A stretch of 32,000 nucleotides of DNA from positions 660,001-692,000 of the forward strand of contig FP565575.1 of NCBI GenBank assembly GCA_000091165.1. The letters run 5' to 3'. The first letter of the stretch is position 1. Each line of letters begins with the position of its first letter. A program made the translations under genes and the position numbers. The DNA comes from Candidatus Methylomirabilis oxygeniifera (GTDB taxonomy: Bacteria > Methylomirabilota > Methylomirabilia > Methylomirabilales > Methylomirabilaceae). This document shows, piece by piece, positions 1 to 32,000 of the stretch. Below the pieces are notes generated by a model, which worked only from the letters and a program-made list of their open reading frames with translations, was not told the origin of the DNA and searched no databases.

Positions 1-3000
1 TGGCCGTATCCCCCGGCGAGCTGGACCGGGTTCACCCGCGTGCGGGTCAGGCTGTTGTGGCCACCGGCCCGCCGTCCGCGAAGCTGTGACTTCGGCACGT
101 AGATCGTCCGTTCGACCGCGTGATAATACAGGCAGGTGCCGGACTGGACACGGGAGCTGACATTGGCCCGGGTGACCACCACGCCGTTGTCGTTGTAGAC
201 CTCTACCCAGTCGTTATCCTTGAGGCCCACGCGGGCGGCGTCTTTATCGTTGATCCAGATCGGATCCATGCCCCGCGACAAGGTGAGCATGCGGTGATTA
301 TCTTTGTAGGTGGAGTGGATGTTCCACTTGCCGTGGGGCGTAATGTAGTTCAGGAGCAGCGCGCGTTCATCCTGTCCGCTTTCGGTGATGTCATGGATCA
401 GGACCGGGTCGAGTTTTGGCTTGTAGGTCGGCAGGTTCTCGCCGAAGTCGATGAAATAGGGGTGATCAAGATACAGATGCTGGCGGCCGGTCAGCGTGCG
501 CCAGGGCACAAGCCGCTCCACCATCATCGTCCAGGCGGAGTAGGCGCGTCCGTCGTTGGTCATCCCGCTCCAGCAGGGAGAGATCAGCGTGCGCCTGGGC
601 TGCCGTTTCAGATCGCCGAAGTTCAGCCGCAGGCTGCGGTGGCCTTCGGCCATGTCCGCAAGCTCCACCCCGACCAGTTCCCCTTTGGCCTTGAAGCCTT
701 CGTAGCAGATTTCGCCGTTGGTTTCCGGCGACAGGTGCAGGATCAGGTTGGCGGCATCCAGCGCCGTTTCGAGCGAGGGGTACTTCTGCCCGCCCCATGA
801 GACCGTCCGCTTGTGGCGGGGGTCCGGAGATCCTCCCTCTGGGTACTCCAGCAGTTCGTCGTAGAATTTCCCGATGGGAATGGGGCCCCAATTGTGGCCG
901 GTCAGCCCGTCCTCGCGCACCTTCCGCCCGAACGAGATGAATTTCTGATAGAGCTTCGAGTAATCGCGTTCGACGATCTTCAGATGGGGAAAATTGCGAC
1001 CGGGTTCGAGCGGATCGTTCTGACCCTTCCAGTCCACGACCTCCCGCTGAGCCATCTCGTCCGGGCAATTGGCGCTGAGCGGGGCGGCGACCAGGTCCTT
1101 CACGGGACCGTCAAATGCATACCCGGCCATCTCCGAGACTCGCTTGGCCAACGCCTTGAAGATGTCGAAATCACTCCTGGCCTCCCAGGGCGGATCGACG
1201 GCCTTCCCGAGGTTGTGAATGAACGAGTGCAGGTCGGTCGTGTTCAGGTCGTCTTTCTCGTACCAGAAGGCGGTGGGAAGGACGATGTCGGAATAGACGG
1301 CCGAGGTATCCATGCGGAAGTTGATGTCCACCACCAGGTCCATCTTGCCTTCCGGGGCCTTCCCTGTCGCCTTGACGTCCTTGGCGGTTCCATTCACCCG
1401 TTCCTGGGCGATCAGGTTGTGATGGGTGCCCAGGTAGTGGCGCAGAAAGAACTCGTGACCCTTGGCGCTGGATTGAATGGCGTTTCCACGCCAGATCAGC
1501 CAGACCCTCGGCCAGTTCTCCGGAGCATCCGGGTTCTCGACGGAGAGTTCGAGCGTGCCCGTCCTGATCGCGTCGAGTACGTATTGCACGATCTCCTCCG
1601 CACTCTTTGCGCCGGCCTGCTCCGCCTCACGAATGACCTCGATCGGATTCCTGTTGAACTGCGGGTAAAACGGCATCCAGCCAAGGCGAACGGAGCGGGC
1701 CACATGATCTGCGGCATGCCCCTTTGCCCACTTGACGTCATTCGGCAGCGGGGCGTATTCCGTAAACTCCCCCTCGTACCGCCACTGATCGCTCATAATG
1801 TAATGCCACAAGGGGGTCTGCTGGAGGCGCGGGGGTTTCAACCAGTCGTTCGCGAAGGCGACAGGTTTCCATGCTGCGGCCAGTGTCAGTTTCTCCTGTC
1901 CGACGTAATGGTTGAGTCCCCCGCCGTTCACGCCGCAGCAGCCGCACAGGATCAGCGCGGTGGACGGCCCACGGTAGACAAGGTTGTTGTTGTACCAGTG
2001 GTTGGCGCTGGCGCCGATGATCACCATCGATTTGCCGCGGGTCTTCTCGGCGTTGCCGGCGAACTCTCGGGCGAAGCGGATGATCGTCTCTCGCCCGATC
2101 CCGGTGATGGGCTCCTGCCAGGCGGGCGTGTAAGGCACGGTGTCGTCGTAACTCGTGGGGTAATCGCCGGGGAGCCCGCGCGAGACGCCATAATGCGCGA
2201 ACAGCAGGTCGTAGACGGTGGCCACCGGCATCGGGCCGTCCTTTGTGGGCACATGGCGCACGGGCACCCCGCGCAACAGATACCGCTTCCCGGCAAAATC
2301 GTAGATCTTGACCTGCATCACCTCATCGCACTGATTGAGGAAACTGAGCTGCGGGTCGATCCGGGAGTCGTCGAGCGAATCCTCCAGCTTGAGGTTCCAT
2401 CTGCCTTTCCTGCTGCCCCAGTGGTGACCGACAGCGCCCTTCGGACTGCGCAACTCGCCCGAAAGGCTGTCCTGAATAAGAAATTTCCAGGCATTGTGTT
2501 CTTCGCCGCTGTAACGCTCGATTTCCCCCGCAGTCAGCAGGCGGCCGGGTTTGACGCTTCCATCCGATGCCGTGTCCAGCTTGACGAGAAACGGACCGTC
2601 TGAATAGCGCGTCAGGTAATCGATGAAGTAGTCGATCGTCCGGTCGGCGTGAAACTCTTTGAGGATCACGTGGTTGACAGCCATCCACATGGCGTTGTCC
2701 TCGCCGGCCTTCACAGGGATCCACCAGTCGGAGTATTTCGCGACCTGGTTGAAGTCCGGGGCCACCACGACGAACTTGGCCCCTTCGTAGCGGCCCTCGG
2801 AGATAAAATGGACATCGGGCGTGCGGGTCATGTTCAGGTTGGCCCCCACCGACACGATGAACTTCGAGTTGTACCAATCCGCGCTTTCGCAGACGTCGGT
2901 TTGATCGCCCCAGGTCTCCGGGAACTGGTTGGGCAGATCCGCGTACCAGTCGTAAAAGCTCATGCTGGCGCCGCCGAAGAGCTGGGTGAATCGTGAACCG

Positions 3001-3554
3001 GCGGCATACGACAGATACGACATGGCAGGAATGGGCGAGAAGCTGAACAGCCGGTCCGGTCCGTATTTCTTCGCGGTATACAGGCAGGCGGCCGCCACGA
3101 TCTCCAACGCCTCGTCCCACGACGCACGCCGGAATCCGCCCTTGCCGCGCGCCCGTTGATACCGTTTGCGTTTGGATTCGTCTTCGACGATAGACCGCCA
3201 GGCTTCAACCGGATTCTCATGCTGCTGCTTCGCCTCCCTCCAGAAATCGAGCAGCGGGCCGCGGATATACGGGTATTTCACCCGGATGGGACTGTACACA
3301 TACCAGGAGGCGGAGATACCGCGCTGACATCCGCGAGGTTCGTACGGGGGCAGCTTGTCCTCGAGCATGGGGTAGTCGGTCTGCTGCATCTCCCATACGA
3401 TAATCCCATCCTTGACGTACACCTCCCAGGAACATCCGCCGGTGCAGTTGACACCGTGGGTGCTGCGCACGATCCGGTCGTACTGCCAACGGTTCCGGTA
3501 GAAATCCTCCCACTCGCGGCGCTCGGGCTTGAACAGGTCCTGGATCCAACCCAT
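1..3554 (-). CDS. narG: Respiratory nitrate reductase / nitrite oxidoreductase alpha subunit (NarG/NxrA-type Mo-bisMGD enzyme). The first 1184 codons are present; the 3' end lies beyond the window start.
   Basis: Not in the ORF track because it runs off the edge. Hand translation of the minus strand from ATG 3554 gives [50 protein letters not shown] (H-x3-C-x3-C FS0 cluster motif), [16 protein letters not shown] (Mo-ligand Asp region), [25 protein letters not shown] and [13 protein letters not shown]. It is colinear with E. coli NarG as I remember it. No listed minus-strand ORF in 1-3554 shares this frame, which fits one uninterrupted ORF. No twin-arginine signal, so it is the cytoplasmic type. 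Confidence 0.93.
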
Positions 3555-4819
3555 CAGGACACCCCTCCTTGATTGCTGTAGGACCGTTCATACATGGTTC
3601 GGCGCACATCCCGACCCCGATTCCTCCATATTCCCTGAATCATCAACAGGAAGACCACGGCCCCGACGGACCCGATGCCGGCAAGCTGATAGATCTGGTT
3701 GGTGGCCCGACCGATGCCCGTAGTGAAGAAGGCCAACAGGTGACGCTTTTCCTCATCCGTCAGCGTTTTCTTGGTGTAGATCGGTTTCATGGGCGCCACG
3801 TGCTCTGTCCACGTGATCATCCCATCACCGAATTTGTGATAGGCGCCCGTCAGGTCCGGTCCCAGGACCCCGCCTCCGAGCGCCCCTATGCCGCTGACGG
3901 AGTGGCACGCCCGGCACGAAGCCCCGCCGCCGGCGAGTCTCTCGGCGCCGGTAAACAGGCTCTTCCCCTTGTCCGGGTCCCCCCTCATCAGCCCTGGTAT
4001 CTCAGGAGGGGTCCATGTATTCGCCTGTTCGCGCTGCTCCGGCGTGGAGAGGGACAGCACATAGTGAACCAGATCCCATGCGTCCTTACCGACCGCCCAG
4101 TCGCTCATCGGCATCGGTGTGCCGGGCATGCCCGCGAGTATCCTCCGATAGAGTGTCTCCGGGTCCGGGTTCCCCTTAAAGACCCCCTCGGTCAGGTCGC
4201 GCGGATGCGTGGGCACACCGTCTTCATCCAACTGCTCCTGTACGCCATCCCCTTTGCCGGTTGGCCCGTGGCAGGAGGCGCAGCCGTCGGCGTACAGCTC
4301 CTTCGCACGCTTGGCGGCGGCGGGATCGTACGGGGGCTCCAGCGGAACAGCGATGACCCCTTCTCCGGTGCCGGCGCCAGAGGCGGGCGCTTGCTGCGAC
4401 TTGACGGTGATCGGCGTTTCGGCGAACGACTTGACATACTGGACCAGGGCCCAGCGCTGTTGTTCCGGCAGGTGTTTCCACGAGGGCATCGCGGTTCCGG
4501 GTAGCCCGCGTGTAATCGCGTTGAACAGGTCCTCATCGGTAGGCAGGCGTTCCCACGTGGAGACCATGCGGTATTTCGCGGTGACGAAGTTGCGCGGTTT
4601 GATCTTCAGCAGGTCGGCGGCTATACCTTTGCCGCGGCCGTCCGCTCCGTGGCAGGCGGCGCACTCTGCCGTATAGATGGCCTTCCCTGTTGCAAGGAGT
4701 GTCGGCGAGGGCGGAGGAGTGATGGCGGCTGCTGCGGTCAGAGAGAAGAGGGTAGCCAGCGCCGCGAGCGAAAGGCTTACCTGTATCCCGATAAGAATCC
4801 GGTATCGTGGACCCACCAT
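3554..4819 (-). CDS. Membrane-anchored tri-heme c-type cytochrome
   Basis: 421-aa ORF with three CXXCH motifs (CAACH, CASCH, CRACH). The first two are followed by GTAMPSW / GTPMPMS contexts typical of a Met distal ligand. Hydrophobic N-terminus ([18 protein letters not shown]) and a C-terminal hydrophobic helix ([17 protein letters not shown]). Its TGA stop shares one nucleotide with the narG ATG (TGATG, 3552-3556). Confidence 0.85.
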
Positions 4820-4947
4820 CCCCGTAGCCCCACTGCCTGTTTCATCCGGTTACGGTTCCTGCTCGATGGTAGTGGTACTAAAACAACAATTGGATTCTGT
4901 GTTGTGTTAGGTAGGCAGGCCGAGCTGAGTCGGCTAAGTGTGAAACG

Positions 4948-4976
4948 ATATTGGTGTAGCGATACAGGTTTGTCAA
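4948..4976 (-). promoter_or_regulatory. Candidate sigma70 promoter for the cytochrome c-narG operon
   Basis: Minus strand reads TTGACA (4976-4971), 17 nt spacer, CAATAT (4953-4948), about 125 nt upstream of ATG 4819. Two direct GGCCTATT copies (4987-4994 and 4998-5005) lie just upstream of the -35. Confidence 0.4.
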
Positions 4977-5155
4977 GAGGTTTTTAGGCCTATTGAGGGC
5001 CTATTATCAAGCCTTCGCAAGGTTTTTGCACACGTGTCGTCCGGAGTGTTTCACAATGATTCATCATTGCCAGAACCCTGTTTCATTTCTGTACAAACTG
5101 GAATACCCCATGCGCTACTGGCGCACCCATGCGCATGAAAGTCTGCCATGGCTTA

Positions 5156-5203
5156 TCCCCGTTCCCCTCGCCCCCATTTGGGGGAGGGTGGAGGCGAGCA
5201 ATA
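5156..5203 (+). repeat. GC-rich palindromic element (CCCCC-ATTT-GGGGG core flanked by CTCGCC/GGCGAG)
   Basis: Sequence tccccgttcccctcgcccccatttgggggagggtggaggcgag. Its spurious translation SPFPSPPFGGGWRRA parallels NPPVPPFDKGGMGGGRA, encoded by a similar element inside asmA (about 20085-20145, opposite orientation). Confidence 0.45.
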
Positions 5204-5205
5204 CT

Positions 5206-6372
5206 GGAATCTCGCGCCTTGCCGCCGATCTGGAAGGACGTCGGGCAACCTGTGCGGCCAAGGAGGCGGCCGCCGGAGAAGCCGAGAAGCAGCATGGTGA
5301 AAAGCGGGACGATTTCAACAAGCTGATCGGCGAACGGGGCGAGGTGATAGGAGGACGCCCCATAACAGAGGTTCGGACTGAATATCGCGTGCGCTGGGAG
5401 GTCGCCGACAAAGTGTGGAATGAGGCGGAAACGGCGAGATCCGAGGCAGAGAAGGCCGCAGCGGCATCCAATGTCATCTCCGCCCGGAATACCGTCAATT
5501 CGACACGCGCCGCACGCGATTCTGCCGAACGTGTGCTTGCAGAGAGGCTTCAGGCCTGCGAAATCAGTAGGGAGCAAGCCGAAGCGGCGATCGCTAAGGG
5601 TGAGAGTTGGGTGGCAGTGGAGCAAGCACGCCTGGATACCCTTCGAGAGACCGTCGCGGCCGCGAGGGCGACACTGTCCGAACGACAACAGGCGGTTGCG
5701 GTACACGAGGCGAACGACCGACCGGACCGGATTCTCGAGGAGATCGTCGCGGCATTGACGAATATTGAGGCACGTCGTTCGAAAGCGTCTGAAGAATGTG
5801 TCTCAGCACGTGCCGTCCTCCGTAACGACGATCAGGTGCGAGCCCGGATGGCCGAAATTCAGGCGGCCCTCGGCGAACGGCGCGAGGCGGCGCGCGTCTG
5901 GAGTCAGTTGGACGACCTCATCGGCTCCGCTGACGGGTCCAAGTTTCGGCGGTTTGCTCAATCGCTGACGTTCAATTATCTGATCCGCTTGGCGAACCGG
6001 CATCTTGCGGACCTGAATCCGCGTTACGAATTGCAACGTGTGCCGAGTGGTGACCTGGTGTTGCAGGTGATCGACCGAGACATGGCGGACGAGGTACGCG
6101 GCGTTCACAGCCTCTCCCTCGCGCTCGGTCTCGCGAGTATGGCGTCCAGCCGAGGGATCAAGGTTGAGAGCCTGTTCATCGACGAGGGCTTCGGCTCGCT
6201 CGACAGCAACAGTCTGGCAATGGCCGTGTCTGTGCTCGAGCAACTTCAAGCGACCGGCCGACGAGTCGGCGTCATCAGTCATGTCGATGAACTGAAAGAA
6301 CGCATCGCAGTAAAAAAAGAAGTCACCCCAGTCGGTCGAGGCCGTAGCACCGTCCAGGTCGTCACTGCCTGA
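5206..6372 (+). pseudogene. sbcC: 3' remnant of an SbcC/Rad50-type SMC-like ATPase gene (coiled coil plus C-terminal ATPase lobe only)
   Basis: The C-terminal part of ORF 4993-6372 reads WSQLDDLIGSADGSKFRRFAQSLTFNYLIRLANRHLADLNPRYELQR ... ESLFIDEGFGSLD (Walker B/D-loop) ... GVISHVDELKERI (H-loop), colinear with the E. coli SbcC C-terminus. The N-terminal ~650 aa, including Walker A, are absent and no sbcD is adjacent. The LSGGE signature region is missing (VHSLS-LALGLAS). The ORF's first ~70 codons run through the divergent promoter region and look non-coding. Confidence 0.6.
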
Positions 6373-6645
6373 TGTTACGGTCAGGTGAAAATAGCCGGGG
6401 GTCAGTGGCCGGGATGACCGGCTACAGGGCGACCGAGACTGGCTACCGATTGTTAGGGTGATAGGCCGCCAAAGCTGGCAGTGTTTGTCGACCACAATCG
6501 TCTTGACCGATTAGGCTAAGTATGGGAGATTACAGCTAAAATCGTTGCCGAGAAGCGGAGTCGATTGAGGAGACAGACCGCCAGCCCTTGTCGGCCTCAA
6601 GAGCGGCTCACTTATAGTTAGCCGTCAACAACAGAAGAACCAAGC

Positions 6646-6708
6646 ATGGTGATACCTGATTACCAGTCAATCATGCTTCCCTTGCTCCGTTTCGCTGCCG
6701 ACGGATCT
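6646..6708 (+). pseudogene. mrr: N-terminal stub (~21 codons) of an Mrr-type restriction endonuclease gene
   Basis: MVIPDYQSIMLPLLRFAADGS matches the conserved start of Mrr_N winged-helix domains (M.IPDYQ..MLP.L...ADG) as I remember them. The rest of mrr is absent; the reading frame runs into tandem repeats and then an unrelated gene. Confidence 0.45.
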
Positions 6709-6754
6709 GTTACCTTTTCTTGGTCGTCACCTATCTTCGGTCACCTTTCTTTCG
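6709..6754 (+). repeat. Three tandem degenerate 14-15 bp repeats (GTTACCTTTTCTTG / GTCACCTATCTTCG / GTCACCTTTCTTTCG)
   Basis: Read directly from the sequence. The same GTYACCTTTC core recurs in both arms of the 7694-7755 hairpin and at 17181-17193. Confidence 0.6.
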
Positions 6755-6768
6755 AGGGAGACAGAATA

Positions 6769-7611
6769 ATGAGAAACGTCGTTCGAGCACTTGTCCTGCT
6801 GCTGGTCGCGCCGCTCCTCGCCGGCGCCGAGACGGATCAGTCGTTGACCGTGCTGCCGATGCGGAGCATGGAGCAACCCCTGGCGGCTCTGCCTCTCATT
6901 CCCCGCGCCATCACTCTGGAGCTTCCCGGCGCCACCATCCCCGTGAACCTGCAGGGCCGTGGACCGTTGCAGCTCGGCGCGTGGTTTGCTCGCGCGGATA
7001 ATCCGTCGATCGAGATGGGCGGCGTGATACTCAATCTGTGCGTCTGGTGGGAGATCCACCCGAAAAATGGGTACCCGAATGCCTCCGTGTACCAGTTTCG
7101 TCCAGCGAAGCTCGCAACGGACCTGCAGTGGCGGGACTACATCCTGCAGCTCGACATTCCGTCGATGGTCTGGGGCGGGACGGGAAGCGTCCATATCGTG
7201 CCCAAGGCCTATTTCGGCAACCTGCCGCCGAACAGCGAAAAATACGCCATCCAGCCGTCGGCCACGGTCGCGGTCGGACCGGAAGGAATGAAAGGCGATA
7301 TCCCCGCTCCGGATACGGCGACCATCCGGTTTCCCATGGTGGTGCTCGAATACCACAAGAGCACCGGCAAGGTTCAGTTGCGCGCCGGCAATCTCATCCT
7401 GGCCGAGGACCGGGGCGGCTACTGGTACAAGGACCAGCCGGGTAAATTCCAGATGGGGCCCTTCCGGGTGGACGTGAACGCGAAAACCGTGGACTACGGG
7501 GCCGCGGGGAAGTGGTATCCGGTCAAGCTCAAAGTGATCGTCGAGCCGGACATCCCGGGCCAGGCGATCCTCCACCCCCGCACGCTGGTAAGAACGAAGT
7601 ACTGGCAGTAG
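6769..7611 (+). CDS. Secreted hypothetical protein (280 aa)
   Basis: Internal ATG 6769 of ORF 6646-7611 is preceded by GAGGGAG. Sec-type signal MRNVVRALVLLLVAPLLAGAETDQ. Ordinary amino-acid composition, whereas the antisense ORF 6727-7668 is Arg-rich. No recognisable domain. Confidence 0.6.
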   Translation: MRNVVRALVLLLVAPLLAGAETDQSLTVLPMRSMEQPLAALPLIPRAITLELPGATIPVNLQGRGPLQLGAWFARADNPSIEMGGVILNLCVWWEIHPKNGYPNASVYQFRPAKLATDLQWRDYILQLDIPSMVWGGTGSVHIVPKAYFGNLPPNSEKYAIQPSATVAVGPEGMKGDIPAPDTATIRFPMVVLEYHKSTGKVQLRAGNLILAEDRGGYWYKDQPGKFQMGPFRVDVNAKTVDYGAAGKWYPVKLKVIVEPDIPGQAILHPRTLVRTKYWQ

Positions 7612-7693
7612 CCGCAGCGGCGGGGCGCCGCGGGAGTCGCGCTCGGTGCTCCCTAAAAGGGGGACCAATAATGAGGACGCTACCCACTTTTCC

Positions 7694-7755
7694 GAAAGGT
7701 GACAGATTTATTGTTCCAATCCCGCGATCCGTGAAAAATAAATCTGTCACCTTTC
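7694..7755. repeat. Perfect 19-bp inverted repeat with a 24-nt loop (GAAAGGTGACAGATTTATT ... AATAAATCTGTCACCTTTC)
   Basis: Read directly. Lies about 83 nt downstream of the 6769-7611 stop. Could be a REP/MITE-like element or a transcription terminator or insulator. Confidence 0.8.
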
Positions 7756-8041
7756 TTTGGGGCGACCCGCTTCGGCGCGGCCTGCGGGCACGCGCGCGTC
7801 ACTCGCAGTTTTCGCGCGTCGTGAATGAAGGCCGCAAGCGATAGCGCCAACCCAACCGCAACCGACACGAACGCCACCCAATGCATGACCGAATCCAGAC
7901 CGAGGCTGACACCGGCTCCGGTCAATAGTATCAGTTCGACGCCACCGGCTTACCCGGAACGGATGGCGGAATACTGCCAATTGACCGGTCGCCCCTTCCG
8001 TCATTTTTGATTCTGTTGCTAGTTATGCTTTGCAGGGCTAG

Positions 8042-9889
8042 CCCATCTTCCGCAGTTCGAGCATGGCACACCAACAACATCACACAGTTATAACTCAGAT
8101 CAGGCCGTTTTCTGCACTACATCGTCAACGACCTTGGGCCGGTTGGGCAGCAAAATATTCATCCACTGGAGCAGCACCCTCAGAGCTTGTGAAGGGGTGG
8201 AGACCACTCGCAGCCTGAGGGTTTTGTCGTTCGCTGGCAGCAGGATATCCAAGGATCGCACCTCCCGCATCTCCTCCAGGAGCTGTCTCGGCGCAGCGCC
8301 GAGTCCTGGAGCCTTCATCCACTGCTGCAGGCTTCGCCACATGGCCAGGGCCAGAAAACAGACCAGGATATGGGCCCGGGTCCGGTCCTGTCGCTGATGG
8401 TAGATCGGCCGCATGCCGAGATCCGACTTTTCGATCCGGAAGACGTCTTCCACTTCGGTCAAGCGGTTTCCGTGACTGTCACGGTGAAGAGCGAGGCGGC
8501 CCGGCTGTTTCTCTCCAGCAGCCGTCGGATCCGACGTTCGGCCTTCTGCCGATCCCGGAGTCGGCCCTGCTCGGCCTGGGCTTTCAGGGTGTGCAGTTCG
8601 GCCTCCAGACGGGCCAGAAATCGGTCGAGGATGGCCGCCTCCTTGGCCTTCCGACCGTCGGACCGGCACAGCACAAAGATGTCCGCTCCGCCGTCAGGTG
8701 ACGCGCACGTTTTGACCTCGACGCCGGGCTGCACCTCCGCCCAGTCGTGGGCCAGCAGTTCGTGGTCAAACTTTCTGAGCATCGACTTCGGAGTGCCGAC
8801 GAGATAACGTGCGCCACGCTGCCGCAGACACGCCAGGTTCTCTTCGCTGACCATCCCCCGGTCCATGACCCAGATGCGCTCGGTCTGACCGTACTTATGC
8901 TCCATGGTCAGTGCCATGTCTTTGGTCGTGGTGACATCGGGACGATTGCCGTCGAAGACACTTCAAAGGCCAGAGGCAAGCCATCCCGGCTCGTCACCAG
9001 GCCGATACAGACCTGGGGGCAATCCGGGCGACTGTCGCGGCTGTAGCCCCTCCTGGCCTGCGGATTACCGCGCGCCAGACCTTCCCAGTAGGCGGAGGTG
9101 ATATCGTAAAACAGAAAGTCGAAGGTGGCCCCAAAGAGTGTGCCGTAGCGCTCCTGCAGGTGTTGGCACAGGGCGTCTTTATATGGCAACAGGAGACATC
9201 CAGGGCGCGGTAGAGGCGATCGTCGTTGACCCTGTCCGTGGGCACGCCCAGCAGATCCTCACACGCGGTCTTGGCATACCAGGAGTCGGCGATCTGCAGT
9301 TCCGACGATGGGGCGCAGAATCAGGCAATGGTGAGGAGGCAGGCCATGACGGACCACGGGATCGCTTCCCTGCCTTCGGCCATCTGGGCGTGACACCAGG
9401 TGGCCAAGCCGAGCCGGTGCCACAGGAGCAGCGCCAGATACACATCGCCGAAGTGTCGCAGCCGCTCGACGCTGACACGCGTAAGATCGATAGTCGCCCA
9501 TGCCGGCGGCTCTGCTACCTGTTCAAAGAGACTGCGGTGGGGGCTTCCCTGTAAGCAGGCGGCCGATGGCGTCCCGGCCGATCCGCTCCTCTCGGTCCAG
9601 TCCCGGCAGTTCCCCGATCGTGGCGACGATGCGCTGGCGAGGGCCTCGTGCCGTGCGAACGGATTCCATCAGCGACCAGTAGCCGTACGTTTCGCCGTCC
9701 ACGTGCTTGTCATGTCGCCGCAGGTACATAACCGACGTTATGCCCGATCTCTGCGCCCACTGCAAAAGGCTTTTCTGCACTACACGTGGTGTTCGGCATC
9801 CGGCGCTTCCGGATCCCGGAGTGACGCGGTCCGGCTGATCGATTGACTATCTTTTCGGTGCAGATCGAGCCGTTGCTGCGGAAGATGGG
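8042..9889 (-). mobile_element. IS1634-family (IS4 superfamily) insertion sequence, non-autonomous because the transposase is decayed
   Basis: Perfect 14-bp terminal inverted repeats: CCCATCTTCCGCAG at 8042-8055 and CTGCGGAAGATGGG at 9876-9889. They bracket 1848 bp containing the transposase fragments. No flanking target-site duplication detected (ctag vs ttaa). Confidence 0.75.
8100..9729 (-). pseudogene. IS1634-family transposase, disrupted
   Basis: Fragments in different frames:
- 9729-9523: MYLRRHDKHVDGETYGYWSLMESVRTARGPRQRIVATIGEL.
- A shifted frame gives FEQVAEPP...LLTIA, then an in-frame TGA, then FCAPSSELQIADSWY...DDRLYRALD.
- 9189-8908: LPYKDALCQHLQERYG...YDITSAYWEG...RGYSRDSRPDCPQV.
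- 8917-8459: DMALTMEHKYGQTERIWVMDRGM.
- 8669-8100: LTEVEDVFRIEKSDLGMRPIYHQRQDRTRAHILVCFLA.
That is at least four frameshifts, one nonsense codon and a probable internal deletion. Confidence 0.8.
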
Positions 9890-9901
9890 TTAAACGTCGA
9901 C

Positions 9902-10288
9902 TCACCATTCCGTCCGCACGGGATACTGCGTGATGGCTGGATCGGGCGTCAGAATGGTCAGGCCGTGGGCGATGGCCTGGCAGATGAGCATCCGGTCGAA
10001 GGGGTCTTTGTGGTAATCGGGCAGCCTGGCAAGCTGCAGTACGGCAGCTTCCTCGAGCGACAGCGATCTGATTTCGTGGAGTGTGCGCTGTCTTGAGATG
10101 AATTGTCGGGGTGGCTCCGGTAACGGCAGACGGCCCAGGCGGTGCTTGATGACGATCTCCCAGGCGGACACAGCGCTCAGGTAGACCTCGTTGTCCGGGT
10201 CCGAAAAGAACTGACGCGCACTGGACGACAGATCGGGGCTATCGGCGATCAGCCACACGAACGTGCAGGTGTCGAGCAGCAGGTTCAC
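9902..10288 (-). CDS. vapC: PIN-domain ribonuclease toxin (VapC family)
   Basis: 128 aa. MNLLLDTCTFVWL (first acidic PIN residue), SAVSAWEIVIK and DPFDRMLICQAIAHGLTILTPD. The GTG start overlaps the antitoxin stop (GTGA). Confidence 0.85.
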   Translation of the reverse strand: MNLLLDTCTFVWLIADSPDLSSSARQFFSDPDNEVYLSAVSAWEIVIKHRLGRLPLPEPPRQFISRQRTLHEIRSLSLEEAAVLQLARLPDYHKDPFDRMLICQAIAHGLTILTPDPAITQYPVRTEW

Positions 10289-10530
10289 GCCTCACGGCCC
10301 TCAAAGGCAGCGATCAGCTCTTCCGGTAGCGGTTCGAAAAATGTCTTGGGAACCTGGAAAACCTTTTTCGCAAGTCCGATCGGGCGCGGCTTTTTGGGAA
10401 GCGTCGGCAGCGGGCGAATCTCAGCGATCGGGGTATTGCGTTTGCACAGCAGGATCGTCTCGCCCTCTTCAAGCTTTACCAGATACTCCGAGAGGTGAGT
10501 TTTGGCCTCGTGAATATTGATCTTGATCAT
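10285..10530 (-). CDS. Phd/YefM-type antitoxin
   Basis: 81 aa. MIKINIHEAKTHLSEYLVKLEEGETILLCKRNTPIAEIRPL matches the Phd/YefM N-terminal fold pattern. 4-nt overlap with vapC. Confidence 0.75.
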   Translation of the reverse strand: MIKINIHEAKTHLSEYLVKLEEGETILLCKRNTPIAEIRPLPTLPKKPRPIGLAKKVFQVPKTFFEPLPEELIAAFEGREA

Positions 10531-10536
10531 GGTTAT

Positions 10537-10565
10537 ATATTAAATCATCTAGTAAACCTTGTCAA
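10537..10565 (-). promoter_or_regulatory. Near-consensus sigma70 promoter for the phd-vapC operon; the transcript is probably leaderless
   Basis: Minus strand reads TTGACA (10565-10560), 17 nt spacer, TAATAT (10542-10537), then only 6 nt (ATAACC) before ATG 10530. No Shine-Dalgarno sequence is possible. Confidence 0.5.
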
Positions 10566-10701
10566 GGATGGCTTTAGTGAGATCGGTCCTTCTCACGAGG
10601 ACGTCGTAATCGGCATAGGCAGTGCAGAACGGTTCGTGCCTCATCCGGTAATATTCCTTGACACTTATTTGATAAACTGGGTATGTTTATGACCGGCCTA
10701 G

Positions 10702-11323
10702 GAATTTACCGGAAACAATAACTGTTTCGATGACCGCCTCCACACGCTGCAGCAGGACCATCTCGGTCTGATCACTGAAGCCTATTGCTCTCTCTATCCG
10801 GAGAAAAAAAACACCGAAAAGGTCTGCTGCTTTTTCGACGAGATTCAGGCCGTTCCCGGATGGGAGCGCTTCGTCGACCGCGTGATGCGCACGGAACAAT
10901 GCGAGGTCTATCTCACGGGCTCGTCGGCCAAGATGCTCTCGAAGGAGATTGCCACGCAGATGCGCGGGCGGGCGCTCTCATGGGAGCTGTTTCCGTTCTC
11001 GTTCAGGGAATTCCTGGACTACAAAGCCATCGAGAGTGAGGGCGCGCTGTTGACGAAGAAGCGGTTCCTCGTTTAGAAGGCGTTCGAGGCGTACGGGAGA
11101 CCGGTGGCTTCCCCGAGGTCGTCGGCCTTGGCCGGAACCTTCGGATCAAGACGCACCAGGAATACTTTCATACTATAGTGAAGCGATGACTGAACTCAAG
11201 CTCACAGCAGTAACCATCGTGACCCGGAGCGGGCGTGAGCGAATCGAGGTGGACGGTGGAACCATCGAGGTCGTTCCGGCATGGCGATTCCTCCTCGACC
11301 TACCGGAATCAACAATCTAACCA
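10702..11323 (+). pseudogene. AAA-type ATPase with DUF4143 domain, decayed
   Basis: The frame open from 10702 gives FDDRLHTLQQ...CCFFDEIQAVPGWERFVDRVMRTEQCEVYLTGSSAKMLSKEIATQMRGRALSWELFPFSFREFL (Walker B and sensor region). The Walker A N-terminus is missing. There is an in-frame TAG at 11074-11076, then a frameshift into TGGFPEVVGLGRNLRIKTHQEYFHTIVKR. A large internal deletion follows. The C-terminal tail is a 45-codon ORF at 11186-11323 (..GRERIEVDGGTIEVVPAWRFLL). Confidence 0.6.
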
Positions 11324-11671
11324 GAGGCTGAAAACGATTATCGGTGGAGCTTGCCCCTCGACTCTGACCAGGGGCAGATGTACCGATCGGTTTTTGCTTG
11401 AACTGGGTTTGGATTCTTTGATAGTGTCTCGGCTACCTCAGCGCCATCGCTTGCTTGTCGCTCTATCCGATTCGGTCACCGCAAGATACCGGGGAGGCCG
11501 AGCAGGAGGATCTCGGCAAGTTGGTCCATCCGGCGGGTTGATGAACAAGATGCGGAAGACACCCCAACGGGAGATTGAGCGGGCTGAGGCGCATCGGAGA
11601 GTGTATATGCAGAGGAGCGTCACGCGATAACCCCCCGGCCTAAAGGCGGGGACTTATAGGAGCCGTCATTT

Positions 11672-12421
11672 ATGATCAGCAGGGTGTCTGTGTTCATTGG
11701 TCTGGTGCTGGGTGTGGTCTTCATTGCGGGGTGCGAGAAACGCGAGATGCATGTCAAAACCGTTAATGTCAGCGCATCAACCATTTACTGCCGCTTCGAT
11801 CCATCCTGTGCGGTAAACAGTAACGACAGCACTACGACGCCTATTCCGATGCAGGCTGGGGGGACCGCGTTGCTCCACTCCCGCACCTTCGCGGGCAAAC
11901 CCGGGACGCCGGCGAGCGGTCTGTACGGCTACGAGTATCGGCTGGATCTCGAAAAGGCCAGCGAGACGATGGTGGAGGTCGAAGGTGTTGCGACGAAGCG
12001 CGTGCCTTGTTTGTTGACCATGTCGCTGGAGTTTGGTCCTATCGTCGATACCCTGGATTACGATGGTGATGGGAAGGCGGGAGATTTGATCTATATCGTC
12101 ACGAGCGGCGGGCCCGGCACGATTCGGCCTGGAGCGGTCCACCGGTGGCGCAACAAGCTCATCGTGAACTTCGACACCCCCGTCTGCGTCGGACCGTCCG
12201 GTGACCAGGGCCATAGCAGCTATCTCTTTGGCCTAGCCTCCACGCAGCCCCCGACGTCCGTCGAAGCCACGGTCAAGGAAACGGCCGGCTTAGCCGCGGC
12301 ACCGGTAAAATACGAGCAACTTCCACGGGCGGCAAAACTCGAACACCTGCCAAGCTACAACGTGCCGGTCCGCGGCCCTCAGATCAGTCCGACGCAGGAG
12401 TCGGAGCGTTCCGGAAGCTAG
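11672..12421 (+). CDS. Hypothetical lipoprotein
   Basis: 249 aa. Signal peptide with lipobox (VVFIAG-C). AGGAG lies upstream of the ATG. Ordinary composition, no recognised domain. Confidence 0.65.
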   Translation: MISRVSVFIGLVLGVVFIAGCEKREMHVKTVNVSASTIYCRFDPSCAVNSNDSTTTPIPMQAGGTALLHSRTFAGKPGTPASGLYGYEYRLDLEKASETMVEVEGVATKRVPCLLTMSLEFGPIVDTLDYDGDGKAGDLIYIVTSGGPGTIRPGAVHRWRNKLIVNFDTPVCVGPSGDQGHSSYLFGLASTQPPTSVEATVKETAGLAAAPVKYEQLPRAAKLEHLPSYNVPVRGPQISPTQESERSGS

Positions 12422-12442
12422 TGTCGTGTCCCTGACGGTACG

Positions 12443-13150
12443 TTACATATTCCGTTCGTCGTGAGCCTGGTCGAAGGACTCACCACGAACGGAATATAGG
12501 GATTTCTGCGATACTACGCTGGCCCGCACTCGCAGACCTTCCAGTATGACCCAGAAGAGTTCACCGCGCGGCAGGTCACCTGTATCAGTATCGAACGCTG
12601 CGATCTGGCGATGATCGACACCAAGAGCAGAGCGCTCGAAGTCGTTCAAGCGCTGAGAGCATAGTTCGCCAGAGTGCAGCCGATCACCGTCCAACAGGTG
12701 TCTCAGGTTACAGCCCCATGTCGGCCGGATAGTCATGGCTGATGTCCCATGTTGCCACTTTCCCAGGTCCTGGCACATCCCGTGCAATTGCATCCGCGCC
12801 TGAGAGGGTCGGCCGACAGACACGACAGCCTGACGGGGAGGTACCGCGTGGCGCATGTCAAGACGGATGAAGTTGTTGCGAAGATGATCGAGGTAGGAGT
12901 TGCAAAAGGACAGCTTCCGATGACTCTTGGCAACGTCGTCGTCGGCTTTCTGTTTACCGGCCTTCCGCTCTACATCACCCATCATCGTAAGAATCAGGCG
13001 CGTTGAACTGCTGAGTGAAGCCGCACCGGCACCTCGCCTCTGCGCAAGGTTCGGGACAGCCCACCCGTAAACGGCGCACAGCAAGTCGGATTGCGTCGAA
13101 CTCGGGCTGCGGCGGATCTGAGATGATCGCTCGCTGCCGTTCCTCCGCAC
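12443..13150 (-). other. Doubtful 235-codon ORF; non-coding or a decayed gene relic
   Basis: Arg/Ser-rich with a GTG start. Its 3' end is encoded by the 12447-12497 hairpin. There are weak resemblances to an IS3-type integrase core (DL..AVYGWAV ... DRLHSGELCSQRLNDFERS vs YN..RLHSALGY.SP..FE), but these are not convincing. Confidence 0.2.
12447..12497. terminator. Long hairpin (19-bp stem with one mismatch, 13-nt loop) downstream of the lipoprotein gene
   Basis: ATATTCCGTTCGTCGTGAG cctggtcgaagga CTCACCACGAACGGAATAT. Starts 26 nt after stop 12421. There is no clear U-tract, so its terminator function is uncertain. Confidence 0.4.
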
Positions 13151-13156
13151 AGCAGT

Positions 13157-14032
13157 TCAGGACCTCCGTTTCTCTCTGGTGGAGGGCGTGATCACCATGG
13201 ACATGAACAACAGCGCAAGCAGCCCCAGCAGGGCTGGAGTGAAAAGAATCAAAAACCCTGGTCCCATTCGCCATTTTCCCGTAATCGGATCGTAGTCAAA
13301 GCAGCGAAAAATGGTGTTGTCTCCGGGGAGGGGATATGAGGGAATAAATTCCCCCTGCATTTCTCTCAATACCTCTGCCAGTCTGGAGGTTGCCTGAAAC
13401 CCTGCGAGTATTCTCAGGAGATACCCATTCCGATCAATGCCGGCGACCATCGCCGGATGATCGTATCCTTTGATCTCTTCGCGCCATTCAATGTGAAACC
13501 CCATGCTTTGGGTTAGTGCTGTGATCTCTTTCGTTACGCCAAATAGCCAGCGTTCCGGTTGGGGTAAGTCCAGGATACTCGCCACTCTCGTCATATCCTC
13601 TACAGTATCCAGAGGATCAAGACTGAGGACCAGCACGCGATATCCATCCACTCGAATGTTTTGCAGTTCGTTCCGAAGATACTGGAGATACGGGTAGCAA
13701 ATAGTCGGACATCGGGTATACACCATCGTGAGAAGAACGGGATGTGTCGTATAGATCTCAGAAAGGTGAATCTCCTTCTGAGCAGTCTGTACAACGATAT
13801 CCGGGATCTTGCGATAGACGTATCGATTCTCATCGGGCAATGCTGGTTGCGCAAAGGCGGACGCTGCCGGCAAAAGTATAATGGTGCAGGTGATGAACGC
13901 CGCCGAATACAGTCGACAGCGTGCTACGACGGAACAACGCGGAGCCTTCGGCAGGATAATAGTTGAGAGCAAGGCAAGCTGTCGAATAAGGTCGTTGACT
14001 CGAGGATTCACGATGACTTGGCAAGAGACCAT
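13157..14032 (-). CDS. SCO1/SenC-family thioredoxin-fold copper chaperone with a C-terminal TM anchor
   Basis: 291 aa. LTMVYTRCPTICYPYL (CxxxC Cu site) and a downstream His in GYDHPAMVAGIDRNG. C-terminal FRCFDYDPITGKWR followed by a TM helix, as in many SCO-family proteins. The start codon is uncertain (ATG 14032, or an internal GTG or TTG). Confidence 0.8.
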   Translation of the reverse strand: MVSCQVIVNPRVNDLIRQLALLSTIILPKAPRCSVVARCRLYSAAFITCTIILLPAASAFAQPALPDENRYVYRKIPDIVVQTAQKEIHLSEIYTTHPVLLTMVYTRCPTICYPYLQYLRNELQNIRVDGYRVLVLSLDPLDTVEDMTRVASILDLPQPERWLFGVTKEITALTQSMGFHIEWREEIKGYDHPAMVAGIDRNGYLLRILAGFQATSRLAEVLREMQGEFIPSYPLPGDNTIFRCFDYDPITGKWRMGPGFLILFTPALLGLLALLFMSMVITPSTREKRRS

Positions 14033-14157
14033 CTCTTGATGCTTGACAGATACATTGAAATGCTCATGCCCCCTTATTCGTTAATACACCCCGCAATACA
14101 GATTCAGCCCGGTATCTTTGAATTACGCGTCCTCTCCGCCTTGGGAACCATCACGCC

Positions 14158-14793
14158 TTATGGGGCTGTACGAACAAACGAAGCGGCGCTGATTGTTCCC
14201 TCAGTAAAGCCAAGCCGGAAGTCGTAACGACGGCCTCCGAATGGAACTTGCAAGGCATCCCAATTCCGGAGAGTCCGTTGTTCCCTCGGCCTTCCTTCAG
14301 GAGTGGACTCTTTGACCGTATTACACGAGTCATCAACGATCGAAATAACCTTGAATATCTTTCCGTCTGAGACAAATCGAAATACAAGCGCGCCAATGGG
14401 TTGACCTGAATCGGTGAACTCAACGCCAATGGCTTCTTCCTTATTCTGGTCTCGCCCGATAAGCACAACATCTCTGGAGCCTTCCTCCAGGATCCGCACT
14501 CTGCCGTTTGGAACATTGGAGAAATATGCCGCAAGGCAGCCCTGTGCCCCTGGTGATTGTGCATCCATGAGAGTAGAAGGTTGGTTGGCGGGCTGCGCCG
14601 ATGGCGCAGTCACAGCAGGCCCTCTTGATGCCGACGTCGCAGCGGGGATCGGACGTGCATGTTTACGGTCGAACACTCCAAATGAATAAACAATGCTAAG
14701 CAGTCCGATGATAGCCGTTATGACTGTCGCTATCCCTGTCAGGATTCCCTGCGTGGAACTCCAGAAGGATTTTTTGTCGCTCATGTTGTTCAT
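14158..14793 (-). CDS. Hypothetical single-pass membrane protein
   Basis: 211 aa. N-terminal TM helix (ILTGIATVITAIIGLLSIVYSFGVF), a Pro/Ala/Ser-rich linker and a ~125-aa globular domain with two Cys. Lies between HCO subunit I and SCO on the same strand. Confidence 0.6.
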   Translation of the reverse strand: MNNMSDKKSFWSSTQGILTGIATVITAIIGLLSIVYSFGVFDRKHARPIPAATSASRGPAVTAPSAQPANQPSTLMDAQSPGAQGCLAAYFSNVPNGRVRILEEGSRDVVLIGRDQNKEEAIGVEFTDSGQPIGALVFRFVSDGKIFKVISIVDDSCNTVKESTPEGRPREQRTLRNWDALQVPFGGRRYDFRLGFTEGTISAASFVRTAP

Positions 14794-14917
14794 GGCTTGC
14801 CCCCAATGATATTGGCTTGACTAACCTCTGTCATGCGCAGATGGCTATTGTCTCCCTGGATTACGACGGCAAACAAACATAAATCGGACATCTCACCGAG
14901 TGGCTGAGCATAACCAC

Positions 14918-16342
14918 TCAACGGGAAAAGGCTTTGGCGCACCTCTGTGATGCGCCGAAAAAAAAGACGATGATCCCTAGCAAATACAACAGGGCGAAAA
15001 TCACGGCAGCTTTTGCCAGTGTTGTGCCAAGGGGCAGATCGGGAGGATAGAGATTGAATCTTCTGGGGATGGAGAACGTTCCCGAAAGATAAAACATGCT
15101 TACGAATCCCCAGCCCCCGAATAAGAGCAATGCAAAGACGCTCCTCGAAAGTCCGACAGAGAAGGGTGTTCCGGACACCTTCTCTGCGAACCAGACGACG
15201 AAGGCGAGATTGAAAAAGATCTGACCCAACAAGTTATAGGTATGAAAGTGGGCGGGAACCCACTGGGTGTTGTGCAGGACAAAATTGTTGACAATCGTTG
15301 CATCCAACACGGCCGCTACCCCGCCTATCGCCCAACCGAGCACCCCATAAAAATAGAGGAGAGAGGCCAGATTCCATTTCATCGAGTTTCGGTAGGTATA
15401 GGCGAGCACACTGAAGATCGTGACCACCGCCGCAGGGAGAGGAGCCAGGAACGAGGCGATCTGACCGATAAACTGAAATCCGGTCGGCTGGACAAAATCC
15501 ATGTACAGATGGTGAAAGTAGGCGAACATCACGATAAGAAAGGTCGCATTCCAGGATAATGCCACATACCATGCAGTCTTCCATTTTGCGCGACGGCCGA
15601 ATTCCGGATAGAGCTCGTACAGGACCGCCACCGCCAAATACAGCATCTCATTGACCAGCGTGTGTCCAAAAATAAACGTCAGATTCTTCATCAGGAGCGC
15701 ATCGTTTTTCATCCACCCCAGATGCTCCCCAAAGTACAGGGTTAGCAGGGTCACCCCGGCAAGCAGGCAGATAAAAATACCGATCAGCGTCGCGGTGAGA
15801 ACGACAATGAATGGTGGAACCTCCGGCTCTTTTTTCCCGCGAAGGTAGTGCCAGGCCAAGGCCTGGGATAATGGATATTTCCGCAAGATGCCGATCAGCA
15901 TGGACACGGTCCAGACCAGCCAACCTACCCCCAATACTGCGATGCTGACAAGAAAAAGCGGCGTCGCCCACTCTTCCCATGTTCTGTAAAAGGGAAGCGG
16001 ATAGAGAAAATACCACCCGGCGGCAAACTTCCCGATAAAGGTCGCAATGATCAGTAAGACCACACCGATCACCGTCAGGATATAGGCGACAATGTTTCCG
16101 ACCAACGGTGACCGAGTGTATTTATTCAACAGATAGTCGTTACTGGCCATGCCGATGACAAACCAGGTGCCCGCCATGCCGAGGCCATGGAGGGTGAGGA
16201 ATGAGAAGAAACGGTCCGCCGGCACGGTGATCACGCCTCCCTGGTTGGCACGCATCAAGATGCCGAGAAGGATCAGGATGGGAAAGAGGATAAGGCCGGT
16301 GTAGGTCCATACCGCGGTCATGCGGGAATATGTTTTCTCCAT
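14918..16342 (-). CDS. Heme-copper oxidase superfamily subunit I, B-family-like, lacking the cross-link Tyr (NO-reductase-type candidate)
   Basis: 474 aa, about 12 TM helices. All six canonical His ligands are present: H52 (LTLHG), H227 (IFGHTLVN), H277/H278 (AYFHHLY) and H365/H367 (WVPAHFHT). Asn231 occupies the position of the GHPxVY tyrosine. Confidence 0.9.
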   Translation of the reverse strand: MEKTYSRMTAVWTYTGLILFPILILLGILMRANQGGVITVPADRFFSFLTLHGLGMAGTWFVIGMASNDYLLNKYTRSPLVGNIVAYILTVIGVVLLIIATFIGKFAAGWYFLYPLPFYRTWEEWATPLFLVSIAVLGVGWLVWTVSMLIGILRKYPLSQALAWHYLRGKKEPEVPPFIVVLTATLIGIFICLLAGVTLLTLYFGEHLGWMKNDALLMKNLTFIFGHTLVNEMLYLAVAVLYELYPEFGRRAKWKTAWYVALSWNATFLIVMFAYFHHLYMDFVQPTGFQFIGQIASFLAPLPAAVVTIFSVLAYTYRNSMKWNLASLLYFYGVLGWAIGGVAAVLDATIVNNFVLHNTQWVPAHFHTYNLLGQIFFNLAFVVWFAEKVSGTPFSVGLSRSVFALLLFGGWGFVSMFYLSGTFSIPRRFNLYPPDLPLGTTLAKAAVIFALLYLLGIIVFFFGASQRCAKAFSR

Positions 16343-16354
16343 ATCGTCTTCTCC

Positions 16355-16912
16355 TTACCTGACCTCAAAACTCGTTCGCATAATAAAATGGGCAAGGCCG
16401 CAGTATTCCATGCACAGGACAGTATATATGCCGGGTTTTTCAAACCGAAAACGCAAGCGATTGACATAACCCGGCATCGCCTGAACCTGAGCGATGATGG
16501 TATGTTCCGGGTCGAAGATGCCGAATCCGTGATTCACATCCCGGCTGGTGACGCGGAACTCTACGAGGGCCCCTACGGGCAGAACAGTGCCGCCTGAAGC
16601 TTCGGCGGGAGCCTTTTCCTTGTCGAGCGATTCATCGGACAGGATAAAGGCAAACTGCTGTGCCGTCACGGCGATGATTTTTTCCGGCCGTTCTTGGACA
16701 AACAGCAGATAGGGAGAGCGGGGCAGGGTGAAAAAGAACACCACACCAAGGATGATAGCAAGCGCGAGAAACCAAAGACCCCGGTAGCGATTGACCTGTG
16801 CAGACGCAATGTCGGTCGCGTGTTTTGTGCTGGCAAACACCATCTGAAAGACCAGCACAAGCACGCCGGTCACAACCAGAAAGCTGATCAGAACAAGAAC
16901 CTGCTGCGTCAT
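16355..16912 (-). CDS. Heme-copper oxidase subunit II with a complete CuA centre
   Basis: 185 aa with two N-terminal TM helices. DVNH128GF ... C167MEYC171GLAH175FIM178 matches the canonical H...CxExCGxxHxxM. An AAGGAG-containing 12-nt gap separates it from subunit I. Confidence 0.85.
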   Translation of the reverse strand: MTQQVLVLISFLVVTGVLVLVFQMVFASTKHATDIASAQVNRYRGLWFLALAIILGVVFFFTLPRSPYLLFVQERPEKIIAVTAQQFAFILSDESLDKEKAPAEASGGTVLPVGALVEFRVTSRDVNHGFGIFDPEHTIIAQVQAMPGYVNRLRFRFEKPGIYTVLCMEYCGLAHFIMRTSFEVR

Positions 16913-17299
16913 GCCTGTCTCCTGGCTTGGAGCGAGGTGTCATCGATCGTCAGGTGCAACATACCGTCGGACAAGTCGGTCCTGGCCAGGGTGAGTGCTA
17001 CGTGCTGGTCACAGATTGCGGCGACCCGGCGGCGCTCCCCCTGGTTCCTCGGCCGTGTGCAGGCGGTACGGGGTATCTACACAAAAATGGCGAGGGGAGG
17101 GGCTGGTACGTCGAGGCCACATCTCGCATATACCTGGGGAGGCGATGCCCAATGCCGTCTCGAACTGCTTTGCGGCCATGGTTACCTTTCTTGTTCGGCG
17201 GGGTGAAAACAAAGGCAAGCATATCATAGCCCCATACGATGCAAAAGAGGCAAAATAGGCCCAAACAGGATAAACAGGTAGTAGCCGGTTGAAACGGAA

Positions 17300-18214
17300 T
17301 CAGGGATGATGGGAATCGTGAGGACGGGTGGAGACGCCGAGAAAGGTGAGGAAGGCGTTACAGATCGGTGAGCGTGAGCGGTGGCGGTGAGTGATGAGGT
17401 AGAAAGGTCTGGTCAGCTTGAGACCTGCGATAGGAATGGCGTAGAGTTCGCGGCAGTTGATGTCGCTTGCGACGGCGAGCCGCGAGATGATGGCGATACC
17501 TCCGCCTGCCTTGACCGCTTGCCGGATCGCCTCATTGCTGCCCATCTCCCCGATTATCTTGAAGGCGCCGATCGACAAATTACGACGCTCCAGGGCCCGT
17601 TCCAGCATCTTACGTGTTCCTGATCCGCGCTCCCGAATGAGAAACGGCTGACTCGGCAGTTCCTTTGCCCTGACGCTCTTCCGAGATGCCCATGGGTGTG
17701 CAGGCGGCACGACCAGGACCATCTCGTCTTCGGCAAATGTCTGATACTCGATCCTGCTGTCATCGAATTGTGCGCCTACGGCGCCGATCTCATAGGCGCC
17801 GTCGATCACGGCCTCGATAATCTCCTTTGAGTCTGAGACCTTGAGGACGATCGAGATGTCCGAATAGCGGGCCCTGAATGGTCCGATCAGCGGCGGGAGC
17901 AGATAGCCGCCCGGGATGCTGCTGGCGCCGAGTATCAGTTCTCCCTTCAGCCCTCCCTTGAACTCATCGAGCGCCTGTTGGGCTTCCTGGCGGAGCGTCA
18001 GGATCCGCCTGGCATAGCGATACAGCAAGTTGCCGGCCTTTGTTGGGGTGGCCCGATGTCCGAGGCGATCGAGGAGCCGGATGCCGACGTCCTTCTCGAG
18101 CTTCTTGATGTGGCCGCTGACCGTGGGCTGGGTCAGGTACATCGCGTCGGCCGCCTTCGAGAAGCTCCCCGATTCGACGATTCTGCAGAACAGTTCGAGG
18201 ACGTGGAGATCCAT
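17300..18214 (-). CDS. LysR-family transcriptional regulator
   Basis: Internal ATG 18214 gives MDLHVLELFCRIVESGSFSKAADAMYLTQPTVSGHIKKLEKDVGIRLLDR (HTH) plus a LysR substrate-binding domain. The 44 codons upstream in ORF 17300-18346 overlap the glycosyltransferase and are Arg/Ser-rich. Confidence 0.85.
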   Translation of the reverse strand: MDLHVLELFCRIVESGSFSKAADAMYLTQPTVSGHIKKLEKDVGIRLLDRLGHRATPTKAGNLLYRYARRILTLRQEAQQALDEFKGGLKGELILGASSIPGGYLLPPLIGPFRARYSDISIVLKVSDSKEIIEAVIDGAYEIGAVGAQFDDSRIEYQTFAEDEMVLVVPPAHPWASRKSVRAKELPSQPFLIRERGSGTRKMLERALERRNLSIGAFKIIGEMGSNEAIRQAVKAGGGIAIISRLAVASDINCRELYAIPIAGLKLTRPFYLITHRHRSRSPICNAFLTFLGVSTRPHDSHHP

Positions 18215-18224
18215 GATGTGTCTT

Positions 18225-19271
18225 CTACTCGCTGCGAGAGCAGGCGCCGATTGCTTCCTGATACAGTTGGAGATAGGCGCGAATCTCTCCTTCTCGGGAA
18301 AACTCCCGCTCGATCTTCTCCTTTCCGTTCTTCCCGAGCGCGTCACGCAGGTCCGGCTCCCTGATCAGTCGCTCGGCCTGCCGGGTGAACTCCGCCTCCG
18401 AACTGAAGAGCAGCCCGTCGATCCCGTCTTGTACCACTGATCGGTTGCCCTCGATGTCCGAGGCCAGGACCGCTCGTCCGCAACTCATCGCCTCCAGGAT
18501 ACTGTTGGCCATACCGCCTTCGGAGAGCGACGAGTTGATCACGACATCGACGGATCCGAGCATAGCGCAAAGCTGTTCGTGAGGGACCGACCCCAGATAG
18601 AAGGCCCAGGGGTAGTCCCGCAAGGTTTCCTGTAATCGGGCTCCTTCGGCAGCCTCAATAATCGGTCCCACGAAGACGGCCTTGATCTGAGGGTACTGTA
18701 TTCTGAGCGCGTCGAGCGGCTTCAGGCAGAAGGTAACGTTTTTCACGCGCCGGATACCTGCCGGGATGAGAAAGATCAGGTCATCGTGCGTCAGACCCAG
18801 GTGGCGTCGGAGATCGAGCGACGTCTCCCGACAGCGAACCGTCTGACCGATCACCCGGATTCGGTGTGCTATCTCGGGCAGTTCGCCCACGAGTTTGGCC
18901 CGTATGCAGTCATGAAAGACGACGATGCGCGTTGCCCGTCGAAGGAAATCTATGATCTCCGGTCTTCGATGCGGATCGAAGAGATCGGCATTGACATCGG
19001 TTCCGGTCACGGTAAGGATCGAGGGGATGCCCAGCCGGAATGCGGCGTCCGTTACGATATGCCCTGATGAGCTGATATGGAATCCATGGACTAGATCGGG
19101 AGTGAAGGCGGCCAGCGCCCGAAGAATCTCGTCCGGCGAGGGGCCATCCTCCAGGGACCAGACCCGCACGGTCACGCCGTGATCCCGCAATCCTGATTCG
19201 ATACGCTGAACTGTGATCGAATTGCCACGAACGGACGGAACATAGAAGGGAGTGACAATACCCAGTCGCAT
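18225..19271 (-). CDS. GT4-family (GT-B fold) glycosyltransferase
   Basis: Real start is MRLGIVTPFYVPSVRGNSITV at ATG 19271 (GAGGAG upstream), 8 nt after the asmA stop. C-terminal motif SLSEGGMANSILEAMSCGRAVLASDIEGNRSVVQDGIDGLLF. The upstream 249 codons of ORF 18225-20018 overlap asmA out of frame. Confidence 0.85.
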   Translation of the reverse strand: MRLGIVTPFYVPSVRGNSITVQRIESGLRDHGVTVRVWSLEDGPSPDEILRALAAFTPDLVHGFHISSSGHIVTDAAFRLGIPSILTVTGTDVNADLFDPHRRPEIIDFLRRATRIVVFHDCIRAKLVGELPEIAHRIRVIGQTVRCRETSLDLRRHLGLTHDDLIFLIPAGIRRVKNVTFCLKPLDALRIQYPQIKAVFVGPIIEAAEGARLQETLRDYPWAFYLGSVPHEQLCAMLGSVDVVINSSLSEGGMANSILEAMSCGRAVLASDIEGNRSVVQDGIDGLLFSSEAEFTRQAERLIREPDLRDALGKNGKEKIEREFSREGEIRAYLQLYQEAIGACSRSE

Positions 19272-19279
19272 CGGTCTCC

Positions 19280-21289
19280 TCAACGGCTGAAGAGTTGTTG
19301 CAGCATCTTCCCGATCTCCTTCTTCCCATCCTTTCCCAGGAGTTTGCCGACTTCCGTTTTGATGCGTCCCTCGATACTGCCTGCTTGCGGAGTGACCACC
19401 GGGTCGGACGAGGTTCCCTGTAGCTTGGCCTCGAGCGTTGTTTTCGCTATCTTGGCCTTCACGTCGAAATCCATGGTCTGATTGAGCAGATTGAAACTTC
19501 CGGCAGCATAGAGCTTCGCCCCGTCCCGAAGCAGCGTGAGATCTCTGGTTCGTAGGATCCCACCGTCGAGGGTCCAATGGGCGCTGAGGCGGTCGAACTC
19601 GTTCAGGGTCGGAGCATTGATGCCTAACCCCTTCAGAACAGGATCCGCAGTTTTGGAGAGCTGTTCCAGCGGCGCATAGCCGGTCACGCGTCCGTTCGTG
19701 ACGGCGATGTCGGTTTGACCCGTGACCTTGGCGAGCGCCCCAGGTCCCAGTTGTCCGGACAGCTCCATCTTCGAGTCCAGCGCCATCGTTCCGCGCAAGG
19801 TCCACCGTGGCTCCTGGATCGCTCCCAGCAATGGTTCGGTCTGAACCCCTTCCAGATGCGTCGTGACCGTTGTGCGAGATGTCGGCCCGCGCCAGTCGAG
19901 GGCAGCATCGCCGGAAACGGTTCCGCCATAGAGACCGCCTTGGAGCCGACGAATCGTGAGGAGTCGGCAACAGTAGTGAACATCGCTTTCCGCAGTCGTC
20001 AGGATCACCTTCCCCCAACGAAGGACGCCGGAACGCAGGTGTCCCTCAACCTGGAGCCTACCGACTTCTGGGGAGTGTTGGGCGCGACCCCCCCCCATCC
20101 CCCCTTTATCAAAGGGGGGTACAGGGGGATTTGAAATACGAGGTGAGGCGTGAGGGGTAGCGGAGGGGTTCGCCTCGATGCCTGCTGCGGCCACGAATGC
20201 CACAATCGGTTCGAGAGACAGTTCCGGCGTATTCAGCCAAAACTGGAGGCGAGGCGACTGCTGGGTTGCAAGGTGGAGACGTCCCGCAATTGTTTGGCCC
20301 TTCCAGAGCAGATTTATATCAGAAAGGTCGAGCTGACCGCCCTCCCATCGTCCCTTTGCGTGCAGCCGTGCTTTGTCGCCTGGCGCCTTACCCATTTCCT
20401 TTGCAAGCGTTACGCCGAGGCGTTGCAGGTCGACGTCGGTGTCAAGGTCAAGGCGCGGCCATTCGCCGACGGCCTTCCCCTCGACATCGAGGGTGCCGGC
20501 AAACGCCGCGGCCGCGCCGCCCGATAGCCCTATAGCCGATGCCAGTTGCGCCGCATCGAGGCCTCGTACGCGAAGTTCTACCTCAATCGGTATACGATTC
20601 CCTTCAGCGCGTTGTACGCTCCCGGTAAGTTCAAACGAGCCGGATGTCTCGCCGGGCAACTGTCCGTCGGCCTGGAAGCGGAGAGGATGAGGGGAACGCG
20701 TGGCCGGGATGTCCATGTTGATATCCTGAAACTCCAGGGTAACCGGTCCATACGGATGGAGGGGATTGTCGACGACGAGGGCCCCATGGCGGATGGCCAA
20801 GGTTCCTGCCAACAAGACCGGCAGGGCAGGTTGTCCTCTGGCCGCTCTCGTCCCTTCGGTGTGGTGCGGTTCGACCGTCGCGCCTCGCGCAGCCGGCCGA
20901 ATCAAGTCATCGAGATTCCACCCGTCCGGTCCCTTGGCCAGCCTGATGCGTGGCCTATCGATGCGGATATTCCCAATCTGAATATCGCCCTTGAGGAGCG
21001 GAAGCAGCTTGAGCGACACATGCAGTTGCTCCGCGTCTACGAACGGTTCAGACCACGGGGCGCGATCGGCAATCACCACGTTCCGGATGGTCACCTCCGG
21101 CGACGGCAGGAGATGTACTCGCAGGCCGGTCGCGGTGACGTTGCGGTTCAAGAGCTGGCTGACTCGGCCGATGAGGATGCCTCGATACCGCTCCTGGTCC
21201 AGCAGAAGCGGACCGGCGAGGAGGAGTGCGACGATCCCACCTAAGACCAGGAGTAACCCGAGGAGCCGACGCTGCCCGCGTCTCGTCAC
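19280..21289 (-). CDS. asmA: AsmA-family outer-membrane biogenesis protein
   Basis: 669 aa. N-terminal anchor RRLLGLLLVLGGIVALLLAG. AsmA N-domain pattern (LHVSLKLLPLLKGDIQIGNIRIDRPRIRLAKGPDGWNLDDL) and C-terminal pattern (FDRLSAHWTLDGGILRTRDLTLLRDGAKLYAAGSFNL). The GTG start overlaps the gatB stop (GTGA). Confidence 0.75.
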   Translation of the reverse strand: MTRRGQRRLLGLLLVLGGIVALLLAGPLLLDQERYRGILIGRVSQLLNRNVTATGLRVHLLPSPEVTIRNVVIADRAPWSEPFVDAEQLHVSLKLLPLLKGDIQIGNIRIDRPRIRLAKGPDGWNLDDLIRPAARGATVEPHHTEGTRAARGQPALPVLLAGTLAIRHGALVVDNPLHPYGPVTLEFQDINMDIPATRSPHPLRFQADGQLPGETSGSFELTGSVQRAEGNRIPIEVELRVRGLDAAQLASAIGLSGGAAAAFAGTLDVEGKAVGEWPRLDLDTDVDLQRLGVTLAKEMGKAPGDKARLHAKGRWEGGQLDLSDINLLWKGQTIAGRLHLATQQSPRLQFWLNTPELSLEPIVAFVAAAGIEANPSATPHASPRISNPPVPPFDKGGMGGGRAQHSPEVGRLQVEGHLRSGVLRWGKVILTTAESDVHYCCRLLTIRRLQGGLYGGTVSGDAALDWRGPTSRTTVTTHLEGVQTEPLLGAIQEPRWTLRGTMALDSKMELSGQLGPGALAKVTGQTDIAVTNGRVTGYAPLEQLSKTADPVLKGLGINAPTLNEFDRLSAHWTLDGGILRTRDLTLLRDGAKLYAAGSFNLLNQTMDFDVKAKIAKTTLEAKLQGTSSDPVVTPQAGSIEGRIKTEVGKLLGKDGKKEIGKMLQQLFSR
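20088..20119. repeat. C9 tract plus a perfect palindrome CCCCCCTTT-ATC-AAAGGGGGG embedded in frame in asmA
   Basis: Read directly: C9 at 20088-20096 and the palindrome at 20099-20119. It encodes ..NPPVPPFDKGGMGGGRA.. within asmA. Confidence 0.7.
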
Positions 21290-22779
21290 CCGTCCCCTCC
21301 GGTTTCTTCACTATTGAGTCGCGCCAGCAGTAACTCGCGCGCCACCGGTGGGTTGGCCTTGCCGCGACTTGACTTCATCACCATGCCGATCAGGAAGGTC
21401 AGGCTTTGCACCTTTCCTTTCCGGTAGTCGGCGACCGGCCCGGGGTGTGCGGCAAGCACCTCCTCAACGATCCGGCGCAGCTCATCCTGATCGGAGATCT
21501 GAGTCAGTCCTTGCTCTTTGACGATCAGCTCAGCCGATTTCCCGGTCTGATACATCTGTTCGAAAACCGTCTTGGCGATCTTGCCGCTGATGGTTCCGCC
21601 ATGCAGCAGCGCGAGCAGGGCAGTCAGTTCCGTCGGCGAGATCGGGCTGTCGGCAATGTCCCGACCGTCTTTATTCAAATGGCCCAAAAGCTCCACCATC
21701 ACCCAGTTGCTGGCGACCTTCGAATCGCGCGAGGTCCGTGCGACCTTCTCGTAATAGTCGGCCAGTGACTTCGATGCCGTCAGTACGGCGGCATCGTAGT
21801 CCGGGATCCCGTACTCTTCGACAAACCGGGCGCGACGTTGCTGTGGCAGTTCCGGTAGTGTGGTGCGGATCTCATCGATCCACTGACGCGAGGCGGCCAA
21901 CGGGACCAGGTCAGGCTCGAGGAAGTAACGATAGTCATGCGCGTGCTCCTTGCTTCGCATCGACAACGTCACCTCCTGGTCGGCGTCCCATAACCGTGTC
22001 TCCTGGACGATCCTTCCGCCTTCTTGAAGGACCTGTGTCTGTCGCTGAATCTCATAGGCCAGAGCCCTCTGGACGCTCTTGAAGGAGTTCATGTTCTTGA
22101 CCTCAGCCTTGACCCCCAGCTCTTCGCTGCCGGCGTGCCGCAGGGAGACGTTGGCGTCACAACGCAGGCTGCCTTCCTCCATGTTGCCGTCGCATACGTT
22201 CAGGTATACGAGGATGGCCCGAAGCTGCCGGAGGTACTCGGCGGCCTCCTCCGGGCTGCGGATATCGGGCTCGCTGACGATCTCCATCAACGGCACGCCG
22301 CTGCGGTTAAAGTCCACCAGACTATAGTCGGCCGCCTGGAGCGTTCCGGCGTGCAGCAGTTTGCCGACGTCCTCTTCGAGATGGAGGCGATGGATGCGGA
22401 CGCGCCTGGCCGTTCCGTCGACAGGGAATTCCATGGACCCTCGCCATGCGAGTGGAAGCTCATACTGCGAGATTTGATAGTTCTTCGGCATGTCGGGGTA
22501 GAAGTAATTCTTCCGGTGGAAGCGGCAGACGGGAGTGACGTCGCACCCTAAGGCGAGCGCGGTCTTGATGGCGAACTCCACCACTCGTCTGTTCAGGACC
22601 GGCAATGCGCCAGGCATTCCCAGGCAGACGGGACAGGTCTGACTATTCGGCGGCGCGCCGAAGGCGGCGCTGCAGCCACAGAAGATTTTGGATCTGGTCA
22701 GGAGCTGGGCATGTACCTCCAGCCCGATGACCGCCTCGTATTCAGTATTCAGTGTTGAGTGCTGAGTGTTGAGCTCCAT
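21286..22779 (-). CDS. gatB: Asp-tRNA(Asn)/Glu-tRNA(Gln) amidotransferase subunit B
   Basis: 497 aa. YEAVIGLEVHAQL, CGCSAAFGAPPNSQTCPVCLGMPGALPVLN and C-terminal GatB/YqeY domain motifs. Confidence 0.95.
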   Translation of the reverse strand: MELNTQHSTLNTEYEAVIGLEVHAQLLTRSKIFCGCSAAFGAPPNSQTCPVCLGMPGALPVLNRRVVEFAIKTALALGCDVTPVCRFHRKNYFYPDMPKNYQISQYELPLAWRGSMEFPVDGTARRVRIHRLHLEEDVGKLLHAGTLQAADYSLVDFNRSGVPLMEIVSEPDIRSPEEAAEYLRQLRAILVYLNVCDGNMEEGSLRCDANVSLRHAGSEELGVKAEVKNMNSFKSVQRALAYEIQRQTQVLQEGGRIVQETRLWDADQEVTLSMRSKEHAHDYRYFLEPDLVPLAASRQWIDEIRTTLPELPQQRRARFVEEYGIPDYDAAVLTASKSLADYYEKVARTSRDSKVASNWVMVELLGHLNKDGRDIADSPISPTELTALLALLHGGTISGKIAKTVFEQMYQTGKSAELIVKEQGLTQISDQDELRRIVEEVLAAHPGPVADYRKGKVQSLTFLIGMVMKSSRGKANPPVARELLLARLNSEETGGDG

Positions 22780-22793
22780 GTTTCGATTCCTTG

Positions 22794-23237
22794 CTATGTC
22801 AGAGGCCGGATTGACTCGAGAAAGTCAACGTACTCATCGGATAATCCATGTTCCTCGGCGCCGCTGGTCAACAACTGCTTATACCGTTTTGAGGGAGGCG
22901 TCTCACGGCCCGGATTCGCCATGATGTATGCAAACACCGTGATCGCCTTGCCTGCGCGACCCCGCACCTGAAGCTCTTTGTGAAGATAGAGAGTGGGGTA
23001 TCCTTCGTATTCGTCCAACACCTTTCGCTCCGCCTCGCTGATCTCCCACACCACGCCTTCGACCGCTTTGCCGGGCCGCTCGCGAATATCCGCGATGCCG
23101 CCGCCCCACATCGGGGAGTTCCCGAAGAAGGCGAGCTCATAGTCCGCGAGGACGGCCGCTGAGACAAACTTTGCTTTTGGGCAGAGCCGCTTGAGCTGAA
23201 AGCGCTCCATGTTCGAACCATAGGCGAAGTAGAACAT
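22794..23237 (-). CDS. Gamma-glutamylcyclotransferase-like (AIG2/GGCT fold) protein
   Basis: 147 aa. MFYFAYGSNM ... VEGVVWEI ... LDEYEGYP pattern. Confidence 0.8.
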   Translation of the reverse strand: MFYFAYGSNMERFQLKRLCPKAKFVSAAVLADYELAFFGNSPMWGGGIADIRERPGKAVEGVVWEISEAERKVLDEYEGYPTLYLHKELQVRGRAGKAITVFAYIMANPGRETPPSKRYKQLLTSGAEEHGLSDEYVDFLESIRPLT

Positions 23238-23241
23238 CCGA

Positions 23242-23655
23242 CTAGCGTCCTCCGGAACGAGTCCGACTTATCGCGCGCCAGACGGCGTGAGGCTCGAACG
23301 TAAACGATGTTGCTGTACGGTGCTGCTCGGCGATCTCGACCTCGAAAGGCGCTTCCTGGCCCGCATCAAGGGGTAGAAGCTTAACCGTTTGCCGGCCCAG
23401 TTCCCGCCGGGAGGCGGACTTCCGCTTGTGCGGTGTGGCCTGGTTGGCCGCCTCGCCGAAGAACCGGACAACAATGACGATCTCTTCAGCCCGATCGGCG
23501 CTCATGTTTTTGACTGTGCCCTTGAGGGTGTCGATCCAGCGTTCCGAGTTGAGGATCACCAGCTCTTTGGCTTCGGCTGATGCCGCGTACGGCAGCAGGC
23601 TGGCTGCCAGAACGAGCGCCATCACGAAGAGTCGGTCTACCGCCGTTCGCGCCAT
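23242..23655 (-). CDS. Secreted hypothetical protein
   Basis: Internal Met16 of ORF 23242-23700 gives MARTAVDRLFVMALVLAASLLPYAASAEA (Sec signal) and begins 1 nt after the gatA stop. No recognised domain. Confidence 0.55.
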   Translation of the reverse strand: MARTAVDRLFVMALVLAASLLPYAASAEAKELVILNSERWIDTLKGTVKNMSADRAEEIVIVVRFFGEAANQATPHKRKSASRRELGRQTVKLLPLDAGQEAPFEVEIAEQHRTATSFTFEPHAVWRAISRTRSGGR

Positions 23656-23656
23656 G

Positions 23657-25117
23657 TCATACTGGAGGCCGGCGGCGGTGCCAGCCGGTCGCCTGCTCAT
23701 AGGCGTGTGCCACCTTCAGGATCGTCGCCTCGTCGAACGGCTTGCCGATCAGTTGCAGCCCGATCGGCAGTCCCGCTTTCGTGAACCCACACGGAATCGA
23801 GATACCGGGCAGGCCTGCCAGGTTGACCGAGATCGTGAAGATATCCGAGAGGTACATCTGGAGCGGATCGTCCATCTTCTCGCCGAACCTGAACGGCGGC
23901 GTCGGCGAGGTGGGCGTCACGATCACCTCACACGTCTCGAAGGCCCGTTCGAAATCACGGCGGATCAGCGTCCGGACTTTCTGGGCCTTGAGGTAGTAGG
24001 CATCGTAATACCCGGCCGACAGCGCATAGGTCCCGAGCATAATCCGACGCTTGACCTCAGGCCCGAACCCCTCTCGCCGACTCAGTTGGTACATCTCCAG
24101 CAGGTCGGCCGGCTTTGAGGTTCGATAGCCGTATCTGACCCCGTCGTAACGGGCCAGGTTGCTGCTGGCCTCGGCGGTCGCCACCAGGTAGTAGGTCGCG
24201 ATAGCATACGGGGTGTGGGGAAGCGAGACCTTTTCCTGTCTTCCGCCCAGTTCCTCCAGCGTTCGAATTGCCGTCCAGACAGCCGCTTCGACCTCCGGGT
24301 CCATCCCCTCGACAAAATAGTCGTCGGGAATCCCGATGCGCACCCCCCGAACGTCTCCGGTCAGGGCGGCGCCATAATCGGGAACCGGCAGGTCCGCTGA
24401 GGTCGAATCGTGGGGGTCGTGGCCGGCGATGGCGTGCAGCATCATGGCGCAATCGCGAATATCCTTCGTAAACGGCCCGATCTGATCGAGAGATGAGGCG
24501 AAGGCCACCAGGCCGTACCTGGAGACCCGGCCGTAGGTCGGCTTCAATCCGGCAATGCCGCAGAAACTGGCCGGCTGCCGGATCGATCCCCCCGTGTCGG
24601 TTCCGAGCGAGGCGGCACAGAGGTCCGCCGCCACGGCGGCGGCAGAGCCGCCGGAGGAGCCGCCGGGGACATAGTCGAGCGCCCAGGGATTGCGCGTTCG
24701 GAAGAAGGCAGAGTTCTCCGTCGAGGAGCCCATGGCGAACTCGTCCATGTTGGTTTTGCCGAGCAGGATCGCCTCTTGCGCTTTGAGGCGCCGGATCACC
24801 GTGGCATCGTAGGGCGGCACGTACGGTTCCAGGATCTTCGACGCGCAGGTGGTCCGTACGCCCTCTGTGCAGATGACATCCTTAATCGCCAGCGGGATCC
24901 CGGCCAACGGTGGGAGCGGTGTACCGGCGGCGCGCAACCGATCGACGGTCTCAGCCTGCTTGAGAGCCGCCTCCTCAGTCACGGCGGTGTACGCCTTGAT
25001 CTGTCCGTCGAGACGCCCGATCCGATCGAGTACCGAGCGGACAAGTTCGACAGCGCTGATCTCGCGCCTTGCGAGCAACTCCTGCATGTCGTGGATGGTA
25101 AATTGGGTGAGGTCCAC
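23657..25117 (-). CDS. gatA: Glu-tRNA(Gln) amidotransferase subunit A (amidase signature family)
   Basis: GTG 25117 is preceded by GGAGGAG, 4 nt after the gatC stop. [25 protein letters not shown]..., [12 protein letters not shown] and [13 protein letters not shown] amidase signature. The upstream part of ORF 23657-25219 overlaps gatC. Confidence 0.95.
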
Positions 25118-25121
25118 CGTA

Positions 25122-25412
25122 TTACTCCTCCAGGATTCTCGGGACCCGGAAGAAGAGGTCGTGGCGATCCGGCGCATTGGCCAGGACCGCCTCCTGGGCA
25201 AGCGAAGGCGTGACCTCATCCTCGCGGAAGACGTTCGTCATCGGCAGGACATGGGAGGTCGGCTCGACGGCCGACGTGTCCAGCTCATTCAGCTTGTCGA
25301 TATAGCTCAGGATCGAGTCGAGCTGGGCCCGCATCCGCTCCTTCTCATCCGCGGTCAGCTCCAGCCGGGCCAGCCGGGCCACATGTTCGACCTCTTCCAC
25401 CGTAATCTTCAT
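25122..25412 (-). CDS. gatC: Glu-tRNA(Gln) amidotransferase subunit C
   Basis: Internal ATG 25412 gives [46 protein letters not shown] (96 aa). Confidence 0.9.
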
Positions 25413-25431
25413 GACGTGCGACTCCTCCCCC

Positions 25432-27630
25432 CTAGGCCTGCTCCAACTGGGCATACTTGACCATGAGCTTCTTTTCACCGGCGCCGTTGAACCGTACGAC
25501 CACCTTCAGATCGTCTCCGCTGCCGCTCCGTTCCCGAATGACCCCGACGCCGAAGTCGGGATGCCGGATGCGAGCGCCTGGATAGAGGCGATCGACGAAC
25601 GGCTCATCATTGTGGCGTTCAGGAAAGGTAGAGGGTGATGGGCTCATGGATCGGGATTCCCACGGATCGCGGACCTGCAGGACTTCGGCCGGAATTTCAT
25701 CCAGGAACCGTGACGGCAGATTGAAACTCCGATTGCCGTACAGGCGACGCTGCCTCGCCGACGCAAGATAGAGCCGTTGCCTGGCCCTGGTCATGCCGAC
25801 ATAACAGAGCCTGCGCTCCTCCTCCAACTCCCGCTCGTCGGGCATGGCAAGGGCGTGAGGGAAGATCCCTTCCTCCAGTCCGACCATGAAGACGGTGTCA
25901 AACTCCAGGCCCTTGGCTGTGTGCAGCGTCATGAGCGTCACCGCGCCCCGGCCTTCGGCGTATCCGTCGAGGTCACTGATCAGCGCGACGGAGTCAAGGA
26001 ACGCCGGCAACCCCCCGTCGGCATTGCGTTCCGCAAATTCCTGGGCAGCAGTCACAAGTTCCTTCAGGTTTTCCAGGCGGCTCTCGGCCTCCGGCGTTCG
26101 CTCGTGTTCCAACTCCTCAGCATACCCGGACTGGGTGATCAACTCTGCGATCAGATCAGAAATCGGGGTGAGGACCGATTGTGCTCGTGCCTCCTCCATG
26201 AGGCGCAGCAATCCCTCCATGGCCGCCTGTTGCTTGGTATTGAACAGCTTCTTGTGCGCAGCGCGTTGGCACGCCTCCCAGATTGTTACCTTCTCTTGCA
26301 TGGCCAACAGTTCGAGCTTAGCGATCGTGGCCGGTCCGATCCCGCGCGCCGGCGCATTCACAAGGCGCTTGAAGCTGACGCTGTCGGCGGGATTGACCAC
26401 CCAGCGCAAATAGGCCAGGAGATCCTTGATCTCCTTCCGCTCATAGAAGCGGAGTCCGCCCACAATGGCATACGGGATCAAGGCATTCCGCAGCGCCTCC
26501 TCCAGGACCCTGGACTGCGCATTCGTCCGATAGAAGATTGCATAGGCGTCATACCCCGTCCCCTCATCGGCTACCCGACCTTGGATCGTCCGGGCGACAA
26601 AGAGCGCCTCATCGTTTTCGTCGAGCGCTCGGTAGAGTACGATCGGATCTCCGGCCTCGTTCTCGGTCCATAACGTTTTCCCCTTCCGACCGTAGTTGTG
26701 AGCCACCACCCCGCCGGCGCCCTGGAGGATCTGCTGAGTCGATCGATAGTTCTGTTCCAGTCGGATTACCGCGCAGCTGGCATGGTCCCGTTCGAAGTCC
26801 AGGATATTGTTCAGGTCGGCGCCGCGCCATCGATAGATCGACTGGTCGTCGTCGCCCACCACGCAGAGATTTCCGTATTGGCTCGCCAGCAGATGGATCA
26901 GGCGGTACTGGGCGTGGTTCGTATCCTGGTATTCGTCCACCAGGATATAGCGCCAAAGATCCTGGTACGCTGCCAGCGCCTCGGGATGTTGCTCGAAGAG
27001 ACGCACCGTCAACATGAGTAGATCGTCAAAGTCGAGCGCCTGAAGGCCATCCAGCCGCTCCTGATACATGAGGTACAGCTTGGAGGTCCGTTCCTCCATC
27101 CGGTCATTGGCCTGCAGCGCATACTCCTCGGCGGAGAGCAGCTCGTTCTTCGCGCGGCTGATGCGGGAAAGGATTGCGCGAGGGTTCAGGGAGCGTTCGG
27201 ACAGACCCTGCGCTCGCAAGCAGTCCCGCATGAGGCTCATCTGATCGCCCTCATCGTAAATGACGAAGGAACTCTTGATGCCCAGCGCCGCGCCATGCTT
27301 CCGTAGAATTCGAACACAGGTAGAATGAAACGTCCCGACCCAGACGCCGCTGCCGTCCCTGAGACCGGGCTCAGAGGCGTGTTGTCCCACCAGATCCGCG
27401 ACTCGCCGTTTCATTTCACCGGCTGCTTTATTGGTAAACGTGACCGCCAGGATGTTCCAGGGTGCGACCCCGCAGTGACCGATCAGATAGGCGATCCGTC
27501 TGGTGATCACCCGGGTCTTTCCCGACCCGGCGCCCGCCAGCACCAGAAGCGGCCCTTGAGTGTGCAGGACCGCCTCCGCCTGTCGCGGGTTCAGATCGGC
27601 AGTTATAGCGTCAGATCTCACGTCGCGCAT
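25432..27630 (-). CDS. pcrA: ATP-dependent DNA helicase, UvrD/PcrA family
   Basis: 732 aa. LNPRQAEAV, AGAGSGKTRVIT (Walker A), ILVDEYQDTN, VGDDDQSIYRWRGA, TLHTAKGLEF and CYVGMTRA. GGAGGA lies upstream of the ATG. Confidence 0.92.
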   Translation of the reverse strand: MRDVRSDAITADLNPRQAEAVLHTQGPLLVLAGAGSGKTRVITRRIAYLIGHCGVAPWNILAVTFTNKAAGEMKRRVADLVGQHASEPGLRDGSGVWVGTFHSTCVRILRKHGAALGIKSSFVIYDEGDQMSLMRDCLRAQGLSERSLNPRAILSRISRAKNELLSAEEYALQANDRMEERTSKLYLMYQERLDGLQALDFDDLLMLTVRLFEQHPEALAAYQDLWRYILVDEYQDTNHAQYRLIHLLASQYGNLCVVGDDDQSIYRWRGADLNNILDFERDHASCAVIRLEQNYRSTQQILQGAGGVVAHNYGRKGKTLWTENEAGDPIVLYRALDENDEALFVARTIQGRVADEGTGYDAYAIFYRTNAQSRVLEEALRNALIPYAIVGGLRFYERKEIKDLLAYLRWVVNPADSVSFKRLVNAPARGIGPATIAKLELLAMQEKVTIWEACQRAAHKKLFNTKQQAAMEGLLRLMEEARAQSVLTPISDLIAELITQSGYAEELEHERTPEAESRLENLKELVTAAQEFAERNADGGLPAFLDSVALISDLDGYAEGRGAVTLMTLHTAKGLEFDTVFMVGLEEGIFPHALAMPDERELEEERRLCYVGMTRARQRLYLASARQRRLYGNRSFNLPSRFLDEIPAEVLQVRDPWESRSMSPSPSTFPERHNDEPFVDRLYPGARIRHPDFGVGVIRERSGSGDDLKVVVRFNGAGEKKLMVKYAQLEQA

Positions 27631-27943
27631 TCCTCCATCTGTTGGCCGATATACCTCAGCAATCTCGCCCTCATCATAGGCGAACCCGCCCCGTGCGACA
27701 AGCGAATTTCTCGCGTGCGGGCTTGTCTGTCATCACGTTCCGAGGAAGAAGAGATCGGTCTGATCCAAGACGTCATGCGCTCGAAGCAGCCGACGGGCGC
27801 CATACCATTTGCCGGCTAATAGGGTGTCATCGAAAATCTTGACAAGCCATTGGAAAGGCCGGAGAATCGCCGCAACCGTGAAAGCCTATTGCGAGCACCG
27901 GAAGGGTGCGCGGCAATCTCTCTTCTTGGGTGGAATCAGGATC

Positions 27944-27990
27944 TTGACCTCGCCTTGCAGATGATGCTAGTATTGCATCACAATGATGCA
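27944..27990 (+). promoter_or_regulatory. Promoter and operator of the second vapBC operon
   Basis: TTGACC (27944-27949), 18 nt spacer, TAGTAT (27968-27973). The perfect palindrome TGCATCA-CAA-TGATGCA (27974-27990) abuts the -10, and a third TGATGC half-site lies at 27962-27967. AGGAGG is 6 nt before ATG 28018. Confidence 0.55.
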
Positions 27991-28017
27991 TTATCTGCAA
28001 CGTCATAGGAGGCGCGA

Positions 28018-28281
28018 ATGAAGGCCATCACATTGCGAAATCTTCCACCTGAGCTTTCCCGGATCATCCGCCGGAAGGCCGATGAGCAGCATGCGAGCAT
28101 CAACAGGGTTGTCATCAGTTTGTTGGAGAAAAGTGCGGGCGTCAGAACTAAGAAGAGCGAAAAAGTCCTCTACCACGATTTGGATGTGCTGGCCGGATCG
28201 TGGACGCGCGAAGAGGCTGCTGCCTTCGATAAGACCTTGACCAAGCAGCGTGCCCTTGATCCGGATCTGTGGCGGCGATGA
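28018..28281 (+). CDS. vapB: Ribbon-helix-helix (VapB/FitA-like) antitoxin
   Basis: 87 aa. MKAITLRNLPPELSRIIRRKADEQHASINRVVISLLEK is typical of RHH antitoxins. The stop overlaps the toxin ATG (ATGA, 28278-28281). Confidence 0.7.
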   Translation: MKAITLRNLPPELSRIIRRKADEQHASINRVVISLLEKSAGVRTKKSEKVLYHDLDVLAGSWTREEAAAFDKTLTKQRALDPDLWRR

Positions 28282-28679
28282 TGCGGGTGATGCTGGACAC
28301 CTCGGCCTACTCGGCGTTCATGCGAGGTCATCCGGAACTCGCGCATGCTCTCCAGCAAGCCGACGAGATCTATCTCAATGCCGTCATTGTAGGCGAACTG
28401 CTCGCGGGGTTTATGCGTGGAAAGTACAGGAAAAAGAATCAATTAGAGCTACAGCAGTTCCTGGCATCACCGCGGGTGAGTATCGTAGATATCAATGAGG
28501 AGACCGCCGAAAGGTACGCGGTGATCCTCGATGCGCTCTGGAAGGCAGGTACTCCCATACCCACGAACGACATCTGGATCGCGGCGAGCGCCATGCAGCA
28601 CGGGTGTCGTCTTCTTAGTGCGGATGCGCATTATCAAAAGGTCGGTCAAATTATCGTGGGACATTTTGAGGCGTCCTGA
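28278..28679 (+). CDS. vapC: PIN-domain toxin (VapC family)
   Basis: MMRVMLDTSAYSAFMRG..., VIVGELLAGF and IPTNDIWIAASAMQHGCRLLSADAHY. The track ORF starts at GTG 28269, but ATG 28278 gives the classic 4-nt overlap. Confidence 0.85.
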   Translation: MMRVMLDTSAYSAFMRGHPELAHALQQADEIYLNAVIVGELLAGFMRGKYRKKNQLELQQFLASPRVSIVDINEETAERYAVILDALWKAGTPIPTNDIWIAASAMQHGCRLLSADAHYQKVGQIIVGHFEAS

Positions 28680-28782
28680 TGCCAGACCATGTCGAGGATA
28701 TGGCATGATGATGACGGCCTCGCGCGAATCGACGTCATGCTGATCTTTGAAGAGAACCCATCCTGCAAACTCCTTGTTGTGC

Positions 28783-28857
28783 TTCGACGGGCTCAGTACG
28801 AACGGAAAACACGTCAATGTGTTCAATGCGCATACCGTTCGCCCTGAGCGTGTCGAA
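28783..28857. repeat. GC-rich hairpin repeat (23-nt arms, 19 of 23 paired, 29-nt loop)
   Basis: TTCGACGGGCTCAGTACGAACGG ... CCGTTCGCCCTGAGCGTGTCGAA. Its translations read PPFDTLRANG..SVRTEPVEA and TVRPERVEGW, the spurious peptides I associate with a widespread small repeat family (memory only). Confidence 0.6.
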
Positions 28858-28912
28858 GGGTGGTGGGAGGTTCACAGGACAGGCGCCTTAGTGGCTACGA
28901 AGGAAAGCGTCA

Positions 28913-29551
28913 GTGAATCCTGAATCGCTGCACTCCGAGCCGAAGCGTCGGCGCCAGATAATGGTGGCCTGTATTGCCGTGGTCGTTTCTCTCATTGTCG
29001 CAGTGGCGGCACTCGCGAACGCGCAGGCGGTCAGGAATCATCTGTGCTATGAGCACCGCATGAACATGTTTTGCACGATCGCCCAGATCGGCGAATCCGA
29101 CATGCGGGTATTCGCATGGTATCCTGAGGCGAGGCCATCCGGCCCGCCTCGTTCCAACCCAACCTCTCACCGGAACGGGGTGGCGCCTCCTAGAATTCTG
29201 TCCGAAATTCCTCCGTACGAAAAACGCTCATATGGCACCAGCTTCCCGAGCGGGACACGACAGTGGCTGTATTGGCAAGCGCGACTCACGGCTCGCGCCG
29301 CTCCCGGCAGCGTAATCAAGTTCCTGGCCCATTGGACGACGTATGGTGCGGGTGGTCGTTCCGTTGCGGGTGGTGTGGTAGAGGCTGCCTGGGGTGCCGA
29401 GGACCCGACGGTCATGATTATCGGCCCTGCCGACGACGATCCGATTCGTACCGTTGGCCAATTCCCCCCTGGCCACTATGAGATTGTTCTGAAGGTCTAC
29501 GGCAATCAACTGGCTGAATCGGAAGTTCGCGGCGGATTCGATGTTCATTGA
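28913..29551 (+). CDS. Hypothetical membrane-anchored or secreted protein
   Basis: 212 aa. GTG start with AAGGAA upstream. The alternative ATG 28961 gives MVACIAVVVSLIVAVAALANAQA (signal-like). No recognised domain. Confidence 0.45.
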   Translation: MNPESLHSEPKRRRQIMVACIAVVVSLIVAVAALANAQAVRNHLCYEHRMNMFCTIAQIGESDMRVFAWYPEARPSGPPRSNPTSHRNGVAPPRILSEIPPYEKRSYGTSFPSGTRQWLYWQARLTARAAPGSVIKFLAHWTTYGAGGRSVAGGVVEAAWGAEDPTVMIIGPADDDPIRTVGQFPPGHYEIVLKVYGNQLAESEVRGGFDVH

Positions 29552-29598
29552 GGCGTACCCAACTGAACATCCGAAAAATACGCACAGATAGGAAATTC

Positions 29599-29627
29599 TT
29601 GACATTCTGTAGAGGCGGACCTATAGT
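29599..29627 (+). promoter_or_regulatory. Near-consensus sigma70 promoter upstream of mtrA
   Basis: TTGACA (29599-29604), 17 nt spacer, TATAGT (29622-29627), about 64 nt upstream of ATG 29691. Confidence 0.5.
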
Positions 29628-29690
29628 CCATGCGCTACTCGAATTCAGAGTTGCGTTTCCAGTCGTACCCCATATCCCGAAGGTTTAAAG

Positions 29691-30692
29691 ATGAAGAAAC
29701 GTAACGCTGTCATCGCCCTGTTACCGTTATTGGCTGTTGCGCTCTTCTTCGGATGGGCCTGCAGTCGATTCAGCCCACCACCCTCCGGCCCTGAAACTCT
29801 TCATGCCCAAGAGACATCTGCTGCACGCGCGGTTGCGCCTCGGCCTCAGTGGACCGGTCCCCCACCGGGCGCCAAATACGTGGGGAGCGATTCCTGTCTG
29901 ACGTGTCATGAGGAGTCGACGCAGCGCTTCCATAAGACCATGATGGGGCGGATCATGTCCGTAAACCCGCGCACTCCCCAAGAGCAGCGAAACTGCGAGT
30001 CATGTCATGGTCCGGGAGGTCCGCACACCGATACGGAGGGCGGCGCCATCGGGACGTTGATGACCTTCAAGAAAGGCGCAGAGCCGGTCGAAGCGCAGAA
30101 TGCCACGTGTGTGAACGGCTGCCACGAAAAGGGCGAGCACACCTTCTGGAGGGGAAGCACCCACGAATCACGGGGGGTGGCGTGCGTATCATGTCACAAG
30201 GTGATGGGGTCGGTGTCCGACCGATACAATCTGACGAAGCCGACCGCGATCGAGGTCTGCTCGCAGTGCCACCAGACCCGACGAGCCCAGCTCCAACGCA
30301 GCTCCCACATGCCGCTGCGCGAGGGAAAGATCAGTTGCAGCGACTGCCACAACCCTCACGGGACTGCGACACAGGCTATGCTTCGCGAAGACTCCGTCAA
30401 TGAGAACTGCTACACGTGTCATGCCGAGAAACGGGGACCGTTTCTGTGGGAGCATGCGCCCGTCATTGAGAGCTGTACGAACTGCCATGAGCCGCACGGC
30501 TCCACCAATGCAAGGCTCCTGAAGGTCAGGATTCCGCGCCTCTGTCAGCAGTGTCACGTCGAGACCCGACACCCGACCAATCCATACGATCCGACAACCG
30601 GATCGAGGTTTGTCGTCAACCGAGGTTGTACCAACTGCCACCAGAAGATCCATGGATCTAACCATCCCTCAGGGTTCGCCTTCACGAACTGA
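29691..30692 (+). CDS. mtrA: Periplasmic decaheme c-type cytochrome, MtrA/DmsE/PioA family
   Basis: 333 aa. Nine CXXCH motifs plus one CX3CH (C140VNGCH). Long colinear matches to Shewanella MtrA as remembered: CSDCHNPHG, CYTCHAEKRGPFLWEHAPV, CHEPHGS, LCQQCH and CTNCHQKIHGSNHPSG. N-terminal signal peptide. Confidence 0.9.
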   Translation: MKKRNAVIALLPLLAVALFFGWACSRFSPPPSGPETLHAQETSAARAVAPRPQWTGPPPGAKYVGSDSCLTCHEESTQRFHKTMMGRIMSVNPRTPQEQRNCESCHGPGGPHTDTEGGAIGTLMTFKKGAEPVEAQNATCVNGCHEKGEHTFWRGSTHESRGVACVSCHKVMGSVSDRYNLTKPTAIEVCSQCHQTRRAQLQRSSHMPLREGKISCSDCHNPHGTATQAMLREDSVNENCYTCHAEKRGPFLWEHAPVIESCTNCHEPHGSTNARLLKVRIPRLCQQCHVETRHPTNPYDPTTGSRFVVNRGCTNCHQKIHGSNHPSGFAFTN

Positions 30693-30727
30693 GGTTTGCG
30701 ATCTGCAGCACACGGAGGAGGTGGGCC

Positions 30728-32000
30728 ATGGGCGCATTGCTTGGAATAAGACGATTTGGTCGCACGCTGCTGCTCGCCTTCGCCCTGCTGTCGGCGGCCG
30801 TCGCCTCAGGTTACGCCGAACAGCCCTCTCCGCAGGAGGCCATCCCTTCTTGGGTCAACTGGCTCAATACCGGGCTGCCCTTTGATTTTGAGCTGACCGG
30901 ATTGGATGTTGAGGGTGGCTATCGCGACATCGACGGCCGTCGGAGTTCGGCCAAGTTCCAGGAGTACCGTGTCCTTGAAGAGAGTCCCTTTTTGGATCAC
31001 CTTCGTCTCTCCCTGGAGACCAAAGATAAAAGGCGCTACATCGACTTCACCGCCATTGACAGCTTTAAGCAGGATCAGAGCTACCTGTTTCGACTGGGGC
31101 AGTACGGCGACTATGATCTGGAGATCTTCTGGGATCAGGTTCCGCATTTGTTGAGTACGACGGGACGGACCCTGTTCTCGACGACGCATAAAGACAGTAC
31201 CTCGTTTTTGACTCTGCCCGCTGGTGTTGCCTCAACAGTCCAGGGCGCGACCCCCGCGACAAGAGCCTCCATGTTGGCCGGTTTTCTTGCGAATGCGGCG
31301 CCGGTCGATCTGTCGTTTCTCACAAGTAAGGCAGGGTTTCGATTCAAGTACGCCTTGAGCGAGTCGCTCGGTATGGGGGTCCGTTACACCTATACGGAGA
31401 AAGACGGGACGATTCCGTTCGGCGCAGGCTTCAGCAGCCCGGGTGGCAACATCGTAGAGCTTCCCGCGCCTCTCTTTCATCGAACCCACCAGGTCGAGGT
31501 GAAAACCGAGTATGCGAAGCCAGGCTGGAATATCGGCCTAGGCTATGCCGCCTCGATCTTCGACCAGGGGATCAAGAATATCGTGTTCGACAATCCGCTC
31601 TCGGCGACCAACAGTCCGACCGCCTCGGCGAGCGGGCGAACGACCATGGACCCGAGTAACCATGCCCATAATGTATTTCTGTCTGGCGGCGTCTCTCTTC
31701 CTTTGCGCACCCGGATCACCGGCAAGTTTTCCTACGGTTGGCGGTTTCAGGACGCGACATTCGTTTCGCACACCATCAATCCGGCCCTGGCCGCCGATCC
31801 TCAGTTGGCTCTCCCCAGACGTGATCTCGACGGCGATATCAGGACGGCTCTGGTAACCGTCAACGCGACGAGCCGCCCGCTTGCCGCTCTGCCGCTGACA
31901 CTCAATGGCGGCTACCGCTTCTATGACTTCGATAACCGATCGTCTGAGATCGAGTTTGCCGCGCATACAGTCCGGGATACGTCGCTCACAGCCGAGACCC
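30728..32000 (+). CDS. mtrB: MtrB/PioB-family decaheme-associated outer-membrane beta-barrel. The first 424 codons are present; the gene continues past the window end.
   Basis: Not in the ORF track because it runs off the edge. GGAGGAGG lies upstream of ATG 30728. Hand translation gives MGALLGIRRFGRTLLLAFALLSAAVASGYAEQ (signal), then GYRDIDGRRSSAKFQEYRVLEESPFLDHLRLSLETKDKRRYIDFTAIDSFKQDQSYLFRLGQYGDYDLEIFWDQVPH, with alternating beta-strand patterns typical of MtrB/PioB. No listed + ORF shares this frame. Confidence 0.85.
   Translation, partial: MGALLGIRRFGRTLLLAFALLSAAVASGYAEQPSPQEAIPSWVNWLNTGLPFDFELTGLDVEGGYRDIDGRRSSAKFQEYRVLEESPFLDHLRLSLETKDKRRYIDFTAIDSFKQDQSYLFRLGQYGDYDLEIFWDQVPHLLSTTGRTLFSTTHKDSTSFLTLPAGVASTVQGATPATRASMLAGFLANAAPVDLSFLTSKAGFRFKYALSESLGMGVRYTYTEKDGTIPFGAGFSSPGGNIVELPAPLFHRTHQVEVKTEYAKPGWNIGLGYAASIFDQGIKNIVFDNPLSATNSPTASASGRTTMDPSNHAHNVFLSGGVSLPLRTRITGKFSYGWRFQDATFVSHTINPALAADPQLALPRRDLDGDIRTALVTVNATSRPLAALPLTLNGGYRFYDFDNRSSEIEFAAHTVRDTSLTAET

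Follow-up and report, generated by a model that had tools for sequence, protein, structure and literature searches.

Within the 32,000-nt stretch of Candidatus Methylomirabilis oxyfera DNA analysed here (the window), four open reading frames are found on the minus strand exactly where an initial annotation, made from the sequence alone, had placed them. These are a norS-type subunit II of 185 aa (16355..16912; Pfam COX2, E=2.5e-9), followed after a gap of 12 nt by a norY-type subunit I of 474 aa with 12 TM helices (14918..16342; Pfam COX1, 150 bits, E=1.2e-43), an orphan gene of 211 aa (14158..14793) and a SCO1/SenC-type copper chaperone of 291 aa (13157..14032; Pfam SCO1-SenC, E=9e-7). Subunit II possesses the two N-terminal TM helices previously noted (hydrophobic segments 4-22 and 45-63), then a cupredoxin domain. 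Its CuA site is indeed complete, with H128, C167, E169, C171, H175 and M178 all present, and all six positions are kept in 79-80 of 80 homologues. Measured against a 94% identical sister strain, the dN/dS of subunit II is 0.23. In two assemblies of this sister strain the loss of 1 nt from an A6 run shifts the subunit II reading frame at codon 77; dN/dS downstream of the frameshift is 0.19, which indicates that the lesion is either recent or an assembly error.

Subunit I carries all six of the His ligands claimed for it, namely H52 and H367 for the low-spin heme, H365 for the high-spin heme, and H227, H277 and H278 for the non-heme metal, as well as the NTQWVPAHFH motif. An AF2 model of the protein (pLDDT 85.7) contains 12 long helices and adopts the HCO fold (TM 0.77-0.85). 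The central claim of the initial annotation was that the His-linked Tyr of O2-reducing HCOs is replaced by Asn, and our alignments bear this out: Asn231 (codon AAT, 15650..15652, minus strand; motif GHTLVN), four residues after H227, aligns with the Tyr of A-family GHPEVY (bovine/A-type) and with Y237 of the Thermus thermophilus ba3 enzyme (GHPIVY). A C-family-type Tyr is likewise absent, the residue six before HH being V271, and Y275, two residues before HH, is not conserved. N231 is kept without exception in 32 close homologues, in 59 wider ones, and down to ~30% identity in 34 of 34 aligned library representatives (those in which H227, H365 and H367 are kept and the cross-link Tyr is absent), and the Asn is therefore not a chance pattern. 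The next tier of relatives displays a GHPxVY motif and finds its best match in the ba3 (B-family) oxidases, and an NJ tree sets the Asn clade apart from the Tyr clade. Elsewhere around the site, Y235 (His+8) is near-universal in the Asn family, and E232, directly after Asn231, is invariant in the Methylomirabilis/Bacteroidota subclade and missing from other Asn-type enzymes. The ba3 K-channel residues Y248, T312 and T315 are retained as Y242, T308 and S311, the position of ba3 S309 is occupied by Ala304, and a conserved Glu is found as E243; Ala304, Y242/T308/S311 and E243 agree with published sNOR traits. The dN/dS of 0.075 against the same sister strain reveals strong purifying selection on subunit I.

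The SCO protein displays C108xxxC112 and H192; towards its C-terminus come a conserved tail (C244-F-x-Y-D-P-x-T-G-K) and a TM anchor (259-277). Among 77 homologues C108, C112, H192 and C244 are kept at 97-100%, and dN/dS against the sister strain is 0.15. Since the first ~25 codons of the SCO ORF are left over from a deleted Cupin_5 gene, its true start is probably internal. A search for conserved synteny, proposed earlier, covered 80 related genome loci, and in 78 of them subunit II, subunit I and SCO lie side by side. The 211-aa gene, which had been counted as part of the module, is missing from all 80 of these loci and from 81% and 87% relatives, and present in 96% relatives. Its product has an N-terminal TM anchor, a Pro/Ala/Ser linker and a beta-rich C-terminal domain with two Cys, and gave no match in Pfam or NCBIfam; among 5.8 billion proteins its homologues form 4 clusters, all from close relatives and none beyond them. 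The AF2 model has a pLDDT of 53 and a fold search with it returned no match, while dN/dS of the gene is 0.31 in frame versus 0.8 and 1.7 out of frame. We conclude that the 211-aa gene is a later insertion specific to the M. oxyfera lineage and lies outside the conserved module. The norSY-senC-orf1 gene set named earlier is not the one found here: a multi-TM protein of the orf1 type is absent, and an unrelated gene stands between subunit I and SCO.

Upstream of subunit II is an intergenic region of 387 nt (16913..17299, minus strand), the presumed promoter, in which no FNR/Dnr box (TTGAT-N4-ATCAA with up to 2 mismatches) was matched and no sigma-70-like site was reported. Directly beyond it on the same strand lies a LysR-family regulator (17300..18214, minus strand; HTH_1 and LysR_substrate; NF040786, 297 bits), annotated with 304 aa in public assemblies. 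The GC of this gene is 0.60, the native composition, versus 0.51-0.53 in the cassette, and in the related locus L001 it is unlinked to the cassette, so it is probably flank rather than cassette. On the other side, convergent with SCO, lies what is left of a formate/nitrite transporter (FNT) pseudogene, its last 31 codons (12911..13003, plus strand). By tblastn this remnant is matched by the FNT of Thermomicrobium roseum (E=5e-6) and, at 87% identity (E=7e-15), by the FNT of sister strain L082, which is 179 aa long. The homologous clusters of Ruegeria pomeroyi (with Rrf2) and T. roseum hold intact FNT genes, and 6-7 Bacteroidota loci have Rrf2 and ScdA/RIC, so that the surroundings in relatives are linked to NO and nitrite, in favour of NO reduction. 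The initial annotation had described nitrate/nitrite respiration genes as neighbours; narG is present in the window (3-3551), but 9.6 kb from SCO, with transposase, toxin-antitoxin and pseudogene debris in between.

The cassette differs in composition from its flanking genes (GC 51-53% and GC3 50-67%, versus 59-64% and 68-81%). Its closest relatives outside Methylomirabilis-like sequences are from Bacteroidota (~55% identity), the paralogue in other NC10 bacteria is a different one with 41% identity, and L001 and the window have only the three-gene cassette in common. The cassette thus looks horizontally acquired, its base composition being foreign. The same observations might be taken to mean that it is a mere passenger, dispensable or decaying in Methylomirabilis and with little or no present function, a view to which the adjoining debris (FNT and cupin remnants, an AAA_14 fragment, transposase fragments and a PIN/PhdYeFM pair), the frameshifted subunit II of the sister strain in two assemblies and the qNOR that is the only NOR of 'Ca. 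M. limnetica' (Versantvoort 2018) also lend themselves. However, every metal ligand of the window copy is intact, dN/dS is low in subunit I, SCO and subunit II alike and remains so past the sister-strain frameshift, norSY transcription has been reported for a related Methylomirabilis MAG, and both M. oxyfera and M. lanthanidiphila keep the cassette (Versantvoort 2018), all of which makes a functionless passenger quite improbable. The decaying surroundings and the subunit II frameshift nonetheless hint at weak or conditional selection, a point to be weighed against the NO-reductase reading given below.

The locus itself is not new, and the initial annotation was correct about it: the cassette is already published as the sNOR of M. 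oxyfera, Damo_0801-0802 (Versantvoort 2018; Murali 2024), although its original annotation read cytochrome c oxidase. The GenBank entry CBE67864.1 of Ca. M. oxyfera matches subunit I at 100% identity, and its number is consistent with locus tags near DAMO_080x, as DAMO_2434 is CBE69496. Moreover, the M. lanthanidiphila orthologue is published as 87% identical to the M. oxyfera sNOR (Versantvoort 2018), the same value as the 87% match found here (P0003), which identifies the window locus as Damo_0801-0802. The earlier description of a CuA-containing, B-family-derived HCO of the sNOR/bNOR kind, devoid of the cross-link Tyr and accompanied by SCO, agrees with this literature. We read the locus as an sNOR (norSY-senC) cassette encoding a two-subunit, B-family-derived NO reductase, probably a low-flux NO safety valve, and assign this reading a probability of roughly 70%. 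Because the Tyr needed for O2 reduction is missing the enzyme is thought to turn NO into N2O, and of the functions considered NO reduction has the best support.

In the scheme that we infer for substrate, non-heme metal, proton path and physiological role, electrons would enter from a periplasmic cytochrome c or cupredoxin at the binuclear CuA centre of subunit II, pass to the low-spin heme (H52/H367), and then reach the binuclear site formed by the high-spin heme (H365) and the non-heme metal (H227, H277, H278). In O2-reducing HCOs the His-linked Tyr gives the fourth electron for O-O cleavage. With Asn231 in its place the site would lend itself to the two-electron reaction 2 NO + 2 e- + 2 H+ -> N2O + H2O, by analogy with the characterised Asn-type bNOR of Bacillus azotoformans. 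Protons would probably be drawn from the cytoplasm via a modified K-channel (Y242, T308, S311 and the family-specific E243), so that the reaction would be electrogenic, and the membrane-anchored SCO (CxxxC...H) would metallate CuA. In M. oxyfera, where NirS produces NO and the NO dismutase uses it, the enzyme most likely acts as a low-flux safety valve for NO that yields traces of N2O. Nitrococcus mobilis produces N2O with sNOR as its sole NOR; weighed against NO reduction in M. oxyfera are its very low N2O production and lack of an N2O reductase (Versantvoort 2018), which make a physiological need for the enzyme questionable.

Also weighed against this reading are Y235 and the near-invariant Y280 directly after HH. 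These conserved Tyr could in principle be non-cross-linked redox residues of a high-affinity, NO-tolerant terminal O2 reductase that scavenges NO-dismutase O2 unused by methane monooxygenase, with NO reduction as a side reaction. A high-affinity oxidase role has been argued for the Nitrosomonas europaea sNOR, given its B-type affiliation and transcripts that become 2.7- to 10.8-fold more abundant when O2 is limiting (Sedlacek 2020). The retained K-channel-like residues and the first annotation of the locus as cytochrome c oxidase would fit such a role too, as would the attribution to 'one of the terminal oxidases' of the residual O2 respiration seen in M. oxyfera. We regard it as unlikely, since all characterised O2-reducing HCOs need the cross-linked Tyr cofactor (Murali 2024) and no family member examined has this Tyr, nor is the C-family position occupied by one. 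In addition, the sole characterised enzyme with this Asn active site, bNOR, reduces NO, a canonical aa3 oxidase is available to M. oxyfera for O2 (Versantvoort 2018), and relatives link the genes to NO-stress functions (Rrf2, ScdA/RIC) and nitrite channels. The extra invariant Glu beside Asn231 (E232), in an organism where divergent HCOs (qNOR-like NOD) have been proposed for unusual NO chemistry, could point to yet other chemistry at the heme/non-heme-metal site, be it NO dismutation, NO oxidation or N2O reduction. This is very improbable: a complete CuA electron entry speaks for a net reductive reaction rather than dismutation, ordinary Bacteroidota without intra-aerobic metabolism widely carry the same cassette, and different, highly expressed genes are the NOD candidates in M. 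oxyfera.

Several known systems come close to the locus. Its literature family is the sNOR of ammonia oxidisers (N. europaea NE0683-86), a co-membership taken from the literature rather than from our own tree. In both, subunit II carries CuA, subunit I is B-family-derived and devoid of the cross-link Tyr, and a SenC/SCO gene is linked. The ammonia-oxidiser cluster is arranged norS-norY-senC-orf1, whereas the window has no orf1-type membrane protein and an orphan gene between norY and senC, and its SCO differs in having a C-terminal Cys motif and TM anchor. Among solved structures, the best profile matches to subunit I are the B-family O2 reductases of T. thermophilus (ba3) and Aquifex aeolicus (PDB 1EHK/1XME, 7DEG), which share its fold (TM ~0.77), although A-family structures equal them by fold score against the model. 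Identity to these enzymes is ~18-20%, and relative to ba3, Y237 and S309 have become Asn231 and Ala304; the window subunit I has 12 rather than the 13 TM helices of B-family O2 reductases, and its subunit II has two. The bNOR (formerly qCuANOR) of B. azotoformans (BAZO_06394-06399) is the only characterised Asn-type enzyme and a proven, electrogenic NO reductase, and the statement in the initial annotation that Asn marks sNOR/bNOR was right (Heylen & Keltjens 2012). Like the window locus, bNOR has Asn for Tyr at His+4, CuA in its subunit II and SenC linked to it, but its subunit I is longer (568 aa, 13 TM), its subunit II has one TM helix, and a 46-aa third subunit and a 6-TM accessory protein are added; bNOR is confined to Bacillales and is said not to be closely related to sNOR, i.e. 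to be convergent. The R. pomeroyi DSS-3 megaplasmid (SPO_RS20760-20740) and T. roseum (TRD_RS11245-11260) carry homologous subunits II and I with HxxxN (36-38% identity) in clusters linked to FNT, as the M. oxyfera locus once was, and the 211-aa gene is absent from both. R. pomeroyi has an SCO as in the window plus an Rrf2 regulator, an orf1-like hypothetical protein and a cytochrome c, while the T. roseum cluster has no SCO and its subunit I no E243. Finally, the 'type II' alternative NOR of Bacillaceae (BAZO_04705-04710 and the Geobacillus GTNG_1517-1520 group) differs from the window protein in identity (33%), in a Ser instead of Glu after the Asn and in a third gene of 4-5 TM, yet shares with it a 12-TM subunit I (~490 aa), a two-TM subunit II, the Asn for Tyr and an adjoining SenC, and its Cytobacillus representative P0143 (493 aa) falls within the window's Asn clade with E243 kept.

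All four ORFs that the initial annotation had assigned to a heme-copper oxidase (HCO) module were recovered in our ORF listing, on the minus strand and with the same boundaries: a 185-aa subunit II (16355-16912; Pfam COX2), a 474-aa subunit I (14918-16342; COX1, 150 bits), a 211-aa ORF with no family match (14158-14793), and a 291-aa SCO ORF (13157-14032; SCO1-SenC). A script search of subunit II found the complete CuA site that had been claimed for it (H128, C167, E169, C171, H175 and M178), and these ligands are kept in 79-80 of the 80 subunit II homologues taken from the best 80 of 527 related loci. In subunit I the same approach located the six canonical His residues (H52, H227, H277, H278, H365 and H367), the signature of two low-spin heme, one high-spin heme and three non-heme-metal ligands, which are invariant in 59 homologues and whose counterparts in A- and B-type oxidases are likewise His ligands. 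The SCO protein likewise carries C108xxxC112 and H192 of a copper chaperone. Hydropathy analysis assigned two TM segments to subunit II, one to the 211-aa protein, and both an N-terminal and a C-terminal segment to SCO, while the AlphaFold2 model of subunit I (pLDDT 85.7, pTM 0.89) contains 12 long helices.

The central claim was that subunit I carries Asn where O2-reducing HCOs carry the cross-linked Tyr. This is borne out by the motif GHTLVN, with Asn231 (N231) encoded by AAT at 15650-15652. In HMMER alignments N231 lies opposite Y244 of the bovine-type, A-type oxidases and Y237 of Thermus ba3, and the alternative C-family position is occupied by V271, so that the reported lack of a Tyr there also stands. 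A B-family ba3-type O2 reductase was rejected on the same residues, GHTLVN being found in place of the GHPxVY cross-link motif, and subunit I scores far under the NCBIfam cut-offs for CtaD, CyoB and QoxB. Foldseek confirmed the HCO fold; as a means of separating A- from B-family proteins, however, the comparison was discarded, TM scores of 0.80-0.85 for A-type and 0.74-0.78 for ba3 structures not being discriminating. Profile searches of the PDB were similarly close (7DEG 72 bits, ba3 69 bits, human COX1 68 bits), leaving the B-family only marginally best.

Subunit I is 100% identical to CBE67864.1, deposited for M. oxyfera as 'putative cytochrome c oxidase subunit I'. Since DAMO_2434 corresponds to CBE69496 and DAMO_1889 to CBE68939, CBE67864 should fall among locus tags around DAMO_080x. 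Three NO reductases have been listed for M. oxyfera, namely a qNOR (Damo_1889), a gNOR (Damo_1118-1119) and an sNOR (Damo_0801-0802), the last sharing 87% and 82% identity with mela_2378-2377 of M. lanthanidiphila (Versantvoort et al. 2018); our own second-tier match, P0003, is 87% identical to subunit I. The locus is thus known as an sNOR, a name it has carried in work on M. oxyfera from 2018 at the latest. Membership in this family (defined in Hemp & Gennis 2008; Murali et al. 2024) rests on the published Damo_0801-0802 assignment together with accession CBE67864. Given this naming, the Asn substitution and the CuA traits, the sNOR/bNOR-like reading made from the sequence was correct, and already in the literature.

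The sNORs are described as B-family-derived enzymes that have a CuA subunit and share their active site with bNOR, and their function has so far been proposed only (Murali et al. 2024). Their K-channel-like path lacks S309 of ba3 and contains a distinctive Glu (Murali et al. 2024). The profile alignment with ba3 pairs S309 with A304, Y248 with Y242, T312 with T308, T315 with S311 and T249 with E243, a residue pattern that matches the published description. The Methylomirabilis/Bacteroidota, alphaproteobacterial and Cytobacillus clades all keep E243 without exception, and we infer that Murali et al. were referring to this Glu. Tyr-to-Asn replacement was noted in both alternative NORs of Bacillus azotoformans, and a 'type II' form was distinguished, in which subunit I has 12 TM helices, subunit II has two and SenC adjoins (Heylen & Keltjens 2012).

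Other NO reductase families were considered and set aside. The gNORs replace one His of the non-heme metal with Asp and have a subunit II devoid of CuA ligands; here H227, H277 and H278 are present and the CuA site is complete, and the gNOR of M. oxyfera is moreover the separate locus Damo_1118-1119. A site of the nNOR or cNOR/qNOR type, in which a Glu four residues after the His serves as fourth FeB ligand, is ruled out by Asn at that position, Glu occurring one residue later (E232), and the His/Met low-spin heme ligation of nNOR is ruled out by H52 and H367. No cNOR or qNOR structure appeared among the PDB sequence matches at E<=1e-5. The bNORs of Bacillales, in which subunit I has ~568 aa and 13 TM helices, subunit II has one TM helix and a third, small subunit is present, were excluded by the 474 aa and 12 helices of subunit I and by the two-TM subunit II; no small third-subunit gene was recognised.

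Among 32 homologues with 50% identity or more, N231, E232, Y235, Y242, E243 and the six His do not vary. When 27 alphaproteobacterial homologues (~33-35% identity) are added, N231, Y235, Y242, E243, T308 and R427/R428 are still invariant and E232 varies. A phmmer search against 1.84 billion 50%-identity representatives returned 480 hits, from which 44 representatives of at least 440 aa were aligned. Asn occupies the His+4 position (GHxxxN) in 34 of these, most with HHLYMDF, and nine carry the canonical Tyr in GHPxVY or HHPxVY. Three (P0186, P0190 and P0267) are missing several canonical His ligands and fit neither group, and the alignment row of P0234 is a fragment. A Tyr-containing representative, P0196, has T. 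thermophilus ba3 as its best PDB match (85 bits versus 67 for A-type). In a neighbour-joining tree built without the NorY of ammonia-oxidising bacteria (AOB), the Asn clade is coherent and apart from the ba3-like Tyr clade, and subunit I falls in a subclade that has HxxxNE as its mark and otherwise holds Methylomirabilis-like and Bacteroidota/Ignavibacteriota sequences. Two look-ups of clusters of 50%-identity representatives yielded NC10, Cytobacillus, Ginsengibacter and Methanomicrobiales names, with no AOB among them, and a search seeded with the Ruegeria pomeroyi homologue returned alphaproteobacteria only.

The best-supported account makes this candidate enzyme an oxidoreductase between cytochrome c (or a cupredoxin) and NO. 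Electrons would pass from CuA to the low-spin heme and on to the binuclear site, where an Asn231-type center would not need a Tyr radical, and protons would be taken up through the modified K-channel, as in the electrogenic Asn-type bNOR. In M. oxyfera such an enzyme might serve as an NO safety valve. Only cNOR, qNOR, bNOR and eNOR are characterised NOR types in the literature covered here, and the evidence for NO reductase activity of sNOR is indirect and comes from Nitrococcus mobilis. The chief competing reading, proposed for the N. europaea sNOR from transcript data, is an O2 reductase of high affinity that tolerates NO; in principle it might draw on Y235 and Y280, two conserved Tyr residues of subunit I. 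The loss of the cross-link Tyr throughout the Asn family speaks against it. A different NO chemistry we regard as remote.

The initial annotation had suggested searching other genomes for the order subunit II, subunit I, ORF, SCO. We scanned one genome per GTDB species and found 527 loci with close relatives, the best 80 of which (at least 49% identity; mostly Bacteroidota, Ignavibacteriota and Chlorobiota MAGs) were examined. The genes for subunit II, subunit I and SCO directly adjoin one another in 78 of the 80, and the 211-aa gene is found in none, so the synteny holds for three genes and the fourth, formerly taken as part of the module, is better described as an unrelated orphan. Of the norS-norY-senC-orf1 cluster, norS-norY and senC are present, no orf1-type multi-TM protein accompanies them, and the unrelated orphan sits between norY and senC. 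Nor is an orf1-type protein conserved downstream in the related loci. A 235-aa minus-strand ORF at 12443-13150 was rejected as 'orf1', as it has no family match and its region consists of a formate/nitrite transporter (FNT) remnant plus unrelated sequence. Common to the SCO proteins of these loci is a C-terminal extension outside the Pfam SCO domain (residues 229-291; 13157-13345, minus strand), with the motif F-x-P-S-Y-x-L-P ... C244-F-x-Y-D-P-x-T-G-K followed by a TM helix, in which C244 is 100% conserved across 77 homologues.

The orphan gene is present in the 96% relatives L082 and L083, two assemblies of a ~94% identical sister strain, and absent from relatives at 87% and 81% (L081 and L001), where SCO adjoins subunit I. 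A more divergent relative, L086, has the order subunit I, 211-aa homologue, Cupin_5 and SCO, with the Cupin_5 gene intact (950-1537). In M. oxyfera the first ~25 codons of the SCO ORF (13958-14032, minus strand; …NDLIRQLALL…) are a remnant of this Cupin_5 (DUF985) gene, which a ~0.6-kb deletion fused in frame to the SCO upstream region. The presence or absence of the orphan, together with the cupin remnant, marks the subunit I-SCO junction as an insertion/deletion hot spot in the M. oxyfera lineage. The 211-aa protein has no family, no distant homologues, a low-confidence model and no known-fold match, and its homologues form only four clusters among 5.8 billion proteins; its dN/dS, lowest in frame (0.31, versus 0.8 and 1.7 out of frame), nevertheless suggests a real gene.

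The four cassette genes have a GC content of 51-53% (GC3 50-67%), against 59-64% (GC3 68-81%) for flanking genes. The 81% relative, labelled Acidobacteria, has only the three-gene cassette in common with the window. Other NC10 bacteria, including MAGs labelled M. oxyfera, possess a 502-aa Asn-type HCO (the P0128 cluster) that is only 41% identical, so that Tyr-less enzymes of the CuA type fall into at least two lineages within the Methylomirabilota. Mobile-element and pseudogene debris (8100-8917 and 9902-10288, minus strand; 10785-11076, plus strand) occupies the stretch between the cassette and a nitrate reductase gene, and comprises transposase-like fragments, a PhdYeFM antitoxin/PIN toxin pair and an AAA_14 ATPase fragment. 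Downstream of SCO, the last 31 codons of an FNT gene survive at 12911-13003 (plus strand), and the sister strain, at a different stage of decay, keeps 179 aa of it (L082 4969-5508); the homologous clusters of R. pomeroyi and T. roseum have the FNT gene intact. Base composition, cassette-only sharing, the NC10 paralogue, the FNT remnant and the debris point to horizontal acquisition and local decay.

A second rival is that the cassette is a dispensable passenger. Purifying selection nevertheless acts on the enzyme genes, with dN/dS values of 0.075 (subunit I), 0.15 (SCO) and 0.23 (subunit II). Both sister-strain assemblies have a run of five A in place of the six at 16681-16686 (codons 76-77 of subunit II), a 1-nt deletion that shifts the frame at codon 77, before the CuA domain. 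Downstream of it dN/dS is 0.19, still selected-looking, which makes the frameshift recent or an artefact; a newly arisen lesion, phase variation and an error of assembly are the candidate explanations.

The module had also been described as next to nitrate/nitrite respiration genes. A narG/nxrA-type nitrate reductase alpha gene does lie in the neighbourhood (3-3551, minus strand, running off the window start; TIGR01580, 1406 bits versus a cut-off of 1084), but 9.6 kb from SCO and past the debris, and we therefore speak of a neighbourhood and not an operon. Long plus-strand ORFs at 120-800 and 813-2603 are antisense artefacts of narG and were discarded. Directly upstream of narG, on the same strand, is a gene for a 421-aa membrane-anchored c-type cytochrome (3554-4819) with three CxxCH motifs, two in Pfam cytochrome c domains and one further heme motif; the nitrate reductase or CuA enzymes may have it as their electron partner. 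On the other side, no FNR/Dnr box was found upstream of subunit II in 16913-17299, and promoter and terminator scans gave signals not above chance, with no convincing promoter upstream of subunit II. The LysR regulator gene that follows (17300-18214, minus; NF040786 'selenium metabolism-associated LysR', 297 bits, over the cut-off) has native base composition, unlike the cassette; LysR-type genes also occur near the homologous clusters of R. pomeroyi and locus L025. At the far end of the window a DmsE-family decaheme cytochrome (29691-30692, plus; TIGR03508, 268 bits) is followed by an MtrB/PioB-type outer-membrane protein (30725-31999, plus), a pair that would give this nitrite-dependent methanotroph a porin-cytochrome module for extracellular electron transfer.

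Taken together, the observation of a Tyr-less CuA enzyme is confirmed and its interpretation is supported, with corrections to the 211-aa gene, the gene order and the narG distance. What is new is small in scale: an orphan gene inserted between subunit I and SCO, a Bacteroidota-type origin for the cassette, HxxxNE as a subclade motif, the C-terminal tail of SCO and a nitrite channel in decay. Enzymes of the sNOR type are widespread, the close Bacteroidota-type version alone accounting for 527 species-level genomes. In the records of the 80 loci, NCBI PGAP labels the Tyr-less proteins 'cbb3-type cytochrome c oxidase subunit I'; 'cbb3-type' is wrong on family, the enzymes being A/B-like and having CuA partners, and the name is probably wrong on substrate as well. 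Such standard annotation means that NO-reducing, N2O-producing capacity is systematically mislabelled. The purpose of such an enzyme is a question of particular interest in M. oxyfera, whose metabolism has NO as a central intermediate and yet releases hardly any N2O.

Although we consider it unlikely, the Methylomirabilis/Bacteroidota-type enzymes might be a functionally distinct subfamily rather than plain sNORs, set apart by the HxxxN-E motif with its invariant Glu232 right after the Asn, by a dedicated SCO with its C-terminal Cys motif and membrane anchor, and by the lack of orf1. Were this so, the additional carboxylate might make the non-heme site prefer Fe to Cu, or adapt the enzyme to another job, which in M. 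oxyfera could be the consumption of NO-dismutase-derived O2 or of nanomolar NO; the 211-aa periplasmic protein, confined to this lineage, might then be an accessory subunit of a new kind.

Among the homologous clusters, an Rrf2 regulator and a ScdA/RIC di-iron repair protein lie just downstream in six to seven Bacteroidota loci, and five have a cytochrome c upstream. The megaplasmid cluster of R. pomeroyi runs Rrf2 regulator, subunit II, subunit I, SCO, hypothetical protein, FNT and cytochrome c, and that of Thermomicrobium roseum comprises subunit II, subunit I, FNT and a CtaG-like gene. That nitrite channels and NO-stress genes turn up repeatedly beside such clusters favours a role connected with NO. 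The R. pomeroyi SCO differs from those of the window clade in having no C-terminal extension.

Follow-up and report, generated by a model that had tools for sequence, protein, structure and literature searches.

The mtrA-like and mtrB-like genes in the last part of the window (the whole 32,000-nucleotide stretch of Candidatus Methylomirabilis oxyfera DNA analysed here) are probably the promoter-led first two genes of a conserved respiratory cluster, in which an Mto-like conduit is wired to the quinone pool. The pair forms the first part of a larger co-directional cytochrome cluster. Homology places the predicted MtrA and MtrB in the MtrAB/MtoAB/PioAB family, and their profile and PDB 6r2q matches support the porin-cytochrome conduit that a sequence-only reading of this DNA had proposed. 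The features of the region, in window coordinates, are as follows.

28913..29551: upstream 212-aa ORF, no haem motif and no family match
29599..29627, + strand: sigma-70-type promoter TTGACA-17-TATAGT upstream of mtrA, 11/12 consensus positions
29647..29657, + strand: leader element AGAGTYGCGTT in the mtrA 5' untranslated region, an invariant block in a five-genome alignment
29691..30692, + strand: mtrA-like decahaem c-type cytochrome, 333 aa (TIGR03508; S. baltica MtrA match; CBE67880.1)
30714..30721, + strand: Shine-Dalgarno GGAGGAGG for mtrB, read from the sequence, 6 nt before the ATG at 30728
30728..32000, continuing beyond, + strand: mtrB/pioB-like outer-membrane beta-barrel, 424 of 799 codons in the window (Pfam MtrB_PioB; TIGR03509)

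Public record look-up gave exact matches to the products of both ORFs, the cytochrome CBE67880.1 and the barrel CBE67881.1, and the exact protein also occurs on ENA contig Methylomirabilis_oxyfera_contig_159 and in run SRR023516. Across 12,310 nt that contig (L001) and the window are 100% identical. Of the cluster proteins, four were looked up and matched entries of a 2.75-Mb record: MtrA (CBE67880.1), MtrB (CBE67881.1), cytochrome b (CBE67883.1) and the CbcL-like protein (CBE67886.1). The mtrAB pair is already annotated in public records and this type of conduit is already known. A full-text literature search found no open paper on mtrAB in Methylomirabilis, and the words bc1, Rieske, multiheme, decaheme and porin are all absent from a comparative-genomics paper on the genus.

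A decahaem cytochrome and an outer-membrane barrel of the MtrAB family

The mtrA-like product scored 267.9 bits against TIGR03508, the model of DmsE-family decahaem cytochromes, which is above the cut-off of 192.2 and places it in the family. It matched S. baltica MtrA (PDB 6r2q_A) over residues 64-329 (E = 1e-72), with identities at 125 of 258 aligned positions (48%). All ten haem sites were colinear in this alignment, which bears out the colinearity with MtrA that had been read from the sequence. Nine of the sites are CXXCH motifs and one is a CX3CH motif (CVNGCH, residue 140), which aligns with haem site 3 of S. baltica MtrA. The haem-site cysteines and histidines are invariant among 30 homologues, and the CX3CH variant is kept throughout the clade. 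The protein would be a decahaem cytochrome only if the CX3CH site binds haem, and we assume haem attachment there. A hydrophobic segment at residues 6-24 is a putative export signal, followed by about 40 residues before the first haem, and the protein probably carries a lipobox. An AlphaFold2 model built from a 30-sequence alignment without haems had a mean pLDDT of 52.9, which we considered insufficient for searching by fold.

The mtrB-like gene starts 35 nt after mtrA, behind the Shine-Dalgarno sequence that the sequence-only reading had recognised, and its product begins with a putative signal peptide (MGALLGIRRFGRTLLLAFALLSAAVASGYAEQ, read by eye). The fragment within the window scored 184 bits against Pfam MtrB_PioB (PF11854; cut-off 23) and 144 against TIGR03509, below the cut-off of 240. 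The full-length protein (799 aa), taken from the identical contig, scored 382 bits against PF11854 and passed TIGR03509 (307.6 against a cut-off of 240.05). The barrel protein matched PDB 6r2q_B with E = 5e-19. Its C-terminus (...RYQF), also read by eye, has the aromatic end typical of outer-membrane barrels. The full-length sequence contains no CXXC motif, its sole cysteines being residues 635 and 649. An N-terminal CXXC is a mark of metal-reducing gammaproteobacterial MtrB.

A conserved promoter precedes mtrA

The TTGACA-17-TATAGT site noticed in the sequence-only reading is the best promoter-like site of the region, and occurs once in the window against an expectation of 0.00 in shuffled sequences. 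In five genomes, CTTGACA was invariant upstream of mtrA and was followed at the same spacing by TATAGT, TAAGGT or TAGGGT. The leader element AGAGTYGCGTT was found once per locus, only before the mtrA copy located ahead of the Rieske cluster. The c7 gene of four further genomes is preceded by an identical TTGACA-17-TATAGT.

The 212-aa ORF upstream of the promoter indeed lacks haem motifs, as had been read. Among the fetched loci it was present only in those of M. oxyfera, and other species have different genes at its position. We therefore rejected it as a part of the conduit system. Toxin-antitoxin pairs and insertion-sequence remnants occur in the neighbourhood of mtrAB. The Rfam search gave no RNA family match within the window.

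Respiratory genes follow mtrB

Extending the sequence past position 32,000, as the sequence-only reading had advised, showed that mtrB is followed on the same strand by genes for a Rieske protein, a cytochrome b, a nonahaem cytochrome, a c7-type cytochrome, a CbcL-like protein, a NapC/NirT-type cytochrome and a TPR protein, which closes the cluster. The Rieske protein has the cluster-binding motifs. Cytochrome b is of the fused b6 plus subunit-IV type and has a PEWY motif; its N-terminal half matched b6 with E = 3e-65, and it scored 216 bits on the ExtP model, below the cut-off of 290. The nonahaem cytochrome has a C-terminal membrane anchor and may stand in for cytochrome c1. The c7-type trihaem cytochrome is periplasmic, scored 63.3 against TIGR04257 (cut-off 40) and matched the c7 domains of Geobacter GSU1996 with E = 6e-35. 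In the CbcL-like protein, a 13-haem cytochrome is fused to a formate-dehydrogenase-gamma-type (Ni_hydr_CYTB/FdnI-type) b domain, a layout that corresponds to CbcL/MtoC/MtrH by domain architecture rather than by alignment to the MtoC and CbcL sequences. The membrane-anchored NapC/NirT-type cytochrome has 16 haem motifs in close orthologues and at least 12 in the part seen in M. oxyfera.

The gene content and conserved linkage suggest that the cluster proteins could form a chain of about 50 haems that crosses the periplasm and links the quinone pool with the cell surface. MtrA would be threaded through the MtrB barrel and conduct electrons across the outer membrane, as in the MtrAB/MtoAB/PioAB family.

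The sequence-only reading had emphasized that no MtrC-type gene lies between A and B. This position is not diagnostic, because the C gene stands upstream of A in mtrCAB and a C-type gene stands downstream of the barrel gene in mtrDEF (PMC8805035). The absence itself held on both sides: within 10 kb, no gene for an MtrC/OmcA-type surface decahaem lipoprotein was found upstream of A or downstream of B. The other multihaem proteins of the cluster are inner-membrane-anchored or small periplasmic proteins. No HiPIP (PioC) domain was found among the called genes within 10 kb of mtrAB.

It is very improbable that the pair is a DmsEF-type conduit feeding an extracellular molybdoenzyme, such as DMSO or iodate reductase. 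The best NCBIfam model for the MtrA-like protein is named 'DmsE family', but we take TIGR03508 to be a subfamily model that covers the whole MtrA/DmsE group and not a marker of DMSO respiration. A related genome has NrfD (partly seen) and cytochrome c genes upstream of mtrAB pairs; in locus L007, however, two large repeat proteins stand between NrfD and mtrAB. In the NC10 genome L013, a molybdoenzyme/NrfD cluster, not mtrAB, precedes the core from the Rieske to the NapC/NirT-type gene. The NrfD and cytochrome c genes there come after the molybdopterin oxidoreductase, which has an NrfD membrane anchor and is therefore an inner-membrane complex. Neither 10-kb flank of M. oxyfera mtrAB contained dmsAB or molybdopterin-enzyme domains, and there was no molybdopterin oxidoreductase within 10 kb in M. 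lanthanidiphila or GCA_028869615.1. Since molybdoenzyme genes were absent near mtrAB in these three genomes, the DmsEFAB reading was rejected. The sequence-only reading had named nearby dmsAB genes and a barrel failing the MtrB/PioB models as findings against its proposal, and neither was observed.

The cluster is conserved and its linkage recurs across phyla

The gene order is shared by M. lanthanidiphila, GCA_019912285.1, GCA_028869615.1, GCA_003104975.1 and L015, and the left flank is maintained together with the gene order across the genus. Comparison with orthologues gave dN/dS values of 0.08-0.21 for mtrA and 0.08-0.14 for mtrB, and of 0.06-0.22 over mtrA, mtrB, the cytochrome b gene and the nonahaem gene. 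The cluster genes are under purifying selection, as the dN/dS of these four genes shows.

These data bear on whether the locus is a decaying or non-functional relic. Its cytochrome was deposited as 'putative deca-heme c-type cytochrome (fragment)' and has only nine canonical CXXCH motifs, and the toxin-antitoxin pairs and insertion-sequence remnants nearby would also fit decay. However, the ORF is intact and aligned to MtrA over all ten haem sites, the clade as a whole keeps the CX3CH variant, dN/dS is 0.08-0.21, and both promoter and leader element are conserved. A relic is thus highly improbable, and we rejected this reading as contradicted by the selection and conservation data.

We next considered how often mtrA is linked to Rieske/cytochrome b genes. 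In a sample of one genome per bacterial or archaeal species, Rieske/cytochrome b genes lay within 10 kb of mtrA in at least 12-14 of 80 loci among the matches listed, M. oxyfera itself not being one of them, and the gene orders differed. The linked loci belong to Methylomirabilota, Acidobacteriota, Elusimicrobia and Gemmatimonadota, and one further metagenome locus has the same linkage. Among the metagenome matches listed, the nonahaem gene adjoins Rieske/cytochrome b in all 24 loci of at least 12 kb, and MtrA and MtrB are also present in at least four of these 24. The coupling is therefore facultative. As many contigs are short, these sample frequencies are lower bounds.

Hairpins resembling terminators separate mtrB from the Rieske gene, which means that mtrAB may be transcribed on its own. 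Such hairpins, the L013 core that has no mtrAB there, and the modest counts (12-14/80 and 4/24 among the matches listed) would all fit mtrAB being an independent operon, with its adjacency to Rieske/cytochrome b a genus-specific accident of gene order that builds no functional chain. We consider this unlikely. Both counts are lower bounds, the left flank and gene order are constant across the genus, and at least four phyla show the linkage in differing gene orders, which is expected of functional coupling and not of inheritance alone.

Relation to known conduits

The known layout that comes closest to that of M. oxyfera is the mtoAB-mtoC-mtoD type; M. oxyfera has an additional, inserted Rieske/cytochrome b module. 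As in the Mto systems of Gallionella capsiferriformans ES-2 and Dechloromonas aromatica RCB, the decahaem gene is followed by the barrel gene and there is no MtrC-type gene. In Dechloromonas and Gallionella, mtoAB and MtoC/CbcL-type genes are found in one cluster, and the MtoAB-MtoC-MtoD and M. oxyfera clusters both include a CbcL/MtoC-type protein and a small periplasmic cytochrome (PMC6295460). Sideroxydans lithotrophicus ES-1 has a variant, MtoAB-CymA-MtoD. The M. oxyfera cluster differs from Mto in its inserted Rieske/cytochrome b/nonahaem complex, in its small carrier, which is a c7 trihaem cytochrome and not the cytochrome c shuttle MtoD, in its extra NapC/NirT-type cytochrome (16 haem motifs), and in an MtrA with a CX3CH site and a probable lipobox. 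Its host is an NC10 methanotroph, whereas the Mto bacteria are Fe(II)-oxidising Betaproteobacteria. MtoAB has been proposed for iron oxidation (PMC8805035).

A similar cluster is known from Zixibacteria RBG-1, where MtrAB, PetAB and several multihaem cytochromes are encoded together (Castelle et al. 2013, PMC3903129). Both clusters combine MtrAB with cytochrome b/Rieske and multihaem cytochromes and lack a homologue of the extracellular cytochrome; compared by description, RBG-1 belongs to another phylum and its cluster adds monohaem cytochromes (PMC3903129). The authors favoured Fe(II) oxidation in RBG-1 because surface cytochromes were absent (PMC3903129). Like the M. oxyfera cluster, the RBG-1 system is known from genes alone. 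Conceptual novelty is absent: the family is very widespread, the genes are annotated, and a 2013 study had already described such a cluster in a different phylum.

PioA carries a long extension at its N-terminus; the M. oxyfera MtrA (333 aa) has only about 40 residues before its first haem. PioABC of Rhodopseudomonas palustris TIE-1 and the M. oxyfera cluster share the order of A then B and the lack of a surface cytochrome, but the HiPIP (PioC) gene is absent within 10 kb in M. oxyfera. Electron transfer into the cell from Fe(II) or cathodes requires PioA and PioB (PMC8805035). In a sequence-similarity network, Rokubacteria relatives were reported to be first neighbours of both proteins (PMC10654088).

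Shewanella MtrCAB (6R2Q) resembles the M. oxyfera conduit in its MtrA (48% identical, ten haem sites colinear) and its homologous MtrB (E = 5e-19). In contrast to Shewanella, the M. oxyfera cluster has no MtrC/OmcA gene, and its MtrB is longer (799 against 695 aa) and without CXXC. The inner-membrane partner in Shewanella is the small tetrahaem CymA (PMC8805035), whereas M. oxyfera has the CbcL-like protein, Rieske/cytochrome b and the large NapC/NirT-type cytochrome.

Direction of electron flow

We lean weakly, at about even odds, towards inward flow (uptake); the main alternative is export, with Fe(III), Mn(IV) or humics as acceptors. In uptake, the source would be Fe(II) outside the cell, reduced minerals or a partner, and the electrons would pass to the high-potential nitrite-, NO- and O2-linked respiration of the organism. 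A point against this lean is that cytochromes of the CbcL, NapC/NirT and c7 types are best known from Geobacter, where they serve outward transfer.

In outward transfer, quinol would be oxidised via the CbcL-like protein, the NapC/NirT-like cytochrome and Rieske/cytochrome b, and electrons would move through c7 and MtrAB to external acceptors. Such acceptors, whether Fe(III), Mn(IV), shuttles or humic substances, would provide methane oxidation with an auxiliary outlet for electrons. We rate this route as less likely than not. M. oxyfera needs nitrite-derived O2 for methane activation, and metals therefore cannot replace nitrite. The lack of an MtrC/OmcA-type surface cytochrome gene in the cluster and of any CXXC in MtrB also counts against export, as do the MtrC-less relatives with a shown or proposed direction, PioAB and MtoAB, which point to uptake (PMC8805035). 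On the other side, the CbcL architecture, the c7 fold family and the CymA-like NapC/NirT anchor match Geobacter outward-transfer components in architecture, and in Geobacter, too, a porin-like protein is linked with 10- and 12-haem cytochromes and a Rieske/cytochrome b pair (PMC2825233; PMC5877670). The M. oxyfera cytochrome b matches, below the cut-off, the model of ExtP from the extHIJKLMNOPQS cluster of Geobacter sulfurreducens (GSU2930-2940). This cluster is implicated in selenite and tellurite reduction, and its ExtI is unrelated to MtrB. MtoA/MtrB of Methylococcales metagenome-assembled genomes have been tabulated as genes of extracellular electron transfer, a term that there covers organic acceptors as well as Fe(III)/Mn(IV) minerals (PMC7840105).

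The sequence-only reading had also placed nitrate, nitrite and NO respiration in the same window, which we could not confirm. A non-exhaustive scan of the window ORFs found no nitrate or nitrite reductase among them, only a very divergent haem-copper oxidase pair, an SCO1-like protein and a c-type cytochrome. That metal or electrode exchange is coupled to N-oxide respiration is something we infer from the organism's known lifestyle.

Implications for Methylomirabilis

Methylomirabilis serves as the model organism for 'intra-aerobic' methane oxidation driven by nitrite, and is generally regarded as a user of nitrite alone. In its strongest form, the uptake reading would have every Methylomirabilis species keep the conserved chain of about 50 haems and draw electrons through it straight from Fe(II) minerals or from the Methanoperedens archaea that are often enriched alongside; this seems quite improbable. 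On that reading, a supposedly obligate nitrite-dependent methanotroph would also be a lithotroph or an electron-accepting syntrophic partner. The conserved cluster suggests electron exchange with iron or manganese minerals, humic substances, electrodes or partner cells. If true, this would change the view of how the methane, nitrogen and iron cycles are linked in freshwater sediments and bioreactors.

The mtrAB genes open an eight-gene cytochrome cluster

In M. oxyfera, a member of the phylum Methylomirabilota (formerly NC10), the mtrA and mtrB genes at the end of the window are the start of a cluster of eight cytochrome-related genes. Homology identifies MtrA and MtrB as a predicted outer-membrane porin-cytochrome conduit. 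The features within the window are as follows:

29691-30692 (+): mtrA-like ORF, 333 aa, with nine CXXCH motifs and one CX3CH motif (CVNGCH, residue 140)
29751-29765: MtrA residues 21-25, a conserved cysteine directly after the signal-peptide core (homologue alignment)
30108-30125: MtrA residues 140-145, the CX3CH of haem site 3 (CVNGCH; in relatives CVDGCH, CINGCH, CMGACH or CLGACH)
30728 (ATG) to past the window end (+): mtrB-like ORF, 424 residues visible

The colinearity with Shewanella MtrA proposed in the sequence-only reading was confirmed, with the refinement of a single non-canonical haem site among the ten. MtrA scored 267.9 bits against a cut-off of 192.2 on the NCBIfam model TIGR03508 (DmsE-family decahaem), and matched Shewanella baltica MtrA (PDB 6r2q_A) over residues 64-329 (E = 1e-72), with 125/258 aligned positions identical (48%) and the ten haem sites in register. 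The CX3CH aligns with haem site 3 of the S. baltica protein. It was found in 18 of the 120 homologues listed, nearly all within the 30 best matches. This variant is common to the Methylomirabilis-type clade, whereas more distant relatives and Shewanella have a CXXCH instead.

Since the conserved cysteine lies within a canonical lipobox (L-[AST]-[GS]-C) in Rokubacteria relatives, these MtrA proteins are probably lipoproteins. Such a protein may be lipid-tethered via a proline-rich linker of about 40 residues. Shewanella MtrA is not known to be a lipoprotein.

The mtrB ORF follows mtrA after a gap of 35 nt, with GGAGGAGG at 30714-30721 ahead of its ATG. Its visible 424 residues scored 184 bits on Pfam MtrB_PioB. 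They remained below the TIGR03509 cut-off (144 bits versus 240) because the window end cuts the protein. The full-length protein (799 aa, ending in RYQF) passes both models (307.6 versus 240.05 on TIGR03509; 382 bits on Pfam MtrB_PioB) and matches PDB 6r2q_B (E = 5e-19), which bears out its earlier description as an MtrB/PioB-like barrel.

An ENA contig (Methylomirabilis_oxyfera_contig_159, 239 kb, here L001) extends the locus and matches the window at 100% identity across their overlap of 12,310 nt. The exact M. oxyfera MtrA protein was found on this contig and in run SRR023516. Extending the sequence past position 32000, as had been proposed, revealed six further genes after mtrB, all on the same strand:

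Rieske protein: 151 aa, cluster-binding motifs CTHLEC...CACH
Cytochrome b: 362 aa with a PEWY motif, the N-terminal half most similar to b6 (E = 3e-65) and fused to a subunit-IV part
Nonahaem cytochrome: 422-434 aa, signal sequence and C-terminal membrane helix, in place of cytochrome c1
c7-type trihaem cytochrome: 127 aa, 63 bits versus 40 on TIGR04257, best PDB matches to Geobacter GSU1996 c7 domains
CbcL/MtoC/MtrH-like protein: 715 aa, 13 CXXCH motifs fused to a formate-dehydrogenase-gamma/Ni_hydr_CYTB-type membrane domain
NapC/NirT-type cytochrome: membrane anchor at the N-terminus; orthologues are 731 aa long, and those 87-94% identical have 16 CXXCH motifs

The cysteine that binds haem ci in b6 has no counterpart in this cytochrome b. 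The fusion of a multihaem part to a b-type membrane domain is the CbcL/MtoC/MtrH-type architecture described previously (PMC6295460). Together, the cluster encodes about 50 c-type haem sites. In close relatives the NapC/NirT-type gene is followed by a TPR protein and then by unrelated genes. No dmsAB-type or HiPIP genes were found within 10 kb, which speaks against the alternative of a DmsE-type cytochrome lying next to dmsAB.

The conduit genes are already annotated in public records. MtrA, MtrB, cytochrome b and the CbcL-like protein exactly match CBE67880.1, CBE67881.1, CBE67883.1 and CBE67886.1. NCBI names the first a 'DmsE family decaheme c-type cytochrome' (originally 'putative deca-heme c-type cytochrome (fragment)') and the second an 'MtrB/PioB family decaheme-associated outer membrane protein'.

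The cluster is conserved in the genus

The order mtrA-mtrB-Rieske-cytochrome b-nonahaem-c7-CbcL-like-TPR, with or without the NapC/NirT-type gene, was found in M. lanthanidiphila (GCA_902196205.1), GCA_019912285.1 and GCA_028869615.1, which share the left flank (UvrD-GatCAB) as well. The cluster gene order is also kept in GCA_003104975.1 (L007), which has two tandem mtrAB pairs, and in a further locus (L015). Relative to M. oxyfera, dN/dS was 0.08-0.21 for mtrA, 0.08-0.14 for mtrB and 0.06-0.10 for cytochrome b. These low values indicate that the genes are maintained and not decaying. One NC10 genome (L013) carries the core from the Rieske to the NapC/NirT-type gene behind a molybdoenzyme/NrfD/cytochrome c cluster, with no mtrAB there. 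Therefore, mtrAB is a module joined to a core that is conserved more widely.

Two relatives showed additional features. At L007 1304-9841, genes for NrfD, a cytochrome c and two proteins of about 800 aa with DUF1573/ASH/Ig-like repeats precede the tandem mtrAB pairs; the conduit might have its surface partners in these large repeat proteins. In GCA_035561835.1 (L011), labelled 'Patescibacteria group bacterium', the proteins of the cluster are 86-94% identical to those of M. oxyfera, and MtrA and MtrB fall in the same 90% clusters. The most likely explanation is a Methylomirabilis contig that was mis-binned or mislabelled.

Conserved promoter-like sites may divide the cluster

Three conserved elements were found ahead of mtrA and the c7 gene:

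29599-29627: TTGACA-17-TATAGT upstream of mtrA, the best promoter-like site in the region
29647-29657 (+): 11-mer AGAGTYGCGTT in the mtrA leader, invariant in five genomes
L001 16403-16431 (+): second TTGACA-17-TATAGT, in the 273-nt gap before the c7 gene, with hexamers and spacing identical to the mtrA site

The near-consensus site reported upstream of mtrA was recovered, with one match in the window where shuffles predict 0.00. In five genomes with diverged surroundings, its -35 element (CTTGACA) is invariant and the -10 hexamer is kept as TATAGT, TAAGGT or TAGGGT. The leader 11-mer occurs once per locus and nowhere else in these loci, its flanking sequence having diverged, and may function as an operator or as an RNA element.

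Intergenic gaps in the cluster range from 5 to 129 nt, except for the 273 nt ahead of the c7 gene. Four other Methylomirabilis-type genomes (L007, L008, L011 and L013) have the second site in the same position, and it probably drives a unit of the c7, CbcL-like and NapC/NirT-type genes. The interval from mtrB to the Rieske gene contains terminator-like hairpins, and thus mtrAB may be transcribed separately from the downstream genes.

Linkage to the nonahaem complex recurs outside the genus

Among 8,000 candidates scored, 7,967 MtrA homologues were found at E ≤ 1e-20, most of them named 'DmsE family'. We sampled 80 mtrA loci from a collection holding a single genome for each bacterial and archaeal species; many contigs were short, and the counts are lower bounds. 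An MtrB gene lay downstream in nearly all of them. Rieske/cytochrome b genes occurred within 10 kb in at least 12-14 of the 80, ten of which also had a nonahaem homologue. The linked loci belonged to Methylomirabilota, Acidobacteriota, Elusimicrobia and Gemmatimonadota, with differing gene orders, and in one metagenome locus (L009) the whole set lies upstream of mtrAB.

Conversely, among the matches listed, we inspected 24 loci from metagenomes that carry a nonahaem gene and span 12 kb or more. Rieske and cytochrome b genes adjoined the nonahaem gene in all 24 of these listed loci, while a CbcL-like b domain was present in 11 and MtrA plus MtrB in four. Accordingly, we regard the nonahaem protein as a regular subunit of this Rieske/cytochrome b complex; it is linked to MtrAB recurrently but facultatively.

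Other genes in the window

The 212-aa ORF upstream of mtrA has no family match and, as described from the sequence, no haem motif. Among the loci fetched it was restricted to those of M. oxyfera, and we rejected it as part of the conduit system. Nitrate/nitrite respiration had also been placed in this window, but no nitrate or nitrite reductase was found among the ORFs scanned. These ORFs also include genes for GatCAB, UvrD and AsmA, a fragment of SbcC, and a cytochrome carrying two c-type domains. The remaining observations were:

14921-16912 (-), with 13160-14032 (-) and 17300-18346 (-): very divergent haem-copper oxidase subunit I/II pair, SCO1-like gene and LysR regulator adjacent
8100-9800, 9902-10530 (-) and 28018-28679 (+): broken, overlapping ORFs (apparent transposase remnants) and two PIN toxin/antitoxin pairs
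120-2603 (+), 6646-7611 (+), 11672-12421 (+), 12443-13150 (-) and 14158-14793 (-): long ORFs without a Pfam or NCBIfam match

Subunit I of the divergent pair (474 aa) had a best PDB match at E = 1e-7 and scored 77 bits versus 671 on the CtaD model, and subunit II has a CuA-type domain. Since the haem-copper superfamily includes NO reductases, the pair could be either an unusual oxidase or an NO reductase. The apparent transposase remnants and the PIN pairs, one of which lies directly upstream of the 212-aa ORF and mtrA, are signs of local genome plasticity. One of the ORFs without a match is 596 aa long, and a hydrophobic segment close to the N-terminus gives those at 6646-7611 and 11672-12421 a putative signal peptide.

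Known systems and the direction of electron flow

The absence of an MtrC-type gene between A and B had been taken as distinctive. This criterion was mis-stated, because the Shewanella genes mtrC and mtrF are located upstream of mtrAB and downstream of mtrDE, respectively, and neither lies between A and B (PMC8805035). The conclusion still holds, since neither flank in M. oxyfera carries such a gene.

The architecture of the cluster is already known. Its most direct precedent is that of Zixibacteria RBG-1, where MtrA, MtrB, monohaem and multihaem cytochromes and a PetAB complex share one cluster, and where Fe(II) oxidation was argued on the absence of surface cytochromes (Castelle et al. 2013; PMC3903129). 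Dechloromonas aromatica and Gallionella ES-2 carry MtoC/CbcL-type genes in a cluster with mtoAB and mtoD (PMC6295460). In Geobacter, the neighbours of the porin-like ExtI include a Rieske protein (ExtO), the cytochrome b ExtP, and cytochromes with 10 and 12 haems (PMC2825233; PMC5877670). On the ExtP model, the M. oxyfera cytochrome b scored 216 bits, below the cut-off of 290. We found no open literature on this architecture in Methylomirabilis.

The conserved linkage suggests that the conduit would be wired to the quinone pool through the c7 cytochrome and three inner-membrane modules. Electrons could pass outward along this route, as CbcL-type, NapC/NirT-type and c7 cytochromes form the classic outward chain in Geobacter and a methanotroph has electrons to spare. 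Inward transfer through MtrAB is in keeping with the absence of an MtrC/OmcA-like surface lipoprotein among the proteins of the cluster and of a CXXC motif in MtrB, a motif that at the N-terminus marks the MtrB of metal-reducing Gammaproteobacteria. Also in favour of uptake is the high-potential respiration of M. oxyfera, which uses nitrite and NO-derived O2. Among MtrC-less systems, PioAB is required for inward transfer and MtoAB has been proposed for iron oxidation (PMC8805035). On balance, we lean slightly towards electron uptake rather than export.

The MtrAB-type conduit of M. oxyfera is genuine and conserved, and probably functional. We consider the cluster to be of moderate interest, because it offers specific, testable grounds for extracellular electron exchange by a model methanotroph.
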